The position numbers were made by a program, and so were the translations under genes. From the NCBI GenBank assembly GCA_902623685.1, contig CACNUQ010000005.1, positions 44-64,043 on the forward strand: a DNA stretch of 64,000 nt, in the 5' to 3' direction. This document shows, one piece after another, positions 1-64,000 of the stretch. The notes below the pieces were generated by a model that worked only from the letters and a program-made list of their open reading frames with translations, had not been told where the DNA came from and made no database searches. The stretch is from an uncultured SAR86 cluster bacterium (GTDB taxonomy: Bacteria > Pseudomonadota > Gammaproteobacteria > Magnimaribacterales > D2472). Positions within the stretch are counted from its first letter, which is position 1; each line of letters begins with the position of its first letter.

Positions 1-2648
1 CTGAACTTGGAGAGAGTGGCTCTACTTCATCTGACAGAGATGATGATAAAACCGGAGGTTATAAGTCTTTTGTTCAGAATGAATATGAGGGAATTGTGAA
101 GCAGTTGAAAGAGCTTTCTTTGGACGAAAAAAAAGAAATATATTTTAGTGACTTAGCTGAGCAAAGAATTGAACTAGCTACCCAACTATGTATCAAGGAT
201 AAGAGAGCGTGTTTTTTAATAGATGAGTATAGAGAATTTGCAGAATCTGATCAAAATGAAATAAAAACTTTTGATAATTTGGAGTTATTTGGAGTAGATA
301 TTTTTTCTGGTTACAGAACCGACTTTAATTTTTATGAAAATATGCCTGTCGGAGGTGATTACAAAATTAAAATAGGTGATAAGGTTAGAGTTCTGCTCTT
401 TGGTGGTTTAGATCAAGATGCTGAGATAGATGTTGATAGAAGAGGTCATATTGTTGTAGAAGAAGTTGGCAGCATACCAATTGCAGGATTAACATTATCA
501 GATGCTAAACAGAGAATAGAGCAAGAAATTAGCGACAATTATTTTGGAACTGAAGTTATAGTCTCCTTGAAGCAAATTCGAGCCAAACAGGTTTTTGTAA
601 TAGGAAATGTTCATGTGCCAGGCTCATATACTCTTAATACATTTGGTACCGTTCTTAACGGCCTAATTTCTGCTGGAGGGATTAAAAATACTAGCTCTTT
701 AAGATCAATAAAAGTAATTAGAAATAAAAATGAAATTGCGGAAGTTGATTTATATAATCTTTTAATTGACGGTGACACAGGCTTAGTTGATTTGATCTTA
801 CAGGATGGAGATTCTGTTGTTGTAGGAGGCTTAAAAGATTCTGTTTCAATACTTGGCGAAGTTCAAAGACCGGCAAAATATGAAATTAAACCCGATGATA
901 ATCTAGGCTCGGTACTTAATTATGCTCTCGGTATAAATGCTTTTGCAGATATTGACAATATCTCTGTAGAACGAGTTCTTTCCTCTGGGAAAACTGCAAT
1001 ATTAAATCCTGGGGGAGATTTAAATTTTTCTTTGAAAAATGGAGACAGAATCACTGTAAATACTGTAATAGGAGAGAAAACAAATTACTTCAGCATTAAC
1101 GGCGAAATTCGAAATTCTGGAGAATATACTTTTAATGAAAACAAAGTTCTTGGAGATTTTATCAATTTGGATAGAGATTTGCTTGATACATCATATGTTG
1201 GATTAGCAGTCTTAAAAAGATTAGATCCTATTTCGAAATCATATAATGCATTCACTTTTGACCTAACTAACTCTAATAGACTGTCTAAAATTCGGCTTTT
1301 TTCTGGCGATCAAATTTTTATATTTTCAAAAGATGATATTGCCTTTATTCAATCTAAAACTTTAGCTAAATATATTAAGTCAATGGCAACTGAAGATAAT
1401 GAACAGTCATTTGATGGGCTTGATTTTTATGATCCCAGTGAGGCATTAGCTTCTGAAGCCTTGTCGGACAATCCATTTTTAAATAAAGGAGATACTATTG
1501 ATATTTCAGATGAGAAATATCAGTGCCTTGCATCCCTAGAAGCTCTTAATAAAAAACCATTGCTTGCCTTTCTTGAGTCTAAGTTTGAAACATTCGAGCC
1601 AGTAAATGAGGCTGGCTGCTCAAATTTGTTGACCATGCATTCAGAACTTCTCCCAATCCTAATTGTGAATTCAATCCCTGTTGTTGGAAATGTAAGATTT
1701 CCGGGGATATATCCAATTGGCGCTGGAGTTAATGGGAGAAATATTTTTAATCTTGCTGGAGGTTTTTTGTATGAAACATTAACTTCAGATACTTCATTTG
1801 AGGTTGGTACAAAATATGATGGCTTTAAAAAATATTCATTTAATGATCTTTTAAAACTTAGCCAGATTACATTCTTTAATCCAAGACTAGATTTTTCAAG
1901 TATTTATGAAGGTCATATTACATTGGTTGGCGAATTTAATAATCCAGGCATATATTCAATTGATGGCTCAACAACTTTGATGGATGTGTATGATCGAGCA
2001 GGAGGCTTGACACAAAATGCATATCCTTTAGGTGGTATCTTCACTAGAGATTCTGTAAAAGATCAGGAAACAAAAGCTATTGAAAGAGCTAAGCAAGAGT
2101 TGACTGAAATATTATCTACAGCAGTGACTAGTGGTTATTTAAAAGATAGTTCAACTGATTTGGTAAGCCTTGTTGCTCTGATGTCTAATATTTCTAATGT
2201 TGAAAGTATTGGTAGATTGGTAACCGAGCTAAACCCGTCAGTTATTTCAAGAAATCCAAATCAAGATACTCTCTTGGAGAGCGGGGATATTATTTATATG
2301 CCCTCTATTAAAAATGTCGTTACAGTCGTTGGACAAGTACTTAATCCTGTAACAATTCCATTCGAGACTGGAGCTGGATTCTCAAAATATATTGATTTGT
2401 CGGGAGGCTTAAAAAATGATGCAGATGAATCAAGGATTTATGCAATCTTGCCTAATGGAACCTCAATAAAATTTGAGAAATCATTTTTTGGATTAGGAGC
2501 AAAAGACTTGTTACCTGGATCCACAATCATAGTCCCAAGACAGGCAAGACCTCTTGATTCGCTTGCACTAGTTGAAACTTTATCACCTATTCTTGCAAAT
2601 CTGTCTGTGACTGCAGCATCAATTGCAGCCATCTCTAATAATAACTAG
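1..2648 (+). CDS. Polysaccharide export outer-membrane protein, Wza/KpsD-like with multiple SLBB repeats. The 5' end is probably outside the window.
   Basis: The frame is open from nt 3 to the window edge. The GTG at 96 gives an N-terminus with no signal peptide, so the true start is probably upstream. There is a Poly_export-like segment (GDYKIKIGDKVRV...VDRRGHIVVEEVGSIPIAGLTLSDAKQRIEQEI). It is followed by repeated SLBB-like units (GNVHVPGSYTL, GEVQRPAKYEI, GEIRNSGEYTF, GNVRFPGIYPI, GEFNNPGIYSI, GQVLNPVTIPF) and a hydrophobic C-terminal helix. Confidence 0.8.
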   Translation, partial: ELGESGSTSSDRDDDKTGGYKSFVQNEYEGIVKQLKELSLDEKKEIYFSDLAEQRIELATQLCIKDKRACFLIDEYREFAESDQNEIKTFDNLELFGVDIFSGYRTDFNFYENMPVGGDYKIKIGDKVRVLLFGGLDQDAEIDVDRRGHIVVEEVGSIPIAGLTLSDAKQRIEQEISDNYFGTEVIVSLKQIRAKQVFVIGNVHVPGSYTLNTFGTVLNGLISAGGIKNTSSLRSIKVIRNKNEIAEVDLYNLLIDGDTGLVDLILQDGDSVVVGGLKDSVSILGEVQRPAKYEIKPDDNLGSVLNYALGINAFADIDNISVERVLSSGKTAILNPGGDLNFSLKNGDRITVNTVIGEKTNYFSINGEIRNSGEYTFNENKVLGDFINLDRDLLDTSYVGLAVLKRLDPISKSYNAFTFDLTNSNRLSKIRLFSGDQIFIFSKDDIAFIQSKTLAKYIKSMATEDNEQSFDGLDFYDPSEALASEALSDNPFLNKGDTIDISDEKYQCLASLEALNKKPLLAFLESKFETFEPVNEAGCSNLLTMHSELLPILIVNSIPVVGNVRFPGIYPIGAGVNGRNIFNLAGGFLYETLTSDTSFEVGTKYDGFKKYSFNDLLKLSQITFFNPRLDFSSIYEGHITLVGEFNNPGIYSIDGSTTLMDVYDRAGGLTQNAYPLGGIFTRDSVKDQETKAIERAKQELTEILSTAVTSGYLKDSSTDLVSLVALMSNISNVESIGRLVTELNPSVISRNPNQDTLLESGDIIYMPSIKNVVTVVGQVLNPVTIPFETGAGFSKYIDLSGGLKNDADESRIYAILPNGTSIKFEKSFFGLGAKDLLPGSTIIVPRQARPLDSLALVETLSPILANLSVTAASIAAISNNN

Positions 2649-2655
2649 TATATAG

Positions 2656-4821
2656 ATGAGAAAAAAGCTTGCAGCGCTGTTTACGGCGTTGATATTTTCA
2701 ATTACTTTATCTGCAGATATAAGAGATTATATTTATCCATATTATGATCAACCAAGTTTCTCAAATTATGGAACCATAGGTCTTATGCAGATGCCTACTG
2801 CAAGATTGCTTCCAGAGGGATCTCTAGCTTTTACTTGGTCTCATTATGAGCCATATTTAAGAGGTTCCATTGTTGCTTATCCTTTTAATTGGTTTGAAGC
2901 TTCATATCAATATACAGATATAAATAACAAGCTTTATAGTGATGTTGAGGCATTTAGTGGATCTCAATCGTATAAAGATAAAGGATTTGACATTAAATTT
3001 AGACTTCTAAAGGAATCTAAATATTTACCCGCTGTCGCTCTTGGCGTAAGAGACCTCGGAGGAACTGCATTATTTGCCTCAGAATATATTGTAGCAACGA
3101 AAAGAATCAAAAATGTGGATCTCACCGGAGGTATTGGTTGGGGTGTCATGAATAGGAATGGTATTTCAAATCCACTTGGCAAGATTACAGAAAGATTTTA
3201 TAACAGAGGTGTTAACTCTACAGAGGGTATCACAAGCGGTGGAGAATTAAATACATCCTCTTTCTTTCGTGGTGAGGAAGCAGGTTTGTTTGCGGGAGCC
3301 GAAATATTTCTTCCAAAAATTAAAGGACTTAGGCTGAAAGTTGAATATGATGCAACTAACTACCAAGAAGAGTCTTATGAACCATTAGAGCAAGATTCGA
3401 AATGGAATTATGGATTCGTATATCCTATAACAAGAGGTTTTCATATTAAACTAGGCTACGCTAGAGGAAATACGCTCAATTTTGGATTTTCATATTCGGG
3501 GTCTTGGGGTAAAAAAGATCCAGTTGTTAAAAAAAATGATCCTCCAAAAAAGATTGAATATTCTAGAACATATAAATATGTTAACTCACTTGATAAAGGT
3601 AATCTTTATAAGACAAGTCTAGAATTCCTTAGGACAAAAGAAAAACTTTATCTACAAAGCGCTGATTTAGAAGATAATAAATTTAAAATTACATTTACTC
3701 AAAATACCCATGGTAGTTATCCACGCATGATGGGAAGAGCAGTAGGAATTCTTGATCAATTATCTCCTGATGAGATTGATACATTTGTGCTGACAAATTT
3801 AAATGCAGAAATGCCGCTTTTAACATATGAAATATCTCGCTCTGACTTCAATACCTATAAGAGATTAAAAATAACTGAACCCTTACTATCTAGTTCAGAA
3901 ATATATAAAAGTAAAACGGAAGATCTTGAAAATTATGAGTATCAACCTATAACTAGATTGCCACTTCTCTTAAATAGTTTTTCGCCTCAGCTAAGGAGTC
4001 AAATCGGAGGACCCGACGGTTTTTATTTTGGTGATTTGTCATATGGAGTTAAGTCAGAGTTCATAATTAAAGAGAATTTAACTCTTCTAACAACTGCCTC
4101 TATAGGTTTAGTTAATAACTTGGGAGATTTAAAACTTGCTAGTGACAGCTCATTACCTCATGTTAGAACAGACATAGTTAAGTATTTAAAGCAAAGTAAA
4201 AAAGCTCATATAACTAGAATGCAGCTCAATTATTTTAAAAATCCTTTCGGTTCTTTTTACTACAAAATTTCAGGAGGATTATTTGAGCAGATGTTTGGCG
4301 GAATAGGCATTGAAACTCTATATAGACCATTTACAAAGAACTATGGTATTGGCATGGAGTTATGGAGAGTCAAACAGAGAAGTTATCGTCAATTATTTTC
4401 TTTCTTAGAAGACGACAACAAATATATGACTACAACAGGACACTTTAATTTCTATTTTAAAGAACCAAGATCTCAAGTTTTGATGAGTATAAAGGCTGGC
4501 AGATTTTTAGCAGAGGATTCTGGATTCAATTTTGATTTTTCTAGGAGATTTAAAAGTGGATTGACTCTAGGAGCATTTTTCTCTAGAACAGATATTAGTT
4601 ATGCAGAATTTGGAGAAGGCAGTTTTGATAAAGGCTGGTATTTTTTATTTCCTCTAAGCATGTTTTCAAAAAAACATTCTAAACAAATGACTTCGTTCGG
4701 CTTAAGGCCATTAACAAGAGATGGAGCAGTATATTTAGTCCACGCTCATCACCTGTATGGAGTAACCGATCAGGGAGTATTGAGCCATAGTACTAGGGAT
4801 TGGGATGATATATATGATTAA
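2656..4821 (+). CDS. yjbH: YjbH-family exopolysaccharide-associated outer-membrane protein
   Basis: Signal peptide MRKKLAALFTALIFSITLSA. The N-terminal third matches the E. coli YjbH pattern as I remember it (GLMQMPTARLLPEG, YTDINNKLYSDVEAFSGSQSYKDKGFDIKFRLLKESKYLPAVALGVRDLGGTALFASEYIVATKR). At 721 aa it is the typical size for the family. Confidence 0.8.
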   Translation: MRKKLAALFTALIFSITLSADIRDYIYPYYDQPSFSNYGTIGLMQMPTARLLPEGSLAFTWSHYEPYLRGSIVAYPFNWFEASYQYTDINNKLYSDVEAFSGSQSYKDKGFDIKFRLLKESKYLPAVALGVRDLGGTALFASEYIVATKRIKNVDLTGGIGWGVMNRNGISNPLGKITERFYNRGVNSTEGITSGGELNTSSFFRGEEAGLFAGAEIFLPKIKGLRLKVEYDATNYQEESYEPLEQDSKWNYGFVYPITRGFHIKLGYARGNTLNFGFSYSGSWGKKDPVVKKNDPPKKIEYSRTYKYVNSLDKGNLYKTSLEFLRTKEKLYLQSADLEDNKFKITFTQNTHGSYPRMMGRAVGILDQLSPDEIDTFVLTNLNAEMPLLTYEISRSDFNTYKRLKITEPLLSSSEIYKSKTEDLENYEYQPITRLPLLLNSFSPQLRSQIGGPDGFYFGDLSYGVKSEFIIKENLTLLTTASIGLVNNLGDLKLASDSSLPHVRTDIVKYLKQSKKAHITRMQLNYFKNPFGSFYYKISGGLFEQMFGGIGIETLYRPFTKNYGIGMELWRVKQRSYRQLFSFLEDDNKYMTTTGHFNFYFKEPRSQVLMSIKAGRFLAEDSGFNFDFSRRFKSGLTLGAFFSRTDISYAEFGEGSFDKGWYFLFPLSMFSKKHSKQMTSFGLRPLTRDGAVYLVHAHHLYGVTDQGVLSHSTRDWDDIYD

Positions 4822-5455
4822 TAAGATAAAACTTGTAATTTTAATTTTTGCTTTATCTTCATGCTCAAATTTACCTTCTGTAAATTATGTTGAGGTAGCT
4901 AAAGATTCTGCAAAGTATATTACTGGTAGAAATGACCTTAAAATTACAAATGAAGATTTTATTAATCAAGAATATAGCTTTATAAAAGTAAAATTAGGAA
5001 GATCAACTCCTATTTTGATGATACTAGCATATGAAAATAAGGGAGTATTTGAATGGGTAGACGCAGAGAGTAGAAGAATATATACATATAATGGAAAAAT
5101 TATTGAGTTAGATGGCTTTAGGAACGATCTTAAAATTCAACATTCAAATTCAAAAATATCTAATTTTTATGCATCTAGTAGTATTAATTATGCTGTAGAT
5201 TTTTATAATCCAACTCTATTAAGTCTTAACATAAATTCAAAAATTTCTTCAAATCAAAGCAAAAAATTTAAATTAATGAGGTTAGATCAAGAAGAAGAAT
5301 TTACAAAGGTTGAAGAAGTAATTGATGCACCATTGATAAATTGGTCTGAAAAAAATATCTATTATTTGGACAGAGATAGCCAAATTTTTAAAACAAAGCA
5401 ATATGTTCATCCGAGAATGCCTGTTATAACTATTGAATATTATGTTAAATATTAA
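4805..5455 (+). CDS. yjbF: YjbF-family lipoprotein (exopolysaccharide locus)
   Basis: Lipoprotein signal with lipobox (LIFALSS-C). About 210 aa, and it overlaps the yjbH stop, which suggests translational coupling. Size and neighbourhood fit YjbF. An alternative ATG lies at 4814. Confidence 0.6.
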   Translation: MIYMINKIKLVILIFALSSCSNLPSVNYVEVAKDSAKYITGRNDLKITNEDFINQEYSFIKVKLGRSTPILMILAYENKGVFEWVDAESRRIYTYNGKIIELDGFRNDLKIQHSNSKISNFYASSSINYAVDFYNPTLLSLNINSKISSNQSKKFKLMRLDQEEEFTKVEEVIDAPLINWSEKNIYYLDRDSQIFKTKQYVHPRMPVITIEYYVKY

Positions 5456-5473
5456 ACTAGATTTTTTTCAGGC

Positions 5474-5505
5474 AAAAAAAACCACCAATGATGGTGGTTT
5501 TTTTT
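5474..5505. terminator. Bidirectional Rho-independent terminator between convergent genes
   Basis: A-run (5474-5480), perfect 7-bp stem ACCACCA (5481-5487) / TGGTGGT (5492-5498) with a 4-nt loop, then a T-run (5498-5505). It sits between the stop of the + strand gene (5455) and the stop of the - strand gene (5517). Confidence 0.85.
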
Positions 5506-5516
5506 AAGAACCTTGT

Positions 5517-6356
5517 TTACTGAACTTCTCTTGTTGCAGTAGCAGTAGTTTGTTCAATGACATCGACTGTAGTATCAACGTCGATCATTTGAGTTTCTTC
5601 AACAATTGTATCAACTTCGATAAGAACGTCTGTTAAAGCCTCATATTCTTCAAAGCTTTGTTCTACATTAGATGGCTCATCTGGGCCGAGTACCAATGGA
5701 ACATCAATTGAGAATCCAGGATAGAAACCGCCATTACCGTCAATATCGCCATTACCCATCAGACCACCTTGTCCGTCATTTACATCTACCTGACTTGAAC
5801 CAAGGTAGACAGTAGCAGAAACTGCTGTAGGATCAGTTGGATCAGTTTCAGTAACAGTTGTGGTTTCTGTTGCTGAACTTGTCAAGGTATTAGAACTTGT
5901 TAAAGTTGTAACATTTGTATTTGTTGCAGAAGAAACAGTTACACCTACATTAGTAGCTGAGGAGGTTACTGTGTTAGAGGAAACAACGTTCTCAACTGTA
6001 TATTCATAAACTTCAGTCGGTGCTGGTGTAGGCGCGGGTGTAGGCGCTGGTGTTGGCGCTGGTGTTGGCGCTGGTGTAGGCGCTGGTGTAGGCGCTGGTG
6101 TAGGCGCTGGTGTTGGCGCAGGTGTTGGCGCAGGTGAATCGTCATCATCTGATGCTGCGGCTATAGCTGCAACAGCTGCCACAGCGGCGGCAATTGCACC
6201 TGCACTAAGTGATTCTCCAGCCTTTTCTGCAGCCTCTTCCCCAGCTGCTTTTGGCGCATCACCGTCATCAGCAATAACCTGAGTTGAAATGAGACCTGCT
6301 ATAAACGCATACCCAAATGAAAAAAATCTTCTAAGTGTAAATTTTAATTTCGCCAT
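5517..6356 (-). CDS. Secreted acidic Ala/Pro/Thr-rich repeat protein of unknown function
   Basis: N-terminal signal-like segment ([29 protein letters not shown]), then an Ala-rich stretch, DDDD, about ten PAPT repeats, a Thr/Ser/Val-rich region and an acidic Gly/Asp-rich C-terminal part ([18 protein letters not shown]). I recognised no family. Confidence 0.6.
6019..6138. repeat. Tandem 12-bp repeat (ggtgtWggcgcN, nine full units plus partial ends) encoding (PAPT)n on the minus strand
   Basis: Read directly. Units start at 6025, 6037, 6049, 6061, 6073, 6085, 6097, 6109 and 6121 and differ only at two wobble positions. Confidence 0.95.
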
Positions 6357-6602
6357 TTTTATTCACCTTCCTCTGTAAGTGTAAACTCTAATGTTAGTTT
6401 ATTTCATAAAATATCACAATATTTCATGAAAAAATTTATTCTCTGTTCAGCACCACTATATGCTGAGTGGTGATTATATACACTTTTAATTCAAAAAACT
6501 AAATTTTATTTAATTTTTTTCACTTTGAGCACATCTTTAATTTGTTTAAGAAAAGCATCTAAAAGATACTTTAATTATTTTTCATTATAAAATAATCACT
6601 TT

Positions 6603-6679
6603 CGGGATGTAGCGCAGCCTGGTAGCGCACCTCGCTGGGGGTGAGGTGGTCGTCGGTTCAAATCCGGCCATCCCGACCA
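6603..6679 (+). tRNA. tRNA-Pro (anticodon GGG), CCA encoded
   Basis: Cloverleaf folded by hand. Acceptor CGGGATG/CATCCCG; D-arm GCGC-AGCCTGGTA-GCGC; anticodon stem CCTCG/TGAGG with loop CTGGGGG (anticodon GGG); T-arm GTCGG-TTCAAAT-CCGGC; discriminator A plus CCA. Total 77 nt. Confidence 0.93.
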
Positions 6680-6680
6680 T

Positions 6681-7559
6681 TCATCTTGATTTATTAATTA
6701 CTTCTTCAGCGTACCAATTAATTTCAGCAATCATTCCGTCAAGAGTCCTATCATCTTTGCCTCCTTCATAAGCATTTCTGAAGGCTACAATTACCTCAGT
6801 TGCTCCAAGATCTTCAAGATTTTTGATTCCATCTGGTGAATAAGCTGCCTCTCCCATTACTTGGAATTGATAATTAGGATGATGAAGTGTTCCAAATTCG
6901 TCCCTAAATGTATTTATTTGGTTAATAAATTCTTTAGTTTCATCAAGAGTTATTCCAGCACTAATCCAGCCATCTCCAACACGAGCCGCTCTCTTAAGAG
7001 CAAGTTTTGAATGACCGCCTATCAGAATTGGGACTGGTTTACTTGGTACAGGACAGAGTTTTAATTCAGGAATATCATAAAACTCACCTTTGAAAGAAAA
7101 ATATTCACCATTCATCAATCCTTTTAGAATATCTATTTGTTCATCCATTCTTTTACCACGTTTTTCCCATCTCTCTCCGGTAGCAAGAAAATCCTCGTAC
7201 CATGGACTAACGCCTATGCCAAAATGAAATCTGTTATTTGTCATTACTCCAAGCGTCGTAACAAATTTAGCAGTAGTTACTGCTTGTCTTGGAGCAAGTT
7301 TATAAACGGAGGTTGAAAATTCTAACTTATCAGTTACTGCCGCAATTGCTGGAATGATTGAAAACGGCTCTAAGAATGGAACTCCATCAAGGAACTCTCT
7401 ACTGCCATCATCATTGTATGGGTAAGTTGAATCACATTCTTTTGGATAACAGATGCTATCTGGAAATGTAATGCAATCAAATCCAGCGGCTTCAGCCGCT
7501 TTCCCAAGCTCTAGATAAAATGAAGGATCGCACATAGTTGGATGATATGAAAAACGCAT
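6681..7559 (-). CDS. Luciferase-like monooxygenase (LLM) class flavin/F420-dependent oxidoreductase
   Basis: 292 aa TIM-barrel LLM pattern (FDCITFPDS, LEPFSIIPAIAAVTDKLEFSTSVYKLAPRQAV, PILIGGHSKLALKRAARVGDGW). The stop lies 1 nt from the tRNA-Pro 3' end. Confidence 0.7.
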   Translation of the reverse strand: MRFSYHPTMCDPSFYLELGKAAEAAGFDCITFPDSICYPKECDSTYPYNDDGSREFLDGVPFLEPFSIIPAIAAVTDKLEFSTSVYKLAPRQAVTTAKFVTTLGVMTNNRFHFGIGVSPWYEDFLATGERWEKRGKRMDEQIDILKGLMNGEYFSFKGEFYDIPELKLCPVPSKPVPILIGGHSKLALKRAARVGDGWISAGITLDETKEFINQINTFRDEFGTLHHPNYQFQVMGEAAYSPDGIKNLEDLGATEVIVAFRNAYEGGKDDRTLDGMIAEINWYAEEVINKSR

Positions 7560-7620
7560 AATAAGTTACCTTTTTGTTTAATTGTTCAGAAATAATATAA
7601 TAACAAAAGAGGTAAAAAAA

Positions 7621-8385
7621 ATGGATAAAAGTTTTGAAAATGGGTGTGTTCTTATTGTGGGTGGCAGTGGAGGTATCGGCTCATTGTGTGCACAAGAATT
7701 TGCTCAATCAGGTGCTAGGGTAGTAATTACCTATTATAAAAATGAGCAAGCTGCCATTGATGTTGCTAATGATATAAATGGTGATGTGCAAATTTATCAA
7801 TTAGACAATAGCAACCCTAAATCAGTGGAAGAAACTTTTCAAAAAGTTGCTAATGATCATGGATCTATAAATACCCTTGTAAATGCTGCTGGATTTGATA
7901 TACCTCAAAAATTTATCAGTGAAATAGATATTGATTTATGGAAAGGTGTTATTGACTCTGACATAAATGGTTTTTTTAATCTCGTCAAATTTGGATTACC
8001 TTTTCTAAGAGAATCACAAGGATCTATAGTTTTTATAAGTTCTGCAGGATTATTCAAGTATCCTCCTGGAGATATTCTTTCAGTTGCACCAAAAGCTACG
8101 ATCGAACATGTGCTGAAAGGCATCGCTAAGGAAGAGGGCAAGAATGGTGTGCGAGCAAATTCTATTGCATTAGGAGTAATAGATACAGGAATATTTCATA
8201 GGCTTAGAGAAGAAAACGATACTTTCTTTGACGAAGCATGGCATGAGGCTGTTATGAACACGCTCGCAATCAAAAGGTTTGGTCTGCCAAAAGAAGTGGC
8301 TGATACAGCTGTGTTTTTAGCATCCAGCAAAGGAGGATATATCACTGGGCATTGTATTCCAGTTGATGGCGGCTACCACCTTTAA
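7621..8385 (+). CDS. Short-chain dehydrogenase/reductase (SDR)
   Basis: Rossmann motif VGGSGGIGS, NAAG motif (LVNAAG), and a catalytic-region pattern with C-terminal PVDGG. The ATG at 7621 is preceded by AAGAGG. The track start at 7582 is a TTG with no RBS. Confidence 0.8.
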   Translation: MDKSFENGCVLIVGGSGGIGSLCAQEFAQSGARVVITYYKNEQAAIDVANDINGDVQIYQLDNSNPKSVEETFQKVANDHGSINTLVNAAGFDIPQKFISEIDIDLWKGVIDSDINGFFNLVKFGLPFLRESQGSIVFISSAGLFKYPPGDILSVAPKATIEHVLKGIAKEEGKNGVRANSIALGVIDTGIFHRLREENDTFFDEAWHEAVMNTLAIKRFGLPKEVADTAVFLASSKGGYITGHCIPVDGGYHL

Positions 8386-8388
8386 TAA

Positions 8389-9588
8389 TTATACAAAATA
8401 GTCAGTGTTTTCAACTCCGAGTTGCATAGCACCGTAGTTTCTTGAAAAGCTGACTGGATTGTTTGCAACATGAGCCCTAGATGTATGCACATCTAGAAAT
8501 ATTTTTTGGATTTCGCTACCAGCAAATACTGCACCACCACCAGCATTTGAGAACAGAGTATCAACAACTTCAAGACATTTCTCAATAACCAAAGATGCAT
8601 CATATCTAAATTTAACCCTATCGATCATTGGGATTCCGCCTTGATTACCAGCTTTGTCTACCATTACGTCATAGTTTCTAAACATTACAGTCTCGATTGC
8701 ATCTAATTTTGCTGCTGCTTCAGCAACTATTGTTTGAGTGTGAGTATCTCCAGCTAATTTAGAAGGGTCACTTGATGCTTTATTATTTGCCCCATCTATG
8801 AAAAGTTCGAGCATTTTTTTAGTAGCCCCAATTGCTGGAGTAGATACTGCTCTTACAAATAGCTGCCCCCAAGGAATTTTATAGAGGTCATTTTTATTTA
8901 CTTCATACCCTGGATTAGTTAGGTTGAATCCATCAGATTGTTTGTGGGTGCGGTACTCTGGCACGAAAACATCATTTACATGAATGTCCTGACTACCAGT
9001 TGCTTTTAAACCCATTGAGTACCATGTGTCTTTAATTTCATAATCACTTTTAGGAATAAGAAACGTTCTATATTCAGGTGCACCACCTTCAGGAGGGAAT
9101 ATTAATCCACCCAACAAGGCCCATTCGCAGTGTTCGGAGCCACTTGACCATTGCCAGTGTCCAGAAAACTTGAAGCCGCCCTCTACGGGAGTTACTTGAC
9201 CCAATGGAGCATATGAAGATGATACCAGTGTGTTGTCATCTTCTCCCCAAACTTCTTCCTGAGCTTTATTGTCATACAGTGCGAGCTGGAAGGGATGTAT
9301 ACCAATAACTCCCAAAACCCATGCCGTGGACATGCAGCCCTGAGCAACTCTCAGTTGAACTTCAGAAAATGTATGAGGATCTAACTCAAAACCGCCGTAC
9401 TGTTTTGGCTGAAGAATTTTAAAAAAACCAGCATCTTTCATATCTTGAATGGTTTCTTTAGGTATTCTTCTATCAATATTTGCTGACTCAGATCTTTCTT
9501 TTAGCACAGGTATGAGCTCTTCTGCTCTTTTAATCATTTCGTTGTGAAGATCTAAGTTAGTTCTCTCTGCAATAGCTGTTAATGGCAT
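8389..9588 (-). CDS. Flavin-dependent monooxygenase, acyl-CoA-dehydrogenase fold (HsaA / two-component hydroxylase oxygenase subunit-like)
   Basis: Close motif match to my memory of M. tuberculosis HsaA: AQEEVWGED, SSSYAP, FLIPKSDYEIKDTWYSMGLKATGS, VFVPEYR. 399 aa. Confidence 0.7.
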   Translation of the reverse strand: MPLTAIAERTNLDLHNEMIKRAEELIPVLKERSESANIDRRIPKETIQDMKDAGFFKILQPKQYGGFELDPHTFSEVQLRVAQGCMSTAWVLGVIGIHPFQLALYDNKAQEEVWGEDDNTLVSSSYAPLGQVTPVEGGFKFSGHWQWSSGSEHCEWALLGGLIFPPEGGAPEYRTFLIPKSDYEIKDTWYSMGLKATGSQDIHVNDVFVPEYRTHKQSDGFNLTNPGYEVNKNDLYKIPWGQLFVRAVSTPAIGATKKMLELFIDGANNKASSDPSKLAGDTHTQTIVAEAAAKLDAIETVMFRNYDVMVDKAGNQGGIPMIDRVKFRYDASLVIEKCLEVVDTLFSNAGGGAVFAGSEIQKIFLDVHTSRAHVANNPVSFSRNYGAMQLGVENTDYFV

Positions 9589-9761
9589 AATTCACCTCTT
9601 AATATAGTTGAATGTAATGATTTCATTATTACTTCAATCGATCAACCTAATAATTCATATTATTTGTAATAAATTTTACGAATTAAATAATAAAAATCAT
9701 TATATATCTTTTTATTTCCTATTAGTAATAAATACTTTAATCATGCAATTATAATTATCTC

Positions 9762-11258
9762 ATGACTTATGTATCTGTTAGCTGTGATGCAGGAAAATTT
9801 ACTGGAATCCAAAAGAATAAAATAAATTTTTTTTATGGAATTCCTTATGCAAAAAAACTTACCAAGGAGACGCGATGGTTGCCACCTGAAAAGTTAAATT
9901 CAGAAATCATATTTCAGGCAGTAAAAAGAGGCTGTAGCGCACCGCAAACAATTTACAAAGAATCTTTCTTAACAGATCCCTCAATGCCAGATGAATCAAT
10001 AGATTGTCTTTCATTAAACATAGCTTCAAAAGATATTAGTGCAAATATGCCTGTAATGATCTGGATTCATGGCGGAGCTTACATCACAGGCTCGTCTAAT
10101 TCAGTTGTATACGACCTAGATTATCTGCCGTTACATGAAATCGTATTGGTCACAATTAATTATCGCTTGGGCCCATTTGGTTTTTTAAAGCTAGATGAGG
10201 TATCAAATGGTCTAATCAAATCAACTGGTAATGAGGGTTTAATGGATCAAAAGTTAGCAATAGAGTGGGTAAAAGAAAATATTAGTGAGTTTGGCGGAGA
10301 TCCAGAAAATATAACTCTTTTTGGAGAATCTGCTGGAGCATGGAGTGTTGCTCTGCAATCATCCATAAGTCCTGAGGGCAATTTGTTCTCCAAAGCTATA
10401 TGTCAAAGCGGAGGGATGAATGCTTATTTCGATGTTGACAGAGGAAACAAATGGGGAGAATTATTTATTAAAACATCACATGATAGAGGATTCAAAATTG
10501 ATGACTTACATATTTTAGATCACAAACAGATAACAAAAATATCATCTGAAATTAAACATACAATGATAGCTGATGGAATTTGGCTTACCCCAGAGGTTGG
10601 TTTCGCCCCCATCGCAGATGGAAAATTTCTTCCTTTAAATCCAATTAAAAATTTCAAAGATTCATCAATTAGGCTCATTATCGGAACTACATCAGACGAA
10701 TATAGGCTCTGGTCTGAGTTTGAAGATTATTACATTAACTTGAACGAAGATAATTTTTATAAGAGATTAAAAAAAATATTTAAAAAAGATGCTGTGGATC
10801 AAATTGCAAAAATTTATTTAAGTGATCAATCTGATGGAAATAAATTTCAGCATGCACTTTCAAATTTAATGACTGACTGGACATTTGGCATGCATGCATT
10901 GGAACTTCTTGAGCAACATCAAGATAGTTCCTATGGATATTTTTTTAATGAACCCAGTCCATTGCTCGATGGAAAATTAGGTGCTTATCATGCAAGTGAA
11001 TTACCTTATGTTTTTGGTTCAGTCAATAAAAAAATTTTTAAAGATTTTTGCTCTGAAAAATCTGAAGAAATATCTAATTTTTTTCAAGTCTCATGGAGTC
11101 AATTTGCTAAAACTGGCTCTCCTTCCTCTGATTTAATGGACTGGGAAGTTTATAAAAATAATTTACATGTTGCATATATAAATTCAACGCCAAAAATTAA
11201 AACATTTCCAAATAAAGATAGGATAAAATTACTCAATGAATCTAAGAGTGACCTTTAA
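9762..11258 (+). CDS. Carboxylesterase type B (para-nitrobenzyl esterase-like), no signal peptide
   Basis: Oxyanion-hole region PVMIWIHGGAY, INYRLGPFGF and nucleophile elbow GESAGA. Confidence 0.85.
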   Translation: MTYVSVSCDAGKFTGIQKNKINFFYGIPYAKKLTKETRWLPPEKLNSEIIFQAVKRGCSAPQTIYKESFLTDPSMPDESIDCLSLNIASKDISANMPVMIWIHGGAYITGSSNSVVYDLDYLPLHEIVLVTINYRLGPFGFLKLDEVSNGLIKSTGNEGLMDQKLAIEWVKENISEFGGDPENITLFGESAGAWSVALQSSISPEGNLFSKAICQSGGMNAYFDVDRGNKWGELFIKTSHDRGFKIDDLHILDHKQITKISSEIKHTMIADGIWLTPEVGFAPIADGKFLPLNPIKNFKDSSIRLIIGTTSDEYRLWSEFEDYYINLNEDNFYKRLKKIFKKDAVDQIAKIYLSDQSDGNKFQHALSNLMTDWTFGMHALELLEQHQDSSYGYFFNEPSPLLDGKLGAYHASELPYVFGSVNKKIFKDFCSEKSEEISNFFQVSWSQFAKTGSPSSDLMDWEVYKNNLHVAYINSTPKIKTFPNKDRIKLLNESKSDL

Positions 11259-13077
11259 AAATTTAATTATTTTGTTTGGCCTCTTTATTTTAGGATCCTG
11301 CGTAAGTTCGATTCAACAAAATAATTCTTTGACTATTGCGACTTCATCAGGAATTGCTCAAGGGTCATTAAAACAAGATGTTATTTCATGGGAGGACATC
11401 CCTTATGCGATACCACCTGAAGGAGATTTGCGATGGAAAGCACCTAGATCATTAATTGCGCCTGAGTTAGTCATTCAACGTCAAGAGGGGAACGGCTGTC
11501 TACAAGAAGCAAGTATTTATGCAGGCATTCAAGGTGAAGGCATTGTTGGCCAAGAAGATTGTTTGTATCTGGATATTAGAGCCCCTGTAAAAAATTTAAA
11601 TAGAAGATTGCCTGTTATGTTTTGGATTCACGGGGGCGGAAATACTTCAGGCATTAAAGATTATTATGATTTTTCTGAGTTGATACGAAGACATCAAGTT
11701 CTTGTTGTAACAATTAATTATCGTTTAGGCCCTATGGGATGGTTTACACATCCCGCAATTCAAGGACTTCAAAATGGACTTGATAAAACCTCTAATTTTG
11801 GAACTCTTGATATAATTGAGGCTTTAAAATGGGTACAAAAAAATATTCAAAATTTTGGTGGTGATCCAAATAATATAACAATTTTTGGAGAGTCCGCAGG
11901 AGGTCATAATGTTCTCTCATTGCTTGCTTCGCCTTTAAGCGAGGGTTTGTTTCATAAAGCAATTTCTCAATCAGGATATACGACAACTTTTACCAAAGAG
12001 GAAGCATTTGGGTCCGATCGAAAGGACATATACAAAAATAATTTAGCTGCTGATAAAGTTTTGTCTGCTCACGATTTATCAGGATATGGATCGATAAAAA
12101 ATTTATTTATTAGCAACCAGAAAAAATATGGTGATGATTATCAACGATATTTAAGATCAATTGATGGAAAGGATCTCCTAGAAACATATAAAAAAATTTC
12201 TGAAGACACTTATGATCGGCTACCTATACTAACCAGAGATGGAATTGTAGTTCATATTGACGGGATGCTTGCTGGATTAGCCGCAGCTAAAAAGAAAAAT
12301 AATATTCCAGTCATTGCTGGATCAAATAAAGATGAACTTTCTCTTTGGCTTGGTTCAAATAGGTATTTTGTAGATGCTTCTTTCCCTTTTACTAAGCTCA
12401 TTCCTTTGCCTAAAATAGTTTTTAAAAGAGAAAATCTGTACAAACTTTGGGTGAAAACGCGATCGCAGGGTTGGAAATTAAGAGGTGTTGACGAACCCTT
12501 AATGGAGTTAGAAAAGTCTGGAAATAATTCTTTATATGCATACAGATTTGATTGGGATGATCAAGCTTCATCTTACTTTGCAGATTTTCCAAACCTTATT
12601 GGATCTGCTCATGGAATTGAAATTTCATTTATCACTGGAGATTTCAAATTTGGTCCCATTGGCAGATATGTTTATCCCAAGGGAGAGCTTCGAAATCAAA
12701 TGCAAGAAACAATGATGAATGCTTGGGCATCTTTTGCAAAAACAGGTGTTCCTATAACTGGAAAAGGCGTTGACTGGGAAAAGTTTGACTCTAAAAATAG
12801 AAAATTTCTTAAACTTGACTCTGATAAATATCTATCTTTGGATCAAGAGATGCTTTCCCTTGAGTTTATTTTAGGCAATCTTAAATTATCTCCAACAGGA
12901 ACTCTCTTAGAAAAATGTCTTTTAGCAGAAGAAACATTTTTTAATATCGGAGACCGAATGGATAGGGAGTTTTTAGCATGGGATAATTCAGTTTGCGAGC
13001 AGTTTGATATGCTCAAAGAGAGGAAGAAGATTGAAACTGATTTAATTGAAGAATATGGTTCAGCAAGCGTCTTTTAA
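11236..13077 (+). CDS. Carboxylesterase type B, lipoprotein
   Basis: Lipobox (FILGS-C), PVMFWIHGGGN, INYRLGPMGW and GESAGG. It is a tandem paralogue of the preceding gene and overlaps its 3' end by 23 nt. Confidence 0.85.
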   Translation: MNLRVTFKNLIILFGLFILGSCVSSIQQNNSLTIATSSGIAQGSLKQDVISWEDIPYAIPPEGDLRWKAPRSLIAPELVIQRQEGNGCLQEASIYAGIQGEGIVGQEDCLYLDIRAPVKNLNRRLPVMFWIHGGGNTSGIKDYYDFSELIRRHQVLVVTINYRLGPMGWFTHPAIQGLQNGLDKTSNFGTLDIIEALKWVQKNIQNFGGDPNNITIFGESAGGHNVLSLLASPLSEGLFHKAISQSGYTTTFTKEEAFGSDRKDIYKNNLAADKVLSAHDLSGYGSIKNLFISNQKKYGDDYQRYLRSIDGKDLLETYKKISEDTYDRLPILTRDGIVVHIDGMLAGLAAAKKKNNIPVIAGSNKDELSLWLGSNRYFVDASFPFTKLIPLPKIVFKRENLYKLWVKTRSQGWKLRGVDEPLMELEKSGNNSLYAYRFDWDDQASSYFADFPNLIGSAHGIEISFITGDFKFGPIGRYVYPKGELRNQMQETMMNAWASFAKTGVPITGKGVDWEKFDSKNRKFLKLDSDKYLSLDQEMLSLEFILGNLKLSPTGTLLEKCLLAEETFFNIGDRMDREFLAWDNSVCEQFDMLKERKKIETDLIEEYGSASVF

Positions 13078-13079
13078 TA

Positions 13080-15245
13080 ATGACTTCACCTTCATCTAAT
13101 AATCAAATACTTTTTTTATTTTTTGGTTTAATTTTTATTTTTGGTTGTGGTTCTGATGTTGATCCAGGAAAGATCGAGGGCGCTCCTCGAGCTAGTGAAT
13201 CTATTTATGAACAAGATTTAAAATTTTTAAAGACAAAAGATGCATTATTTGGAGATGAATTAAGCGAAACATCACAAATATTATTTGGAGATTTGCATGT
13301 TCATACAACATATTCAATAGATGCATTTACTCTAGAGTTACCAATGATGGGGCTTCAGGGCGTGCATGATAGTTCTATGGCTTGTGATTTTGCCCGTTAT
13401 TGCGCAAATTTAGATTTTTTTAGTTTTAATGATCATGCTGAAGGTTTAACACCTGAGCATTGGCGTCAACAAAATAAGATTGTTGAACAATGCAATGTTT
13501 CAAATAATGACCCTGTAACAAATGATTTGGTTGTTTTTCCAGGTTGGGAGTGGACTCAAATTGGTACGACAAAAGAAAATCATTGGGGCCATAGAAATGT
13601 TATCTTTAAGGACATTTATAACTTGCCAGCAAGGCCAATTGGCGCAAGAACTCCCGAGTCTGGATTAGGAGTTTTCGACACCACTGAGCAAGCTGTGGGC
13701 GCCAGATGGATGGACATTTTTAATTTTAAACGTTATTCAGATTTGAAATGGCTTTTGAATGAAGTTAGGAATATTCCGTATTGCGAAGAGGGAGTTAAGT
13801 CAACAGAATTACCTTTAGATTGTTATGAGTATGCAAGTTCGCCTAAAGAACTTTTTTCCAAGCTCGATGAGTGGAATTATGACAACATCGTTATTCCCCA
13901 TGGACAGTCTTGGGGCTACCATGTTCCATTAGGTACTTCTTGGGATAATCGTTTGAATGCAGATGGCCATGATCCTGATAAGCAAATATTGTTAGAAATA
14001 ATGTCGGGTCATGGAAATAGTGAAGAATACAGAGACATATCATCGGCAAATTTTTTACAAGATGGCGAAATGATTTGTCCTGAGCCAACTCAAGACTTTT
14101 TACCATGTTGCTGGCAAGCTGGTGAAATGCAAAAAAAACGCTGTAATGGGCTCTCCGAAGAAGAATGCAGTGCAAGAGTTGAGTTAGCTAAAAAATATAC
14201 TTTAGCTGGAGGCCCTTATACTAATATGGTTTTTCCAGAAGCTAAGCCAGAGGAATGGCTAAGTTGCGATCAATGCACGGATTGTTTTAAACCTGCATTC
14301 AATTACAGACCTAAACAATCTGCTCAATATGCATTAGCAATCTCTAATTTCGATCAATCTGAAGAAGATCCACAAAGATATAATTTTGGTTTTATAGCTT
14401 CCACAGATGATCATACCGCCAGACCTGGAACCGGTTATAAACAATATGAAAGACGTAAGATGACCTTTGCTACCGGAGTCAAATCAAAAATGTGGGAATA
14501 TAAATATAAAGCTGAAGATCCAAATTTTCCAGAGATACCAAAAATTATCCCAGGTGAAAGTCAGCCTGATAGTGAGAGGGTTTCAAGCTTTGTTTACCCT
14601 GGCGGAATCTTAGCGGTTCATTCAAATGGGAGAGGTAAGGATGCAATTTGGTCTGCTTTAAAAAATAAAAATGTATATGGGACAAGTGGTCCCAGGATAC
14701 TACTATGGTTTGATTTGATTAATTCTCCTGATGGCAAAGTTCCCATGGGATCTGAAATTACAATGAGCCAAAATCCAAGATTTATTGTTAAAGCTGCCGG
14801 TAGTTTTAAACAAAATAGTGGCTGCTCTGATGAATCAATAGATGCTCTTTCGTCTGATAGATTAGAATATCTCTGTGCCGGTGAATGTTATAATCCAACC
14901 AATGAGCGGCACATTCTGGAGCGCATAGAGGTTATAAAGATTACCCCACAATCATATGTTGGTGAATCTATTAAAACATTAATTCAAGATCCTTGGATGT
15001 CAATTCCTTGTAATGGAAAAAGCGAATGTATTATTGAATTTGAGGATCCAAATTTTTCTCGAGATAGTGTTTATTATGTAAGAGCAATACAAGAAGAAAC
15101 CCTAGCAATTAATGGATCATCTATATCAGAAAGAAAGGAATTTAAACTTTGTAAAGGTAGCTTTAGAACCAATCTCAACGATAATTGTCTAAGTCCAGCC
15201 AATGAGCGGGCATGGTCATCACCAATATATGTAAATAAGCCTTAA
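13080..15245 (+). CDS. DUF3604-family (PHP-like metal-dependent) lipoprotein
   Basis: Lipobox (FIFG-C). N-terminal GDLHVHTTYSIDAF metal-binding motif and FNDHAE, typical of DUF3604. 721 aa. Confidence 0.65.
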   Translation: MTSPSSNNQILFLFFGLIFIFGCGSDVDPGKIEGAPRASESIYEQDLKFLKTKDALFGDELSETSQILFGDLHVHTTYSIDAFTLELPMMGLQGVHDSSMACDFARYCANLDFFSFNDHAEGLTPEHWRQQNKIVEQCNVSNNDPVTNDLVVFPGWEWTQIGTTKENHWGHRNVIFKDIYNLPARPIGARTPESGLGVFDTTEQAVGARWMDIFNFKRYSDLKWLLNEVRNIPYCEEGVKSTELPLDCYEYASSPKELFSKLDEWNYDNIVIPHGQSWGYHVPLGTSWDNRLNADGHDPDKQILLEIMSGHGNSEEYRDISSANFLQDGEMICPEPTQDFLPCCWQAGEMQKKRCNGLSEEECSARVELAKKYTLAGGPYTNMVFPEAKPEEWLSCDQCTDCFKPAFNYRPKQSAQYALAISNFDQSEEDPQRYNFGFIASTDDHTARPGTGYKQYERRKMTFATGVKSKMWEYKYKAEDPNFPEIPKIIPGESQPDSERVSSFVYPGGILAVHSNGRGKDAIWSALKNKNVYGTSGPRILLWFDLINSPDGKVPMGSEITMSQNPRFIVKAAGSFKQNSGCSDESIDALSSDRLEYLCAGECYNPTNERHILERIEVIKITPQSYVGESIKTLIQDPWMSIPCNGKSECIIEFEDPNFSRDSVYYVRAIQEETLAINGSSISERKEFKLCKGSFRTNLNDNCLSPANERAWSSPIYVNKP

Positions 15246-15667
15246 TTAGAATTTTGTTGCTTAATTTGATTTGCAGTTACCCTTTTTATCTTTAATAACT
15301 CAGCTATTTTAAAGTAAAGATTTTCCTCATATGCATCAACAACTGAATCAGCAGTAACTAACTCCCATAATATTTTTAGTAAATCTTTTTTTTCTTCTTT
15401 GCTATAGGTTTCATTAATTTTTTTTACAAAAGGATAAAAAGAAACTGATTCTTGGGCCCCATCAATAATTTTTCTAATGATTGTTGAAACTTTGGTATCT
15501 TCACCAGAAATTAAGCTCGCTCTATCTTTGATAATTTTTAACTCAGCTTCATCAAGTTTTCCATCACTAATTGCTATTTCAAACATAAGCCTTAATACAA
15601 CATCTGCTTCTTGATGATTATCGATCAAATCTACCGTTGGCTTTTTTTTAAATAAATTTTTTAACAT
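15242..15667 (-). CDS. TerB-like / DjlA N-terminal-like domain protein
   Basis: 141 aa helical protein with a TerB-family pattern (ADVVLRLMFEIAISDGKLDEAELKIIKD ... LLKILWELVTADSVVDAYEENLYFKIAELLKI). Confidence 0.55.
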   Translation of the reverse strand: MLKNLFKKKPTVDLIDNHQEADVVLRLMFEIAISDGKLDEAELKIIKDRASLISGEDTKVSTIIRKIIDGAQESVSFYPFVKKINETYSKEEKKDLLKILWELVTADSVVDAYEENLYFKIAELLKIKRVTANQIKQQNSN

Positions 15668-16242
15668 ATTTTGAATCTATTTTTTAAATTTTGTTTTGGA
15701 AAATTGAAGAATGTTCCAGCAATAATCAGAAAATCCAAAGCAATTGATCTGTTGATAATATACGCTTCATCAATTTCAGCAAGTTTTTTTGGATCACTCA
15801 TATCATATCCAAGTATTTGCGCTAATCCAGTAATGCCAGGCTTTACCATGAAAATATTTTTTAACGATCTTTCTTTTAAGAGTTTCTCCTGAGTCACCAA
15901 TCCCGGTCTGGGACCTACTATATTAAGCTCTCCCTTAAGAACATTAATCAATTGAGGAAATTCATCAAGTTTTATTTTTCTAATCCACTTGCCATTTTTA
16001 AGCATATTTGAGTCTTTAAGTTCATGAGTACCAATATTTGGAGTATTTTTTTTAAGCGTTCTAATCTTAATTATATTAAAACTTACTTTATCTAAACCAA
16101 CCCTTTCTTGAATAAAAAATATTGGAAAACCATCTTCAATGATAATGATTGAACCTACAATAATTATTAATGGACTTATGCTAATTAAACCAATCAAACA
16201 AACAACATTTCTAAAAAGTTTAATAATTTTTTTAAGCATCAT
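15661..16242 (-). CDS. Small monotopic phosphoglycosyl transferase (bacterial sugar transferase, PglC/WbaP C-terminal type)
   Basis: One N-terminal hydrophobic helix, then the bacterial sugar transferase signature (IFFIQERVG ... DEFPQLINVLKGELNIVGPRP ... KPGITGLAQI). Confidence 0.85.
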   Translation of the reverse strand: MMLKKIIKLFRNVVCLIGLISISPLIIIVGSIIIIEDGFPIFFIQERVGLDKVSFNIIKIRTLKKNTPNIGTHELKDSNMLKNGKWIRKIKLDEFPQLINVLKGELNIVGPRPGLVTQEKLLKERSLKNIFMVKPGITGLAQILGYDMSDPKKLAEIDEAYIINRSIALDFLIIAGTFFNFPKQNLKNRFKIC

Positions 16243-16281
16243 TTTGTAAGGTAAAATACTAATATATTTTAAATCATATAT

Positions 16282-17136
16282 ATGAATATTGCTTTAACTG
16301 GATCTTCTGGATCAATAGGGTCTATTCTGGTTAATGACCTAAAGTCAGCAGGGCATAAAATTTTTTGTATATCATCCTCTCATTCATTTCATGAAAAAAA
16401 TATCTATACATATGATGAAATTATCTCACGTAAAATTAATTTTGAAGCTGATTTAATTTTTCATCTTGCTTCAATTAACTCCAATCTAGATGAATCTCAG
16501 ATAGATGAAGAATTAAATTTATGTAAAAGCGTATTCAAAGTGATGGAAGTTACGGGATGCTCTAATCTAATTTTTTTTAGCTCAATTAAGGTTTATGGAG
16601 AAAACTCTTTTGAAATTAATCAATTTACTGAAGATTCAATTTTGGAGCCAAAAAGTTCTTATGGAGAGGCAAAAAAGCAATGTGAAAAATTAATTACCGA
16701 GATGTCATCAATTTTAAACTTTAATTATCTTATTTTACGACTGCCTCCACTACTTATAGAGCATTCTATTTCCAGTCTTGCAAAATTATTTTTTATAGTC
16801 AAAAAAGGAATTCCTATACCATCATTCAAAATCGGAGATGAAAATGAAAGAAGCTTCTTATCATATAAGCTTTTACTTTCTTCAATTAAAATTTTTCTTA
16901 ATGATAAAACAAAAATTAATAATGAAATATTTAATTTATCCGATGAAAGGGCTATCTCAACGCATGATCTTTTTGAAAAAATCGGAATTCAGCTGAATAA
17001 AAAACCAAAAATTATTTATCTTCCTGATTTCATTTTTAATCAAATGATAAAATTAAATAGATTACAATTGATTATGTGTCGATTATTTGGAAATTTTAAA
17101 ATTTCTAGTGAAAAGTTTAAAAGTACTTTTCTTTAA
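16282..17136 (+). CDS. NAD-dependent epimerase/dehydratase family protein
   Basis: N-terminal GSSGSIGS Rossmann motif and a YGEAK catalytic YxxxK motif. 284 aa. Confidence 0.7.
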   Translation: MNIALTGSSGSIGSILVNDLKSAGHKIFCISSSHSFHEKNIYTYDEIISRKINFEADLIFHLASINSNLDESQIDEELNLCKSVFKVMEVTGCSNLIFFSSIKVYGENSFEINQFTEDSILEPKSSYGEAKKQCEKLITEMSSILNFNYLILRLPPLLIEHSISSLAKLFFIVKKGIPIPSFKIGDENERSFLSYKLLLSSIKIFLNDKTKINNEIFNLSDERAISTHDLFEKIGIQLNKKPKIIYLPDFIFNQMIKLNRLQLIMCRLFGNFKISSEKFKSTFL

Positions 17137-17168
17137 AAAACCTTATCAATGAGTAAAATACTGAAATC

Positions 17169-19070
17169 ATGAATTTAGTGGGTCAAAAACTTAACTCCTT
17201 ATCTAGACTTCGTAAAACTATTTTAGTTTTGTTAAATGATTTATTTCTAGCTTTTACGTGTTGGCTTGTTTTTGGCCCTCCAATGGCAACAATTATTTCG
17301 AGCAATACAACTGTAAATTTATTGAGCTTAATTTATTCACAAATATACTCTTTTATTTTTCCAGCTGCTTTGTTTGTTTCATATTTCTATTTTTTTGGAT
17401 ATTACAGATCGTTAATTCGATTCTTTGATTCGCGAGATTCGATTTTTCTTTGTGTTTCTGGATCATTAATTTTCGGTTTTTCTTGGGCTGCAATTTATAT
17501 TTTGCAATTTGACTTAATAGAAACAAGTCTATTATCAGTAATTCTTCTTCAGGGATTGCTTTTATCTGCTGTTTTGTATGCTTTTATTAATATTTCAAGA
17601 GATGTAGCAAAGTACTTTATTTATCCGTATCAAAAAAATGAAAATGCATTACCAGTTATTATCTATGGATCGGGTAAATCTGCAAAAGCTTTATTAGATG
17701 CATTTCAAAATGATCCTTTGAAAAATGTTATTGCAATTTATGATGACTCACCAACTTTTAAAAATTTGCAAATTAATAATGTTCCTATCATCTCCAAGTT
17801 TAAGAATTTAGAAAAATTAAAAGCAAAGCACAACAATTTACAAGTATTTCTTGCTTTGCCTAACATTAAGACTGAGAAGAGAAGAAAAATAATTTCAGAC
17901 TTAGAAACTATTAAAGTTGCTGTAAGAACTGTTCCGACTCTTACCGAGTTAATTTCAGATCAAAAAAAGATGACTGATATTCAAGAGCTATCGATTGATG
18001 ATATTTTGCCTGGAGCTAGAATATCCAATTTTACACTGAGCAATGTAGAGTCAAAGAATTTTCTTATTTCTGGTGCAGGTGGATCGATTGGCTCTGAAAT
18101 TACTAGGCAATTATTATTAAGTAATCCTCAACAGATAATTTTATTTGAACTTTCTGAATATAACCTTTTTAAAATTGAAAGAGAATGTAGTTCGTTGATT
18201 GATTCAAAAAAACTTCAATCAAAAATTGTTCCAATACTTGGCGATATCAGGGATAAAGAAAATTTAAACTTTGTTTTCCAAAAATATAAAATAGATCATG
18301 TATATCACGCTGCAGCATATAAGCATGTCCCCTTGGTAGAGGATAAAAATAATTTAGCAAAAGCTGCTGAAAATAATATTCTTGGCACATATAATCTTGC
18401 TCAAATTTCATTAGACCATCAGGTAAATTCTTTTGTCATGATCTCAACAGATAAGGCAGTTCGTCCTTCCAATGTTATGGGTGCTACAAAAAGATTTGCA
18501 GAGATCGTAATTCAATCTATAAATGATAAATCAACATTTACAAAATTTAGCATGGTTAGATTTGGAAATGTAATTAACTCCTCTGGCTCAGTTATTCCAT
18601 TGTTTCTTGATCAAATTTCTCAAGGCGGCCCAGTTACAGTAACTGACAAAGAGGTAAAGAGATATTTTATGACCATTCCTGAGGCATCAAGTTTAGTTTT
18701 GCAAGCAGGTGAAATGGCCAAAGGTGGAGAAGTTTTTATTTTAGATATGGGCGAACAAATTAAAATATACGATCTCGCAAGAAAATTGATTCATTTATCT
18801 GGAAGAAATTATGTTGAAAATCATAATGATGATGGCATACAAATTTTAGAAATTGGGCTCAGGCCTGGTGAGAAAATGTTTGAAGAGTTACTTATTTCTG
18901 GCACTGAAATCAAAACCGAAAACGAAAAAATCTTTATGGCAAATGAAACATTCATTGATTATAAAAAATTAAAGCCCGTTCTTGAAAAAATTCAAACTAA
19001 TATCGCAAATTATAATAATGAAGAAATTTTAAATATATTAACCGAAAATGTTGAGGGCTTTGATCGATGA
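17169..19070 (+). CDS. Membrane-anchored nucleotide-sugar 4,6-dehydratase (PglF/CapD/WbpM family)
   Basis: About four N-terminal TM helices, a second Rossmann domain GAGGSIGSE, AAAYKHVPLVE and ISTDKAVRPSNVMGATKR signatures. 633 aa. Confidence 0.85.
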   Translation: MNLVGQKLNSLSRLRKTILVLLNDLFLAFTCWLVFGPPMATIISSNTTVNLLSLIYSQIYSFIFPAALFVSYFYFFGYYRSLIRFFDSRDSIFLCVSGSLIFGFSWAAIYILQFDLIETSLLSVILLQGLLLSAVLYAFINISRDVAKYFIYPYQKNENALPVIIYGSGKSAKALLDAFQNDPLKNVIAIYDDSPTFKNLQINNVPIISKFKNLEKLKAKHNNLQVFLALPNIKTEKRRKIISDLETIKVAVRTVPTLTELISDQKKMTDIQELSIDDILPGARISNFTLSNVESKNFLISGAGGSIGSEITRQLLLSNPQQIILFELSEYNLFKIERECSSLIDSKKLQSKIVPILGDIRDKENLNFVFQKYKIDHVYHAAAYKHVPLVEDKNNLAKAAENNILGTYNLAQISLDHQVNSFVMISTDKAVRPSNVMGATKRFAEIVIQSINDKSTFTKFSMVRFGNVINSSGSVIPLFLDQISQGGPVTVTDKEVKRYFMTIPEASSLVLQAGEMAKGGEVFILDMGEQIKIYDLARKLIHLSGRNYVENHNDDGIQILEIGLRPGEKMFEELLISGTEIKTENEKIFMANETFIDYKKLKPVLEKIQTNIANYNNEEILNILTENVEGFDR

Positions 19071-20176
19071 AAAAAAAATTTATTTTTACTTTAAACGTTT
19101 ACCTGCTTTTTTTCAGTGTATCAATTTTTGCTGATGTTCTTGATGATTTAATCCTTGAGCCAGGATTTAGTATTTCTATTTTTGCTGAAAACCTTGATTC
19201 TCCAAGACAAATGGTTGAAGGAAAGAATGGTACTATTTTTGTAGGCGAAAGAAACGGCAAAATATTAGCACTAAGAGATTTAGATAATAATGGTCAAGTT
19301 GATTCAAAAATTTTAGTTGCAGATGGACTTACATATTCGACAGGAGTAAGTTTGTTTAATGGCGATTTATATTTTTCTGAGATCAGCCAGATTTGGAAAA
19401 TTGAAAATATTGAAAATTGGATTGCTAATTACTCTGTGAATTCAAAATTGCCTGAAAAAATTTTAGTGGTTGATAACTTGCCAGATGATAAATGGCATGG
19501 TTGGAAGTGGCTTCAACATGATCAAGATGGAAGTTTATATTTTAATATTGGCGCTCCATGTAATATTTGTTTATCAGAGAATCCTCAGTTTGCTTCAATT
19601 TTAAAATATAAAGACGGCAATCTAAGTTATGTAGCTAAAGGAGTTAGAAATACAGTTGGATTCGATTTTCATCCAGTAACTAACAAGCTCTATTTTACTG
19701 ATAATGGAAGGGACTGGCTTGGTGATGATTCTCCATCCTGTGAGCTAAACAGGCTTGATTTTGAAGGGCAATTTTTTGGTTATCCATTCAAACATGCATC
19801 AAATGTGATTGATCCAGAGTTTGGCAATATGAATCCTGGCTATGATTTTGTAGATCCTATATTGGAGTTAGGGGCTCATGTCGCACCTACTGGGGTTAGT
19901 TTTTATGATGGTGACATGTTCCCTGAAAAAATGCGAAATAATCTTTTTATTGCATTGCATGGATCATGGAATCGAACCAAAAAAGTTGGTTATAAACTGA
20001 TTCGCGTTCAAATAGATAAGGAAGGCAACGTTTTAAATACATCTGACTTTGTAAGTGGTTGGCTGAGGGATGAAAAGGTTTCTGGCAGACCTTCTGCACC
20101 TATCATGAAAAGTGATGGCAGCTTATTGTTGTCTGATGATAAGGCAAATGTTATTTATAGAATTACATATAAATAA
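19067..20176 (+). CDS. Secreted PQQ-dependent sugar (glucose/sorbosone) dehydrogenase-like beta-propeller
   Basis: Signal peptide (LLFFSVSIFA), then the soluble GDH / sorbosone dehydrogenase family pattern (HGWKWLQHDQDGSLYFNIGAPCN, TDNGRDWLGDDSP-CELN, HVAPTGVSFY). ATGA overlap with the upstream gene. Confidence 0.65.
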   Translation: MKKKFIFTLNVYLLFFSVSIFADVLDDLILEPGFSISIFAENLDSPRQMVEGKNGTIFVGERNGKILALRDLDNNGQVDSKILVADGLTYSTGVSLFNGDLYFSEISQIWKIENIENWIANYSVNSKLPEKILVVDNLPDDKWHGWKWLQHDQDGSLYFNIGAPCNICLSENPQFASILKYKDGNLSYVAKGVRNTVGFDFHPVTNKLYFTDNGRDWLGDDSPSCELNRLDFEGQFFGYPFKHASNVIDPEFGNMNPGYDFVDPILELGAHVAPTGVSFYDGDMFPEKMRNNLFIALHGSWNRTKKVGYKLIRVQIDKEGNVLNTSDFVSGWLRDEKVSGRPSAPIMKSDGSLLLSDDKANVIYRITYK

Positions 20177-20181
20177 TTATT

Positions 20182-21204
20182 ATGAGGGTAGGTATTGCTG
20201 GATATGGCGTTGTTGGAAAAAAAAGATATTCTTCCATCATTAAAAATACCTCATTTAAAGTAACTGATATTTCAGAGGTTAATCCCACTGCCAGAGATGA
20301 GATACCTGATGGAGTAAATGTTTTTAATAATTATCAAGATCTTATTTTAAAGGCTGATTTAGATATTATTTTTATAAGCTTGCCAAATAAATATGCCTCA
20401 GACGCAGTTTCATTAAGTCTAAAAAAAGGCTTGAATGTTTTCTGTGAAAAACCTCCAGCAAGAACACTTGAAGAACTGCTGGACGTACAAAAAATATATA
20501 AAAAAAATCCTCATGTAAAATTAATGTATGGATTCAACCATAGATTTCATTTGTCCGTAGAAGAAGCTAAAACAATAATTGATAGTAAAAATTATGGAAA
20601 GGTTATTAATCTGAAAGGCGTTTATGGGAAGTCACAAATGATAGATTTCAACCAAACCGATTGGAGGACCAAAAGAGAGGAGTCTGGAGGGGGCATATTA
20701 TTAGATCAAGGAATACACATGCTTGACTTGATAAGGTATTTATCTGGAGAAAATTTCTCAAATGTCTTCTCTTTTATTAATAATGCATTCTGGAATTTTG
20801 ATGTAGAAGATAATGCATATGTTTTGATGCAATCTCCTAAAGGTGTAGTGGCTCAATTGCACTCATCTGCTACACAGTGGAGGCATGTATTTAATTTAGA
20901 AATTACTCTTCAAAAAGGCTCGCTTTTGCTTGGAGGCCTGCTTACAGGCTCAAAAAGTTATGGTGATGAAACATTACGAATCATAACTTCTAATCCTGAG
21001 AAAGATAAGGGGATGCCAGAAGAGACAACTAAAAAATATAATGAAGATGTATCATGGGATAATGAAATAAAGTATTTTTCAAACTGCTTGGCTAACAATT
21101 TAGAAATTGAAAGGGGAAGCATTGGGGACGCTGTAGAAACAATGAAGTTGGTTGAAACTATCTATAAAGCTGACCCTAAATGGAAAAAGAAATACTATAA
21201 CTAA
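20182..21204 (+). CDS. Gfo/Idh/MocA family oxidoreductase
   Basis: N-terminal Rossmann segment MRVGIAGYGVVGKKR, and the EKP motif (VFCEKPPA) typical of the family. Confidence 0.75.
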   Translation: MRVGIAGYGVVGKKRYSSIIKNTSFKVTDISEVNPTARDEIPDGVNVFNNYQDLILKADLDIIFISLPNKYASDAVSLSLKKGLNVFCEKPPARTLEELLDVQKIYKKNPHVKLMYGFNHRFHLSVEEAKTIIDSKNYGKVINLKGVYGKSQMIDFNQTDWRTKREESGGGILLDQGIHMLDLIRYLSGENFSNVFSFINNAFWNFDVEDNAYVLMQSPKGVVAQLHSSATQWRHVFNLEITLQKGSLLLGGLLTGSKSYGDETLRIITSNPEKDKGMPEETTKKYNEDVSWDNEIKYFSNCLANNLEIERGSIGDAVETMKLVETIYKADPKWKKKYYN

Positions 21205-21217
21205 AAAAGGGTCATTT

Positions 21218-21796
21218 ATGAGCACATCTTCAGCATATTCAACTAATTACTTAGAGTATTTAACTGATCTTATTTCTCAATTAGATCGAGAGGCAATAGG
21301 CCAATTTGCAGATTTGCTTCTTGAATCTAGAGAGTCTTCAACTACTACATTTTTTCTCGGTAATGGAGGTAGTGCATCTACTGCCACTCATTTTGTAAAT
21401 GATGTGTCTCTTGGAAGTCGGCAATTTGAGAAACCTTTTCGAGCAATCAGTCTTTGCGATAATCAGGCAGTTATAACAGCCATTGCAAATGATGATGGAT
21501 ACGAAAATATATTTTTGCAACAGCTTCAAACCTTAGCTAAGCCTGGAGATAATATTGTTTGCATATCTGCATCAGGGAACTCTAAAAATTTAATTAAAGC
21601 GGTTGAATATGCAAAAGATAATGGAATTTTTGTAGTTGGATTAACTGCTTTTGATGGGGGATATTTAAAAGATAATTGTAATTTAAATATTCATGTTCCA
21701 ACTAAAGTTGGTGAATATGGCCCCGCTGAAGATTTGCACATGGTAGTTTGTGGTTTAGTTGGATCTTATTTTAGAGAAAAATTTTTGGATGCTTGA
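21218..21796 (+). CDS. SIS-domain sugar-phosphate isomerase (GmhA-like)
   Basis: FFLGNGGSASTATHFVNDV, AIANDDGYENIF and CISASGNSKN match GmhA-type SIS motifs. The ATG at 21218 follows AAAAGGG. The track start at 21152 is a TTG inside the upstream gene. Confidence 0.75.
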   Translation: MSTSSAYSTNYLEYLTDLISQLDREAIGQFADLLLESRESSTTTFFLGNGGSASTATHFVNDVSLGSRQFEKPFRAISLCDNQAVITAIANDDGYENIFLQQLQTLAKPGDNIVCISASGNSKNLIKAVEYAKDNGIFVVGLTAFDGGYLKDNCNLNIHVPTKVGEYGPAEDLHMVVCGLVGSYFREKFLDA

Positions 21797-22529
21797 TTTA
21801 AATCAATGCCTCAATACTGCAAAGTCTGCAGCTTTATTAGCTGGAAAGTTCTTAGTAAATGCAAAAGGGCAAAGCTTGGAAATATTATCAAATACCGGCA
21901 GAGATCTTAAGCTTCAATTAGATATTGACACAGAAAAACTTATTAAAGACCATATAACTTCTGACAGCTCATATCCAATTTTAGGAGAGGAAACAGGTTC
22001 AAGTGGAGATCTTGGCAACACATATTGGGTTGTAGATCCTCTAGATGGAACTTCAAATTTTTTAAGAGGTATACCTATAAGCTGTGTTTCAATTGCCTTA
22101 ATGCAAGATATGAAACCCATGCTTGGAGTAATATACGATTTTAACCATGATGAAATATATTGGGGTCATAAGGAATCTAAGGCTTATATTGACGACAAGG
22201 AAATTAGCGTCTCATCTCTTTCACAAAAAAGCGAGTCTACACTTGTGACCGGAATTCCAGCCAAAACAAATTATTCTGATAGCGAGTTTAGTGAAATGAT
22301 ATCTAATTTTCAGGCATGGAAAAAAATCAGAATGATCGGGTCTGCAGCTATGGCTGCGTGCTATGTTGCTTCAGGAAAAGCTGAGACTTACAAAGAAGAT
22401 GGAATTTTTCTTTGGGACATTGCAGCTGGCGCTGCTATTGTAAATGCTGCAGGAGGCCTTGCATCTATTACTAATATTCAAACTGATTATCGGGTAAATG
22501 CAAAATTTACCAATAATATAATAGAGTAA
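21789..22529 (+). CDS. Inositol monophosphatase-family sugar phosphatase
   Basis: IMPase motifs ILGEE, WVVDPLDGTSNF and WDIAAG. The start at 21789 (ATGCTTGA overlap with the upstream stop) gives a SuhB-like N-terminus. An earlier alternative start lies at 21759. Confidence 0.75.
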   Translation: MLDLNQCLNTAKSAALLAGKFLVNAKGQSLEILSNTGRDLKLQLDIDTEKLIKDHITSDSSYPILGEETGSSGDLGNTYWVVDPLDGTSNFLRGIPISCVSIALMQDMKPMLGVIYDFNHDEIYWGHKESKAYIDDKEISVSSLSQKSESTLVTGIPAKTNYSDSEFSEMISNFQAWKKIRMIGSAAMAACYVASGKAETYKEDGIFLWDIAAGAAIVNAAGGLASITNIQTDYRVNAKFTNNIIE

Positions 22530-22533
22530 TAAT

Positions 22534-23499
22534 TTGAATACTATAGATACAGTTGCAGTTGCATCAAGATCCTTTTCAAAAAATGATGACTTGGTAAAAA
22601 ATCTGCAAAGCAAGTACTCATCAGTCATATTAAATAATTTTGGTAAAACTCTTCAAGGAGACGAGTTGGTTAATTTTTTGATGCCTGCAACAAAAGCAAT
22701 AATAGGTATTGAAGAATTAACTGAGCCAGTTCTTGATAAACTTTCAAAACTAAAAGTTATCAGCAAATATGGCGTTGGTTTGAATAATCTTGATTTAAAG
22801 CTTCTTAAAAAAAGAAATATTAGATTAGGATTTACTCCAGGTGTAAATAAACAGAGTGTTGCAGAATTGACGCTTACGCTAATACTAATTGGTCTTAAAA
22901 AAATTCAGGACAATAACATAGATATAATTAATGGTAACTGGTCACAAGAAAAAGGGTCAGAGCTTTATGGAAAAAATATTGGATTGCTTGGATTTGGAAA
23001 TATTGGTCAAAAACTAGTATCGCTTTTGCAACCTTTTGACTGCAAGATCTCATTTTTTGATGAAAAAAAATTTTCTAAGGAGGATATATCAAATATTTCA
23101 TCAAACTTAAATTTTGAACCTAATTTGATAAAGCAAATGTCTTTACAGCAGGTATTAAAAGAATCAGATATATTAAGTATTCATCTTCCCTTGAATGCAT
23201 CAACTGAGAATATAATCTCATTAGAAGAACTTAATGAATTGAGATCAAATGTTTGCATTGTGAATACTGCAAGAGGCGGGATTGTAAATGAGAAGGATCT
23301 TTATATTTTTCTATCAGAAAATCCTCGCAGTTATGCAGGATTCGATGTTTACAAGGAAGAGCCTGCTATAAATAATCCATTGTTTAAATTAAAAAACTTT
23401 TTTGGAACTTCGCATCGGTCTAGCCTTACAAATGAAGGCATTCTTTCAATGGGGCTGGCTGCTATTAATGGATTAGATGATAATATTGATATCACCTAA
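22534..23499 (+). CDS. D-isomer-specific 2-hydroxyacid dehydrogenase (PGDH-like)
   Basis: NAD-binding motif GLLGFGNIGQKL, NTARGGIVNE and a histidine near the C-terminus (GTSHRSS). TTG start. Confidence 0.75.
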   Translation: MNTIDTVAVASRSFSKNDDLVKNLQSKYSSVILNNFGKTLQGDELVNFLMPATKAIIGIEELTEPVLDKLSKLKVISKYGVGLNNLDLKLLKKRNIRLGFTPGVNKQSVAELTLTLILIGLKKIQDNNIDIINGNWSQEKGSELYGKNIGLLGFGNIGQKLVSLLQPFDCKISFFDEKKFSKEDISNISSNLNFEPNLIKQMSLQQVLKESDILSIHLPLNASTENIISLEELNELRSNVCIVNTARGGIVNEKDLYIFLSENPRSYAGFDVYKEEPAINNPLFKLKNFFGTSHRSSLTNEGILSMGLAAINGLDDNIDIT

Positions 23500-23511
23500 C
23501 AGATAAACTTT

Positions 23512-24240
23512 ATGAGTAAACTTTCTATCGGTACATGGTTAAGCTTGCCTAATGAATCTATAGCCGAAATTTTTGCTAATGCTGGATATGAATGGATCGT
23601 AATTGATCTTGAGCATAGCAGCATTGGCATTAATCAAGCAGAACAATTAATTAGAGTAATAGATTTAGCTGGATCAAAGCCATTTGTTAGATTGTCTGGG
23701 CATGATCCTTCGCAGATAAAAAGGGTTTTAGATGCTGGAGCTAAAGGTATTTTAGCTCCTATGATAGAGACTGTTCATCAAACAGAAAGCATAATTTCTG
23801 CATGCCAATATCCACCTGATGGAACTAGAGGCATGGGCCTTGCTAGAGCTCAAGGGTATGGAGAAAATTCTGCTAAAAATAAATATATTAATCAAAAAGT
23901 AAATGAAATTGAGATATATGTTCAAATTGAATCTAAAAAGGGCTTAAAAAATTGTAAAGAAATTTTTTCTAAGAATATAAATGGCTATTTTATTGGTCCG
24001 TATGATCTTTCAGCATCTTTAAATAATCCAGGAAAATTTGATACCAATGAATTTTATAGTGCTGAAAAAATTATATTATCTGCAGCAAAAGAGGAGGGCA
24101 TCAAATGTGGATATCATCTTGTTGAACCCGACAAAGACAAAATTAATGAACTTAATGATAAAGGATATAATATGATTGCTTTTAGTGTTGACATCAGAAT
24201 GCTAGATGTCACTGCAAGACTTCCTTTTAATTTAAAATGA
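23512..24240 (+). CDS. HpcH/HpaI-family class II (pyruvate-specific) aldolase
   Basis: GTWLSLPN, IDLEHS, PFVRL, MIETV and YVQIES follow the HpcH/HpaI aldolase pattern. 242 aa. Confidence 0.7.
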   Translation: MSKLSIGTWLSLPNESIAEIFANAGYEWIVIDLEHSSIGINQAEQLIRVIDLAGSKPFVRLSGHDPSQIKRVLDAGAKGILAPMIETVHQTESIISACQYPPDGTRGMGLARAQGYGENSAKNKYINQKVNEIEIYVQIESKKGLKNCKEIFSKNINGYFIGPYDLSASLNNPGKFDTNEFYSAEKIILSAAKEEGIKCGYHLVEPDKDKINELNDKGYNMIAFSVDIRMLDVTARLPFNLK

Positions 24241-24995
24241 AAAAAACTTTAGGAGTTATTCCGGCAAGAATGTCTTCATCTCGCTTTCCAGGAAAACCGC
24301 TTGAAAAGATTCTTAATATTCCTATGTTAGCTCACTGTTATGAAAGAGCGCTTTTATCAGGTGTCTGCGATAATTTATTGATTGCAACACCAGATCAAGA
24401 AATCATAGATTGGGCTAATCAATTTGAAATACCTTCGATATTAACTAGTCATTCTCATAAGAGAGCTACTGAACGGGCAAAAGAGACATTAGATATTCTT
24501 GCAAATGATGGTCTGCACTATGATTTAGTGCTTTTGTTACAGGGAGATGAGCCTCAAATTTTTCCCCAAGATATTAGCAATCTCAAACAAGCATTTTCTG
24601 ATAAAGAACTTGAAGTAGTAAATTTAGTTTTTCCTATTTCAGATGATGGCCTTGAAGATCCCAATGTAGTAAAAGTAGCTCTTGATAAAAATCTAACTAT
24701 TCATTTTTTCTCTAGATCGCATATTCCACACGACTGCGTAAGTGGATATAGACAGTTGGGCATGATAGGTCTAACAAAAAAAGCTCTTAATAACTATGTC
24801 AGTCTTTTACCAACAGCTCTTGAAGAGGTTGAATCCATAGATATGATGAGATTTATTGAAAATGATTTATCAATACAAGGAGTTTTATCTACTTCACAAA
24901 TCCTTGGCGTTGACACACCGCAAGATTTAAAAAAGGTAGAAAAAATAATGATGCATGATAAATTTGTTAATTTATACAAAGAAAAATATATCTAG
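24237..24995 (+). CDS. KdsB/NeuA-family ulosonic-acid cytidylyltransferase
   Basis: The N-terminus GVIPARMSSSRFPGKPL closely resembles E. coli KdsB (IIPARYASTRLPGKPL). LQGDEP motif. ATGA overlap with the upstream gene. Confidence 0.8.
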   Translation: MKKTLGVIPARMSSSRFPGKPLEKILNIPMLAHCYERALLSGVCDNLLIATPDQEIIDWANQFEIPSILTSHSHKRATERAKETLDILANDGLHYDLVLLLQGDEPQIFPQDISNLKQAFSDKELEVVNLVFPISDDGLEDPNVVKVALDKNLTIHFFSRSHIPHDCVSGYRQLGMIGLTKKALNNYVSLLPTALEEVESIDMMRFIENDLSIQGVLSTSQILGVDTPQDLKKVEKIMMHDKFVNLYKEKYI

Positions 24996-25009
24996 TAAAG
25001 TTCTGTATT

Positions 25010-26431
25010 ATGAGAGGTGTTATTTGGTTTAGAACTGATTTAAGGATTGATGACAATCCTGCATTACGCAATGCATTAGATAATTGTGAAGAGGTTATTG
25101 GAATATATATATTCTCTCAGCTCCAGTGGAAGACTCACAATGAATCCAATGTAAAGCTTGAGTTTCTTATTGAGAATTTAACCTTTTTAGAAAAGTCGTT
25201 ATCAAAACTAAATATCCCATTGATAACAATTAACACTGATTCTTTTGATTCTTTACCGAAAGATTTATGTTCATTTGTAGTCTCAAATAAAGTTAGACAA
25301 ATTTTTTGGAATAATGAATTTGGAGTAAATGAATCGAAAAGAGATTTACTATCTTGTGCAATGCTTGAAAAAGAAAATGTTAAGACTTTAAGATTTGATG
25401 ATCAAGTTATTTATGAGCCTGGATATCTTAAAACAGGACAAGGCAAACCATTCTCTGTTTTTACTCCCTTTAAGAGAAGATGGATTGAAAATTTTGAAAT
25501 GGATTTTTTGGATATCAATTACACACACCCTTCTAAAAAACCTATTAATATTGAAAGTGATTTATCTAAAATAGAATTTGTGAGAACTCACTCTGTCAAT
25601 ATGGATCTTTGGCCCGCAGGTGAGAGCGCAGCTCTAGAAAGACTTTCTAATTTTTTAAGCATCAAAGCAGATTTATATAGTGAATCAAGAAATTCACCTA
25701 TCCTTGATGGGACAAGCCGAATTTCTCCTTATCTTGCGTTAGGTATTCTCTCTCCAAGAAGATGTATTTTAGAAGGCTTAAAGCTTAACAATTATGAATT
25801 TACTTCTGGCAATAAAGGTATTTGCAAATGGATTGATGAAATAGTTTGGAGAGAATTTTACAGAAACATAATGCATTGTTTTCCAAGAGTCAGCAAAAAT
25901 AGACCCTTTCAAACACATACTGAGAATCTAAAATGGCGATACTCAGAAAAAGATCTGCAGTCTTTCTATTCAGGCAATACTGGTTTCCCAATAGTTGACG
26001 CAGGCATTAGACAAATGCTTACCGAGGGCTGGATGCATAATAGATTAAGAATGGTGGTGGCAATGTTTTTTACAAAAAATATGCTTCATGATTGGAGATT
26101 AGGTGAAAAATTCTTTATGGAAAATTTAATTGATGGTGACTTTGCTTCTAATAATGGAGGCTGGCAATGGAGCGCTTCAACTGGAACAGATGCAGCACCA
26201 TACTTTAGGATTTTTAATCCAATAACGCAGTCCACGAATTTTGATCCAGAAGGGAAATTCATTAAAAAATTTATACCTGAGCTCAATATGCTTTCGAGTA
26301 AAGAAGTTCATCTGCCCAAAACAGATCTTTTAACAAGCTTCAATTATCCCTCACCGATTTTGGATTTAAAATCTTCCAGATTAAGGGCTATTGAGGTTTT
26401 TAAAGAAAACAACGCAACTAGAGATGCATAA
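25010..26431 (+). CDS. phrB: Deoxyribodipyrimidine photolyase (class I CPD)
   Basis: Collinear with E. coli PhrB as I recall it: WFRTDLRIDDNPAL, TSRISPYLALGILSPR, WREFYR, GFPIVDAGIRQMLTEGWMHNRLRM, DGDFASNNGGWQWSASTGTDAAPYFRIFNP. Confidence 0.95.
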   Translation: MRGVIWFRTDLRIDDNPALRNALDNCEEVIGIYIFSQLQWKTHNESNVKLEFLIENLTFLEKSLSKLNIPLITINTDSFDSLPKDLCSFVVSNKVRQIFWNNEFGVNESKRDLLSCAMLEKENVKTLRFDDQVIYEPGYLKTGQGKPFSVFTPFKRRWIENFEMDFLDINYTHPSKKPINIESDLSKIEFVRTHSVNMDLWPAGESAALERLSNFLSIKADLYSESRNSPILDGTSRISPYLALGILSPRRCILEGLKLNNYEFTSGNKGICKWIDEIVWREFYRNIMHCFPRVSKNRPFQTHTENLKWRYSEKDLQSFYSGNTGFPIVDAGIRQMLTEGWMHNRLRMVVAMFFTKNMLHDWRLGEKFFMENLIDGDFASNNGGWQWSASTGTDAAPYFRIFNPITQSTNFDPEGKFIKKFIPELNMLSSKEVHLPKTDLLTSFNYPSPILDLKSSRLRAIEVFKENNATRDA

Positions 26432-26473
26432 TTTCTTTAGTTATAATTGAACTCAAAAAATAGGAAAATTTAT

Positions 26474-27895
26474 ATGAAAGAAATGCACAAATTTTATATT
26501 AATGGCGAATGGGTAAATTCATTGGGTTCTGAAACTATTGAAGTAATCAATCCATCAGATGAATCGATCATTGGTTCAATTGCTGCTGGCACTAAAGAGG
26601 ATATTGATGTCGCAGTAGCTGCTGCAAAGGATGCATTTAAATCTTTTGGTTTCTCTTCCAAGGAAGAAAGAATTGCATTGCTTGAAAATATAATTATAGA
26701 GTATGAAAAAAGATCTGAAGAACTAGCACAAACTATATCTTCAGAAATGGGAGCGCCATTGTGGCTTTCTAATGTAGCGCAAGTCACATCAGGCCTATCT
26801 CATTTTAAAGACACATTAAGTGTATTAAAGTCGTTTGAGTTTGAAACTACTGAAAATGAATACATTGTAAGAAAGGAGCCAATAGGGGTAATTGGAATGA
26901 TAACACCCTGGAATTGGCCCATGAATCAAATGTGTACAAAAGTTGCCTCAGCAATTGCATCAGGCTGTACCATGGTTTTAAAGCCAAGCGAGATAACTCC
27001 ATTTTGTGGGATTATATTTGCTGAAATTTTGGATGCTGCAAAAGTACCTGCCGGAGTATTTAATCTAGTTAATGGGATGGGGCCAATTGCCGGCGCTGCT
27101 CTTTCCGAACATCAAGACATTGATATGATGCATTTCACTGGTTCAACTAGAGCTGGAGTAGCTGTGGCAATTGCTTCTGCTCCAACCGTTAAAAGAGTTG
27201 CACAGGAGCTTGGTGGGAAATCAGCAAATATTATCTTAGATGATGCTGATATTGAAAAAGCAGCGGCAGCTGGAGCAAATCATTGCTTTATGAATACTGG
27301 TCAATCCTGCAATGCTCCAACGAGAATGTTAGTCTCATCAAAAAATTATGACAAAGCAGTAGAGGCTGCTGCTCAGGTTGCAAATTCGACTATAGTAGGT
27401 GCTCCCGAAGACGAGGGAGTAAAAATAGGACCAATTTCAAATAAAGTTCAGTACGAAAAAGTTCAAAGATTGATCCAGATTGGAATTGATGAGGGTGCAA
27501 GACTTGTTGCAGGAGGGCTTGGGCGACCAGATGGAATTTCAGAAGGTTATTTTGTTAAACCTACTGTTTTTGCTGACGTTACTAATGATATGACTATTGC
27601 TAGAGAGGAGATATTTGGTCCGGTTCTGAGTATCTTGAAATATGAAACAGAAGATGAAGCAATTGATATTGCTAATGATACAGAGTATGGATTAGCTGGA
27701 TACGTTCAATCTGGAGACGAAAACCATGCTAAGGACGTTGCTAGAAAGATTAGAGCAGGTCAGATTAGTATAAATAGAGGAAATACAGGTCCTGCAGCTC
27801 CATTTGGAGGTTTTAAGACTTCTGGAAATGGAAGAGAGCACGGATTAAGCGGTCTTAATGAATGCCTTGAGACAAAAGCGATATTAGGAAGTTAG
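26474..27895 (+). CDS. NAD(P)-dependent aldehyde dehydrogenase
   Basis: ALDH signatures ITPWNWP, ELGGKS, FMNTGQSCNA (catalytic Cys) and EEIFGPV. The ATG at 26474 follows AGGAAA. Confidence 0.9.
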   Translation: MKEMHKFYINGEWVNSLGSETIEVINPSDESIIGSIAAGTKEDIDVAVAAAKDAFKSFGFSSKEERIALLENIIIEYEKRSEELAQTISSEMGAPLWLSNVAQVTSGLSHFKDTLSVLKSFEFETTENEYIVRKEPIGVIGMITPWNWPMNQMCTKVASAIASGCTMVLKPSEITPFCGIIFAEILDAAKVPAGVFNLVNGMGPIAGAALSEHQDIDMMHFTGSTRAGVAVAIASAPTVKRVAQELGGKSANIILDDADIEKAAAAGANHCFMNTGQSCNAPTRMLVSSKNYDKAVEAAAQVANSTIVGAPEDEGVKIGPISNKVQYEKVQRLIQIGIDEGARLVAGGLGRPDGISEGYFVKPTVFADVTNDMTIAREEIFGPVLSILKYETEDEAIDIANDTEYGLAGYVQSGDENHAKDVARKIRAGQISINRGNTGPAAPFGGFKTSGNGREHGLSGLNECLETKAILGS

Positions 27896-27898
27896 TTT

Positions 27899-28711
27899 TT
27901 ACTCAAATAAATCAGGCTCTTTTTGAGTAATCATATCGTACATAGGCTGAAAACTTGCCCATGCTGCTAATTCATTCGCTATAAAATCTCTGGTTTTTAC
28001 TGCTGTATCATGGGGAATTAAAGTAGGCTTTCCTGCAGCTTCAGCCAACAGCTGGGATTGACAACAGCGTTCGAGTGATAAGAAATACCATAAAGCTATA
28101 TCTATAGACGATCCTGTGGAAAGTATTCCGTGATTTTGCATAATTAATACTTGCTTATCTCCAAGCGCATTAGCTATTCTTTCTCCCTCACTAGTATCTT
28201 CAGAGACTCCGGAAAAATCGTCATAGATTGCTTGTCGTTCATAAAAAGCACATGAATCTTGAGATATAGGGTCAAGAAACTTCCCTAAAGTTGAAAATGT
28301 TTTACCGTACATTGAATGAGAATGGGCAGCAGCATTAACATCAGGTCTTGCCATATGAAGCCTGGAATGAATAGTGAATGCAGCAATGTTTACAGATCTA
28401 TCTCCTTGAACAATTTCTCCTTCATGATTAACTAACAACAAATCTGAAACTTTTATCTGGCCAAAGTGAACTCCAATTGGGTTAACCCAGAAGTGATCAG
28501 AAAATTCTGGATCTCTAACAGTGATGTGGCCAGCAACACCTTCATCGTAACCAAAATGAGAAAATAACCTAAAACCCGCAGTAAGTTTTTCTAGCTCATG
28601 CCTTCTTTTTTCTTCCATAGTTGTGCATTCGACTGTCTCATTAATGCCTTTAGGCTTCTGAGGTAGTTTGCCTTTGTTAATATCTATACTAATTGGTACA
28701 ACTTTTGCCAT
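27899..28711 (-). CDS. Class II aldolase/adducin-family protein
   Basis: GHITVRDP, metal-binding HSHS, and MQNHGILSTG. 270 aa. Confidence 0.75.
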   Translation of the reverse strand: MAKVVPISIDINKGKLPQKPKGINETVECTTMEEKRRHELEKLTAGFRLFSHFGYDEGVAGHITVRDPEFSDHFWVNPIGVHFGQIKVSDLLLVNHEGEIVQGDRSVNIAAFTIHSRLHMARPDVNAAAHSHSMYGKTFSTLGKFLDPISQDSCAFYERQAIYDDFSGVSEDTSEGERIANALGDKQVLIMQNHGILSTGSSIDIALWYFLSLERCCQSQLLAEAAGKPTLIPHDTAVKTRDFIANELAAWASFQPMYDMITQKEPDLFE

Positions 28712-28759
28712 AATGAATTCCTTAAAGTGTAAAATAGTTTACCCAATTATGGAGCTAAT

Positions 28760-30145
28760 ATGAAATATAGGATTGAAAAAGACACAATGGGCGAAGTAAA
28801 AGTCCCAAAAGATGCCCTATGGGGCGCACAAACCCAGCGTGCATTAGAAAACTTTAAGATTAGTGGAATTAAGTTCGTCTTTCCATTTGGAAGAAGTTTC
28901 ATAGAGGCTTTGGGAATCATCAAATATGCCGCGGCTTCATCAAATCATAAACTTAAACTGCTTGATGCAAGAAAAGCCAAAGCAATAAAAATTGCTGCAA
29001 AGGAAGTTATTTCAGGTAAACATGATAATCAATTTCCACTTGATGTTTTTCAAACTGGCTCTGGCACAAGCACAAATATGAATGCAAATGAAGTAATTGC
29101 CAATTTAGCCTCTAAAAAAGCTCGTATTAAAATTAATCCAAATGATCATGTAAACATGAGTCAAAGTAGCAATGATGTGATCCCAACTGCAATTTGTATT
29201 TCTGCTTTATTAGATACACATAGACTATTGCAGCCATCACTAAATTTTTTAATAAAGACTATTGATAAGAAAGCTTTATCTTTAAAGGGCCAAATTAAAA
29301 CTGGAAGGACTCACCTCATGGATGCTATGCCAATTGATTTTTCTCAAGAATTATCAGGATGGAGCGCTCAATTAAAAATTTGTCAGGCATCACTCAAAGC
29401 TTCTATAAAAGAAATATCCTCTCTTCCTCAAGGTGGAACTGCAATCGGTACGGGTGTAAATGCCCATAGAGATTTTGGAAAAATATTTGCCTCAGAGGTA
29501 ACTAAAATATCAAAGCTTAAAGTAAAAACTTCATCAAATTACTTTCAATCACTTAGTGCTCAAGACTCTGCCGTCCAGCTTTCCTCAAGTGTAAAAAATT
29601 TGAGTTTAGTTTTAACAAAAATTTCAAATGATCTGCGCTGGATGAACAGCGGCCCATTAACAGGTTTAGGCGAAATAGAACTTGAAGCATTACAGCCTGG
29701 AAGCAGTATTATGCCTGGGAAAGTTAATCCCGTTATACCTGAAGCAGTTGCAATGGCCTGTGCAGATGTTATTGGAAATGATGTTACGGTTTCAATTGCA
29801 AGTCAGTCAGGTAATTTTCAATTAAATGTAATGCTTCCAGTTATTGCATATAACTTACTCAAAAGTATTAGTTTAATGTCAAAATCCATGCCTATTTTGG
29901 CAAATAAAGCTATAAAAACTTTCAAGATAAATAAAAAAAATATTGCTGAATCTTTAGGAATGAATCCTATTTTAGTAACAGCATTGAATAGAGAAATTGG
30001 ATATGAAAAAGCAGCACATATTGCTAAAAAGGCTTATAAAGAAAAAAGATCAATAGTTGATGTTGCACATGAGGAAACTAGCTTGTCAATTTCAAAATTA
30101 AAAACATTATTAAATCCTGCAAAACTTACTAAGGGTGGTATATGA
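28760..30145 (+). CDS. fumC: Class II fumarate hydratase
   Basis: MGEVKVPKDALWGAQTQRALENF, QTGSGTSTNMNANEV, signature GSSIMPGKVNP, SQSGNFQLNV. Confidence 0.95.
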   Translation: MKYRIEKDTMGEVKVPKDALWGAQTQRALENFKISGIKFVFPFGRSFIEALGIIKYAAASSNHKLKLLDARKAKAIKIAAKEVISGKHDNQFPLDVFQTGSGTSTNMNANEVIANLASKKARIKINPNDHVNMSQSSNDVIPTAICISALLDTHRLLQPSLNFLIKTIDKKALSLKGQIKTGRTHLMDAMPIDFSQELSGWSAQLKICQASLKASIKEISSLPQGGTAIGTGVNAHRDFGKIFASEVTKISKLKVKTSSNYFQSLSAQDSAVQLSSSVKNLSLVLTKISNDLRWMNSGPLTGLGEIELEALQPGSSIMPGKVNPVIPEAVAMACADVIGNDVTVSIASQSGNFQLNVMLPVIAYNLLKSISLMSKSMPILANKAIKTFKINKKNIAESLGMNPILVTALNREIGYEKAAHIAKKAYKEKRSIVDVAHEETSLSISKLKTLLNPAKLTKGGI

Positions 30146-30489
30146 GCAGGCTAATTGAAAAAAAATGTACTGCTTGCGAGTTAGGCGCGCCATTAGTTCC
30201 TGATGAGCAACAAAAAGATTTGCTAAAAGATCTAGAGGGCTGGTTAATAGAAAGATCAGATATTTCAAAACTTGTAAAAACATTTAAGTTTGGTGATTAT
30301 GCTAAAACGATTAAATTTGTAAATTTAATTGCAGAGCTATCAGAATTTGAAGATCATCATCCAAAAATAACCGTTGAGTGGGGTAAAGTATACTTAGAGT
30401 GGTGGTCGCACAAAATACAAGGTCTTCATATGAATGATTTTATTTGTGCAGCCAAATCAGATGAAATTTTCTTATCTATCGAGCAATAA
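30142..30489 (+). CDS. phhB: Pterin-4a-carbinolamine dehydratase
   Basis: 115 aa. EFEDHHPKITVEWGKVYLEWWSH matches the PCD [DE]-x-HHP motif. ATGA overlap with the fumC stop. Confidence 0.8.
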   Translation: MSRLIEKKCTACELGAPLVPDEQQKDLLKDLEGWLIERSDISKLVKTFKFGDYAKTIKFVNLIAELSEFEDHHPKITVEWGKVYLEWWSHKIQGLHMNDFICAAKSDEIFLSIEQ

Positions 30490-30569
30490 TTAACTTTTTA
30501 TATTAGTAACCTGATTTTGTTTATGATTGTTTATCTTTTTTTCAATAACAGCATGAGTTATAATCCGTT

Positions 30570-32033
30570 ATGGAAAAGATCAAACATAAAGCCCTAACAT
30601 TTGATGATGTATTGCTTCTACCGAGGTATACAGATTTCCTTCCTGCCCAAGCTGAGTTAGAGACCAAAGTTTCAAAAAACATTTCTTTGAAAATTCCATT
30701 AGTGTCTGCAGCAATGGATACCGTAACAGAGGCTGCAATGGCTATTGCATTGGCTGAAAACGGCGGTATTGGAATAATTCATAAAAATAACACCATTGAA
30801 GATCAGGCTTTAGAAATTAGAACCGTTAAAAAATATGAAAGTGGCGTTGTACGAGATCCTACAACCATTAGATCAACTAAAACTATCGATGAATTAATGA
30901 AGCTAACTAACGAACTGAGTATTTCTGGAATGCCTGTTGTTGATGATGGAAAGTTAATGGGAATTGTGACCAGAAGAGATTTTAGATACGCGGAGGATTT
31001 ATCTGCTTTGGTTTCTTCGATCATGACCCCGCGAGAAAAATTAATTACTGTTAAAGAAGGTTTTGATCAGGAAGATGTAAAAAAATTAATGTACAACAAT
31101 CGAATTGAAAAAATTCTTGTTATTAACGAAGAAGACTCATTAACTGGTCTCGTGACGATGAAGGACATTGATAAATCTGCAGAACATCCGTTCGCAACAA
31201 AAGATTCTAGAGGGCAACTGCAAGTTGGTGCTGCCCTTGGGACTGGTGGCGATACTTTAGAGAGGGCGTCAGCATTATCAGATGCAGGAGTCGATTTATT
31301 TGTCATTGATAGTGCTCATGGTCATTCCAAAAATGTATTAGAAACAATCAAGAACATAAAAAACAAATTCCCTGAAATAGACATAATGGGTGGAAATGTT
31401 GCAACTCCAGAAGGAGCTGAAGCGCTCATAGATGCTGGAGTGGATTCGGTTAAAATTGGGATGGGTCCAGGATCAATCTGTACAACTAGAATTATTGCAG
31501 GCATTGGAGTCCCTCAAATTACCGCTATTCTTTCTATAAAGGAAAAGCTTAAGTCTAATAACATCCCCTTAATTGCAGATGGAGGCATTAGATTTTCTGG
31601 AGATATAGCTAAAGCAATTGCAGCCGGGGCAAATGCTGTGATGTTAGGAGGAATATTCGCTGGAACTGAAGAGGCTCCAGGTGAGTTGGAGCTTTTTCAG
31701 GGTCGAAGTTTTAAGACATACAGAGGGATGGGTTCAATTGGCGCCATGTCTGAAAGAAACGATTTAAATAGATATTCTCAAGATGGAGTGAGCACTGAAA
31801 AAATGGTCCCAGAAGGTGTTGAAGGTAGGGTTCCATTCAAGGGCTGGGTTGTAAATGTTATTGATCAGTTAATTGGAGGCATTAGACAGAGTATGGGATA
31901 CGTTGGTTGTAAATCAATCGAAGAAATGCACAATGATACTCAATTTGTTGAAATTACAAATGCTGGAATTACCGAGAGCCATGTTCATGATGTCATGATC
32001 ACGAAAGAAGCACCAAACTATCAAAGAAGTTAA
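30570..32033 (+). CDS. guaB: IMP dehydrogenase
   Basis: [13 protein letters not shown] pair region, catalytic loop [28 protein letters not shown]. Confidence 0.97.
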
Positions 32034-32043
32034 TTAAAAATTA

Positions 32044-33342
32044 TTATAAAAATAAAAATTTAGATAGAAAAATCATAGTTAAAAACCATGCTCCCGAAGA
32101 TATTTTTTTAAATTGACCAGATGCAATTTTTAAAACCACATAAGATATAAACCCAAGAGCAATTCCATTTGCAATAGAAAAAGTTAAAGGGATCATTACA
32201 ATAATTATTAGTGCTGGTAAAAGCTCAGAAGAATCTGACCAGTTTAATTTTTCCATTCCGCTCATCATTAATATAGCAACATAAATTAGTGCCCCTGCAG
32301 TAGCATGAGCTGGAATTATGCTTGCTAAAGGTGAGAAAAATACTGCGATTAAGAATAAAAAACCGACGGTTACAGCGGTTAACCCAGTTCTTCCTCCAGC
32401 CTCAACTCCTGCTGAGCTCTCAACATAGCTTGTAACAGGCGCACACCCTAAAAATGCTCCAAAAGCACTAGACGAGCTATCAGCCTTTAGAGCTTTATCA
32501 AGATTATGAATATTGCCATCTTCATCAACTAATCTTGCTTGGTTAGCTACCCCTAGAAGAGTTCCAGCAGTATCAAATAGATTCACAAACAAGAAAGACA
32601 TAATTACGCTTATCATGGCTAAATCTAGCGCTCCTAATATGTCTAACTTCATAAATACCGGCATAAAAGCTGGAGGATAGGAAATTAAACCCTGAAATTG
32701 AACAATGCCAACAAAAATTGATATAAGTGTAACCATCATCACACCTATCAGTATTGCCCCAGGAATTCTTCTTACTGCTAAAATTGCTATCAAAAGAAAA
32801 CCGAGCATTGCAAGCAGGGTCTCAACTTTCAGCAAATCACCAATACTTATAAGAGTGGCTTCATTTGAAACTATGATTCCCCCATTTTTTAATCCAATGA
32901 ATCCAATGAAGAGACCTACTCCTGATCCCATGGCAATTCTCAGATTCATAGGGATACTTTCTAACATCCACTGTCTTATAGGAGTAACACTCATTATCCA
33001 AAATAAAATACCTGCAAGAAATACTGCGCCAAGAGCAATTTCCCACGTGTAACCCATTTCTCCGACCACTGTATAGGTAAAGAAAGCATTGAGTCCCATT
33101 CCAGGAGCTAATCCAATTGGCCAATTTGAATAAAACCCCATTGCAATGCATGCAATAGCTGCAGCAACACAAGTACCTACAAAACTTGCCCCAAGATCCA
33201 TACCAGTAGAGGACATCATTTGCGGATTGACAAAAATTATGTAAGCCATCGTAATGAAGGTAGTAAACCCAGCCAGCAGTTCAGTTTGAATATTTGTATT
33301 GGATTCTTTTAATTTAAATAATTTTTCAAGCATTAAATTCAA
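32044..33342 (-). CDS. NCS2/AzgA-family purine (adenine/guanine/hypoxanthine) permease
   Basis: The N-terminus (LEKLFKLKESNTNIQTELLAGFTTFITMAYIIFVNPQ ... GLAPGMGLNAFFTY) is collinear with E. coli GhxP/AdeQ-type permeases as I recall them. Polytopic. Confidence 0.9.
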   Translation of the reverse strand: MNLMLEKLFKLKESNTNIQTELLAGFTTFITMAYIIFVNPQMMSSTGMDLGASFVGTCVAAAIACIAMGFYSNWPIGLAPGMGLNAFFTYTVVGEMGYTWEIALGAVFLAGILFWIMSVTPIRQWMLESIPMNLRIAMGSGVGLFIGFIGLKNGGIIVSNEATLISIGDLLKVETLLAMLGFLLIAILAVRRIPGAILIGVMMVTLISIFVGIVQFQGLISYPPAFMPVFMKLDILGALDLAMISVIMSFLFVNLFDTAGTLLGVANQARLVDEDGNIHNLDKALKADSSSSAFGAFLGCAPVTSYVESSAGVEAGGRTGLTAVTVGFLFLIAVFFSPLASIIPAHATAGALIYVAILMMSGMEKLNWSDSSELLPALIIIVMIPLTFSIANGIALGFISYVVLKIASGQFKKISSGAWFLTMIFLSKFLFL

Positions 33343-33551
33343 TATTTCTATTTAAAAATTTAGTTTACAACTTATACTATTACATTGTTATAAGTTCATA
33401 GATAACTTAAGGCAAAAAATTAAATTAAGTTGCAAATTTAATGCTAATTTAAGTCTAGATATATTTAATTTATTCTAATTTTTTGGCATAGATATTGCAT
33501 CTTATTAAATAATAAGATTTTAGAAATCTTTAACAAAACCTGGGGCATTCA

Positions 33552-35891
33552 ATGAACTACAACATACTCTACAAACAAATTTTACTAATTGTTTCTTTCC
33601 TTTTTTTCTGGACCTATGCATTTGCTCAAGAAAATGCTATTGAAGAAGTCTTTGTTACTGCAGAAAAAAGGTCAGAAAGCGTTCAAGATATTTCTCAGGC
33701 TGTAACAGCTATAAGTAGTGACGAAATTGAGTCTAAAAACATAACCTCCTTTGTTGATTTAAGTGCGATTGTGCCTGGAGTGACAGTCGCAAAAAATGAA
33801 GGCTACAAAACTGTTATCTCAATTAGAGGTGTTGGAAACGAAACAAACCAAAACGCAATTGCTGCGCCATCCGTTGCTTTTCATATGGATGGTATTTTTA
33901 TCGCATCTCCGTTTTCCCTGCAAACAGATTTCATTGATGTAGATAGAATTGAGGTTCTTCGAGGACCGCAAGGTACGCTTTTTGGTCAAAACTCAACTGG
34001 TGGAGTTATTAATGTTGTAAGCAAGAAGCCTTCCATGGAAGGCTATTCTGGAAAATCAGACATTACTTTCGGTAATTATGGGCTAACAAAATTTCGATCT
34101 TCCAATAATTTTGTTTTAAGCGATTCAACTGCTGCAAGATTTTCAATCTCCACGACTGATAGAGATGGATTTAGCGATAATTTAGTTACAGGACAGGACT
34201 TAGATGATGATAGCAATATTAGCTTACGCGCTGATTTCCTTATTGATCTTGGCGACAACTCCTCCCTGAGATTTTTTGGTCAATACTTTGATGTTGATAG
34301 AAATGGCTCAGCAATGAAAGGCATCGATGATCCTACACCTAATCCAAGAGATTTAAGGCAAGACTCAGTATCAAATCATGAATTAACCTCTTCTGTTTTT
34401 GCGGCGATCTATGAAAATGATCTTGGTTTCGCAAATCTTAAGATAATGGCAAGTGTTCAAGAGGATGATATTTCAGTTACTAGAGATAATGATCGTCATA
34501 ATTATGGTGATCTAATGATTACGATACCTGGTTTTCCAGCCGATGCGACATATCAAAGGGCGGAATTTCGTCCAGAAACATCTCTTGTAGATACAACAAC
34601 TTTTGAAATAAATCTAGTATCTAATGAACCCGCAATGAATGGGAAGCTCGATTGGACTATTGGTGCTTTTTATATGGAGCATGAAATAGAAAATCATATT
34701 GTCGGCTACCTAGATGACGATAGAAATGGTGAGATTCAATATATTTGTGGTGAATCATATGCCAATAGTGATTATTGTTATCCACTTGATTCACCTCTGC
34801 CATGGTTTTTCTTTGAGTTTGATTTTGTTTCTGATGCATATCCAACAAGGGAGTCATATTCTATATACGGTGAAACATCTTATTCTCTATCAGATCAAGT
34901 TCGTTTTATAAGTGGGCTTCGTTATATTGAGGACGAAGTTGAAAGTTGCGTTAAGAATTTTTTTACCACAGTTTGTGACAATCTTTTTGGAAGTTCAGAA
35001 GAGACAACAGGAAAAGTTGCTCTAGAATATGACGTAGACGACGACACGATGGTCTACGCATCTTTCACCTCAGGATCTAAACCTGGCGGCACAAATTTAA
35101 CATATGGATATACAACACAAGCTGAACTTAATGCTGCCTTTTTATTCACTTCACCATTAGTTGATCCATTGGTTTTTAGAACCTTTGAAGCAGAGGCTGT
35201 GGATTCAATGGAATTTGGTTTAAAAACTGATTTATATGATGGCAGAGCTAGAGCAAACATAGCAATTTTTTCTTATGATTATGAAAACCTTCAATTCCAG
35301 GCAACTGATCCTGATCCATATCGAGGTGGTGTTGCCAATATTCCTGAGTCAGAAATGTCTGGTGTAGAAATCGAGTTTACCGGTTTAGTTTCAGATCAAT
35401 TAACTTTTGATATGAATCTAGCTTTTCTTGATTCAGAAGTATCTTCAGATTATGAAGCCTTAGACAACGTCACAGCATATCAATATTTTTGGGGTGAGGA
35501 AGACTTAAGGCTCGGTCTAAGAACAAATATAAAAGGAAACGAGCTTGCTAAAACCCCAGAATTTACTGCCGATGTTTCTTTGAAGTATGAGACTGTTATG
35601 TCATCAGGCACTCTTTTCACGGGAATTTTACAATATGTCAAAAGAGGTGAGTTTCAACAGAGAGTAAATAATAATCCATTAGTTGATTCTATTGATGCCT
35701 ACGATATCTTAAATTTAACTGCTAGCTTTGATTTTGTTGGAGATAAATGGGGCCTCGATTTAATGATTTTAAATGCTTCTGATGAAGATGGAGTTAACTC
35801 AAGCATGACTGATGTTTTTGGTGTTGCTGCTACAGGCATAGAGTTGATACCACCCAGGCAAATCATGGCTCGATTAAGCATGAATTATTGA
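33552..35891 (+). CDS. TonB-dependent outer-membrane receptor
   Basis: Signal peptide, plug domain (IEEVFVTAEKRSESVQDISQAV, IEVLRGPQGTLFGQNSTGGVINV), and a long beta-barrel ending in an aromatic residue. Confidence 0.9.
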   Translation: MNYNILYKQILLIVSFLFFWTYAFAQENAIEEVFVTAEKRSESVQDISQAVTAISSDEIESKNITSFVDLSAIVPGVTVAKNEGYKTVISIRGVGNETNQNAIAAPSVAFHMDGIFIASPFSLQTDFIDVDRIEVLRGPQGTLFGQNSTGGVINVVSKKPSMEGYSGKSDITFGNYGLTKFRSSNNFVLSDSTAARFSISTTDRDGFSDNLVTGQDLDDDSNISLRADFLIDLGDNSSLRFFGQYFDVDRNGSAMKGIDDPTPNPRDLRQDSVSNHELTSSVFAAIYENDLGFANLKIMASVQEDDISVTRDNDRHNYGDLMITIPGFPADATYQRAEFRPETSLVDTTTFEINLVSNEPAMNGKLDWTIGAFYMEHEIENHIVGYLDDDRNGEIQYICGESYANSDYCYPLDSPLPWFFFEFDFVSDAYPTRESYSIYGETSYSLSDQVRFISGLRYIEDEVESCVKNFFTTVCDNLFGSSEETTGKVALEYDVDDDTMVYASFTSGSKPGGTNLTYGYTTQAELNAAFLFTSPLVDPLVFRTFEAEAVDSMEFGLKTDLYDGRARANIAIFSYDYENLQFQATDPDPYRGGVANIPESEMSGVEIEFTGLVSDQLTFDMNLAFLDSEVSSDYEALDNVTAYQYFWGEEDLRLGLRTNIKGNELAKTPEFTADVSLKYETVMSSGTLFTGILQYVKRGEFQQRVNNNPLVDSIDAYDILNLTASFDFVGDKWGLDLMILNASDEDGVNSSMTDVFGVAATGIELIPPRQIMARLSMNY

Positions 35892-35948
35892 TTTAATTTA
35901 TTAAAACTTTAATCTCATGATCAAATTTTAAATTTGATATAATCCAAC

Positions 35949-36518
35949 ATGGATAAATTATTCATACAACCAGCAGAATTGCTGGAAGACTCTTTTAAAC
36001 TAGCTTGGCAAGTATATGAAGGCGGATATCGACCCAACTATATTATTGGAGTATGGAGAGGAGGCTCTCCAATAGGAATCGCAGTACAAGAATTTCTCAA
36101 TATATTAAAAGTGCCTTCCGATCATATTGCAATTAGAACCTCTCACTATAAAGGCATTGGACAAACTCATGACAGCATTCAAGTTTTTGGTTTAAATTAC
36201 ATCATAAAAAAGGTCGTGGCCGAAGATTCTGTTTTAATTGTCGATGATGTACACGACACTGGTCTATCAATTCAACAAATAATATCTGATCTTAAAACTG
36301 CTTGTAAAAGAAATACTCCTGAAATTAAAGTCGCAACAACTTTTTTTAAACCCTCAAAGAATAAGACAGATTCAAAACCTGATTTTTATATACATGAAAC
36401 CGACAAATGGCTTATTTTTCCTCATGAGCTTGAGGGACTGTCTTTTGATGAAATTTCCTCAAATAAACCAGCCTCAAAGGACTTTATAAAAAAATTAAAA
36501 CCTTTTATAGATAAATAA
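35949..36518 (+). CDS. Purine phosphoribosyltransferase-family protein
   Basis: PRPP-binding motif VLIVDDVHDTGLS. 189 aa. It lies between the receptor and guaA. Confidence 0.7.
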   Translation: MDKLFIQPAELLEDSFKLAWQVYEGGYRPNYIIGVWRGGSPIGIAVQEFLNILKVPSDHIAIRTSHYKGIGQTHDSIQVFGLNYIIKKVVAEDSVLIVDDVHDTGLSIQQIISDLKTACKRNTPEIKVATTFFKPSKNKTDSKPDFYIHETDKWLIFPHELEGLSFDEISSNKPASKDFIKKLKPFIDK

Positions 36519-36571
36519 AGATTTTTAAAAGTTTAATTTATAATATTTACTAAATTAATCAGATATTATTA

Positions 36572-38155
36572 ATGACCGATTCTGGCAATCTCTCTTTAGA
36601 TCAAAAAAATATTGATACGATTTTAGTATTAGACTTCGGTTCTCAATATACTCAACTTATTGCAAGAAGAGTAAGAGATTTTAATGTGTATTCAGTGATT
36701 CTTCCTTGGGATGTTTCTCTGGAAAAAATTAAAATCTTAAATCCAAAAGGAGTAATCCTTTCTGGTGGTCCTGAATCAGTTACCAAATCTAATACACCAA
36801 GAATTCCTGAAATAATATTTGAATTAAATATCCCAATTTTAGGTATTTGCTATGGAATGCAAACACTAGCAGAGCAATTTGGTGGACAGGTTTCCTCTTC
36901 AACTATAAAAGAATTTGGGCACGCCCAAATAACCTTAGAACAAACTTCACAGCTTTTTGATGGCTTTGGTTCCGGCACCCTTATCGATGTTTGGATGAGT
37001 CATGGTGACCATGTTTCAACTCTTCCTGACGAATTTAATCTAATTGCCTCCACTTCTTCAGCACCTGTGGCAGCTATGGAGCACATTGAAAAACCTATCT
37101 ATGCTTTGCAGTTTCATCCAGAGGTAACCCATACTGATCAAGGAAAAGCTATATTAGAGAATTTTGTATTCAAGATATGTGAATCTACTCCTCAATGGAG
37201 AATGGAGGATCTTATTGAACATAGAATTCAAGAAATCAAAGATAAAGTTGGTGATCAAAGAGTTTTATTGGGCCTGTCTGGCGGAGTTGATTCATCAGTA
37301 ACGGCAATTTTGTTGGATAAAGCTATTGGAAAAAATCTGATATGTGTATTTGTCGATAATGGATTACTTCGTAAAAATGAAGCAAAGGATGTTGAAAGTT
37401 TATTCAAAGAGAAAATGAATTTGAATCTTGTTGTAGTTGATGCAAAAAAGATTTTCTATAGGCATCTTAAAGGTATTACAGAGCCTGAGCAAAAAAGAAA
37501 AGTTATAGGAAGGACATTTATAGATATATTTGATAATGAAGCGGCTAAATTTAAGGATGAAATTAAATACTTAGCTCAGGGAACGATTTATCCAGATGTA
37601 ATTGAATCCTCAGACTCTGAGTCAAAAGAGGCGCGGGTAATTAAATCTCATCATAATGTTGGTGGATTACCTGAAGATATGAAAATGGAGCTTATTGAGC
37701 CATTAAGGGATTTGTTTAAAGATGAGGTAAGGAAAATGGGGGCTAAACTGGGACTTCCCTCAGAAATGCTTAATCGTCATCCTTTTCCAGGACCTGGATT
37801 AGGCGTAAGAATTTTAGGTGAAATTTGCAAAGACAAAGTTACTACTTTGCAAAATGCAGATGCGATTTTTATCGAAGAGCTTATTAAGGCTAATTTGTAC
37901 GATCAAGTAAGTCAGGCATTTTGTGCTTATCTCCCCATAAAATCTGTTGGAGTAGTTGGGGACGAAAGAAGATATGCAGATGTAATAGCTATTAGGGCAG
38001 TTGAAACAGTAGATTTTATGACTGCTGATTGGGCTAAGCTCCCTCATGATTTTTTAGCAGATGTTTCAAATCGTATTGTTAATGAGTTAGAAAACATTAG
38101 TAGGGTTGTTTATGATATTTCAAGTAAACCACCAGCCACCATTGAGTGGGAGTAA
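36572..38155 (+). CDS. guaA: GMP synthase (glutamine-hydrolysing)
   Basis: GATase domain ([15 protein letters not shown]), ATP-PPase P-loop ([11 protein letters not shown]) and C-terminal dimerisation domain ending in KPPATIEWE. Confidence 0.97.
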
Positions 38156-38256
38156 ATAAGAATAAATTAGTTCTAATTGAAAGATTTTATTTAAAAAGTT
38201 AACCGATTAAAGCAATGTTTGATAACATAAAGTAAGAGCTTTTAAGGTGATATATT

Positions 38257-39249
38257 TTGCTAGTTAATGAAGATATAAAGTTAGATTATTCTGATGTCCT
38301 AATAAGACCTAAAAGATCTACAATGAGTTCTAGAGGAGAAGTAAATCTTGAAAGAACACACACTTTCCTCTGGAGTAAAAAAAAATGGACTGGGATTCCT
38401 ATTATGTCGGCCAACATGGACACAGTAGGAACTCCTGCAATGCATAATGTATTATCTAAATATAATTTAGTTACATGCCCAGCAAGGCATTATCTTAAAA
38501 AAAATCCAGAAAAATTTAAAAAAAGACAGTCAAATATTTGCTGGCTTGGTGGAATTGATGATATTTCTAAATTGTCAAAAACCTCAGGTGGCTTCATAGG
38601 ACTTGATGTTGCAAATGGATATACTATTAAATTTGTTGATGCTGTAAAAAAATTAAGGAAAAAGTGTCCAAATGCTACTATTGTTGCTGGGAATGTAGTT
38701 ACTGCTGATATGACGCAAGAGTTAATCCTTGCTGGTGCCGATATAGTAAAGGTTGGTATTGGTCCTGGCTCTGTCTGCACAACAAGAATCAAAACTGGAA
38801 TTGGCTATCCCCAATTAAGCGCCGTGATTGAATGTGCAGATGCAGCGCATGGTCTCGATGCACATATTATTGCTGATGGTGGTTGCACTAGTTCTGGAGA
38901 TATTGTTAAAGCATTTGCTGGCGGTGCCGATTTTGTGATGATAGGTGGAATGCTAGCTGGACACGATGAATGCAAGGGTAAGGTTGAGGATGGATTTATG
39001 AAATTCTATGGCATGGCTTCTGAATCTGCTATGAATAAGCACGGCAATCATAATTCCTATAGAGGCACAGAGGGTAAAACAGTTGTAGTAAAATATCGAG
39101 GAAAGGCAGATGATACAGTAAAAGATATTTTAAGTGGAATTCGATCTGCATGTACCTATGTTGGAGCGAATAAACTTAAAACACTGTCTAAATGCACAAC
39201 TTTTGTAAGAGTAAATAATACACATAACAAAATTTTTGGGGAAGAATAG
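38257..39249 (+). CDS. guaC: GMP reductase
   Basis: Collinear with E. coli GuaC as I recall it ([78 protein letters not shown]). TTG start preceded by AAGGTGA. Confidence 0.93.
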
Positions 39250-39277
39250 TTTCTAATTTTTTCTTACAATTAAGTGA

Positions 39278-39487
39278 CCATAAGTTGTTGGAGATAAAAG
39301 GAGACATATGGATGTGAGGGTAATCAGGTCAGTTTAAACAGTAGATTTTTTGACTGCAACTTGGGCAAGGCTTCTATATAATTTTTTAGCACATGTTTCA
39401 AATCGTATAGTTAATGAGCTTGAAAATGTAAGTAGAGTGGTCTATGACATTTCAAGTAAACCTCCAGCTATAATAGAGTGGGAATAA
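39278..39487 (+). pseudogene. guaA: Truncated, decayed copy of the guaA 3' end
   Basis: It aligns to guaA 37935-38155. Over the last 156 nt it is gap-free, at about 80% identity by hand count. It ends in the same peptide ([16 protein letters not shown]). It has an in-frame TAA at 39335-39337 where guaA has GAA. Further 5' there are indels, and nothing upstream resembles guaA. Confidence 0.85.
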
Positions 39488-39499
39488 AGTTAAATAATT

Positions 39500-40195
39500 A
39501 TGAATAAATCTATTTTGAGGAGATTTTTATCACTAATTTTAGAAAAAACATATAATTTTATAGATAATATTCACTCTTTTAGAATTAGAAAATTTTATAA
39601 AGATAAGAATATTGACTGCGTGATTGATGTTGGCTCACACAAAGGGGAGTTTATTAATTCAATTTGTGAGGATCATATTCCAATCTTTTCATTTGAACCT
39701 CAAATGTCTGTAAGACATGAGTTGATGAAAAATACTCAAGGAAAAAATGTTTTGGAGTATTTTGATTATGCCCTATCATCATATTCTGGTTTTACTGACC
39801 TTCATATCAGTCATCTAACATCTACTTCTTCAACCCTTGCTCCAGACGAGCAAAGAAGATGGATAAGGTTTAAGAAATTTTTATTGGGAGGGAGTCTTAT
39901 AGCTAAAACTGTTAATGTAAATGTAGAAAAGCTAGATAATATTCTGTTAACAAAATTGAAAAGTTTCAATTCTATTTTACTGAAGATTGATGTAGAGGGT
40001 GCCGAGAGCGATGTTTTGATAGGAGCTAAAAATATTATATGCAACCAAAATATTAAATTTATTCAAATCGAAATTAGTTCATCCAATAAATACAAAAAAG
40101 CATTGGACATTCTCAATAAAAATGGCTTTATAGAATCTAAAAAATTTCTCTTTCCTTTATTAAATTTTAGTGATTTTATTTTTGTAAAAAAATAA
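39500..40195 (+). CDS. FkbM-family SAM-dependent methyltransferase
   Basis: The motif I region VIDVGSHKGEF and a later KIDVEGAE are typical of FkbM-family methyltransferases. Confidence 0.7.
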   Translation: MNKSILRRFLSLILEKTYNFIDNIHSFRIRKFYKDKNIDCVIDVGSHKGEFINSICEDHIPIFSFEPQMSVRHELMKNTQGKNVLEYFDYALSSYSGFTDLHISHLTSTSSTLAPDEQRRWIRFKKFLLGGSLIAKTVNVNVEKLDNILLTKLKSFNSILLKIDVEGAESDVLIGAKNIICNQNIKFIQIEISSSNKYKKALDILNKNGFIESKKFLFPLLNFSDFIFVKK

Positions 40196-40263
40196 ATTTC
40201 TATATTGATAATAAATATTTCTTATAAAGCAAATGTATCTCTTTTATTTTATTATGGTCTAAT

Positions 40264-41748
40264 ATGAATATATTCTCAGAAGAAAAGATAAATAGTTTTG
40301 ATACCTTGCATTTAAATTCCAAAATTAATGTTCCATTAGTTGTTGACTTAGATGGAACGCTAGTCCTTACTGATACGCTTCATGAATTAGCAATTAAATT
40401 TTTAATAAAAAATCCATTTCTAAATCTGCCAATCATGATTGGTTGGTTATTTAAAGGAAAAGCACATTTTAAGCATAATATATCTCAGCAAATAGAAGTA
40501 AATGCTGCGTCACTGCCCTATAATACAACATTTTTAAAATGGGCAAATTCTCAAAGAGAGAATGGAAGAAAGATTGTATTATGCTCAGCGGCGAATGAAA
40601 GAATTGCCAAAAAAGTTGCTGAATATACTCAAATATTTGATGAGGTAATTTCAAGCACACAATCAGAAAATCTCTCAGGTAAAAATAAAGCATTAATCTT
40701 AGAAGAGAAATTTAGCGATACCGGTTATATATATGCCGGAAATTCATTTGATGATATTCCTGTATGGGATAAAGCCATTGAGACAATTATTGTAAATGCC
40801 TCAAATAAACTCGAGAAGATTGTGAAGAAAACATATGATCAGAATTTATTTTTTTCAACTAATGTAAAAAAAATATCTATTTGGCTAAAACCACTGAGGC
40901 TTCATCAATGGACAAAAAATTTATTAATATTTCTTCCATTGATTGCTGCCCACCAGCAATATAATTTTGAAAATATTTCACTCCTTTTAGCTTCATTTAT
41001 TTGCATCGGATTGTGCGCGTCTTCTACATACGTGTTCAATGACATAATAGATATAGATAGTGATCGATTGCATGCAAGGAAAAAAAATAGATCATTTGCC
41101 TCTGGTCAGATTCCCGTAAAGCTTTCCTTATTGATGATGCTACTAATGCCTCTCTCAATAATCTTCGCTTCAATGATCGGGGAAAACTTTATGATGATGA
41201 TATTGTTATATACTCTTCTAACTCTATCTTATTCACTTTTTTTAAAAATCTTTGCAATAATTGACTGTATCGTTTTAGCCGCTTTGTATACTATTAGAAT
41301 TATTGCTGGGGCTGTAGTAATTGATAATGTTCCTTCATTTTGGTTGATTGCTTTTTCAACTTTGTTTTTTTTCTCATTAGCTTTCCTTAAGAGATATTCA
41401 GAATTGTTAAGTGCTAGGGATTTAGGAGAAAACATTATTCATGGCAGAGGATATTTAAGTTCAGATTCTCCACTTATTTTATCGCTTGGGATTTCGTCAG
41501 CTCTTGGTTCAGTAATTGTGATGATGCTTTATCTGAATAGTCCAGAAATTTTGCAACTGTATAATTCTCCTCAAATAGTATGGTTTACTATTCCGATATT
41601 ACTTTTTTGGACTAGTTATATTTGGCTTCAAGCTAATAGAGGTAACATGCATGATGACCCAGTTATTTTTGCAATAAAAGATAGAGTGAGTATTTTATCT
41701 GCAATTTGCTTTTTTGTTTGCATTATTTTGGGCGCAAGAGGTTTTTAA
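40264..41748 (+). CDS. Fusion of an N-terminal HAD-type phosphatase with a C-terminal UbiA-family prenyl-phosphate phosphoribosyltransferase (Rv3806c-like)
   Basis: HAD motifs: VVDLDGTL (DxDGT), VLCSAAN, GKNK and GNSFDDIP. From about residue 205 there is a polytopic UbiA domain: LRLHQWTKNLLIFLPL, and the Asp-rich motif NDIIDIDSDRLHARKKNRSFASGQI. Confidence 0.7.
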   Translation: MNIFSEEKINSFDTLHLNSKINVPLVVDLDGTLVLTDTLHELAIKFLIKNPFLNLPIMIGWLFKGKAHFKHNISQQIEVNAASLPYNTTFLKWANSQRENGRKIVLCSAANERIAKKVAEYTQIFDEVISSTQSENLSGKNKALILEEKFSDTGYIYAGNSFDDIPVWDKAIETIIVNASNKLEKIVKKTYDQNLFFSTNVKKISIWLKPLRLHQWTKNLLIFLPLIAAHQQYNFENISLLLASFICIGLCASSTYVFNDIIDIDSDRLHARKKNRSFASGQIPVKLSLLMMLLMPLSIIFASMIGENFMMMILLYTLLTLSYSLFLKIFAIIDCIVLAALYTIRIIAGAVVIDNVPSFWLIAFSTLFFFSLAFLKRYSELLSARDLGENIIHGRGYLSSDSPLILSLGISSALGSVIVMMLYLNSPEILQLYNSPQIVWFTIPILLFWTSYIWLQANRGNMHDDPVIFAIKDRVSILSAICFFVCIILGARGF

Positions 41749-41753
41749 CAATT

Positions 41754-43058
41754 ATGCAGCTAAAAAAAAATTCCTGGGGAAATATATCCTCACCGAATCA
41801 TCAATTTAAAGATCTAGATTCTAAGGATGTCGCCCAGAATACTATTTCCAATCATTCAAATGGGATAGTTTATGGGATGGGTAGAAGCTATGGTGATGTA
41901 TGTCTTAATCAAGATGGACTTCTTTGGAAAAGTAAAAAACTAAATAGATTAATTTCTTTTGATGAAAAGTTAGGAATTTTAGAATGCGAATCTGGGATGA
42001 CTCTTAAATCAATTCAAGATTTAGTCATTCCTAAAGGATGGATGTTACCAGTCTCACCTGGAACCCAATTTGTGACTGTTGGAGGAGCTATTGCTAATGA
42101 TATTCATGGAAAAAATCATCATCAAGCTGGTACATTTGGAAATCACATTACTGAGATTTTACTTTTGAGATCTGATTCAGATCCAATTTTATGCGGTCCA
42201 AATAAAAATAAGAATTGGTTTAAGGCAACAATTGGAGGAATAGGATTAACTGGAATTATTTTCAGTTGCAAAATTCAACTAAAAAAAATTAATGGAAGCT
42301 GGCTGGAGGCTGAATCAATTCCTTTTCAGGGCTTAGATAAATTTTTTGAGCTTACAAAAGAATCAGATTCAGATTGGGAGTACACTGCGGCATGGATAGA
42401 TTGCCTTTATAAAAAAGAGATTAGGGGCATTTTTGAAAGAGGAAAACACGTAATAAAAGATAAAAAATTTAAAAACTTTCAAATTAGTTTTCCTTTTACT
42501 CCTCCATTTTCATTGGTTAATAAATTAACAATTTCAATTTTTAACCCGATTTATTTTTTTCTTAAATCTTTTTTTTCTGGCAAGCGAACTATTCATTATT
42601 CAAAGTTTCTTCATCCATTAGATAACATTCATAACTGGAATAGAATGTATGGAACCCGAGGATTTTATCAATTTCAATGTGTTATGCCTCACGAATCTAG
42701 CAAAGAAACCCTAAAAAAAATGTTAGATTTAATTACAGAATTGAAGATGGGATCTTTTTTGGCAGTTCTAAAAAGTTTTTCTAATTTTGAACCAGTTGGA
42801 TTATTAAGTTTTTCTGAGCCAGGGATTACATTTGCTATGGATTTTCCTAATAAAGGAAATAAAACCGAGTTGTTATTTCATGAATTAGAAAAAATAGTAA
42901 TCCAATCAGGTGGGAAGATATATTTGGCTAAAGATATGCTTATGAGCAAAGAAAGTTTTGAAGCCTCGTATAAATCATTAGATTCATTTGCAACTTTCAG
43001 AGATCCCAATATAAGCTCTCAAATGTCTAAAAGGTTGTTTGGAGATTCAATTGGATAA
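41754..43058 (+). CDS. FAD-dependent prenylphosphoryl-ribose 2'-oxidase (DprE1-like)
   Basis: Collinear with M. tuberculosis DprE1 as I recall it. GMGRSYGD vs [38 protein letters not shown] vs [66 protein letters not shown], and GGKIYLAKD. The ATG at 41754 is preferred over the TTG at 41706. Confidence 0.8.
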   Translation: [434 protein letters not shown]

Positions 43059-43800
43059 TAGAGAAACTAAAGTAATTTTGGGAGGGACTTCAACCATTGC
43101 CAAAAATGTAGCAAAAATATGGCTAAAACAGCGGCCCATAAAGATAATTTTAATCGGAAGAAATTCTCAAAAATTACAGGCTGTATTTTCAGAATTAAAT
43201 AATATAAATCCTTTATCAGAAATTAATTGTGCAGAATTGAAATTTGATGATATTGATGCAGGAAGAAAATTAATTCATGAAATTGTTAAGTCTAATAATG
43301 TTTCAAAAGTACTTATTGCATTCGGTACCTTACCAAATCAGTTAGAGTGCGAAGAAAATTCTATTCGTTTAAAAGACGCGTTATTTATTAATGGTGTTTT
43401 GCCAGTAATTTATGCTGATATATTTGCGTCAAAAATTAATTCTTCTTTACCCTCCACAATTGCCATTATAGGATCTGTTGCTGGGGACAGAGGCAGGAGA
43501 TCAAATTTTTTTTACGGATCAGCTAAAAGCATGATACATACATATGTAGAAGGCGCTAGGCACAAGTTTAAGGATTCTAATTTAAATTTGTGCATTATTA
43601 AGCCTGGGCCTACGCAAACTCCAATGACAGAATCATTAGGTTTAAGAATCAAGTTAGCAGATCCTAAAATAGTTTCTAGAGATATAGTTGATGGAATTGA
43701 AAAGAACAAATCTGAAATTTATACGCCTTCTAAATGGAAAATAATTATGTTTATTATAAAGAGCTTACCCGAATTTATTTTTCATAAACTTAATATTTAA
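43039..43800 (+). CDS. SDR-type prenylphospho-2'-keto-pentofuranose reductase (DprE2-like)
   Basis: ILGGTSTIA Rossmann motif, VLIAFG, GDRGRRSNFFYGSAK (Mtb DprE2: GERVRRANFVYGSTK), IIKPGPTQTPM, and a C-terminus ...FIFHKLNI (Mtb: ...SIFRKLPI). The start is uncertain: TTG at 43039 or 43051. Confidence 0.75.
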   Translation: MEIQLDNRETKVILGGTSTIAKNVAKIWLKQRPIKIILIGRNSQKLQAVFSELNNINPLSEINCAELKFDDIDAGRKLIHEIVKSNNVSKVLIAFGTLPNQLECEENSIRLKDALFINGVLPVIYADIFASKINSSLPSTIAIIGSVAGDRGRRSNFFYGSAKSMIHTYVEGARHKFKDSNLNLCIIKPGPTQTPMTESLGLRIKLADPKIVSRDIVDGIEKNKSEIYTPSKWKIIMFIIKSLPEFIFHKLNI

Positions 43801-43805
43801 ATTAA

Positions 43806-44750
43806 ATGTTAAACCATAATTCTAAGATTGTAATTTGTGGAGGGGCAGGTTTAGTTGGTCAAAACCTTGTTCATATGCTTTTTAACTCTGGATATAAAAA
43901 TATAATCATCATAGATAAGCATCATAAAAACCTAGAAATCCTTAAGAATTTTTTCCCCATAGTTAATACAATTAATGCTGATCTATCTATTAGTGGAAAT
44001 TGGGAAAATTCATTTAAGGAAGCAAATGTAGTAATTATGCTTCAGGCCCAAATCGGCGGATTGAATTTTTTAGAATTTAAAAATAATAATTTAAATTCAA
44101 CACAAAATATTATAAAAAATTATAAAAAGTTTGAAGTTGATAGATTGATACATATTAGTTCATCTGCTATCAACTCGTCGGCTCGTGATTTTTACAGCCA
44201 AACAAAAAAATTACAAGAAAAGTTAGTTATTGATAGTAAGATAGATTGTGTAATTTTAAGACCTACTCTAATGTTTGGTTGGTTTGACCGTAAGCATTTT
44301 GGTTGGTTATCAAGATTTATGAAAAAATCTCCTATTTTTCCAATACCTGGCAATGGAAAATATATGAGGCAGCCTTTATACGCTAAAGATTTTTGTAAAA
44401 TAATTATTAGTTGTATGAAAGATAGCAAAATTAATGGAATTTATGATATTTCTGGGTTAGAAAAAATAAATTATATAGATATTATCATTCAAATTAGACG
44501 GGCTATAAAAAGTAATACTATTTTGATCAAAATACCATATAGACTATTCTATATCTTGTTAAGAGTTTGGAGTATTTTTGATAAAAATCCGCCATTTTCT
44601 GTCCAACAGCTTGAAGCTTTAGTCATAGATGAAGAATTTAAGATTATTGATTGGCCTAAAATCTTCAATGTTCAAAGTACTCCTTACGATAAAGCTATAA
44701 ACGAGACATTTACTAACACAACATTCAGCCATGTTGAACTAGATTTTTAG
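43806..44750 (+). CDS. NAD-dependent epimerase/dehydratase family protein
   Basis: Rossmann motif ICGGAGLVGQNL, and a YSQTK YxxxK motif. 314 aa. Confidence 0.65.
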   Translation: MLNHNSKIVICGGAGLVGQNLVHMLFNSGYKNIIIIDKHHKNLEILKNFFPIVNTINADLSISGNWENSFKEANVVIMLQAQIGGLNFLEFKNNNLNSTQNIIKNYKKFEVDRLIHISSSAINSSARDFYSQTKKLQEKLVIDSKIDCVILRPTLMFGWFDRKHFGWLSRFMKKSPIFPIPGNGKYMRQPLYAKDFCKIIISCMKDSKINGIYDISGLEKINYIDIIIQIRRAIKSNTILIKIPYRLFYILLRVWSIFDKNPPFSVQQLEALVIDEEFKIIDWPKIFNVQSTPYDKAINETFTNTTFSHVELDF

Positions 44751-44752
44751 CT

Positions 44753-46042
44753 ATGACAAAAAAAATTGCTGTTTTAGGAGCAGGTCCAATGGGCTTAGCT
44801 GCAGCCTATGAGTTAGTAAAAAATGGCCATAAACCAATTATTTTTGAGGCTGACGATAGGGTGGGTGGAATGACTGCCTGTTTTAATTTCAGCGGAACAG
44901 AAATAGAACGTTTTTACCATTTTCATTGTACTGGTGATTCCGAGCTCATTTCTTTGCTGGATGAACTTCAGTTATCCTCGGAAATGAAATGGAGAGAGAC
45001 TAAAATGGGATTTTGGTATGAGGACGAAATTCATGAATGGGGAAATCCAATTGCATTATTGAAGTTTAGGGGCTTGGGTTTTTTTGACAAGTTAAGATAT
45101 GGCATTTTTGCTTTTTTTTCCTCTAAGAGAAAGAATTGGAAAAGTTTAGATAAACTAGATGCAAAAAGCTGGATAAAAAAATGGGTTGGTACGGAAGTTT
45201 TTAATATTACGTGGAGAAGCTTATTTGAATTAAAGTTCTATCATTATTCTTCAAATATTTCTGCTGCTTGGATTTGGGCAAGAATCAGACGATTAGGGAC
45301 TTCAAGGTTTAATATTTTCAAAGAAAAGCTAGGTTATATTGAGGGAGGCTCAAAAACTCTTTTAAATGCTCTAACAAACTCTATTACAAGCCTTGGCGGG
45401 CAGATAAGACTAAATTCACCTGTTTCAAAAGTCTTGATTGAAAATGAAAAAATTTTAGGTATAGAAATAGAGTCTGAAGTTGAATTTTTTGATACAGTCA
45501 TTTCTACGGTCCCAACACCATTTGTTTCAAAGTTAATTCCCGATCTTTCAAAAAAAATTATAAAACAATTTTCTGCAATTAATAACATTGGAGTTATTTG
45601 TGTAATTATAAAAATTAAAAAATCTGTTTCTTCAAATTTTTGGCTAAATATAAATGATCCTGACATGGATATTCCAGGACTTGTAGAGTATTCAAATTTA
45701 ATGCCAATGAATGAGAATATTGTATATGTCCCATTTTATCTACCTGGAGAGCATCCTAAATTTTCTGATCCAGATGAAATTTTTATTACTAAGGTAAAGA
45801 AATATATTATGAAAATTAATAAATCAATTAATGAGGAGGATTTTATAGATGCTAAAGCAAGTAGATATAGATTTGCCCAGCCAATATGTGAGCCAGGTTT
45901 TTTAGAAAAAATACCAAGTTTAGATCTTGGAGTAAAAGGACTTTTAGTTGCAGATACTTGCTACTACTATCCTGAAGATCGAGGAATCTCTGAAAGTGTA
46001 AATTTTGGGAAAAGTTTGGCAAAAAAAATTCTGCATGATTAA
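44753..46042 (+). CDS. FAD/NAD(P)-binding oxidoreductase (amine oxidase / phytoene desaturase-like fold)
   Basis: N-terminal dinucleotide fold IAVLGAGPMGLAAAYEL...IFEADDRVGGM. 429 aa. Confidence 0.65.
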   Translation: MTKKIAVLGAGPMGLAAAYELVKNGHKPIIFEADDRVGGMTACFNFSGTEIERFYHFHCTGDSELISLLDELQLSSEMKWRETKMGFWYEDEIHEWGNPIALLKFRGLGFFDKLRYGIFAFFSSKRKNWKSLDKLDAKSWIKKWVGTEVFNITWRSLFELKFYHYSSNISAAWIWARIRRLGTSRFNIFKEKLGYIEGGSKTLLNALTNSITSLGGQIRLNSPVSKVLIENEKILGIEIESEVEFFDTVISTVPTPFVSKLIPDLSKKIIKQFSAINNIGVICVIIKIKKSVSSNFWLNINDPDMDIPGLVEYSNLMPMNENIVYVPFYLPGEHPKFSDPDEIFITKVKKYIMKINKSINEEDFIDAKASRYRFAQPICEPGFLEKIPSLDLGVKGLLVADTCYYYPEDRGISESVNFGKSLAKKILHD

Positions 46043-46436
46043 TTCATTTTTTTCCAAGCAATTTATTTTATTCTTGATAGTAGGTTCTTCTTGCGCAGCT
46101 GCCAATATTCTTGCAAGAGTTATCTTTGACATACGATTTAGCTATAGTACCTCAGTTGTATTGGCTTTTTGTGTTGGTTTCTCTCTAGCATTTTTTTTAA
46201 ACTACAAATATGTTTTCCCAAAGACCACAAAAAACATTTTCCAACAAATTAAGAATTTTTTTTTAATAAATATATTTTTTCTACCAATTGTATGGTTTTC
46301 ATCAATAGCTCTCCAAGAAGTTTTTATAAACTTTACTTTTATTTCATATCCTAATTTAGTTGCACATATTTTTGCAGTTTCTATTCCTGTATTAGCATCA
46401 TTTTTAATATATAAGTTTTCAATTTTTAAAGAGTAA
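46035..46436 (+). CDS. GtrA-family small membrane protein
   Basis: About 133 aa with four predicted TM helices. N-terminal FSKQFILFLIVGSSCAAANILARVIF and C-terminal YKFSIFK fit GtrA. The ATG at 46035 overlaps the upstream stop. Confidence 0.65.
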   Translation: MINSFFSKQFILFLIVGSSCAAANILARVIFDIRFSYSTSVVLAFCVGFSLAFFLNYKYVFPKTTKNIFQQIKNFFLINIFFLPIVWFSSIALQEVFINFTFISYPNLVAHIFAVSIPVLASFLIYKFSIFKE

Positions 46437-46533
46437 ATATCTTATTTAATTTTCATCAAAGATAACTTATAAATAATTAATATAAAAAAATTAAATCGAT
46501 ATATAATCCATTTTTCTAAAAATATAATTTTGA

Positions 46534-48096
46534 ATGCAAGCAAACACTAAGAGACATCTTTTCAATAGTATAGGATTCATTTTAATGGTTTCTTTAATTG
46601 TTTTAAGGTATCCAAATTTTGTTTTCAAACCGAGATTTTGGGCTGAAGAAGCAGTATATTTTGAAATTTTTTATAGTCTTGATCATTGGTGGCAATCGTT
46701 TAATCTTTTAATTTATCCAGCATACTATCTTTTTTTAAGTAGGCTGGGTCCAAGCTTAGCCACAGTGTTTCCTATTGAATATGCTCCATTAGTTACTTCA
46801 TTTGTTGGATTGATTGTACTTTCCATTCCCTTGTTAATAATTTTTTATACCGACTCAATTTATTGGAGCACGATAAAAAGTAAGCTGTTAATTTCATCCC
46901 TTTATATTTTTTCATCCACAACTGGAGAGGTATGGATGACTAGTACAAATGTTGGTTTTATAGTGCCTGTTTTTATTTTTTTAATATTAATAGATGAAAA
47001 TTTAATCTCAAAAGCAAAGAGATTTTTTTATAATGCTCTTTTGTTTATTGGGGCTATCTCAAGTCCAATTGCTATGCTAATGGCACCATTTTTCTACATA
47101 AAATATTTTATATCCAGAGAAGTAACTAGTAGAAATTATTGCATAATTTTATTTTTTGCAGCCCTAATTCAAATGGCTCATTATCTAACTGCCAGTCACT
47201 TTGGTATGGTTGCAGAGGACAGATTAGATATTGGTTCATGGGATATTACGACTAGTCTTGGAAATCTTCTTGCTTACAATATTATTTTCCCCTTGTTTGG
47301 ATACTTTATTTCTTTACTTTTTAGAGAGTTCTTTGCTTTGTTTGCCATCGGATTAGATTTAGAGGGTGTTTTAGAATCCATAAATACATCATCGGCTTTA
47401 TCTCCAAATATTCTGTTTCTAATTGAATTTTTATCTAAGATAGCTTTTCCAGTCTTATGCATTTTACTTCTAACAGTAATTTATGTTGTGTTTTTGTTAA
47501 TGAGTAGAGCTACATTAAATAAAAAAATATTTGTAATAAGTTTATTTATTTATCTTAGTTTGGTTCTAAATGGCCTATCTCTCGGGGCACTTGGAGGATT
47601 TCGATATTCCTTAATTACAGCTTTTATTCTTCTATTTTATTTACATTCAATGCTTATAGATTATCCTGACAATAAAAATTACATAGCAAAGATTTTATTA
47701 TCATGCTCACTGATTGTAGGTGTTTTAGAGTATTATCCTAGATTACATAACTATGTTCCTGACACATTTGTTGCCGAAGAGATTCAATGGCCAAATTGGA
47801 ATGATGAGCTGAAAATTTGGCAAGAAAATAATACCTATCTTCCAAAGGTTTGGCCGTACATTAAAAATAAAGATTCAATTTATCCGGCAAGATTAAAAAA
47901 TGAGGCAAATATTTTTTGCATTGATTTAAATCATCCAAAAAATTGGGAAAGAATGGGCTTTAGATACTTTAGTTCTTCATTTAATGAAATGCTAAGTGTT
48001 GGAATATCCAATGACATCAACAAACAAATTGTGCATTACGATAATTGCAGGGGAAATATTATAATCAATGGAGAGCAAGAATCATTAAGGCAGTAA
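46534..48096 (+). CDS. Polytopic membrane protein, candidate GT-C-type lipid-sugar-dependent glycosyltransferase
   Basis: 520 aa with about 11-13 hydrophobic helices. There is an acidic motif (FWAEEAVYFE) right after TM1 and a roughly 110-aa hydrophilic C-terminal domain. I recognised no family. The call rests on topology and context next to GtrA and the DprE1/E2 homologues. Confidence 0.4.
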   Translation: MQANTKRHLFNSIGFILMVSLIVLRYPNFVFKPRFWAEEAVYFEIFYSLDHWWQSFNLLIYPAYYLFLSRLGPSLATVFPIEYAPLVTSFVGLIVLSIPLLIIFYTDSIYWSTIKSKLLISSLYIFSSTTGEVWMTSTNVGFIVPVFIFLILIDENLISKAKRFFYNALLFIGAISSPIAMLMAPFFYIKYFISREVTSRNYCIILFFAALIQMAHYLTASHFGMVAEDRLDIGSWDITTSLGNLLAYNIIFPLFGYFISLLFREFFALFAIGLDLEGVLESINTSSALSPNILFLIEFLSKIAFPVLCILLLTVIYVVFLLMSRATLNKKIFVISLFIYLSLVLNGLSLGALGGFRYSLITAFILLFYLHSMLIDYPDNKNYIAKILLSCSLIVGVLEYYPRLHNYVPDTFVAEEIQWPNWNDELKIWQENNTYLPKVWPYIKNKDSIYPARLKNEANIFCIDLNHPKNWERMGFRYFSSSFNEMLSVGISNDINKQIVHYDNCRGNIIINGEQESLRQ

Positions 48097-48167
48097 AGAA
48101 ATATAATTTACTTCCCAAATATATTGCTTATAATATTTCATTTTTTAAAACACTATAAAAAACTATT

Positions 48168-48833
48168 ATGAGTGACAATAAAAATATCAGAGATATAGGC
48201 ACTTTTTTTAACGGTTATGCTGCCGAATTTTCAAGCATTTACTTAGAAGATGAAAGACCTAGAAGTTTGTTTAACAAAGTAATGGACAGACTTTTTAGAA
48301 AGGATATAGAAACACGTCTTGTTGATAGCCTCAATCATATGAGAAAAGATTCAATTAAAACGGTTCTAGACATTGGATGTGGCCCTGGCCACTTGGTTGT
48401 TAAATTACTAGAGCTTAATAAAGATGTTACAGCCCTAGACATAGCCCCGAATATGTTAGAGATTACTCAGATGAGAGTCGATTCAATGAAATTAGAGTCA
48501 AATTTTAAGACTATCTTAGCTGATTATTCAGAACATGAATTTGATGAAAAATTTGACGCAATATCAGTCATGGGCTTTTTTGACTATGTTGAAGACCCTG
48601 TCAGTGTTCTAAAAAAATTATTAAATGATGCTTCAAAAGAAATATATATTTCAATACCAGGCGATAAAGGCTTTTTAGCTTGGCAGCGAAAAGTAAGATA
48701 TAAGAGAAGAAATTGCCCTCTTTATTTATATTCAAAAGAGTCTTTAGAGCAGTATCTAAAAGATGCAGGTTGTTTAGAGATGACAGAGATTGTCGATACT
48801 GAAAGAGGCTATTATCTTATTATTAGGAAGTAA
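48168..48833 (+). CDS. Class I SAM-dependent methyltransferase
   Basis: Motif I VLDIGCGPGH, and motif post-I ALDIAPNM. Confidence 0.75.
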   Translation: MSDNKNIRDIGTFFNGYAAEFSSIYLEDERPRSLFNKVMDRLFRKDIETRLVDSLNHMRKDSIKTVLDIGCGPGHLVVKLLELNKDVTALDIAPNMLEITQMRVDSMKLESNFKTILADYSEHEFDEKFDAISVMGFFDYVEDPVSVLKKLLNDASKEIYISIPGDKGFLAWQRKVRYKRRNCPLYLYSKESLEQYLKDAGCLEMTEIVDTERGYYLIIRK

Positions 48834-48901
48834 TTCTGAATAAGATCCCGTTTTATTTTTCGATAGATCTAGAGGATTTCACTTTTGATCTTACTCGCAC
48901 T

Positions 48902-49699
48902 ATGGGTCTAAAACCAAAAGTAAATTTTGAGGCTCTTAAACTTGGATATAAGCTTATAAATGAGTTTTGTAATAATAAATTAGATTCAAAGAAAATCACA
49001 TTTTTTACAACCGGAACGGTCGCAGAAACATTTCCTGAATTATTGCAACAAATTGCCAGTGATGGTCATGAGATCGCATGTCATTATCACTATCATGACT
49101 TGATGTTTAAGCAGTCAAATGAAGAGATTGATCAGAATCTTGCTCTAGCAAAGAATGCAATATTTAAAGCTTGTGGAGAAGAGCCAAAAGGCTTTAGGGC
49201 GCCTGTTTTTTCAATTCCCAAAGACAGAACTGACATTTTTCAAGTAATTGAAAAACATTTTGATTATGATTCAAGTTTTGTCTTATATTTAAACAAATTT
49301 AATAAAACAGATTACTTTCAAAATTCACCTTTCACACTTGAGAAGCTTAAAGAATTTCCGATAGTACCAAAACCTTTTTTTAATAAAAAAATAAGTATTA
49401 AATCTGGAGGAACATTCTTGCGTCTATACACTAAAGAAATGATGAAAGAAGTCATGTTATTTAATCATGAGCAAGGCTTTATACCTTTGGTATATATGCA
49501 TCCTTACGACTATCTTCAAAATAAAGAGTTTTGGGTTCCACTATCAGACTTTTTTAAATCAAAAAAACTTTCTAATTTTATTAAGTATCCTAGACAACTT
49601 CAGTGGACAGGTTTAAGAAATAAGACTGTTTTTCCAAAGCTTGAATACATATTGGAGACATTTGAGCATCAAGGCCCAATGTCTCAGCTTATAAGTTGA
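48902..49699 (+). CDS. Polysaccharide deacetylase-family (NodB-fold) protein. The true start is possibly upstream at a non-ATG codon.
   Basis: TFFTTGTVAE, HEIACHYHYHD and GFRAPVFS resemble the deacetylase family. The in-frame sequence just upstream (48836-48901) encodes LNKIPFYFSIDLEDFTFDLTRT, which looks like the family's N-terminal Asp motif. Confidence 0.6.
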   Translation: MGLKPKVNFEALKLGYKLINEFCNNKLDSKKITFFTTGTVAETFPELLQQIASDGHEIACHYHYHDLMFKQSNEEIDQNLALAKNAIFKACGEEPKGFRAPVFSIPKDRTDIFQVIEKHFDYDSSFVLYLNKFNKTDYFQNSPFTLEKLKEFPIVPKPFFNKKISIKSGGTFLRLYTKEMMKEVMLFNHEQGFIPLVYMHPYDYLQNKEFWVPLSDFFKSKKLSNFIKYPRQLQWTGLRNKTVFPKLEYILETFEHQGPMSQLIS

Positions 49700-50811
49700 G
49701 TAAATCATCTATAGTTTTTATATGCGGTAATGGGGATACCCTTTATCGTTTTCGTCTTGAGTTGATTAAGCGCTTTTTAGAAAAAGATTTCATAGTCCAT
49801 ACTTTTGCACCCGAAATTCCTGATGACTTTCTGGCTGAGCTAAAAACTCTCGGTGTTATTTATCATAATATCTCCTTTAAAAGAAAGACTGTAAATATTT
49901 TTGATACCCTTATAAGTATTTTCGATATTACAAAAAAATTAAGAATAATTAAGCCTAATATTGTTTTTTCATATACTCATAAATCTGTGATCGTTGGATC
50001 AATATGCTCCTTTTTTGCAGGAAGACTAAGATCCATATCGTTAATCACAGGAACAGGGCATATATTTGATAATGATAATTTTGTTCAAAAAATTAAAAGA
50101 TTTGTTGGGATTTTAGGATTTAAGATATCTCTTTTTTTTAGTGAAATTGTTTTTTTTCAAAACCCTGACGATCTAGATTTGTTTTGCTCTCTCGGAATGA
50201 CAAATAAATCAAAGGCAAAATTATTAAATGGATCTGGAGTTGATCTAAAAAAGTTTTCACCCGTGCCTTTAGTAAACAATGCAAATTTTTTATGCATGTC
50301 TCGCCTTATAAAGTCAAAAGGTTTACTAGATTATGCTAAGGCAGCAAAAATAGTAAAAAATCTCTATCCCAGTGCTAGATTTCTCCTTTATGGTTTTCCT
50401 GATGACCATGAGGATTCACTAGATGAATCAGAAATAATTAATACTTGGAAAGATAAATATGGAGTAGAATATTTTGGTTTTACAAATGATCCAGTTGAAA
50501 CAATTTCTCAATGCAGTGTCTATGTTTTGCTATCTTATAATGAAGGAACTCCTAGAAGCGTTCTAGAAGCAATGTCAATGTCGAGACCAATCATCACCAC
50601 AGATGTTCCTGGATGTAGAGAAACTGTTGAAAACGGCAAAAATGGTTTCTTAGTAAATGTAAAAGACCCTCAAAGTGCAGCTGAAGCTATGATAAAACTT
50701 ATAGACTATGATTTGAGACTTGAAATGGGATCAAATTCAAGAAAGTTATGTGAAGAAAAATATGATGTGCACTTAGTAAATAATGAAATTTTTTCGACTC
50801 TAAAAATATAA
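49696..50811 (+). CDS. Glycosyltransferase family 4 (GT-B, Glycos_transf_1)
   Basis: The C-terminal EGTPRSVLEAMSMSRPIITTDVPGCRETVENGKNGFLV is the EX7E-type GT4 signature. TTG start overlaps the upstream stop. Confidence 0.85.
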   Translation: MSKSSIVFICGNGDTLYRFRLELIKRFLEKDFIVHTFAPEIPDDFLAELKTLGVIYHNISFKRKTVNIFDTLISIFDITKKLRIIKPNIVFSYTHKSVIVGSICSFFAGRLRSISLITGTGHIFDNDNFVQKIKRFVGILGFKISLFFSEIVFFQNPDDLDLFCSLGMTNKSKAKLLNGSGVDLKKFSPVPLVNNANFLCMSRLIKSKGLLDYAKAAKIVKNLYPSARFLLYGFPDDHEDSLDESEIINTWKDKYGVEYFGFTNDPVETISQCSVYVLLSYNEGTPRSVLEAMSMSRPIITTDVPGCRETVENGKNGFLVNVKDPQSAAEAMIKLIDYDLRLEMGSNSRKLCEEKYDVHLVNNEIFSTLKI

Positions 50812-50825
50812 CAAATATTTGTGAT

Positions 50826-51665
50826 TTATTTTTTGTAGCCTAATGCGCACCAATATGGAGCGTTATGTTCATCAAATATTATCTCACCCAGTCCTGAAGC
50901 CTCCATCATTTGACGTATTTCTTCTTTGGTAAATCTGTGTTCAAGCTTTGTTCCAAACCTGTCTAGAGAGTCAGTACGCATTGTATAAAATGTTTTTTTT
51001 CTGTAATCGCTTAATGGCCAACTTTTTACAGGGAGGCCAATATACTCAATGACATTTCCAAGTCTTGCTATAGGCAGATATATTAGAATTGCAATAAAAA
51101 AAGTTATAAATAATTTTAGCTTATATGGAAGATTGCAAATTATTTGTCTAAAAATATCTGATATTTTCCATAAGTAGAAATACCAAAAAGGCTGGTTATC
51201 AAATTTATAATAAATATACAAAAGAAACGGACTGCCATTTTTTAGTTTTTTAACACAATCATTTAATGCAGTTTGAGTATCTGGAATATGATGTAAAACA
51301 CCCAAACAATAACCAAAATCTAGAGAATTGTCTGGGATTGAATTTTCTGAGATATCTGCTTTTTCGAATGATAAATTTTGAAATTTTTTTTCGAGATTTT
51401 CTCTAGCCACATCTATTGCAGCAGAAGGGTCTATACAATACATTTTTTTTACATAAGGTGCCAGGGCAGGGACCCATCTTCCTGAGCCACAACCAAAATC
51501 AGCCCCAACACTTTCATTGTTTACTTTATTAAAAGGAAAAATTCTAAAATAACTTTTTATGCCTTTTTCTAGATCTTCTTTAGATAGGTCGCTTTGAGTA
51601 AATGATTTCCATTCATTGCCAAAGTCATCAACTACATTTTGGTCAATATTTTTTTTCTGATTCAT
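50826..51665 (-). CDS. Class I SAM-dependent methyltransferase with a hydrophobic C-terminal extension
   Basis: Motif I ADFGCGSGRW, CIDPS, and LGVLHHIPD. Two hydrophobic segments follow the methyltransferase core. Confidence 0.75.
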   Translation of the reverse strand: MNQKKNIDQNVVDDFGNEWKSFTQSDLSKEDLEKGIKSYFRIFPFNKVNNESVGADFGCGSGRWVPALAPYVKKMYCIDPSAAIDVARENLEKKFQNLSFEKADISENSIPDNSLDFGYCLGVLHHIPDTQTALNDCVKKLKNGSPFLLYIYYKFDNQPFWYFYLWKISDIFRQIICNLPYKLKLFITFFIAILIYLPIARLGNVIEYIGLPVKSWPLSDYRKKTFYTMRTDSLDRFGTKLEHRFTKEEIRQMMEASGLGEIIFDEHNAPYWCALGYKK

Positions 51666-51771
51666 TTTTCTAGAATAAGTATTCTAAAATCTATTTTAAC
51701 TTATATAAGATATAATCAGTTAAATATTCAAGCTATTTCTGTATAAATCTTGTTAATAATAAATTTTTGTC

Positions 51772-52482
51772 ATGAAAAAAGATAAGGAAAATTTTTATAA
51801 ATCTAAAAATCTTTTTTGTTTTTGGGCTGATAATAATCCAATGTCAAATACAAGAAAAAAATGTCTCGAGAGCCTCAAAAATACTGGAATGAATGTCAAA
51901 TTTCTTGATAAAAACGCAATTAACGAATGGATAGTAGATGATTATCCTTTTCATGAGGGATATGATGCTTTATCTGCAACTCATAAATCTGATTATCTTC
52001 GGGCATATTTCATGCATCATTATGGAGGAGGTTATACAGATATAAAATATTTAGATTATTCTTGGCTACCGGCATTTAAAAATTTAGTTGAATCTGATAA
52101 TTACATAGAGGGATATCCCGAGGTTGGCGTCATAGGTATTACAAGAAAAAAAGGCATGATATTTTTTATAAAGCATGCATTAAAAGTAAACAAATTAATT
52201 GGTTGCGGAGCTTTTTTATGTAAACCAAATACCCCCTTCACAAAGAGTTGGATAGATGGCGTTCATTCCATAATGGATAAAAAAATCGAAAAATTGAAAA
52301 ATAATCCAGCTTCAGGACCATTAGATTACATTAATATGAAGTTGGAGGATGGTTCTAGAAGCAAATATCCATTGACTCATTCAGCATTTAGTGGAGAGAA
52401 TTTTCATCCAGTATGCGTCAAGTTTATTGATAAGCTTGGTAGAAGCTTGCAGACACCAAACTTTAAACTTGAATATAAATAA
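51772..52482 (+). CDS. GT32 / capsular polysaccharide synthesis (Caps_synth)-like glycosyltransferase
   Basis: HKSDYLRAYFMHHYGGGYTDIK matches the sDxlRyxxLyxyGGxYxD motif of Gly_transf_sug/Caps_synth proteins. Confidence 0.6.
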   Translation: MKKDKENFYKSKNLFCFWADNNPMSNTRKKCLESLKNTGMNVKFLDKNAINEWIVDDYPFHEGYDALSATHKSDYLRAYFMHHYGGGYTDIKYLDYSWLPAFKNLVESDNYIEGYPEVGVIGITRKKGMIFFIKHALKVNKLIGCGAFLCKPNTPFTKSWIDGVHSIMDKKIEKLKNNPASGPLDYINMKLEDGSRSKYPLTHSAFSGENFHPVCVKFIDKLGRSLQTPNFKLEYK

Positions 52483-53691
52483 ATGTCAGACATTCAGCAG
52501 TTCAACCTAAATAAAATTTTTATAGCAATTCCATTAATTATAATTTTTTTTGCAAATATTTTTATCACTCAACTGAGAGGTTTATCTTTTATTGGCGAGA
52601 TTGCAATGATTGCAGGAGTTACTTCATTAATAGCTATCTTGATTGGTCACAGATCAGATATAGCAATTCTTTCAAATAGTGAAAATCGAGCTCTTCTAAA
52701 TCTTGCAGAAAGTATAAAAGGAATAGCTTTAATAATATTATTTTTAATCCCATTCTTATTTTTTTTATATTTTCTTGGAATAAAGATTGAGTACTTGCTT
52801 ATTGCAATTTTGTCTTGTGTTTTTGCTATAAATGATTCTGTCTCTTCTTTCTATATTAGAAATGGAAATTTTTATTTTTATTCTTTTTTTAAATCTATGC
52901 CTAGTTTAATTCTATTAATAAGTGCCTATTTCATAAATTCTCCCGAGATGTCATGGATTATAAGTTATCTCATTTCATTAATAATATTGTCTTTTCTAAC
53001 TTTTAATTTACTCAAAGATTCAAATTTAAAATTTAATTTTTTTTCTATTGCAAATTACTTAATAACAAAAATTGTTCCAACCATTACTGCTCTTATTTGT
53101 GCAACTGGAACAGTTTTTTGGCTTTTTATAATTACCTCAAAAACTGGTTCAGAGTCAGCAGGGATTTGGTCAAATGTATATAGAATTTTCTCTTTACCAT
53201 TAATTTTCTTAACTGCAACATACCTTCCCTTGGTACTTTTAAAATTAGGAGATTTAAAAAAAACTACAAAGAAAATAAATCACATGAATAAATTTTCAAT
53301 AATTTACATTTCACTAAGTTGCGCCATCGTATTTTTTGCTTTTATTGCTGGACCGGAAATTTTTATAAAATTTACTGGCAGTGATGTAAGGCTTTCAGTC
53401 TCATTATTAATAACAATGATAATGTTTGCTATATTTAAAAATTTTCTAGGTTATCACCAATCTTTTTTTCAAACTCTTCAGCTAGATTTTGTTTTGCTTA
53501 TAATCCTAATTCTTGAAATCATTGCTGCTGGAATAATTTATTTTTGGATTGAGGCAAATGAACTTCAAATTATCGTAAACTATATTTTTAGTATCACAGG
53601 AATTTGTGCATTCATTTTGTTAATTTTCTTGATAGGACTATCTGTAAAATATTACTTATTCAATCCCAACGATTCAATAGAATTAAAATGA
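52483..53691 (+). CDS. Polytopic membrane protein, probable Wzx-type oligosaccharide flippase
   Basis: 402 aa with about 12 hydrophobic helices in a glycan locus. There is no catalytic motif. The call rests on topology and context only. Confidence 0.45.
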   Translation: MSDIQQFNLNKIFIAIPLIIIFFANIFITQLRGLSFIGEIAMIAGVTSLIAILIGHRSDIAILSNSENRALLNLAESIKGIALIILFLIPFLFFLYFLGIKIEYLLIAILSCVFAINDSVSSFYIRNGNFYFYSFFKSMPSLILLISAYFINSPEMSWIISYLISLIILSFLTFNLLKDSNLKFNFFSIANYLITKIVPTITALICATGTVFWLFIITSKTGSESAGIWSNVYRIFSLPLIFLTATYLPLVLLKLGDLKKTTKKINHMNKFSIIYISLSCAIVFFAFIAGPEIFIKFTGSDVRLSVSLLITMIMFAIFKNFLGYHQSFFQTLQLDFVLLIILILEIIAAGIIYFWIEANELQIIVNYIFSITGICAFILLIFLIGLSVKYYLFNPNDSIELK

Positions 53692-53735
53692 AAATCATTA
53701 AAAAAAATTTGAAATTACTAGCAAGATAAAAATAA

Positions 53736-54905
53736 ATGATAATTAGTCTAATAATTCCAGCCCTAGGAAATCCTTTATCTCTCAAGAAGGTTATTAATGC
53801 AATACAAAAGCAGACTCTTCAACCAAATGAAATTGTAATTGTAGATTCTTCTCCTAATGATGAAGTTGAAAACCTAAGCCTGTCCTTTCAAGCACAATTA
53901 CCAATTAAATATTTTAGAGTTAAAAGTCTTTATCCTGGGGAGGCAAGAAATTTTGGAATTTCAAAGTCTGTAGGCGACATTATTGCAACATTAGACTCGA
54001 AAACTATTCCTAGAGAGGACTGGTTGGAAGAAAGCATTGAGAAAATAAATTCTGATGAGTATGAAATTTCTTTTGGTTCAACTACTTATAAAGCAAATCT
54101 ACCATTTCAGAAAGTTCTTAGAGCATGCATTTATGGAAAAAAAACCGTGCAGACTCTTCCAGGATCAGTTTTTTCTAGAGATACATTTTATAGAGTCGGT
54201 ACGTTTGCTGAGGGTACAAGAAGTGGAGAAGATTTAGAATGGAGAAATCGAGCAAAGAAAAAAGACATATCGATCTATACCCATCAAAAAGCCAAGTTGA
54301 TTTATACTGAAATTTCTAAGAACATCTTTCAAGAAATTAAAAGAGCCTTTATATATCAACTTCACGGAGCAAAACTGGATGTTCAGTTAAGAACTAGATT
54401 AGTGATATTTGGAATCGGAGTTCTAATGATAACTTTGCTAATTCCTCAATGGAATAATCTTGTTGGTTGGGAGTCGAGTAGATTTTATATTGCTAACATT
54501 ACAAAGAGTTATTTTTATTTTCTGAGCATCTTCACAATAATTTCTTTAGCAATTTTTCATAAATTTAATAAAGTTGCAAGAAATATATGGTTTAAATTTC
54601 TTTTTCTTTCAATATTTATTTTATCTTCTTTTTTTGTTTTTCAATGGAATGCTGCAATGGCTAATTGGGTTGAAGAATCTGTATATTATATTCCTCACAT
54701 TACAAAGATCTATTTGAGCCTCCTTTTTCTATCAGGAATTTTTTTTAGAGGTTTATACATACCAATATCTAGGGGTATTGCATTAAATTATATTTTTCCA
54801 ATCCGCTGGGTAGTAGTTGGATTGGTTGGAACAATCATTGATTTAGCAAAGTTTCCTGGTTATTTTATTGGTGCAATTTTTGGTTTAGCAAGATTGGCAA
54901 AATAG
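53736..54905 (+). CDS. Glycosyltransferase family 2 with a C-terminal multi-helix membrane domain
   Basis: LIIPALGNP...IVIVDSSPND (GT2 N-terminal pattern), DSKTIP, and GEDLEW. About five hydrophobic helices follow residue 215. Confidence 0.75.
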   Translation: MIISLIIPALGNPLSLKKVINAIQKQTLQPNEIVIVDSSPNDEVENLSLSFQAQLPIKYFRVKSLYPGEARNFGISKSVGDIIATLDSKTIPREDWLEESIEKINSDEYEISFGSTTYKANLPFQKVLRACIYGKKTVQTLPGSVFSRDTFYRVGTFAEGTRSGEDLEWRNRAKKKDISIYTHQKAKLIYTEISKNIFQEIKRAFIYQLHGAKLDVQLRTRLVIFGIGVLMITLLIPQWNNLVGWESSRFYIANITKSYFYFLSIFTIISLAIFHKFNKVARNIWFKFLFLSIFILSSFFVFQWNAAMANWVEESVYYIPHITKIYLSLLFLSGIFFRGLYIPISRGIALNYIFPIRWVVVGLVGTIIDLAKFPGYFIGAIFGLARLAK

Positions 54906-54913
54906 ATATATTA

Positions 54914-55807
54914 ATGAAAAAAAGATTATTTTTATTTTACTCATTCATCATTTTAATGCCTTTTTTATTGGGGATTTTATTAGAGTATAAAAGGCCAATT
55001 ATTTATCAAAATTTTTTAGACATCATCAAGAAGAACATTAGATCATTTGAAATCAGAAATAATTATCCAAAAAATCTTTGCAACATCTCTTCCCTGTCAA
55101 CATTACCTTATGAGAGTAATTTAATAATTGGTCACTTGTATGGACATCCATCAGTTTCTGAAGAAAATCCTCTAGGAAAAATTAAAGATTTCATCTCTGA
55201 AAATAGAGAAAACTTAAAATCTGTAATTTTTACCGGAGATATCTTTAAAAATCCATCATATAAGAAATGGCTGGAATTAAAATCATTTCTAAACAAATTA
55301 GACATAAATTTTTATATAGCACCTGGCAATCATGATGTTGGAATTGAAAACGGTGCTGCCAGAGACTTATTCAAGTTAGTTTTTGATTTTAGATATCCTC
55401 AAGTAGTTAAATTTGAAAATGAAATTTTTATTTTTGAGGACACTACAATTAATAAATGGAACTTCAATGAAGAAACTCTTCAATTAATTGAAGAAAATTC
55501 ATCAGAAGAAATCTCTTTATATGTTTTTACTCACAATATAATTTTTGATGAGCTTTCAACATTTGCTAACTCTAGAGTAGGTAAACCTAAAAAATTATTA
55601 AAAGCACAATATTTATATAGCAAGATTCAAAATAAGTATAAGAGTGTCTCAATCATAAGTGGTGACACTGGTGCCTTTGATTTTATGCCATCAATGGCTT
55701 GTTATAGATTAAATAATCTTTTTGCTATTGCAAATGGTTTTGGAAATAGGGTGGAAAATGAAGTTTTAGTAATAAAAGATAATCAAATATTTAGTTATGT
55801 TCTGTAA
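54914..55807 (+). CDS. Calcineurin-like metallophosphoesterase with an N-terminal membrane anchor
   Basis: Motifs IIGHLYGH, FTGDIF, APGNHD and VFTHN, plus an N-terminal hydrophobic helix. Confidence 0.65.
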   Translation: MKKRLFLFYSFIILMPFLLGILLEYKRPIIYQNFLDIIKKNIRSFEIRNNYPKNLCNISSLSTLPYESNLIIGHLYGHPSVSEENPLGKIKDFISENRENLKSVIFTGDIFKNPSYKKWLELKSFLNKLDINFYIAPGNHDVGIENGAARDLFKLVFDFRYPQVVKFENEIFIFEDTTINKWNFNEETLQLIEENSSEEISLYVFTHNIIFDELSTFANSRVGKPKKLLKAQYLYSKIQNKYKSVSIISGDTGAFDFMPSMACYRLNNLFAIANGFGNRVENEVLVIKDNQIFSYVL

Positions 55808-55812
55808 TAATT

Positions 55813-56412
55813 TTATATTGATAAGTTTAGTAACTTGATGGCATTACAATACTTAGAAAATCGTCTTCTTTTTGAAGGGATAATATCAAGCAGATAATCT
55901 AAAGCTGTTTCTTTGGGAGCTTTAATTTCAATGACAGCATCTGTTTCACAAAAAGAATTACTGTTGCTAGCCAAATCAATATATTTTATTTGAGTATCAC
56001 AAGTAATTCTTACTTGTTTAAAAGTAAAATACTCTCTGTTATATGTTACTGAAACTTTTTTTTGAAGCTGCCCATAAAAATTATCAAAGTAGCCTATATT
56101 TGATATATATCTTTCTTCGCTATTAGATAATCTTGTTGTTTTTTTATATCTACCTTCTGCAGAAGAAATTTTTACCTCTAAAGAATATTCACTCAATTTT
56201 GAAAGTGGGTAATGACGTATTCTAATTTTTTTCCTGGGAAGAAGTCCCTCTTCAGAGTCTCTAAAAAGATTAAAATCAGCTGAATCATAATAGTCTGAAC
56301 TAATAATTCTTTTTGGATAAAGCATTTTTAAACCATCTTTTTCAAGATTAGAAATAAAATTTATTGCATCATTTAATGTCATGGGAATTTTTTCTTCTAT
56401 TCTGTAACTCAT
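55813..56412 (-). CDS. VTC / triphosphate-tunnel (TTM) domain protein, polyphosphate-polymerase-like
   Basis: 199 aa. N-terminal YRIEEKIP (ExExK-like tunnel motif), RIRHYP, LEVK and IEIK repeated basic/acidic beta-strand pattern typical of bacterial VTC-domain proteins. ATGA overlap with the upstream gene. Confidence 0.55.
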   Translation of the reverse strand: MSYRIEEKIPMTLNDAINFISNLEKDGLKMLYPKRIISSDYYDSADFNLFRDSEEGLLPRKKIRIRHYPLSKLSEYSLEVKISSAEGRYKKTTRLSNSEERYISNIGYFDNFYGQLQKKVSVTYNREYFTFKQVRITCDTQIKYIDLASNSNSFCETDAVIEIKAPKETALDYLLDIIPSKRRRFSKYCNAIKLLNLSI

Positions 56413-58694
56413 AATATTTCCAATATAGAGTTTTTATCAAAATAAAGTTGATTGATACAATTCAAGCTAGATATCTTTAAAATTGCTCCAAAAAATTCTT
56501 GTTTTTTTTGAAATGCTTCCGCGCATTTTTGAGAATCTTCTGCATTTAGAGAATCAATATATGTTTTTGAAGAATCTTTGGAAGAAATTCCTACATTTGA
56601 ATTAATTATCTCTATTAAAGAAGCATTGAATGTAGATTGCTCTCCAACAGACACTCCTTTATCACCGCAATTTTTAAAAATTGCACTTTCAATTTTATAA
56701 ATGCCTTTACTAAAATCAGAACAGTCATTTTTAGCATTAAAGACAGATAGCTTTGTTATTTCAATATTTGAAAAGTCCACATCTAGGCCATCTGCACTTG
56801 CATTGAGGATTTCTAAATTATTAATAATTCCATCACTGCCCACAATATTTATTACATCCTCACAAATTGAAAATTGTCCATTTGCCTTTATCTTTGTTGC
56901 TTTAAAACGTGCATTATAAAAAGTGAGACAACCAGTTACCCCAAATGAATTCATTCTACTACCGATATTATTCTTTTCTGCATTCACTAGATTTGATTCA
57001 AGGATAATGCTTGTATTTTCTAAATTGCTTTCTCTAATTATTATCCAGTCATTTATGTTATTTAAATTTATATAAAGCTCGCCTTTTTCTTCACTAAAAA
57101 AGGCACCTGCAGTAGCAGTCATCTCAATATTAATTAAGCCATCAAGAAATGATTTTGAAATAATAGGATCTCTGGTAATTTTTGGCGGCTCAATGAAGAG
57201 TGGGCTGTCATAATCAATATTTAAAAATTTTTTTCTTTCTAATAATTTTCCAACCATAGAAAAATCCAAGAGCTGTTCGTCACAACCTTTATTGTCTATT
57301 CTACATATTGAAGCAAGTAGCTTTTTTTCATCATGATTCATATGTCCATTTTGTACTTTTACAATATATGAATTAGGAATTGAAGATCTGACATTATTTT
57401 GAAAATTTTCTAAAGGAGATATTTTTTCAAATGAATCTAGTTTGTCGTTTTCAAGATTTAGAAGAAACTTTTTATGCATTTCATGTAGTCTTATAATCTT
57501 TTCAATTGTTTTTTCAAGAATTATTTCGGACTCCTTTAGGGTAAGTTTAAAATTATTACCTTCAGTAGATTTTGTTAGTTTTTTTGGTGTAATGAGTCTG
57601 ATTTGTTCCAATAATTCGGAAAAGTGCCTACTTTCTAAATATGGATAGAAGTGAAAAGATGGAATATACCTCAACCATTGAGTATTTATATCTCTAGGAT
57701 TGCCATCAAAATATATTGGCTCTACTCCATTTTCTAAAGCATTAAAATAGAATTTTCTATTGTGTGGTCGAAGAGCATGAAAACTGTTTGTTGAAAAGAG
57801 CAAAATCTCATATGCAGCCCACTTATCAATAAATTTTTTATTGTCTAATGAAAGAATTTTCCAATCTAATACATAATTATCTTCAAAATCCCTGCCATAC
57901 TTCATGTATGCTTCCTGAAGAATGGAGAATGAATCAAGTGCCATTACTGAGGTAGCATCGTTACTGGATGCCCAATTATCATTTGTGATTTTTGCTAGAG
58001 AAATATTCTCTAGATCAAGATGGGATGTATCAGAAGTTTGAATTCTATAATTATTGAATAAAAATCTTTCATCTCCTTCAAATAAAGGGCCTTCTCTTCT
58101 ATTCATACTTTCAAGAAGTTCTTTTGCAGTTTTTTCTTGAAATAGCATTTGGGAATCTACGCCATTAATTATTACATTTACTAGAGAGGTTCTAGGAGAT
58201 AAGAAGTCTAAAAGCCTCAACATTGATGTAAGAATGATTTCATTTTCATAACGTCTAGTCGCAGGAAGTAGTAATTTAAATTTTATGATGTTGGCTATTG
58301 ATCCATTTAGCAAAGAAACATCAACGCTTTGATTTAGTAGTCCACCTTCCTCAAAATTTATATGATCTTTCCAATCTCCATGCAGTCTGATTTTTGCATC
58401 ATGAATACATTTGCCAAAATCATAGTTTACTGAAACTGTTCCTAAGAACCGTTTTTTGTATTCTGAGGTAATAGATGAATTTCTTGATATGAACGCCTCT
58501 AATGTATTTGTTGTCCACTTTCTATAGTTATTTATATTAATCTCTATTGAATTTATGCTGTCAAGAGAACTTAATTCATCTAAATATTTGCCAGTACTAA
58601 AATCACAATTTCCTAGGTTATTTGCGTTTATATTGAATGCAAAAAGCAATAGGAGGTAAAAAAAAGTATTTTTTAAATTAAAAGTTAATGGCAT
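56409..58694 (-). CDS. Secreted CotH-like (atypical kinase fold) protein with a C-terminal parallel beta-helix-like repeat region
   Basis: Signal peptide (FFYLLLLFAFNINA). The CotH-like order of elements is IRLHGDWKDH, KFKLLLP...ENEIILTSMLRLLDFLSPRTSLVNVIINGVDSQMLFQEK, then HNRKFYFN...PIYFDGN. The C-terminal 200 aa has repeated short N/D/G-rich strands (NASADGLDVDFSN, NAKNDCSDFSKG, NCGDKGVSVGE, NSNVGISSKD). Confidence 0.5.
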   Translation of the reverse strand: MPLTFNLKNTFFYLLLLFAFNINANNLGNCDFSTGKYLDELSSLDSINSIEININNYRKWTTNTLEAFISRNSSITSEYKKRFLGTVSVNYDFGKCIHDAKIRLHGDWKDHINFEEGGLLNQSVDVSLLNGSIANIIKFKLLLPATRRYENEIILTSMLRLLDFLSPRTSLVNVIINGVDSQMLFQEKTAKELLESMNRREGPLFEGDERFLFNNYRIQTSDTSHLDLENISLAKITNDNWASSNDATSVMALDSFSILQEAYMKYGRDFEDNYVLDWKILSLDNKKFIDKWAAYEILLFSTNSFHALRPHNRKFYFNALENGVEPIYFDGNPRDINTQWLRYIPSFHFYPYLESRHFSELLEQIRLITPKKLTKSTEGNNFKLTLKESEIILEKTIEKIIRLHEMHKKFLLNLENDKLDSFEKISPLENFQNNVRSSIPNSYIVKVQNGHMNHDEKKLLASICRIDNKGCDEQLLDFSMVGKLLERKKFLNIDYDSPLFIEPPKITRDPIISKSFLDGLINIEMTATAGAFFSEEKGELYINLNNINDWIIIRESNLENTSIILESNLVNAEKNNIGSRMNSFGVTGCLTFYNARFKATKIKANGQFSICEDVINIVGSDGIINNLEILNASADGLDVDFSNIEITKLSVFNAKNDCSDFSKGIYKIESAIFKNCGDKGVSVGEQSTFNASLIEIINSNVGISSKDSSKTYIDSLNAEDSQKCAEAFQKKQEFFGAILKISSLNCINQLYFDKNSILEIL

Positions 58695-58701
58695 GGAACC
58701 A

Positions 58702-59340
58702 TTATCCTGCTGAGAATTTAATGTCTATTATTTCGGGATTCTCTTGATAATGTTTTGAAATTTGCTTGAGATTAGATGATTGATTTGATGAGAGTCTATA
58801 AACATATCCATTTGAATCTTTTCCAAAAGAGATCAGCATATCACTATTGAAAAGATCATCATTTTTAGTTTTAGAAGTAATTTCCAATATATTTGAGGAG
58901 TTTCCCTCTGAAAATGAAGTTTCAAAAAGTTTTTTATTAAAAGAGGTGCCTAAAATAATATTTGCGAAATAAGCAGTTATTATCAAAATATTACTAGTCA
59001 TCCCTAGAATTATCAGCCATCTGATGTCAGCAGCGGCACATATACCTAATGACAACATTAAAAAAAATATTACTAACTCAAATGATGATCTAACAGGGTT
59101 TCTAAATCTAACAATTGATAAAGCCCCGATCATTCCAAGAGATAGAGCAATATTTCCAGAAATAACACTTGTAATAGCGAAGGTAATTATCGGCAGCAAC
59201 ACCAGAGTCATAGTGCCAGAAAATGTTTTTATCCAGTTTTGATGATGAATTCCTACAGACGCCCTAGTTAAAAGAGCAAAAAATATTAAAACTACTATGG
59301 CTTCGATTTTATCTTGATTAAGAAGAATATAGTCGATCAT
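58702..59340 (-). CDS. DUF4956-like membrane protein
   Basis: 212 aa with four hydrophobic helices containing GALSIVRFRNPVRSSFELVIFF, then a soluble tail. This matches my memory of DUF4956, which is usually found next to VTC and CotH genes. Confidence 0.5.
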   Translation of the reverse strand: MIDYILLNQDKIEAIVVLIFFALLTRASVGIHHQNWIKTFSGTMTLVLLPIITFAITSVISGNIALSLGMIGALSIVRFRNPVRSSFELVIFFLMLSLGICAAADIRWLIILGMTSNILIITAYFANIILGTSFNKKLFETSFSEGNSSNILEITSKTKNDDLFNSDMLISFGKDSNGYVYRLSSNQSSNLKQISKHYQENPEIIDIKFSAG

Positions 59341-59410
59341 CTGAGAAGCAAAAAAACTTTATCGTTAATTTTTAATCTTTAATTTATAATTACAGGAATT
59401 ATATATAACT

Positions 59411-60064
59411 ATGAATGTAACTCAAGCAGTCAACCAGCGGAGCTCCATTAGGGCATTCCTTGATAAGCCTGTATCAAACGCTTTAATTAAACAGTTGCTT
59501 ATTAAAGCATCAAGAAGTCCGTCTGGAGGTAATTTACAGCCATGGAAAATATATGTAATTAATGATCTATCAATGAAAAATTTTCTTGAGTTTCAAAAGA
59601 ATTGGAATAAACCTGAAACTCCTCCATATGAAATATATCCACCAAAATTAAAGGAACCATACAGAACATCGCGTTATGAGTTAGGCGAACAGATGTATGA
59701 TTTATTGGGTATTCCAAGAGAGGACAAGGATGCAAGAATAGCGCAAGTTCTTAAAAATTATGAATTTTTTGGTGCTCCATGTGCCTTTTTTTGTTTTGTT
59801 GATCCTCAAATGGGATCTCCACAGTGGTCAGATTTAGGAATGTTTCTTCAAACATTTATGCTTTTAGCTAAGGAGGCTGGATTAGATACCTGTGCTCAAG
59901 AGGCATGGTCACTTAAAAATGATAGTGTTTCTGAATTTGTAAATTCTGACGCAGGAGACATACTATTTTGTGGAATGTCTATTGGATTTAAGGATGAGAG
60001 TGAGCCAATTAATTCTCTAAGATCAGAAAGACGACCATTAGAGGAATGGGCTAAATTTTTATAG
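59411..60064 (+). CDS. Nitroreductase-family flavoprotein
   Basis: RSSIRAFLDKPV, ASRSPSGGNLQPW and a C-terminal GMSIGF pattern. 217 aa. Confidence 0.8.
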   Translation: MNVTQAVNQRSSIRAFLDKPVSNALIKQLLIKASRSPSGGNLQPWKIYVINDLSMKNFLEFQKNWNKPETPPYEIYPPKLKEPYRTSRYELGEQMYDLLGIPREDKDARIAQVLKNYEFFGAPCAFFCFVDPQMGSPQWSDLGMFLQTFMLLAKEAGLDTCAQEAWSLKNDSVSEFVNSDAGDILFCGMSIGFKDESEPINSLRSERRPLEEWAKFL

Positions 60065-60086
60065 TTCTTATTTGTATATAATTAAT

Positions 60087-60548
60087 ATGACTATAGAACA
60101 TTTTATGTCTCAAGCAATGATTCTTGCAAAAAGGGCATTTGCAAATAACGAAGTCCCAGTTGGAGCCATAATTGTTAAGGATAATAAAATTATTGGCAGT
60201 GGCTTTAATCAAGTCATCAAAAAAAATTCAGTGTCTGCTCATGCCGAAATCATTGCCATCAATAATGCTAGTAAATTTTTAAATAATTATCGATTAAATA
60301 ATTGTGATATGTATGTAACCTTAGAACCATGTCACATGTGTTCAAAAGCCATCGTCGATGCAAGAATTAATTGTTTGTACTTCGGCGCTACTGAGCCAAA
60401 AACTGGAGCTATTGAATCCATAGATAAATTCCTAGCTAGAGAGGATTTAAACCATAGAGTCGATTTTAGTGGCGGTCATTTAGCAGATGATTCTTCTCTT
60501 TTGCTGAAAAATTTCTTTCAATCCAAAAGATTGAAAGTTAACTATTAA
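60087..60548 (+). CDS. tadA: tRNA adenosine(34) deaminase
   Basis: CDA fold zinc motifs HAEIIAI and LEPCHMCSKA, and EVPVGAIIV. The ATG at 60087 is preferred over the TTG at 60072. Confidence 0.9.
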   Translation: MTIEHFMSQAMILAKRAFANNEVPVGAIIVKDNKIIGSGFNQVIKKNSVSAHAEIIAINNASKFLNNYRLNNCDMYVTLEPCHMCSKAIVDARINCLYFGATEPKTGAIESIDKFLAREDLNHRVDFSGGHLADDSSLLLKNFFQSKRLKVNY

Positions 60549-60562
60549 AAATCTTTTAAATT

Positions 60563-61372
60563 CTACTTTAACTCAATCCAAATTGGACAATGATCTGAAG
60601 GCTTTTCCATTGATCTTGCCTCATAATCAATACCTGTTTTAGTCATTGAAGCTTTTAGATTTTCTGAAATGAGAATGTGATCAATTCTCAAGCCTCTTTT
60701 TGGATTATCATCAAACATTCTTGATCTGTAATCAAACCATGAATAAATTGATCCTTCATTAGGATTCTGATTTCTCCAAGAGTCAATAAAGCCTAGATTT
60801 TTAATCTGATTCCACATTTCAATTTCTTCTGGAAGGAATGCTGTTTTTCCATCTCTGAGCCATCTTTTGGCATTAACTTCACCGATCCCAATATCTAATT
60901 CAGTTGGGGCAACATTAAAATCACCCATTACTATGATATTTTCTTCTGTTTTCTGAATTTTTTTAATATGCTTCTTTAGATCATTATAGAATTTTATTTT
61001 TTTTGGAAATTTTGTTTCATGAGATCTATTCTCACCTTGGGGAAAATACCCATTTAAGATAACAATTTTTTGTTTTTTCCATTTAAAAGTGGCTTGAATA
61101 AAACGCTTTTGATCATCAATTTTATCATTTGAAAACCCCTTAACTATCTCATATGGCTTTTCTTTGCTTAATATTGCTACTCCATAGTGACCTTTTTGTC
61201 CCCAAAATTCAGGATGGTATCCAATCTCTTTTATTTCATCTATTGGAAACTCAGGATCATTTACTTTTGTTTCTTGAATTCCAATAACATCTGGATTGAG
61301 AGTATCTCTAATATGAATTAACTGGTGGGGGCGTGCTCTAATACTATTAATATTGAATGATACAATTTTCAT
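60563..61372 (-). CDS. xthA: Exodeoxyribonuclease III
   Basis: MKIVSFNINSIRAR, IGIQETK, GDFNVAP, LRIDHILIS and SDHCPIW motifs of the ExoIII/AP endonuclease family. Confidence 0.93.
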   Translation of the reverse strand: MKIVSFNINSIRARPHQLIHIRDTLNPDVIGIQETKVNDPEFPIDEIKEIGYHPEFWGQKGHYGVAILSKEKPYEIVKGFSNDKIDDQKRFIQATFKWKKQKIVILNGYFPQGENRSHETKFPKKIKFYNDLKKHIKKIQKTEENIIVMGDFNVAPTELDIGIGEVNAKRWLRDGKTAFLPEEIEMWNQIKNLGFIDSWRNQNPNEGSIYSWFDYRSRMFDDNPKRGLRIDHILISENLKASMTKTGIDYEARSMEKPSDHCPIWIELK

Positions 61373-61375
61373 ATT

Positions 61376-63487
61376 TCAAGAAGCCTTTGTTAGATAAATA
61401 CTCTGATTGAATATTGTGAAGTCAGTAAGAATTTGAGTGCCTTCATTTAAAATATAATCATCATCAAGATTAATTTTAATTATTTCATCTTCCTCTTTTT
61501 TTAGCTCATTGTAATCTTCCATAGCCTGAAAAGAAGTAAAAATTTCTAAATCAAGAGAGGAACGTCTTTTATTTTCTATATCCAATGCCCATATTTGCCT
61601 TTCTTCTTTTTCAAGCTTTCTATTTTCTATATTCAAAGAAACTACATCTTTATTTTTTTGCTCTTCATATCTTTTTCTGATGCTAAGGATATATTGTAAA
61701 TTTGGATTTTTTTTGACTCTTAAAAGATGCTCATCTCTTAAGGTTGAAATTAATGAGGGATCCATAGAAAATTTTCGATAACGAATTGGTTTGATCTCAT
61801 CCCATGGAAGGGCGCTTTCGTATGAACTTTCACCCACTTCTTCAATATCCCAAGTGCTTGGTAAAACTATATCTGGATGAATTCCTTTATTTTGCATTCC
61901 TGAGCCTGTAATTCGATAGAACTTTGACTCGGTGATTTTAATTTGTCCCGAGCTTAAATCATCTAATTTTTGAACTGTTCCTTTTCCAAATGTTTGTTGA
62001 CCGATTATTATTCCTCTCTGATAATCCTGAATTGCTCCTGCAAATATTTCTGATGCAGATGCAGAATATCTATCAACCATGACTGCTAAAGGTTTTTTCC
62101 AAAGATGCCTAGCTCTAGCATCGCCCATTGATCTAATGCTGCCATCACTTTCTTTTACTTGTAATGTTGCGCCTGGAGAAATAAATAGTCCAACTAATTT
62201 ATTTGCTTCGTAAAGTGATCCGCCAGAATTACCTCTTAAATCAATTAAAACCGCATCAACTTTTTGTTGATTGAATGTATTAAGTATTCTTTCTACGTCT
62301 CCTGAACTACTTCTAAAATTAGGATCTCTATTTCGCCATGCATTGAAGTCAATGTAGAATGCAGGTAAATCAATTATCCCGATCTTAATTGTTTGCAAAT
62401 TTCTTTGAACCTCAATAATTCTAGACTGCGCTGCTTGCTCTTCTAACTTCACTTCTTCTCGGGTAATTGTTACAAATTTTCTTTCGCTAAAATCTTCTGT
62501 TTTTGCTGGTATAAGTTCTAACTTAACTCTTGTGCCTGCTTTTCCTCTGATTAATTGAACCACTTCATCAATTCTCCATCCCACAACATCAACAGGAACT
62601 TTATCTAATTTATCAATTTGAGATATTTTGACTATTTTGTCATCGGGATGAATATTTTTAGTTTTCTCAGCAGGACCACCAGGCACAACACTCACTATGG
62701 TTGGATAGTCATCCTCCGTAGTTAATAAAGCTCCTATTCCCTCAAGCTTTAAGCTCATATTCATTTCAAAATCCTCAGCTGATTTTGGTGAGAAGTATGA
62801 AGAATGAGGATCAAAAAAAGATGTTAAATTATTCATCGAAATTGAAAAAATATCTTCTTCGTTTCTTTGTGAAATTCGTCTAAGTCTATTTTTATATCTT
62901 TTTTCTACGGTTTCAGTTGCCTCATCAAGGTTTTCATCTGCAAGGATAGAAGTTAGTACATCATTTTTAGAAAGTTTCCTCCATGATTTTTTTAATTCAT
63001 ATTTATTTTTTTTCCATTGTTTCTTCTTGTCATCAATTACAATTTTTTCATCACTGGTAAAATCAAAATTCTTTTTGGTGACCTCTTTCAGTTGATAATT
63101 CGTTGCTTCTATAAGTCTATTAAAATAAAGATTAATAAACTTAAAACTCGATTCTAAATTTATTGAGCACAATGGCGATTTTGTATATTTTTTCTCATAA
63201 TTTAAAGGATCATCAAATTTAGAAAATTTTCTTCTAAATGAATCGATTTCATGCTTAGTAAAATATATTTTTTCAGCATCGAGTTGCTCTATTAATGAAT
63301 CAAATACTTCAGAATTAATTGCACTTAAATCTTTATCATTAAAAAAGTGCTCTTGAGTCATCTTTAAAAAAATTTCCTGACAGAGTCTTTGCTTTTCAAC
63401 TGACGTAGGTATATTTATTTTTGCCTCAGAATTAATGCTCAGCAAAACTATCGCAAGCAAGCTCAGGGCTTTTTTCTGTTTATACAA
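61376..63487 (-). CDS. prc: Carboxy-terminal processing (tail-specific) protease
   Basis: Signal peptide, PDZ region (GIGALLT...VSVVPGGPAEK) and S41 catalytic region (IDLRGNSGGSL, SASASEIFAGAIQDY, GQQTFGKGTVQ). 703 aa. Confidence 0.9.
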   Translation of the reverse strand: MYKQKKALSLLAIVLLSINSEAKINIPTSVEKQRLCQEIFLKMTQEHFFNDKDLSAINSEVFDSLIEQLDAEKIYFTKHEIDSFRRKFSKFDDPLNYEKKYTKSPLCSINLESSFKFINLYFNRLIEATNYQLKEVTKKNFDFTSDEKIVIDDKKKQWKKNKYELKKSWRKLSKNDVLTSILADENLDEATETVEKRYKNRLRRISQRNEEDIFSISMNNLTSFFDPHSSYFSPKSAEDFEMNMSLKLEGIGALLTTEDDYPTIVSVVPGGPAEKTKNIHPDDKIVKISQIDKLDKVPVDVVGWRIDEVVQLIRGKAGTRVKLELIPAKTEDFSERKFVTITREEVKLEEQAAQSRIIEVQRNLQTIKIGIIDLPAFYIDFNAWRNRDPNFRSSSGDVERILNTFNQQKVDAVLIDLRGNSGGSLYEANKLVGLFISPGATLQVKESDGSIRSMGDARARHLWKKPLAVMVDRYSASASEIFAGAIQDYQRGIIIGQQTFGKGTVQKLDDLSSGQIKITESKFYRITGSGMQNKGIHPDIVLPSTWDIEEVGESSYESALPWDEIKPIRYRKFSMDPSLISTLRDEHLLRVKKNPNLQYILSIRKRYEEQKNKDVVSLNIENRKLEKEERQIWALDIENKRRSSLDLEIFTSFQAMEDYNELKKEEDEIIKINLDDDYILNEGTQILTDFTIFNQSIYLTKAS

Positions 63488-63515
63488 GATAATTAATTTA
63501 CAATATTTGTTAATA

Positions 63516-64000
63516 ATGAATGCTAACTATATAGAATTTTACTTTGACTGTTCAAGTCCTTGGACATATTTAGCATTCATTGAAATTTTATCATTATCAC
63601 GAAGACATGAGCTAGAAATTGAGTGGAATCCAGTCCTAGTTGGAGGAGTTTTTAATGCGGTCAATCAAGATGTATATGAGTTTAGGAAAAAACCTAACCC
63701 TTTAAAGCTTAACTATTCAAATGATGACTTGCATTTATGGTCAAAGGTAAGGGGAATAAGCATAAGTTTTCCAGAAGTTTTTCCAGTTAATTCAGTAAGG
63801 GCGATGCGTGGTTGCTTGTATGCTAAAAAGGAAAATCAATTGATTGAGTTTGCTAATAATTTATTTAAAGCTTATTGGGGCGAGGGTAAAGATATTAGTC
63901 AAGAAGACTTATTGGTAAGAATTGCTGAAAATTCAAACTTAGATACTGAAGAATTTAAAAAATTTATAGCTTCACAAGAGGCCAAAGATCTGTTGATAAA
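63516..64000 (+). CDS. 2-hydroxychromene-2-carboxylate isomerase / DsbA-like thioredoxin-fold protein (3' partial)
   Basis: This ORF is not in the supplied track because it runs off the window. My translation is MNANYIEFYFDCSSPWTYLAFIEIL...WNPVLVGGVFNAVN.... The FYFDxxSPWxYL N-terminus is typical of the HCCA isomerase family. Confidence 0.7.
   Translation, partial: MNANYIEFYFDCSSPWTYLAFIEILSLSRRHELEIEWNPVLVGGVFNAVNQDVYEFRKKPNPLKLNYSNDDLHLWSKVRGISISFPEVFPVNSVRAMRGCLYAKKENQLIEFANNLFKAYWGEGKDISQEDLLVRIAENSNLDTEEFKKFIASQEAKDLLI

Follow-up and report, generated by a model that had tools for sequence, protein, structure and literature searches.

On balance, we lean toward reading six co-directional genes at 20182-24995 of the window (the whole stretch of 64,000 nucleotides analyzed here, from an uncultured SAR86 cluster bacterium) as the SAR86 version of a widespread, uncharacterized nucleotide-sugar module that would provide surface-glycan synthesis with a CMP-activated 2-keto sugar acid. 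A pyruvate-dependent route to this compound is the best reading of the block, and a literature search found no paper describing the cassette. The block and its upstream neighbors are:

15661 to 16242, - strand: small PglC-type polyprenyl-phosphate sugar-phosphate transferase, glycan-initiating (PF02397 at 155 bits)
16282 to 17136, + strand: SDR epimerase/reductase, 284 aa (PF01370)
17169 to 19070, + strand: PglF/WbpM/CapD-type membrane-anchored UDP-HexNAc 4,6-dehydratase, 633 aa (PF02719 at 382 bits)
19067 to 20176, + strand: GSDH/sGDH-like beta-propeller, 369 aa, N-terminal signal peptide (PF07995 at 42.7 bits)
20182 to 21204, + strand: Gfo/Idh/MocA NAD(P) oxidoreductase (GFO), 340 aa; accessory, with a predicted role in tailoring or oxidation
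21218 to 21796, + strand: GmhA-like single-domain SIS phosphosugar isomerase, 192 aa; predicted to convert a ketose phosphate to an aldose phosphate, accessory
21789 to 22529, + strand: IMPase-family phosphatase, 246 aa; predicted to dephosphorylate a sugar or ulosonate phosphate
22534 to 23499, + strand: D-isomer 2-hydroxyacid dehydrogenase, PGDH/glyoxylate-reductase-like, 321 aa, TTG start; invariant core
23512 to 24240, + strand: HpcH/HpaI class II metal-dependent pyruvate aldolase, 242 aa; would form the C-C bond
24237 to 24995, + strand: KdsB-family (PF02348) CTP:ulosonate cytidylyltransferase, 252 aa; predicted last step, CMP-sugar activation

Gene layout and family assignments

The six reading frames and two overlaps described in an earlier sequence-only reading were borne out on the sequence: the SIS and IMPase genes share 8 nt (ATGCTTGA at 21789-21796), the aldolase and cytidylyltransferase genes overlap at ATGA (24237-24240), and the remaining gaps are 4-13 nt. 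A mechanical ORF list begins the SIS and IMPase genes at upstream TTG codons (21152 and 21759); the annotated lengths of their orthologues on public contigs, 192 aa and 246 aa, correspond to the ATG starts at 21218 and 21789 given in that reading. Tight spacing is by itself little proof of an operon because the genome is compact and a photolyase gene also lies close, 14 nt downstream of the block; promoter and terminator scans of the region yielded nothing above shuffled controls. The block can be regarded as more than a chance arrangement because it is kept across 16 SAR86 species and its functions recur across phyla.

All six families named by that reading were recovered as well, each Pfam profile matching above its gathering score: GFO_IDH_MocA and C3 domains in GFO (55.6 and 91.8 bits; PF01408, PF22725, PF02894), SIS_2 (66 bits), Inositol_P (PF00459, 163 bits), 2-Hacid_dh_C (PF02826, 141 bits) with PF00389, HpcH_HpaI (PF03328, 134 bits) and CTP_transf_3 (121 bits). 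The cytidylyltransferase was the only one of the six to pass a curated NCBIfam model, the KdsB subfamily NF003952 (217.5 bits, cut-off 193). The other five fell far below every NCBIfam equivalog cut-off, as exemplified by GFO against iolG (103 vs. 355 bits), SIS against gmhA TIGR00441 (103 vs. 209), the 2-hydroxyacid dehydrogenase against PGDH (175 vs. 454) and the aldolase against HpaI (156 vs. 369). Among solved structures, the closest relatives were inositol dehydrogenases and DgpA for GFO (~80 bits), GmhA for SIS (~82 bits), and archaeal PGDH and glyoxylate reductase for the 2-hydroxyacid dehydrogenase (~117 bits); those of the aldolase include 6r62 (112 bits), annotated "hydroxyketoacid aldolase".

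Except in the SAR86 SIS isomerase, the catalytic motifs of the six enzymes are all intact. They comprise GxGxxG, EKP and DxxxH in GFO; the metal motifs DPLDGT and WDIAAG in the phosphatase; GxGxxG and the Arg, Glu and His of the 2-hydroxyacid dehydrogenase; the equivalents of YfaU His49, Arg74, Glu153 and Asp179 in the aldolase; and PARxxSxRxPGKP, QGDEP and GVDT in the cytidylyltransferase. The isomerase retains its GNGGS and SxSGNS phosphate site, with Asp at the position of GmhA Glu65 and, in SAR86 only, Gly at that of the catalytic His180; absence of this histidine counts against our preferred explanation.

Conservation in SAR86 and recurrence in other phyla

A search for the same synteny in other genomes, a check proposed in the sequence-only reading, returned the gene set in 16 SAR86 species, in the order GSDH-GFO-SIS-IMP-HADH-HpcH-CTase at the same position and down to 48-59% protein identity. 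The SIS gene is deleted in four of these species (L014, L017, L020 and L021) and the GFO gene in two (L020 and L021), showing that both are dispensable, accessory parts of the SAR86 module; these losses also count against the preferred explanation. A block so invariant and syntenic is unlike a typical variable O-antigen sugar, which likewise counts against that explanation and makes a housekeeping role conceivable.

Upstream, the PglF-type dehydratase is far more divergent than the six-gene block (56-87% between SAR86 species), and the SDR gene, 28-77% identical among most of them, therefore belongs to the variable glycan portion. The GSDH-like gene lies in the same gene string, occurring in every SAR86 locus whose sequence covers this position and being absent from other phyla; its product (N-terminus MKKKFIFTLNVYLLFFSVSIFA/DV) is probably periplasmic and hence probably outside the cytoplasmic pathway. 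No transferase for the predicted product was found in the window, a further point against the preferred explanation.

The same functions, in differing gene orders, were found in at least six phyla beyond SAR86 (Bdellovibrionota, Gemmatimonadota, Acidobacteriota, Bacteroidota, Planctomycetota and Desulfobacterota), always among Wzx, Wzy, glycosyltransferase and sugar-modifying genes; the genes belong to surface-glycan loci. GFO is 38-50% identical to its counterparts there, and the 2-hydroxyacid dehydrogenase accompanies the aldolase in every phylum sampled. This universally conserved dehydrogenase is without an obvious job in our scheme, which counts against it. In other phyla a HAD phosphatase takes the place of the IMPase, often with an IMPase as well, and the presence of one or both in most lineages indicates a phosphorylated intermediate; some lineages carry no recognizable phosphatase and a DHQS-like gene instead, which again counts against the preferred explanation. 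A transaldolase of their own is encoded in several cassettes (TIGR02134 at 329 bits, passing its cut-off) and points to metabolism of sedoheptulose-7-P or erythrose-4-P.

The aldolase clade and its cytidylyltransferase

A tree of 71 HpcH-family proteins placed every cytidylyltransferase-linked aldolase in one clade, which contains no characterized member, another point against the preferred explanation. Wherever the contig extends far enough, a PF02348 cytidylyltransferase gene lies close to the clade member, in most cases immediately next to it, whereas none lies near the ~45 other sampled HpcH-family aldolases or E. coli YfaU and GarL. In one lineage the two enzymes are naturally fused: P0385 (cytidylyltransferase-aldolase) is encoded by a single ORF, with the same sequence on contigs of three data sources, and GFO, SIS and 2-hydroxyacid dehydrogenase genes flank it. 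This clade-specific neighborhood in seven phyla, together with the fusion, shows that the two enzymes are functionally coupled.

A grouping with the catabolic HpaI, YfaU/RhmA or GarL aldolases was considered and rejected. Those enzymes share the fold family, the catalytic His, Arg, Glu and Asp, and 30-41% identity with the cassette aldolases, but the latter form a separate clade marked by GPYDL, ARAQGYG and the His in HLVEP, in a biosynthetic context and never one of aromatic or sugar-acid catabolism. The grouping with aromatic-catabolism HpaI that would have spoken against the sequence-only reading was thus not seen. Plasmid-borne hpaI genes were at most 42% identical to the block aldolase among the matches listed, and no cassette-type annotation appeared in the best 25 of them, as judged by annotation and not by flanks.

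The cytidylyltransferase, compared by sequence, does not appear to be an orthodox gammaproteobacterial KdsB. It is 36-39% identical to the cassette cytidylyltransferases vs. 31% to E. coli KdsB, and it scores 86-106 bits against the latter, which itself scores 137 bits against Aquifex KdsB and 219-358 bits against other gammaproteobacterial KdsBs. Its C-terminal sugar-binding domain also carries the clade-wide changes of RHLGIYG to RQxG and EMLEQLR to ESxDMxR relative to E. coli KdsB.

Predicted route and competing explanations

In the following scheme we infer all substrates, including the pyruvate donor and the acceptor sugar, the sequence of reactions, what each dehydrogenase does and the 3-deoxy nature of the product. 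The GmhA-like isomerase would convert a ketose phosphate, with sedoheptulose 7-phosphate as leading candidate, to an aldose phosphate; where its gene is missing, a housekeeping isomerase could substitute. The aldolase, standing in for a PEP-dependent KdsA/NeuB-type synthase, would then join pyruvate enolate to the aldehyde to give a 4-hydroxy-2-keto acid, i.e. a 3-deoxy-2-ulosonic acid phosphate, from which the IMPase-family enzyme (a HAD enzyme in other phyla) would take off the distal phosphate. GFO and the 2-hydroxyacid dehydrogenase may tune oxidation state or configuration before the KdsB-family enzyme places CMP onto the anomeric hydroxyl, and a putative transferase would add the sugar to the glycan begun by the neighboring PglC-like and PglF-like enzymes. 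HpcH-family aldolases are reversible, and relatives such as SwHKA, annotated as hydroxyketoacid aldolases, accept hydroxypyruvate; hence the pyruvate donor and 3-deoxy status are predictions.

The same module could run on other chemistry, with the PGDH-like dehydrogenase and the phosphatase turning 3-phosphoglycerate into hydroxypyruvate as donor, so that a 3-hydroxylated, non-3-deoxy Ko-type 2-ulosonic acid is CMP-activated. This scheme accounts for both enzymes, which are mutually adjacent and constant companions of the aldolase; the best matches of the dehydrogenase are phosphoglycerate dehydrogenases and glyoxylate/hydroxypyruvate reductases, the annotation of 6r62 fits, and the co-occurrence of HAD and IMPase in several cassettes suits two phosphorylated intermediates. 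Given that the PGDH equivalog is missed widely (175 and 237 bits vs. 454) and that we found no precedent for a glycan sugar built from hydroxypyruvate, we consider it unlikely. Rather unlikely, too, is a housekeeping role in which the cytidylyltransferase is the only SAR86 KdsB and the block serves the LPS core with CMP-Kdo or a close analogue, either with kdsA elsewhere or with the aldolase condensing arabinose (5-phosphate) and pyruvate as a non-orthologous KdsA replacement. All 16 SAR86 species have the block, in synteny and well conserved, while upstream glycan genes vary much more, it adjoins core genes (photolyase, aldehyde dehydrogenase, fumarase, guaB), its cytidylyltransferase passes the KdsB-subfamily cut-off, and a second kdsB in SAR86 could not be demonstrated. 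However, this enzyme is farther from E. coli KdsB than is Aquifex KdsB, more similar to its cassette counterparts in other phyla and altered in its sugar-binding domain; other phyla hold the module within Wzx/Wzy loci and not at LPS-core gene sites; and the Kdo route requires neither dehydrogenase. Also against this role, canonical msbA-lpxK-ycaR-kdsB loci occur on AT-rich marine contigs of unproven taxon, whose tetranucleotide signature fits the window (0.88-0.89) as closely as that of a distant true SAR86 genome (0.889).

We regard as improbable that the product is not an ulosonic-type glycosyl donor at all, being a carbocyclic or rearranged C7-C10 acid, or that the aldolase cleaves or epimerizes an intermediate instead of building a chain. 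DHQS-like sugar-phosphate cyclase genes do lie inside the module in Acidobacteriota and the fusion-bearing lineage, 6-phosphogluconolactonase/NagB-like and GlmS-like genes in the Flavobacteriaceae version, and the 2-hydroxyacid dehydrogenase could itself introduce the 2-keto group into an aldonic acid phosphate; but the SAR86 block has neither a DHQS-like nor a lactonase gene, the fusion favors reactions that are consecutive or closely linked, and to our knowledge all PF02348 enzymes of known function activate 2-keto sugar acids. That the six are unrelated metabolic genes packed into a compact genome is already strongly disfavored and, in our estimate, very improbable: gaps are tiny genome-wide, as with the unrelated photolyase, and the promoter and terminator scans stayed at control level, but the same functions travel together in seven phyla in differing orders, the aldolase clade is specific to a cytidylyltransferase context and the two genes exist as a fusion.

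Relation to known pathways

The parallel with the CMP-Kdo pathway (KdsD, KdsA, KdsC and KdsB) drawn in the sequence-only reading held for the families (SIS isomerase, C3-unit condensation, phosphatase and PF02348 cytidylyltransferase) and for the lack of a PEP-dependent KdsA/NeuB-type synthase, none of which lies in the neighborhood of the block. No KdsA, KdsC or KdsD homologues were found in the window or in ~200 fetched loci, and NeuB matched a single locus (L073) among those searched for it. The parallel is looser than proposed in that SIS and GFO are dispensable, the SAR86 isomerase is without its catalytic His, and the 2-hydroxyacid dehydrogenase, though an invariant core member, corresponds to no enzyme of the Kdo scheme. 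Condensation in SAR86 would fall to a class II pyruvate aldolase instead of the PEP-dependent KdsA, the GmhA-like isomerase lacks the CBS domains found in KdsD, an IMPase-family phosphatase stands in place of KdsC, there are two extra dehydrogenases, and the cytidylyltransferase is only ~31% identical to E. coli KdsB.

The nonulosonic and Kdn pathways (NeuB/PseI/LegI or Kdn-9-P synthase, a phosphatase and NeuA/PseF/LegF) resemble the module in the predicted CMP-activated 2-keto-3-deoxy sugar acid for surface glycans and in the placement of genes in glycan loci, cassette L073 adjoining its NeuB gene; in contrast, no NeuB-type synthase lies in the SAR86 loci or, L073 apart, in the others searched for it, and the SAR86 block has no aminotransferase or N-acetyltransferase. 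Formally the same chemistry, pyruvate plus aldose to 3-deoxy-2-ulosonic acid, is performed by the N-acetylneuraminate lyase NanA and Kdo aldolase in reverse. These lyases are catabolic, either of class I (Schiff-base) or poorly defined, and we know of none encoded with a cytidylyltransferase as a dedicated biosynthetic partner. The lincomycin octose pathway, in which the LmbR transaldolase and the GmhA-like isomerase LmbN yield a higher-carbon aldose phosphate, resembles the transaldolase and GmhA-like isomerase pairing of cassettes L073, L074 and L082; the SAR86 block, however, has no transaldolase, and the downstream kinase and GDP activation of lincomycin are unrelated chemistry.

SAR86 is an abundant ocean bacterium, and the module that it shares with at least six other phyla is probably the source of an acidic cell-surface sugar not described before, made by a route unlike every textbook pathway.

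Composition of the gene block

Between 20182 and 24995 of the window, six ORFs run in one direction, and Pfam places each of them above gathering score in the family proposed by the sequence-only reading (Gfo/Idh/MocA, SIS_2, Inositol_P, D-2-hydroxyacid dehydrogenase, HpcH_HpaI and CTP_transf_3). The overlaps reported there, ATGCTTGA at 21789-21796 and ATGA at 24237-24240, are both in the sequence, and its ATG starts for the isomerase and the phosphatase agree with the gene calls on public contigs. A promoter and terminator scan gave no signal over shuffled controls.

Genes of the block, with active-site motifs
20182-21204, + strand, Gfo/Idh/MocA oxidoreductase (GFO): EKP, DxxxH
21218-21796, + strand, GmhA-like SIS isomerase (SIS)
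21789-22529, + strand, IMPase-family phosphatase: DPLDGT, WDIAAG
22534-23499, + strand, D-2-hydroxyacid dehydrogenase (2-HADH): GxGxxG, Arg, Glu, His
23512-24240, + strand, HpcH/HpaI aldolase: His, Arg, Glu, Asp
24237-24995, + strand, cytidylyltransferase: PARxxSxRxPGKP, QGDEP, GVDT

Only the cytidylyltransferase passed a curated NCBIfam cut-off (KdsB subfamily NF003952, 217.5 vs. 193 bits); the remaining five proteins are far under every equivalog threshold, and are thus family members without a named function. The GFO carries a Rossmann and a C-terminal domain with EKP and DxxxH, as befits the Gfo/Idh/MocA family, and fails the iolG equivalog (103 vs. 355); the 2-HADH has both domains, GxGxxG and the Arg-Glu-His catalytic set of D-2-hydroxyacid dehydrogenases, and fails the PGDH equivalog (175 vs. 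454); the phosphatase is an IMPase-family member by PF00459 (163 bits) and by both metal motifs (DPxDGT and WDxAAG), and reaches no NCBIfam equivalog cut-off. On motif inspection, the active sites are complete, with SIS as the one oddity.

The SIS protein retains the SIS fold, GNGGS and the phosphate-binding site SxSGxS (SxSGNS in SAR86), and as a single-domain, GmhA-like protein it differs from KdsD, which joins SIS to two CBS domains. It differs from GmhA as well, since it missed the TIGR00441 equivalog (102.6 vs. 209.45 bits) and carries changes at Glu65 and His180, the catalytic residues of GmhA: Asp replaces Glu65 in the whole clade, whereas Gly replaces His180 in SAR86 only, with His retained in homologues of other phyla. 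The SAR86 proteins with this Gly are encoded at 21218-21796 (+) of the window and in three fetched comparison loci (L012, L018 and L022).

The aldolase and its catabolic relatives

The aldolase scored 133.6 bits against PF03328 (gathering cut-off 25), and the equivalents of YfaU His49, Arg74, Glu153 and Asp179, comprising the Glu/Asp metal ligands and the catalytic Arg/His, are kept in all aligned members of its clade. It fell outside the HpaI, RhmA and GarL equivalogs (156, 134 and 132 bits vs. 369, 441 and 407) and belongs to no characterised HpcH equivalog. The sequence-only reading had recognized that the enzyme might group with catabolic HpaI aldolases of aromatic degradation. A neighbour-joining tree was computed for 71 HpcH-family sequences drawn from the fetched loci, with YfaU and GarL of E. 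coli added. One clade holds all the aldolases with a cytidylyltransferase in the locus; about 45 other HpcH members, together with YfaU and GarL, lie outside it, none with a cytidylyltransferase nearby. Two Flavobacteriaceae members of the clade, scored by BLAST as having no cytidylyltransferase, turned out to have a divergent PF02348 gene directly upstream. Also unlike HpaI, RhmA and GarL, the aldolase sits among biosynthetic neighbours and in no catabolic operon, and a tblastn search of plasmids yielded, among the matches listed, only catabolic hpaI genes at ≤42% identity. With its separate clade and its linkage to the cytidylyltransferase, we reject the notion of a catabolic HpaI that merely happens to sit here; on this refuting condition, the outcome favours the sequence-only reading.

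A natural fusion supports this linkage. Searching the SAR86 aldolase against 1.84 billion cluster representatives returned, as the seventh-best match, a 478-aa protein (P0385) in which CTP_transf_3 spans residues 5-183 and HpcH_HpaI spans residues 245-468. It is encoded at 8001-9437 of comparison locus L209 (also in L210 and L211), in an organism of about 40% GC, as a single uninterrupted ORF that is identical across contigs from ENA, JGI and Logan samples, and is flanked by GT2, GFO, SIS, 2-HADH, SDR and DHQS-like genes; the GFO of this locus and the aldolase domain of P0385 are 50% and 46% identical to the SAR86 proteins, respectively. Other multi-domain candidates from the same search were tandem aldolase repeats rather than fusions. 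Taken together with the neighbourhood data, the fusion is strong evidence that the aldolase and the cytidylyltransferase work in the same pathway.

Comparison with KdsB and the search for a second kdsB

Besides its NF003952 score and catalytic motifs, by which it belongs to the KdsB family, the cytidylyltransferase is under the TIGR00466 cut-off (141.5 vs. 155.2) and is closer to the corresponding enzymes of other phyla (36-39% identity, 150-170 bits) than to E. coli KdsB (31% identity, 86-106 bits). E. coli KdsB itself scores 219-358 bits against other gammaproteobacterial KdsBs, 177 bits against KpsU and 137 bits against Aquifex KdsB. In the C-terminal sugar-binding domain, RHLGIYG and EMLEQLR of E. 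coli KdsB become RQxG and ESxDMxR in the clade, which is also missing an 11-residue insert. These low scores and clade substitutions argue against an orthodox gammaproteobacterial KdsB, an argument that falls short of proving a second kdsB in SAR86.

In metagenomes, the canonical KdsB motif RH[IL]GIY[AG]YR, encoded by AT-rich codons, was picked up at 120 loci, most of which are true kdsB. One contig matched best by tetranucleotide composition; it proved to belong to Methylophilaceae/OM43. A second group (loci L204-L208, L212 and L213), found on abundant AT-rich marine contigs with a GC of about 0.33 (0.326), has the gene order lolCD-exbBD-msbA-lpxK-ycaR-kdsB-glnB-nadE; its tetranucleotide frequencies correlate at 0.88-0.89 with non-homologous parts of the window, compared with 0.889 for a distant true SAR86 genome and 0.847 for OM43. 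By this composition match, the group may be the canonical SAR86 kdsB locus, an assignment we regard as putative. SAR86 genome papers and a supplement made no mention of Kdo genes.

With regard to the remainder of the Kdo pathway, tblastn with E. coli KdsA (at E<1e-3), KdsC and KdsD gave no match, either in the 64 kb of the window or among the roughly 200 loci fetched, and no KdsA-type Pfam family (DAHP_synth_1) is among the neighbours of the block. NeuB is likewise absent from the window, bearing out the earlier remark that no KdsA/NeuB-type synthase is present; among the loci checked for NeuB, a homologue was found only in L073.

Genomic context in SAR86

The block occurs at 100% identity in a SAR86 single-cell assembly, with orthologues in 15 SAR86-titled species representatives. 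Comparison of window proteins with 16 SAR86 loci by tblastn showed that the string GSDH-GFO-SIS-IMP-HADH-HpcH-CTase-(photolyase)-Aldedh holds the same position even in the most distant genomes (48-59% identity), so that the shared synteny sought for the six genes is found across SAR86. Upstream on the same strand are an SDR, a membrane PglF/WbpM-type 4,6-dehydratase and a GSDH-like beta-propeller gene, with a PglC-type initiating transferase on the opposite strand; downstream are core genes (photolyase, aldehyde dehydrogenase, fumarase and guaB). SDR, PglF and PglC diverge much faster than the block (SDR 28-56% where the block has 70-95%), which places the block at the edge, itself conserved, of a glycan region that is otherwise variable. 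SIS is the best-conserved block protein within SAR86 (69-99% identity), yet it is cleanly deleted in four of 16 species, alone in two and together with GFO in another two; the invariant SAR86 core therefore comprises the IMPase, 2-HADH, aldolase and cytidylyltransferase.

The GSDH (soluble-glucose-dehydrogenase)-like gene (19067-20176, +), whose start overlaps the stop of the PglF-like gene, accompanies the block in all SAR86 species and is not found in the corresponding loci of other phyla. Its clear signal peptide places the protein probably in the periplasm, outside a cytoplasmic nucleotide-sugar pathway, and on this ground a role as a cytoplasmic lactonase of the pathway was rejected.

Other features were noted in the window. 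Upstream of the glycan genes (96-4821 and 9762-15245) are a Wza/SLBB-type polysaccharide export protein and YjbH, followed by two tandem carboxylesterases and a DUF3604 protein. A second glycan region contains a DprA/DprE1/DprE2-like arabinose-donor set, methyltransferases, a deacetylase and glycosyltransferases. By appearance, its donor genes make up a putative pathway for a polyprenyl-phosphate arabinofuranose-type donor, here in a gammaproteobacterium of SAR86.

Donor genes at 40264-46042, + strand, in order
UbiA-family phosphoribosyltransferase with an N-terminal HAD domain: NF006088, 583 bits; decaprenyl-phosphate phosphoribosyltransferase models, 142 bits
DprE1-like FAD oxidase: 322 bits, under the cut-off of 500
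DprE2-like SDR: 131 bits
Epimerase
PRK07233 flavoprotein

Next come methyltransferases, a polysaccharide deacetylase, GT1 and GT2. Three large ORFs on the minus strand have no Pfam or NCBIfam match.

Large ORFs
46534-48096, - strand, 520 aa, inside the second glycan region
52483-53691, - strand, 402 aa, inside the second glycan region
56409-58694, - strand, 761 aa, between a VTC-domain gene and a DUF4956 gene

The cassette in other phyla

Beyond SAR86, the closest aldolases (40-47% identity) belong to Bdellovibrionales, Gemmatimonadaceae, Acidobacteriota, Flavobacteriaceae and one very large, roughly 70%-identical group that includes Planctomycetes, Desulfobacteraceae and Smithella MAGs. With the Gemmatimonadaceae aldolase as the seed, 6590 proteins were retrieved at E<1e-20, a count that mixes other HpcH-family aldolases with the large group. 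In each such locus, a PF02348 cytidylyltransferase (directly adjoining in most) and a 2-hydroxyacid dehydrogenase lie close to the aldolase, the usual companions being GFO, a GmhA-like SIS and a phosphatase (HAD, often with IMPase), and the genes surrounding the cassettes encode Wzx, Wzy, glycosyltransferases, methyltransferases, acyltransferases and SDRs. The commonest order is PFTS-motif protein (TIGR04417) ... SDR - SDR - CTase - GFO - methyltransferase - aldolase - HAD - 2-HADH - SIS - transaldolase, in which the transaldolase clears its equivalog cut-off. This recurrence identifies the six functions of the sequence-only reading as the conserved core of a cross-phylum cassette, of which the SAR86 version is stripped-down.

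Variants were also seen. The Flavobacteriaceae TMED81 version comprises a GlmS-like amidotransferase, a small CTP_transf_like protein, a divergent PF02348 cytidylyltransferase, the aldolase, an SDR, a 6-phosphogluconolactonase/NagB-like protein and 2-HADH. In Acidobacteriota and the fusion-bearing lineage, the module includes a DHQS-like sugar-phosphate cyclase, and both of these loci are without a HAD or IMPase phosphatase. A family of 447-591 aa with no Pfam match goes with the cassette in other phyla, as does the PFTS-motif protein; both are candidate transferases for the product. HMMs from the two families match nothing in the SAR86 window, and the 520-aa and 402-aa orphan ORFs, considered for the same role, have no NCBIfam match.

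Cassette variants and associated genes in comparison loci
TMED81 version: L028 4943-10250; L025 618-5612
DHQS-like cyclase: L026 13410-14486 (Acidobacteriota); L209 5176-6243 (fusion-bearing lineage)
447-591-aa family: L073 14064-15407; L071 16479-17978; L074 13855-15393; L082 16547-18091; L024 4675-6450; L083 13414-15186

Discussion

To our knowledge, all established CMP-ulosonic acid routes (Kdo, Kdn, sialic, legionaminic and pseudaminic) employ a PEP-dependent synthase, and a full-text search of the literature found no paper describing the cassette. The module resembles the Kdo, Kdn and sialic-acid pathways in its working; where it departs from every one of these is the condensing enzyme and, in SAR86, the isomerase and the phosphatase as well. 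As compared with the CMP-Kdo pathway, it has no PEP-dependent KdsA, and its SAR86 phosphatase is of PF00459 whereas KdsC is a HAD enzyme; as compared with nonulosonic acid pathways, it has no adjoining NeuB/PseI/LegI synthase in SAR86. From the sequence evidence, we rate the module as probable CMP-ulosonic-acid biosynthesis with a non-orthologous, pyruvate-dependent condensing enzyme, in keeping with the CMP-activated 3-deoxy-ulosonic acid of the sequence-only reading.

We surmise that SIS would convert a ketose phosphate to an aldose phosphate, which the aldolase would condense with pyruvate to yield a 3-deoxy-2-ulosonate phosphate; the phosphate would be removed by IMPase or HAD, the sugar tailored by GFO and 2-HADH, and the CMP-sugar formed by the cytidylyltransferase. 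The dedicated transaldolase and GmhA-like isomerases of sister cassettes point to acceptors derived from sedoheptulose-7-P, giving a C10 acid, with arabinose-5-P (C8) and hexose-6-P (C9) equally allowed. This scheme is weakest in its account of the invariant 2-HADH. As an attractive alternative, 2-HADH, with the adjoining phosphatase, would convert 3-phosphoglycerate to hydroxypyruvate as the aldol donor, in which case the product would be a 3-hydroxylated acid. As an idea only, the DHQS-like lineages lacking a phosphatase may lose the phosphate via DHQS-type chemistry. Returning to pyruvate as the donor, we tentatively entertain, as a real possibility somewhat short of probable, that the cassette represents an unrecognised, widespread route in which a class II pyruvate aldolase stands in for KdsA/NeuB, making a new CMP-keto-sugar acid, possibly a C10 compound built from a heptose phosphate, that is conserved in the surface glycan of SAR86 and members of at least six other phyla.

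The interest of the module rests on its breadth across phyla and on the abundance of SAR86. Genes of the cassette are currently annotated as catabolic aldolases ('2-dehydro-3-deoxyglucarate aldolase', 'RhmA') and plain KdsB; if the reading is true, a dedicated pyruvate-aldolase route would give bacterial glycobiology a new kind of biosynthetic logic and, probably, a sugar that is new as well. The prediction is directly testable, as a SAR86 isolate and methods for CMP-sugar profiling exist now. SAR86 is among the most abundant bacterial groups of the surface ocean, and because the entire SAR86 order has kept the module, SAR86 cells probably carry its product on their surface as a constant feature; such a constant surface sugar would bear on phage recognition, grazing and dissolved organic matter.

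Follow-up and report, generated by a model that had tools for sequence, protein, structure and literature searches.

Why should a genome that has an intact guaA gene carry, only one gene further downstream, a second and decayed copy of the end of that gene at the border of a glycan island? This question is raised by the stretch of DNA from an uncultured SAR86 cluster bacterium analysed here (64,000 nucleotides, hereafter the window), in which an earlier note, made from the sequence alone, had recognised, where the purine genes give way to the island, a decayed piece of the guaA 3′ end and had explained it as a recombination scar. The fragment (the relic) and its place at this boundary are confirmed, and the island has proved to be strain-variable, although only part of the interpretation finds support. 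As a pseudogene scar the feature belongs to a general class that is already familiar, and it is its mosaic nature that deserves recording. Phages and grazers direct their recognition mainly at glycan islands, whose exchange in abundant uncultured ocean bacteria has mostly been inferred from gene content. Here the joint itself can be read, and the mosaic tail offers unusually direct evidence of how, and in what order, such islands were exchanged. The decayed half that the strains share would record one old rearrangement and the island-specific half the later replacements, which makes a case for replacement through homologous recombination in which the crossovers fall a few tens of bases away from the island.

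Organization of the locus

The intact guaA gene (36572-38155, + strand) codes for a glutamine-hydrolysing GMP synthase of 527 aa that contains the Pfam domains GATase, GMP_synt_C and NAD_synthase and has homologues of up to 98% identity. Its 3′ end (37934-38155, +) is the segment duplicated in the relic, and includes the sequence GAGTGGGA (38144-38151, +), which matches exactly the core published for the attachment site of GIsul2 at this end of the gene. After a spacer of 101 nt follows a guaC-like gene (38257-39249, +; TTG start) that codes for a GMP reductase of 330 aa with a Pfam IMPDH/GMP reductase domain, has homologues of 84-99% identity and is the sole gene separating the two guaA tails. 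The relic lies behind it and is composed of a proximal, old part (39250-39352, +), in which the homology to guaA is clear from 39284 and likely from 39266, and a distal, island-linked part (39353-39487, +), which in the window consists of 44 codons free of internal stops plus the stop codon, and which holds the second GAGTGGGA core (39476-39483, +). The first gene of the island, coding for an FkbM-type methyltransferase (39500-40195), starts 12 nt past the relic stop (39487), the same distance that had been given in the earlier note.

The strain-variable glycan island (39500-59340, about 20 kb) was delimited by its Pfam content, its composition and its differing content in three related strains (L081, L114 and L106). 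Its G+C content is lower than that of the flanks (27-33% vs 33-36%), and it encodes, by Pfam, FkbM methyltransferase, UbiA/HAD, FAD_binding_4, SDR, epimerase, amine oxidase and GtrA proteins, together with further methyltransferases, a polysaccharide deacetylase, GT4 and GT2 glycosyltransferases and VTC/DUF4956. The first conserved gene of the right flank codes for a nitroreductase (59411-60064, +), and is followed by genes for a dCMP-type deaminase, an Exo_endo_phos protein and an S41 protease. The Pfam scan of the island ORFs of at least 110 aa (39.5-59.3 kb) detected no integrase or transposase domain, in line with the absence of an integrase that had been remarked before; three of these ORFs had no match even at E ≤ 1. 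A scan of 37.9-39.7 kb for promoters and terminators gave nothing exceeding the shuffled expectation, and no further copies of the guaA tail or repeats of the core were found in the window, including the region before the nitroreductase gene at 59.4 kb. Scanning the window for Rfam families and tRNAs returned only a tRNA-Pro at 6603, unrelated to this locus.

Some short contigs end or diverge within or just past guaA or the relic (L101 ends 83 nt past the guaA stop, and L119, L122 and L123 cease to match the window at 39404-39417), a behaviour that would suit an assembly chimera, in which a contig with guaA and guaC had been joined to an island contig through the repeated guaA tail. Such a misassembly has, however, next to no probability, given that the guaC-relic-FkbM junction is spanned by six other metagenome contigs (L115, L116, L117, L118, L120 and L121), obtained from TARA and other assemblies with different samples and assemblers, at 99.7-99.9% identity to the window; that the same guaC/relic joint is present in three other strain types; and that the relic and the guaA tail are only about 80% identical, too divergent to be collapsed by an assembler. 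One of these contigs (MDSW01147535.1; L115, the same record as L100) covers positions 34475-44019 of the window at 99.83% identity, with 16 mismatches. The junction is not an assembly artefact; L119 and L122 hint at alternative joints at 39404-39417. A 25-mer specific to the relic matched only two contigs in JGI metagenomes, a small sample.

Extent and decay of the relic

Local alignment places 39283-39487 onto guaA 37951-38155 at a constant offset of 1332 nt, gaps between the relic and the guaA tail being unnecessary. The identity to the resident guaA amounts to 141/177 over 39311-39487 and to 127/156 over the last 52 codons, exactly the figure that had been counted by hand, and the differing codons are, again as stated, 14 synonymous and 10 non-synonymous; the C-terminal peptide of 16 residues is the same in the relic and in guaA. 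Within the window the two copies find each other by blastn with E = 1.5e-19, and the GuaA C-terminus used as a tblastn query finds the relic with E = 5.5e-28. The relic has, as described, TAA at 39335-39337 where guaA has GAA, although this is one of four in-frame stops (39254, 39275, 39281 and 39335) and not the only one. The indels that had been reported further 5′ do not exist: the +2 and −2 gaps introduced by the local aligner cancel each other, the frame is unbroken, and this 5′ part reads VVGDKRRHMDVRVIRSV*TVDF, gap-free against guaA. Nor does the relic start at 39278, as had been proposed, since it reaches further 5′, likely to 39266, where CAATTAAG corresponds to P-I/V-K. Possibly it begins directly at the guaC stop (39247-39249), the stretch 39248-39282 having only 40-46% identity to guaA and the exact start being uncertain. 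The relic measures, depending on this start, 222-238 nt, equivalent to the last 68-79 or so codons of guaA, and has no start codon; an example of its core sequence is GGAGACATATGGATGTGAGGGTAAT. Being truncated, with disabling mutations and with relaxed constraint in its proximal part, the relic is a pseudogene fragment.

A mosaic joint in four strain types

The guaC/relic junction was found in four strain types, represented by the window, L081/L099, L114 and L106, and the adjacency of guaA and guaC together with a relic was seen only in the lineage of the window (the window itself, L081, L099, L102, which is partial, L106 and L114-L123). L081 is the closest genome (GCA_902578615.1; GuaA 98% identical) and L099 is a GOS contig; both have the order guaA-guaC-relic, and 3′ of the relic they carry a divergent nitroreductase gene (63% aa identity to that of the window), followed by genes for TylF, GtrA, an epimerase, a UDPG dehydrogenase and GT2. 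L114, a TARA scaffold whose GuaC is identical to that of the window, has a third island after the relic, with Acyl_transf_3/SGNH, arylsulfotransferase, sulfotransferase and FkbM methyltransferase genes. In L106, guaC is followed by a very decayed full-length relic, a 215-aa epimerase-like ORF, a decayed guaA tail of about 65 nt and the FkbM gene.

As far as the border of the relic, the strains have 92-100% identity in guaA and guaC, and guaC alone, which is 96-100% identical in window/L115, L081/L099, L114 and L106, is followed by four different downstream arrangements. Among the window, L081 and L114 types the identity is 91-95% over 39250-39352 (94-99% over 39284-39352) and 64-75% over the 135 nt of 39353-39487. 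The switch from about 94% to 64-75%, in the comparisons of the window with L081 and L114, occurs at about 39340-39365 (+), a putative crossover zone that falls in a block, GTAGATTTTnTGACTGC, conserved in every guaA allele examined. Mismatches between the window and L081 number 4/70 in the proximal part and 34/135 in the distal part (Fisher p = 5e-4). The three types have in common, in the proximal part, substitutions that are disabling or radical (K, H, M, R, V and S), and only the window type has the stop at 39335, in place of which L081 and L114 read GAA. In the distal half the types diverge from each other at least as much as guaA alleles from different species, and each distal version is paired with its own downstream genes, one with FkbM/UbiA in the window, another with those of L081/L099 and a third with those of L114. 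The GAGTGGGA core is mutated in the relics of L081, L114 and L106.

The relic of L106 is only 56-74% identical to that of the window from the guaC stop on, with the breakpoint at about 39250, which implies that a breakpoint arose independently at the guaC stop or else that the split is much deeper. Its FkbM gene is 97% identical to that of the window and is preceded by the same 12-nt spacer, and the tail of about 65 nt in front of it contains the same unusual GCTAnAATAGAG as the window. The FkbM island occurs, then, behind two different joints, each with a different length of the same guaA tail, as would be expected of an island that, in its donor, came immediately after a functional guaA.

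The relic is a mosaic, formed by an old proximal part that is found across islands and by an island-specific distal part, and the assumption that it was one fragment with a single history has to be abandoned, the two parts having different histories. The comparison demonstrates a single origin of the guaC/relic junction, which, judging from its presence in front of different islands, is older than the island now found in the window; the FkbM island seems to have come later with its own guaA tail. The proposal that guaA was at first followed directly by the island, and that a full guaA plus guaC was interposed afterwards, is too simple as a sequence of events, because the junction predates the island and has three other downstream arrangements. 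Comparison with relatives also disposes of the reading as an uninformative remnant, which had been tied to an invariant relic with invariant DNA downstream: both vary among strains. The island fits a flexible genomic island of the replacement type, with unrelated content at the same locus, near-identical flanks and breakpoints in the flank. The contigs that represent the other strain types stop within their own islands.

Coding decay and relative ages of the two halves

The proportion of non-synonymous differences (pN), computed against five functional guaA alleles and resting on 23 proximal and 44 distal codons, differs between the two parts of the relic. In the window it is 0.183 for the proximal part (39284-39352) and 0.077 for the distal part (39353-39484; 0.029 vs L113), in L081 it is 0.197 and 0.108, and in L114 it is 0.176 and 0.222, while functional alleles compared with each other give 0.015 and 0.050 for the same two segments. 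On this basis the proximal part would be old in all strains, and the distal part would be old in L114 and young in the window, with L081 in between.

Against the individual functional alleles, the distal part of the window has a pN of 0.029-0.106 and a dN/dS of 0.02-0.12. Its differences from L113 are distributed 1/3/19 over the three codon positions (19/23 in the third), and it is only 3 aa off the P0101/L113-type GuaA tail. These values agree with the earlier suggestion that the fragment had a past as a functional guaA allele, and they support the view that most of the relic would have evolved within a working guaA. The relic as a whole differs from the resident guaA tail with pS 0.58 and dN/dS 0.12, which is also in favour of the earlier statement that it did not arise by recent local duplication; the distal part diverges from the resident tail by 20% (pS 0.60, dN/dS 0.09), so that recent gene conversion and recent local duplication are both excluded. 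In a search for the donor, the nearest sampled allele to the distal tail (P0101/L113) had only 83% DNA identity. All the alleles sampled are saturated with respect to each other at synonymous sites (pS 0.5-0.65), for which reason the distal tails are not assignable to a donor lineage and a tree would not resolve their placement.

Origin of guaC and of the resident guaA

The interposed guaC is not foreign: GuaC homologues with 84-90% identity are common across the clade, where they do not adjoin guaA outside the lineage of the window. In L092, guaC is situated 3.1 kb downstream of guaA, behind MIP, Nmad3, PRT and GST genes, in L098 it is 9.5 kb downstream, and in L103-L105 guaC has other neighbours; a stretch of about 45 nt upstream of the gene, with a conserved TATAAAG-like box, is the only part that travels with it. 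The gene is native to the clade and has been displaced in the lineage of the window.

GuaA relatives with 79-98% identity come from marine metagenomes and from single-cell or metagenome-assembled genomes, and a contig search with GuaA peptide patterns gave, among the matches listed, only relatives of about 60% identity, unusable for synteny. There is no signal of a foreign 3′ segment in the resident guaA: among relatives, its C-terminal 99 aa are 90-95% identical, compared with 85-87% for the whole protein. No genome was found in which guaA and guaC are adjacent without a relic, nor one in which the FkbM island comes right behind a functional guaA. The FkbM homologues of L108-L112, which are 57% identical, have the same operon, and guaA, guaC and the nitroreductase gene are absent upstream of them, so that the donor arrangement predicted below is not displayed there.

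A sister-species hotspot behind guaA

The 3′ end of guaA is the attachment site of GIsul2, as had been stated in the earlier note, with the 8-bp core GAGTGGGA inside a 19-bp attB (PMC9376610), and PIME mobilizable elements also use the guaA locus (bioRxiv 10.64898/2026.01.12.698999). A sister species (loci L082-L091), whose contigs have an identical GuaA protein with 85% identity to that of the window, carries, from contig to contig, entirely different DNA directly after guaA, ending in all cases at the same nitroreductase/deaminase/Exo_endo_phos/S41 flank. The cargo includes a cupin gene, a czc/merC metal-efflux set, a beta-lactamase gene, an element with a probable integrase and a resolvase, a Wzz/UDP-glucose dehydrogenase polysaccharide cluster and a NeuB cluster, and L087 is an empty site in which the nitroreductase gene starts 26 nt after guaA. 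The variety of the cargo, with a constant flank, indicates that the space between guaA and the nitroreductase gene is a general hotspot.

A long extra guaA fragment is absent from all the sister-species loci. What recurs downstream are the last 11-44 nt of guaA (ATTGAGTGGGA...), which bound modules: L083 has two extra copies, the repeat is also present in L086, L090 has an exact 11-mer and L084 an imperfect copy (ACGAGTGGGAATAG); extra exact copies of the guaA end occur too in L098 and in the distant L006. Short tandem motifs (AGTTACACGA, TGTTGTAAA and ATACAAACTT), specific for each element, lie beside both ends, a hairpin precedes the distal core, and the original flank is kept before the nitroreductase gene. 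One element starts with a gene for a 423-aa protein (L085) that matches Phage_integrase weakly (E = 1.2e-4, short of the Pfam cut-off), and a resolvase comes after it. A GIsul2-like att architecture is, to judge from these repeats and motifs, found in the sister species. The guaA 3′ end would in this way be a hotspot of the clade, visited by recombination in the lineage of the window and by integrase-type elements with the GIsul2 core in the sister species. The 423-aa protein was also considered as a close relative of the GIsul2 integrase and was discarded as such, its best tblastn match on plasmids being 28% over 38% of the protein.

A proposed two-step origin and its alternatives

The segment is probably a non-functional, displaced guaA 3′ end that now provides a glycan island, itself replaceable, with its left homology arm, and that would have originated in two steps. 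For the first step we infer an ancestor with the order PRT-guaA-(attB)-nitroreductase, as in the empty site of the sister species, to whose chromosome a segment made up of a guaA 3′ end, the spacer of about 100 nt and guaC would have been joined, one end lying in guaA homology and the other being an illegitimate joint, at which the guaC stop met guaA at about codon 450-458. The mirror image of this event, in which a guaA tail with its downstream DNA was imported behind a pre-existing guaA-guaC pair, would give the same product, and the resident guaA carries no foreign 3′-end signal in favour of either version. In both versions guaA would have remained intact, and a guaA tail of about 222-238 nt would have been left downstream of guaC and would then have decayed, which is the outcome expected of homology-facilitated illegitimate recombination.

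The second step, the replacement of islands, is supported by the comparison of strains, through the mosaic structure, the co-variation of tail and island, and the graded decay. Islands would have been repeatedly replaced by homologous recombination with donors that had an island directly behind guaA, the left crossover falling inside the relic, in the conserved GTAGATTTTnTGACTGC block (about 39340-39365), and each import overwriting the distal 135 nt with the guaA tail of the donor. The donor of the FkbM island would have had the guaA stop, 12 nt, and then FkbM, and this island probably arrived relatively recently, since the distal tail of the window is almost intact. The relic itself would have no coding function, and its effect would be structural, allowing islands to be swapped while guaC is kept and the working guaA is left untouched.

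Site-specific integration at the guaA 3′ end, in the style of GIsul2/PIME or of e14/phage 21, would make the relic an attR-type remnant instead: the guaA 3′ end brought by an element would have completed guaA and displaced the original tail, and the element would later have decayed to guaC. A guaA 3′ end with the core GAGTGGGA is a proven attachment site (PMC9376610; bioRxiv 10.64898/2026.01.12.698999), both copies in the window retain that core (38144-38151 and 39476-39483), and in the sister species the modules behind guaA are bounded by guaA-end repeats of 11-44 nt, tandem motifs and a hairpin, one of these elements having in addition the weak Phage_integrase match and the resolvase. We nevertheless consider this origin improbable, because the repeat in the window is 222-238 nt long at about 80% identity and not a near-exact core of 8-44 nt, and because the 1.1 kb between the copies contain only a clade-native housekeeping gene and a promoter region. 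Integrase, arm-type repeats and hairpin are all absent around the two copies, and so is a third copy of the core, also at the right end of the island; the relic appears to begin directly at the guaC stop, and the change of its distal part with the island would be left unexplained.

A local tandem or segmental duplication of the resident guaA end, followed by neutral decay, so that the differences between strains would be drift of one old pseudogene, would account for a gap-free copy in the same orientation only 1.3 kb away and for a proximal part that decays as pseudogenes do (pN 0.18), but it is very unlikely. A single copy under neutral decay would give a dN/dS of about 0.5, whereas the distal part, 20% off the resident tail, has 0.09 against it and 0.02-0.12 against other functional alleles; the divergence between relic types jumps within the fragment from about 6% to 25-36%, while the adjoining guaC is 96-100% identical between strains; and a tandem event would have duplicated guaC too. 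There is even less reason to think that the fragment was kept for a function, be it as a small GMP_synt_C-like peptide or as a transcriptional or translational lead-in for the first island gene, a reading that we regard as having hardly any likelihood. ORFs of 45 aa (window, 39350-39487), 59 aa (L081) and 57 aa (L114) do exist, two of them with precomputed GMP_synt_C matches, 12-50 nt separate the relic stop from the next start codon, and a predicted terminator is absent between guaC and FkbM. The start, length and sequence of these ORFs nonetheless differ among strains, the L114, L081 and L106 versions have many radical changes, further stops and no terminal EWE, the short tail version of L106 lacks the ORF, and promoter-like sites are not in excess.

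Starting from the displaced guaA end as a homology arm, one may go further and speculate that in this clade of streamlined marine gammaproteobacteria glycan islands travel with the guaA tail of the donor as a portable homology handle, for which the dead tail behind guaC is a dedicated docking site, although this extension is rather doubtful. If it were true, islands of different species could be swapped without disturbing essential purine genes, the coding decay of the tail would be a built-in relative clock for island acquisitions, and the GAGTGGGA in the tail could double as a second, harmless integrase attachment site.

Relation to known systems

The locus resembles GIsul2 and PIME in its address, the extreme 3′ end of guaA, and in having the core GAGTGGGA in both copies. 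Unlike in GIsul2, for which the duplication published is the 19-bp attB with its 8-bp core, the duplication is 222-238 nt of diverged coding sequence, and int, alpA, resG and the att arms are absent; the cores of the window are embedded in this repeat at 80% identity and do not form a core-only repeat.

Integration of e14 or phage 21 in the icd gene of E. coli leaves a displaced icd 3′ fragment while the gene stays intact, and the two copies differ mostly synonymously, as a result of each having evolved in a functional gene. Between those copies are found a tyrosine integrase and an entire prophage, and the crossover point is fixed. The window is similar, as far as structure is concerned, in that guaA is intact and an alternative tail of about 230 nt, promoterless, is found 1.1 kb downstream; it is different in that only guaC lies between the copies, a recombinase is absent, and the fragment is a mosaic that varies with the neighbouring island.

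Homology-facilitated illegitimate recombination, described in the transformation of Acinetobacter and Streptococcus pneumoniae, is able to introduce foreign DNA, with part of the recipient sequence ending up duplicated over a short length. The anchor in guaA, which is homologous, and the joint between the guaC stop and mid-guaA, which is illegitimate, would correspond to it, with the difference that here the process is deduced from its product only, in which microhomology is not identifiable.

Glycan islands of the replacement type are represented by the O-antigen loci with hitch-hiking flanks (gnd, in E. coli), by HVR2 of SAR11 and by the glycan islands of Alteromonas. The island of the window shares with them the fixed locus, gene sets that are completely different despite flanks with 96-100% identity, the content in glycosyltransferase and sugar-modification genes, the low G+C, the absence of mobility genes and the divergence that extends into the flank. 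For SAR86 itself, a hypervariable region is mentioned in PMC3358033. Unlike those islands, the left flank that absorbs the crossovers is here a pseudogene fragment and not a working core gene and, as this flank is a fragment of a gene, its coding decay shows in which direction, and how early relative to the others, each exchange took place.

Insertions at the guaA 3' end in the sister species

In the sister species (L082-L091, whose GuaA is 85% identical), the modules inserted behind guaA are bordered by short direct repeats that match the 3' end of guaA, and within them lies the core GAGTGGGA of GIsul2, an integrase-bearing island with a published attachment site at this gene end. Most of these repeats have the exact form ATTGAGTGGGA. 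Repeats lie at 18489-18499 and 19380-19390 in L083, at 10386-10429 in L086 and at 4659-4678 in L090; the copy in L084 (~13250-13263) is imperfect, ACGAGTGGGAATAG, and additional exact copies are also present in L098 (984-994) and in the distant L006 (11883-11893). Short tandem motifs specific to each module are found close to its two ends (AGTTACACGA, TGTTGTAAA, ATACAAACTT, TTTGACAAA), and the distal core is preceded by a hairpin. By this architecture, the modules resemble a stack of integrase-type insertions, several of which encode no integrase themselves. A candidate enzyme is encoded in the element directly behind guaA in L085 (11735-15404, also found in L089 and L091), a 423-aa protein with a sub-threshold match to Phage_integrase (E = 1.2e-4), together with a serine resolvase, an AAA ATPase and several ORFs that belong to no family. 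A set of 72,556 plasmids contains nothing closely related to this putative integrase.

Possible accretion and recombination around guaA and guaC

Two guaA relics are found on a single contig in L106, a strain type with the guaC-relic joint: a very decayed full-length relic after guaC (403-629) and a guaA tail of ~65 nt upstream of FkbM (~1279-1340), separated by a 215-aa epimerase-like ORF (631-1278). This arrangement suggests that modules were accreted serially, with a guaA tail ahead of each. In the lineage whose GuaA is 87% identical, a Flavodoxin_2-like gene begins 1 nt past the guaA stop codon, and the same kind of gene comes after guaC in other contigs (these loci are L101 2701-2784, L103 1860-2465 and L104 1289-1699), another sign of module shuffling between the ends of guaA and of guaC.

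Compared with L102, a strain whose GuaA is 95% identical, the window gene falls to 84-91% identity in its middle (36700-37500) and shows 92-100% on both sides, a drop that points to mosaicism by recombination in the working guaA too. In P0002, a GuaA relative of 95% identity, the C-terminus SKPPVTVDEWE replaces another tail sequence, and this altered extreme tail coincides exactly with the position of the attachment core.

Three short contigs (L119, L122 and L123) match the window at 100% identity as far as 39404-39417, within the relic; from there L119 (from 1899) and L122 (from 1886) diverge, and L123 ends. Either the relic contains more rearrangement joints, or the assembly graph was broken at the repeated guaA tail.

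Content and right flank of the glycan island

The operon encoding FkbM, a UbiA/HAD fusion, FAD_binding_4, SDR, epimerase, amine oxidase and GtrA proteins (window 39500-46436) is shared at ~70% nucleotide identity with contigs of another lineage (L108 314-7261), in which the upstream DNA differs from that of the window. Its UbiA, FAD oxidase and SDR trio presumably resembles the decaprenyl-phospho-arabinose pathway (DprE1/DprE2-like). The right end of the island (55813-59340) encodes a VTC-domain protein, a family-less 761-aa ORF and, on the minus strand, a DUF4956 protein; none of them has an obvious link to glycans, and the island may therefore be composite. In the L081/L099 strain type the relic is followed by a nitroreductase (L081 12967-13623) with only 63% identity to the one flanking the island in the window (59411-60064). 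The sister-species copies reach 73-77% against that of the window. This supposedly core right-flank gene is therefore itself swapped, or a paralogue, in the L081/L099 type.

What the first reader, a model, noticed from the sequence alone, without database searches (positions are those of the whole stretch)
40264..48096. Complete homologue set of the mycobacterial decaprenyl-phospho-D-arabinofuranose (DPA) pathway in an AT-rich proteobacterial-type genome
Seen in the sequence: seven co-directional, tightly packed genes, five of which map onto the DPA route known from Corynebacterineae.
- 40264-41748 has a UbiA-type domain with the NDxxDxxxD motif, like the PRPP:decaprenyl-phosphate phosphoribosyltransferase Rv3806c. 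It is fused to a HAD phosphatase.
- 41754-43058 is collinear with DprE1 (GRSYGD, VTVGGAIAxDIHGKNHHxAGxFGNH, HPLD...WNRxYG).
- 43039-43800 is collinear with DprE2, down to the C-terminal IFxKLxI.
- 46035-46436 is a GtrA-type protein, like Rv3789.
- 46534-48096 is a large polytopic protein where mycobacteria encode the GT-C arabinofuranosyltransferases (AftA/Emb).

Established knowledge: this pathway makes the lipid-linked D-Araf donor for arabinogalactan and LAM. Outside actinobacteria, a homologous set is known to me only from Pseudomonas aeruginosa Pa5196/PA7-type strains, where it supplies D-Araf for pilin glycosylation.

Inference: this organism makes a polyprenyl-phospho-pentofuranose (probably D-Araf) donor and uses it on the periplasmic side for a glycan or glycoprotein that is not identifiable from this window.
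Basis: partly seen in the sequence, partly recalled or inferred. Interest (0 to 1): 0.85.

Follow-up and report, generated by a model that had tools for sequence, protein, structure and literature searches.

The report
Lipid-linked pentofuranose glycosylation gene module
An uncultured marine bacterium carries a gene set for making a lipid-linked five-carbon sugar and attaching it to a surface glycan outside the cytoplasm; this kind of system was described in 2024, and the only open part here is a conserved extra enzyme pair of unknown role.

Summary
Seven co-directional, tightly packed genes lie at 40264-48096. They encode a HAD-UbiA fusion, a DprE1 homologue, a DprE2 homologue, an extended SDR, a phytoene-desaturase-like flavoprotein, a GtrA protein and a polytopic membrane protein.

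- The homologies to Rv3806c, DprE1 and DprE2 hold, with PDB E-values of 1e-23, 3e-61 and 6e-20.
- The novelty premise does not hold. Such sets are known from Azorhizobium noeCHOP and Pseudomonas aeruginosa. Kelly et al. 2024 described them as widespread "three-component" pentofuranose side-chain systems, with a HAD-UbiA fusion synthase, a flippase, a GT-C transferase and optional DprE1/E2.
It also occurs in cultured Pseudomonas protegens, Burkholderia and Agrobacterium.
- The extra SDR and flavoprotein never occur apart, were seen only with DprE1/E2, and are the best-conserved genes. The final sugar may therefore not be plain D-Araf.
- The polytopic protein belongs to a large family without Pfam or NCBIfam coverage. 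Fold and gene context suggest a GT-C transferase.

Verdict: a new member of a known kind, of modest interest.

The parts
39500..40195 (+). g0: FkbM-family methyltransferase, a conserved upstream neighbour of the module in marine relatives
   Evidence: Pfam Methyltransf_21 1.1e-15 and TIGR01444. Present directly upstream of the HAD-UbiA gene in L084, L085 and L088.
40264..41748 (+). g1: bifunctional enzyme. The N-terminal HAD phosphatase domain has DLDGT at residue 28. The C-terminal UbiA-type domain is a polyprenyl-phosphate 5-phosphoribosyltransferase with NDIIDIDSD at 259 and RYSE at 377.
   Evidence: NF006088/PRK08238 at 583 bits (cutoff 351). The next best models are the three decaprenyl-phosphate phosphoribosyltransferase models. 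The only PDB hits are Rv3806c entries 8j8j and 8j8k. The motif residues are invariant in 21 homologues. The motif spacing equals that of the mutagenised residues of C. youngae ORF15 (PMC11127046).
41754..43058 (+). g2: DprE1-type FAD oxidase, predicted to oxidise the 2'-OH of the lipid-linked ribofuranose
   Evidence: NF053785 7.6e-96 (322 bits, below the 500-bit equivalog cutoff). Mtb DprE1 structures match at 2.6e-61 over residues 26-416. The His/Lys of DIHGKNHH and the Lys of AKD are kept. Ala sits at the position of Mtb Cys387.
43039..43800 (+). g3: DprE2-type SDR reductase, predicted to reduce the 2'-keto group to the arabino configuration
   Evidence: NF053786 7.3e-38 and PRK07102 2.7e-56, both below cutoff. 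Mtb DprE2 chain 21gq_C matches at 6e-20, end to end. YGSAK at residue 159.
43806..44750 (+). g4: extended SDR of the NAD-dependent epimerase/dehydratase family, with GGAGLVG and YSQTK. Role unassigned; it always occurs with g5.
   Evidence: Pfam Epimerase 1.3e-17. The best PDB matches are complex-I NDUFA9-type SDRs, about 5e-11. Median identity to the 80 related loci is 54%.
44753..46042 (+). g5: FAD-dependent oxidoreductase of the phytoene desaturase / protoporphyrinogen oxidase / amine oxidase fold. Role unassigned. It is the best-conserved gene of the module.
   Evidence: NF005560/PRK07233 at 532 bits (cutoff 252). AF2 model pLDDT 82. Foldseek: rice phytoene desaturase 5mog TM 0.84, and PPOX 0.74-0.78. 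60-64% identical to Pseudomonas, Achromobacter and Legionella proteins.
46035..46436 (+). g6: GtrA-family small membrane protein, the presumed flippase of the lipid-linked sugar
   Evidence: Pfam GtrA_DPMS_TM 4.8e-9, 36.9 bits against a cutoff of 26.1. It closes the conserved module in 42 of 54 loci.
46534..48096 (+). g7: polytopic membrane protein and candidate GT-C glycosyltransferase. It belongs to a family without Pfam or NCBIfam coverage. A conserved PRFWAEE motif (E38 invariant) follows TM1.
   Evidence: No Pfam or NCBIfam hit. AF2 model pLDDT 79, pTM 0.84. Every Foldseek hit with prob >= 0.7 is a GT-C enzyme (STT3, DPY19, AftA, PimE, AftB, ALG9), but E-values are 0.03-0.5 and TM <= 0.47. 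Relatives lie next to GtrA (L001), a GT2 (L095), or a HAD-UbiA fusion (L097).
48168..50811 (+). g8-g10: class I SAM methyltransferase, polysaccharide deacetylase and GT4 glycosyltransferase. These are conserved downstream neighbours and form part of the surrounding glycan locus, which extends to about 55.8 kb.
   Evidence: Pfam. Same order, at 78-90% identity, in L084 and L085.

Best explanation
This is an extracytoplasmic pentofuranose-glycosylation module of the kind described by Kelly et al. 2024. It sits in a surface-polysaccharide locus of an uncultured, small-genome marine bacterium.

Proposed steps:
1. The UbiA domain of g1 transfers ribose-5-phosphate from PRPP to a polyprenyl phosphate, presumably undecaprenyl-P. 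The fused HAD domain then removes the 5-phosphate, giving polyprenyl-P-ribofuranose.
2. g2, a DprE1-type flavoenzyme, oxidises the 2'-OH. g3, a DprE2-type SDR, reduces the ketone, giving polyprenyl-P-D-arabinofuranose.
3. g5 and g4 probably carry out one further redox step on this lipid-linked intermediate. g5 is a membrane-lipid-type flavoenzyme and g4 is an NAD-type SDR. The delivered sugar may therefore differ from plain Araf.
4. g6 (GtrA) flips the donor to the periplasmic face.
5. g7, a GT-C-like enzyme, transfers the sugar to a glycan built by the neighbouring glycosyltransferases.

Steps 1, 2 and 4 rest on strong homology. Step 5 rests on fold and context. Step 3 is inference from co-occurrence only.
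For: - Homology of g1, g2 and g3 to Rv3806c, DprE1 and DprE2, with catalytic motifs kept.
- g1 belongs to the fused HAD-UbiA family NF006088. It has the same domain order and the same motif spacing as C. youngae ORF15, which was shown in vitro to make farnesyl-P-Ribf.
- Kelly et al. report DprE1/E2 homologues in systems whose glycans contain Araf, and SMR/GtrA-type transporters as alternatives to MATE.
- Of 54 related loci with at least 9.5 kb downstream, 42 carry g2-g6 in the same order. g4 and g5 are together in all 44 loci that have either, and those loci always also have g2 and g3.
- The same module is annotated on Burkholderia, Agrobacterium and Rhodobacteraceae plasmids and in P. protegens.
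- Simpler versions exist without g4/g5 (Ruegeria) and without any epimerase (Vibrio).
- g7 has a GT-C-like fold. Its family recurs beside GtrA, a GT2, or a HAD-UbiA fusion.
- The flanks encode methyltransferases, a deacetylase, and GT4, GT2 and GT32-like enzymes. A Wza/GfcB/GfcD-type export set lies at 96-5455.
Against: - No biochemical data exist for this module or for any g4/g5-containing version.
- g1-g3 score below the NCBIfam equivalog cutoffs of the mycobacterial enzymes.
- The GT-C assignment of g7 rests on weak Foldseek E-values (0.03-0.5).
- g7 shows no profile similarity to the polytopic proteins of the other six-gene loci.
- The acceptor glycan and the lipid carrier are unknown.
- g5's closest folds act on isoprenoid chains or tetrapyrroles, not sugars.
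Confidence: 0.72

Rival explanations
1. The module makes plain polyprenyl-P-D-arabinofuranose. g4 and g5 are bystanders that serve another step of the same glycan locus, for example nucleotide-sugar supply.
For: DprE1/E2 alone suffice for Araf in mycobacteria, in P. aeruginosa, and in the Ruegeria-type loci that lack g4/g5. g4 belongs to the broad NAD-dependent epimerase/dehydratase family, which also contains nucleotide-sugar enzymes.
Against: g4 and g5 lie inside the module, between g3 and g6, in 42 of 54 loci from alpha-, beta- and gammaproteobacteria whose flanking glycan genes differ. They are the most conserved genes of the module, with median identity of 54% and 58% against 40-48% for g1-g3. 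g4's best structural relatives are membrane-associated NDUFA9-type SDRs, not GalE. g5 is not UGM-like.
Confidence: 0.3
2. g4 and g5 modify the polyprenyl carrier rather than the sugar, for example by saturating or desaturating an isoprene unit. This would create a dedicated lipid pool for this donor.
For: The best structural match of g5 is phytoene desaturase (TM 0.84). That enzyme takes a long isoprenoid through a hydrophobic tunnel. g4 resembles the lipid-facing complex-I SDR NDUFA9.
Against: g4/g5 were found only in loci that also have DprE1/E2, in 44 of 44 cases. They were absent from the ribofuranose-type locus inspected. That is not expected for a generic carrier modification. The sample is, however, biased towards close relatives of g1.
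Confidence: 0.15
3. g7 is not the transferase. It would instead be a polymerase, ligase or transporter, with the pentofuranosyltransferase encoded elsewhere.
For: g7 has no Pfam or NCBIfam assignment. Foldseek E-values are weak. hhalign finds no similarity to the polytopic proteins of other loci.
Against: All Foldseek hits with probability >= 0.7 are GT-C glycosyltransferases, and no WaaL or Wzy structure is in the top 50. An invariant acidic motif lies directly after TM1, as in GT-C enzymes. Family members recur next to polyprenyl-P-sugar synthases or GtrA in unrelated contexts.
Confidence: 0.15

Closest known systems
Three-component pentofuranose side-chain systems, with Citrobacter youngae O1/O2 ORF15-ORF14-ORF12 (+ORF13) as prototype (Kelly et al., PNAS 2024, PMC11127046)
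   Same: - A fused N-terminal HAD phosphatase plus UbiA-type phosphoribosyltransferase, with the same catalytic motif spacing.
- A small flippase and a polytopic GT-C-type transferase.
- Auxiliary epimerases that set the pentose.
- Location in a glycan locus.
- The paper already lists variants with DprE1/E2, with GtrA/SMR-type transporters, and with 'multiple epimerases'.
   Different: - The flippase is GtrA rather than MATE.
- The epimerase set is DprE1/E2 plus an uncharacterised SDR and flavoprotein pair, instead of none (O1) or the single SDR ORF13 (O2).
- The putative GT-C belongs to a family without Pfam or NCBIfam coverage. Its relation to GT136 could not be tested.
Mycobacterial DPA pathway (Rv3806c, Rv3807c, DprE1/Rv3790, DprE2/Rv3791, Rv3789, Aft/Emb)
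   Same: Homologous synthase, oxidase, reductase and GtrA-type protein. The same chemical logic is predicted, from PRPP to a lipid-linked Araf.
   Different: - The phosphatase is a fused HAD domain, not a PAP2-type Rv3807c.
- The carrier is presumably C55, not C50.
- Ala replaces the benzothiazinone-target Cys387.
- There are no Emb/Aft-family transferases.
- Two extra redox enzymes are present.
- All scores are below the equivalog cutoffs.
Pseudomonas aeruginosa Pa5196/PA7 pilin D-Araf system and Azorhizobium/Rhizobium noeC(N)HOP
   Same: These are proteobacterial homologues of Rv3806c, DprE1 and DprE2 that supply D-Araf for a periplasmic or envelope glycosylation.
   Different: - The P. aeruginosa synthase lacks the fused HAD domain and needs a separate phosphatase. 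In Rhizobium sp. IRBG74 the phosphatase role is proposed for a separate gene, noeN.
- The acceptors there are pilin or Nod factor.
- No type IV pilin N-terminal motif occurs anywhere in this window.
The uncharacterised six-gene module, annotated generically in Pseudomonas protegens, Burkholderia stagnalis, Agrobacterium salinitolerans, Rhodobacteraceae SC52 and many Burkholderiales
   Same: The same six genes in the same order, at median identities to the window of 30-58% depending on the gene. Rhodobacteraceae SC52 even has the same seven-gene layout, with a polytopic protein after GtrA.
   Different: Most of those loci insert one to three unrelated polytopic proteins between g3 and g4. None has a g7 homologue.

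Membership tests
Three-component pentofuranose glycosylation system (Kelly et al. 2024) | UbiA-family polyprenyl-phosphate phosphoribosyltransferase with the N-D-x-x-D-x-x-x-D loop | tested here: met
   NDIIDIDSD at residue 259, invariant in 21 homologues. The only PDB relatives are Rv3806c entries.
Three-component pentofuranose glycosylation system (Kelly et al. 2024) | HAD-type phosphoribose phosphatase domain with the catalytic Asp of DxDxT | tested here: met
   DLDGT at residue 28, invariant. Pfam HAD 2.7e-7. The fused-family model NF006088 matches at 583 bits.
Three-component pentofuranose glycosylation system (Kelly et al. 2024) | Adjacent small flippase, MATE or SMR/GtrA type | tested here: met
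   g6 matches Pfam GtrA above threshold. The paper's supplement accepts SMR-type transporters.
Three-component pentofuranose glycosylation system (Kelly et al. 2024) | GT-C fold glycosyltransferase encoded in the cluster | tested here: inconclusive
   In the AF2 model, all Foldseek hits with prob >= 0.7 are GT-C enzymes, but E-values are >= 0.03 and TM <= 0.47. The gene context of relatives is supportive.
Three-component pentofuranose glycosylation system (Kelly et al. 2024) | Transfer of a pentofuranose from a polyprenyl-P donor to a finished glycan | not testable with these tools
   This needs biochemistry or glycan analysis.
CAZy GT136 (C. youngae ORF12) | Sequence similarity to ORF12 | not tested
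Mycobacterial DPA pathway enzymes (equivalogs of Rv3806c, DprE1, DprE2) | Score above the NCBIfam equivalog cutoffs | tested here: not met
   g1 scores 142 bits against a cutoff of 234. g2 scores 322 against 500. g3 scores 131 against 250. They are homologues, not equivalogs.
Mycobacterial DPA pathway enzymes (equivalogs of Rv3806c, DprE1, DprE2) | DprE1 catalytic residues (His132/Lys134 region, Lys418) and the Cys387 drug site | tested here: met
   DIHGKNHH and the Lys of AKD align to the Mtb residues. Cys387 aligns to Ala, which is a known natural variation and not catalytic.
Mycobacterial DPA pathway enzymes (equivalogs of Rv3806c, DprE1, DprE2) | Emb/Aft-family arabinofuranosyltransferases next to the donor genes | tested here: not met
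   No Pfam or NCBIfam arabinosyltransferase domain is found in g7. AftA and AftB appear only as weak fold matches.
P. aeruginosa group IV pilin arabinosylation | Linked type IV pilin gene | tested here: not met
   No G-[FMILV]-[TS]-L-x-E pilin N-terminal motif occurs in any of the six frames of the window.

The most novel reading that the evidence does not exclude
The conserved flavoprotein and SDR pair (g5 and g4) is a second oxidase/reductase couple that works like DprE1/DprE2 at another carbon of the lipid-linked sugar. The widespread six-gene module would then deliver a pentofuranose not yet known from bacterial glycans. One candidate is D-lyxofuranose by additional C3 inversion; Kelly et al. 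note it has never been found. Another is a C4/C5-modified derivative.
Probability: 0.2. Interest if true: 0.65.

Novelty: new member of a known kind. Interest (0 to 1): 0.36.

Why it matters
The finding shows that the DPA-type chemistry made famous by tuberculosis drug targets is ordinary equipment of Gram-negative surface-glycan loci, including those of abundant ocean bacteria.

The useful lead is narrower. A six-gene version with an uncharacterised flavoprotein and SDR pair is the dominant form among the relatives surveyed here. It also occurs in genetically tractable species such as P. protegens and Burkholderia. The identity of the sugar it delivers could therefore be settled with routine genetics and lipid mass spectrometry.

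The putative transferase belongs to a family with thousands of representatives and no Pfam or NCBIfam model.

Tried and rejected
- **Profile comparison of g7.** hhalign of the g7 family against 14 groups of polytopic and other large proteins from the related loci gave no similarity. g7 cannot be equated with them by sequence.
- **Family scans of distant g7 relatives.** Pfam and NCBIfam scans of 40 distant g7 relatives found no family.
- **Operon boundaries.** The promoter and terminator scan gave counts equal to shuffled expectation, so boundaries could not be set.
- **Phages.** The phage collection gave one weak partial g1 hit. There is no evidence that this is a seroconversion cassette.
- **Embleya.** The Embleya hit to g5 (27% identity) had no linked module genes.
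- **g5 as a UDP-galactopyranose mutase.** I considered this and rejected it. There is no GLF domain, and no UGM appears among the top 50 fold matches.
- **g7 as WaaL or Wzy.** Rejected on fold hits.
- **Taxonomy.** Exact-sequence look-ups gave only unnamed NCBI, ENA and Tara contigs. These include a 72.7 kb contig and a 1.45 Mb contig of the same species. The taxon therefore stays unassigned. SAR86-like is only a guess from GC content, genome size and a TonB-dependent receptor.
- **Literature.** Searches for a characterised role of the extra pair, or for P. protegens OBC1 chemistry, gave nothing usable.
Full report
**Observation**

In this report they are called g1 to g7:
- g1: 40264-41748
- g2: 41754-43058
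- g3: 43039-43800
- g4: 43806-44750
- g5: 44753-46042
- g6: 46035-46436
- g7: 46534-48096

They are tightly packed. Two pairs overlap (g2/g3 by 20 nt, g5/g6 by 8 nt) and the other gaps are 2-97 nt. GC content falls to 0.28-0.31 from about 40 to 58 kb. The quoted motifs are all present.

**What the proteins are**

- **g1** matches the NCBIfam model of a fused HAD-UbiA family end to end (NF006088/PRK08238, 583 bits, cutoff 351). Its next best models are the three decaprenyl-phosphate phosphoribosyltransferase models (1e-41 to 1e-27). Quinone, haem and other UbiA models follow only at 1e-13 or worse. In the PDB it hits only Rv3806c (1.3e-23). The HAD nucleophile motif DLDGT and the UbiA loop N259-D260-x2-D263-x3-D267 are invariant among 21 homologues.
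- **g2** matches the DprE1 model at 7.6e-96 and Mtb DprE1 structures at 2.6e-61. The next flavoprotein scores 1e-5. The DIHGKNHH stretch and the Lys equivalent to Lys418 are kept. Ala occupies the position of Cys387.
- **g3** aligns from end to end with Mtb DprE2 (6e-20).
- **g6** is a GtrA-family protein.

The UbiA domain was to group with quinone or haem enzymes, and the flavoprotein with lactone oxidases; neither is the case. None of g1-g3 reaches the equivalog cutoffs of the mycobacterial enzymes. They are homologues, not orthologues by NCBI's criteria.

**What is already known**

The premise that such a set is known outside actinobacteria only from P. aeruginosa is out of date.
- The noeCHOP operon of Azorhizobium, and noeCNHOP of Rhizobium sp. 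IRBG74, are homologues used for D-arabinosylation of Nod factors (PMC5080398).
- Kelly et al. (PNAS 2024, PMC11127046) characterised Citrobacter youngae ORF15. It is a protein with an N-terminal HAD phosphoribose-phosphatase domain and a C-terminal UbiA-type synthase. In vitro it makes farnesyl-P-ribofuranose from PRPP.
- Its essential residues N247, D248, D251 and D255, together with R366 and E369, have exactly the spacing seen in g1.
- Those authors define a three-component pathway of synthase, flippase and GT-C transferase. Auxiliary epimerases set the pentose.
- They report DprE1/E2 homologues in systems whose glycans contain Araf, and SMR/GtrA-type flippases as alternatives to MATE. They also report 'more elaborate systems' with several epimerases, whose significance 'warrants investigation'.

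**Distribution and anatomy of the module**

A scan of one genome per GTDB species returned 80 loci with a g1 relative at 40-48% identity. Most are Beta- and Gammaproteobacteria.
- I searched the six-frame ORFs of these loci with the window proteins. The conserved order is g1-g2-g3-[0 to 3 large polytopic ORFs]-g4-g5-g6.
- Among the 54 loci with at least 9.5 kb downstream of g1, 42 have g2-g6 and 2 have g2-g5. Eight have only g2 and g3, two of them also with g6, and 2 have none.
- g4 and g5 never occur apart, and occur only where g2 and g3 are present.
- They are the best-conserved members. Median identity to the window is 54% for g4 and 58% for g5, against 44% for g1, 48% for g2, 40% for g3 and 30% for g6.
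- A search with g5 found 60-64% identical proteins in Pseudomonas protegens, P. fluorescens, P. putida, Achromobacter, Legionella and Undibacterium.
- In P. protegens the module lies beside genes with GDP-mannose-dehydratase-type and GT4 domains.

Annotated plasmids show three grades of the system:
- synthase plus an EamA-type transporter only (Vibrio alfacsensis);
- synthase plus GtrA plus DprE1/E2 (Ruegeria conchae);
- the six-gene form (Burkholderia stagnalis, Agrobacterium salinitolerans and Rhodobacteraceae SC52).

All of these carry only generic annotation.

**The two unassigned enzymes**

- **g4** is an extended SDR with a GxxGxxG motif and YxxxK. Its nearest solved relatives are NDUFA9-type subunits of complex I.
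- **g5** belongs to NF005560/PRK07233, a family with no assigned function. Its AF2 model (pLDDT 82) superposes best on plant phytoene desaturase (TM 0.84) and on protoporphyrinogen oxidases (0.74-0.78). No UDP-galactopyranose mutase is among the top 50 matches.

The pair looks like a membrane-surface dehydrogenase plus a nicotinamide-dependent reductase or epimerase. Formally this parallels DprE1/DprE2. Because the pair is restricted to DprE1/E2-containing loci, I favour a further redox step on the lipid-linked sugar. A change to the polyprenyl chain cannot be excluded. Nothing here shows which carbon would be affected.

**The polytopic protein g7**

- g7 has no Pfam or NCBIfam match. A word-indexed search found only 33 relatives, from marine and other metagenome assemblies.
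- An exhaustive profile search found 3254 representatives at E <= 1e-3. Most are 400-450 residues long and share a P-R-F-W-A-E-E motif directly after the first transmembrane helix.
- Forty distant members also have no Pfam or NCBIfam family.
- The AF2 model has pLDDT 79 and pTM 0.84. Every Foldseek PDB hit with probability >= 0.7 is a GT-C enzyme: STT3A/B, DPY19, AftA, PimE, AftB and ALG9. E-values are weak at 0.03-0.5, and TM-scores are at most 0.47.
- Gene context agrees with a GT-C role. Relatives sit next to GtrA in a polysaccharide locus without a UbiA gene (L001). Others sit next to a 321-residue GT2 (L095). One sits two genes from another HAD-UbiA fusion (L097).
- No similarity to the polytopic proteins of the other six-gene loci was detectable.

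I regard the GT-C assignment as likely but not shown.

**Context and source**

- Downstream, to about 55.8 kb, lie methyltransferases, a polysaccharide deacetylase, and GT4, GT32-like and GT2 enzymes.
- At 96-5455 lies a polysaccharide export set of the Wza, GfcD/YjbH and GfcB/YjbF type.
- No pilin-type N-terminus is encoded in the window.
- The window proteins occur on an unnamed 72.7 kb NCBI contig. A nearly identical set (97-100% for g0-g9, 79% for g10) lies on a 1.45 Mb ENA contig.
- Two other unnamed marine metagenome contigs, one from Tara Oceans and one from an NCBI metagenome assembly, keep the order g0-g10 at 47-90% identity.
- The organism could not be named with the tools available.

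**Verdict**

What it describes is a further member of a published and widespread class of systems. It is not an unexpected transplant of a mycobacterial pathway.

Two points remain open:
- the role of the conserved SDR and flavoprotein pair, and hence the identity of the sugar;
- the nature of the g7 family.

Both can be tested in cultured bacteria that carry the same module.

Noticed in passing
window 96-5455: A polysaccharide export set. It comprises a Wza-like protein (Poly_export plus SLBB domains, 850 aa), a DUF940/GfcD-YjbH-type lipoprotein (721 aa) and a YjbF/GfcB lipoprotein. It lies about 35 kb upstream of the module and could export the acceptor glycan.
   Followed up: partly
window 39500-50811 compared with L084 and L085: Divergence between the window and its Tara Oceans relatives is uneven. 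g8-g10 (methyltransferase, deacetylase, GT4) are 78-90% identical. g0, g1 and g7 are only 47-68% identical. The donor synthase and transferase evolve faster than their neighbours, or have a different recombination history.
   Followed up: no
window 46534-48096; L095, L097: The g7 family has about 3254 representatives at 50% clustering and no Pfam or NCBIfam model. It has a conserved PRFWAEE motif after TM1. One distant member lies beside a radical SAM gene and a HAD-UbiA fusion, with a GT87 gene upstream (L097).
   Followed up: partly
L093/L094 (Pseudomonas protegens chromosome): The six-gene module, with a 663-aa polytopic protein inserted between the DprE2-like and SDR genes, lies directly beside genes with GDP-mannose-dehydratase-type and GT4 domains. 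These look like a D-rhamnan (CPA-like) O-polysaccharide cluster. Papers on P. protegens O-antigen clusters that I read do not mention it.
   Followed up: partly
window 41754-43058 (g2): The position equivalent to Cys387 of Mtb DprE1 is Ala. Cys387 is the covalent target of benzothiazinones. From established knowledge of DprE1 inhibitors, this enzyme would not be expected to react with them.
   Followed up: no
window 55813-59340 (- strand): A trio of a VTC-domain protein, a 761-aa protein with no Pfam match and a DUF4956 protein. The VTC gene is also seen at the edge of the related loci L085 and L088. Function was not examined.
   Followed up: no
window 9762-15245: Two tandem carboxylesterase-family genes (498 and 613 aa), followed by a DUF3604 protein.
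   Followed up: no
L088 (ENA 1.45 Mb contig, same species): The HAD-UbiA and DprE1 genes are broken into several short ORFs in this long-read assembly, while they are intact in the window. These are most likely assembly frameshifts rather than pseudogenes.
   Followed up: no
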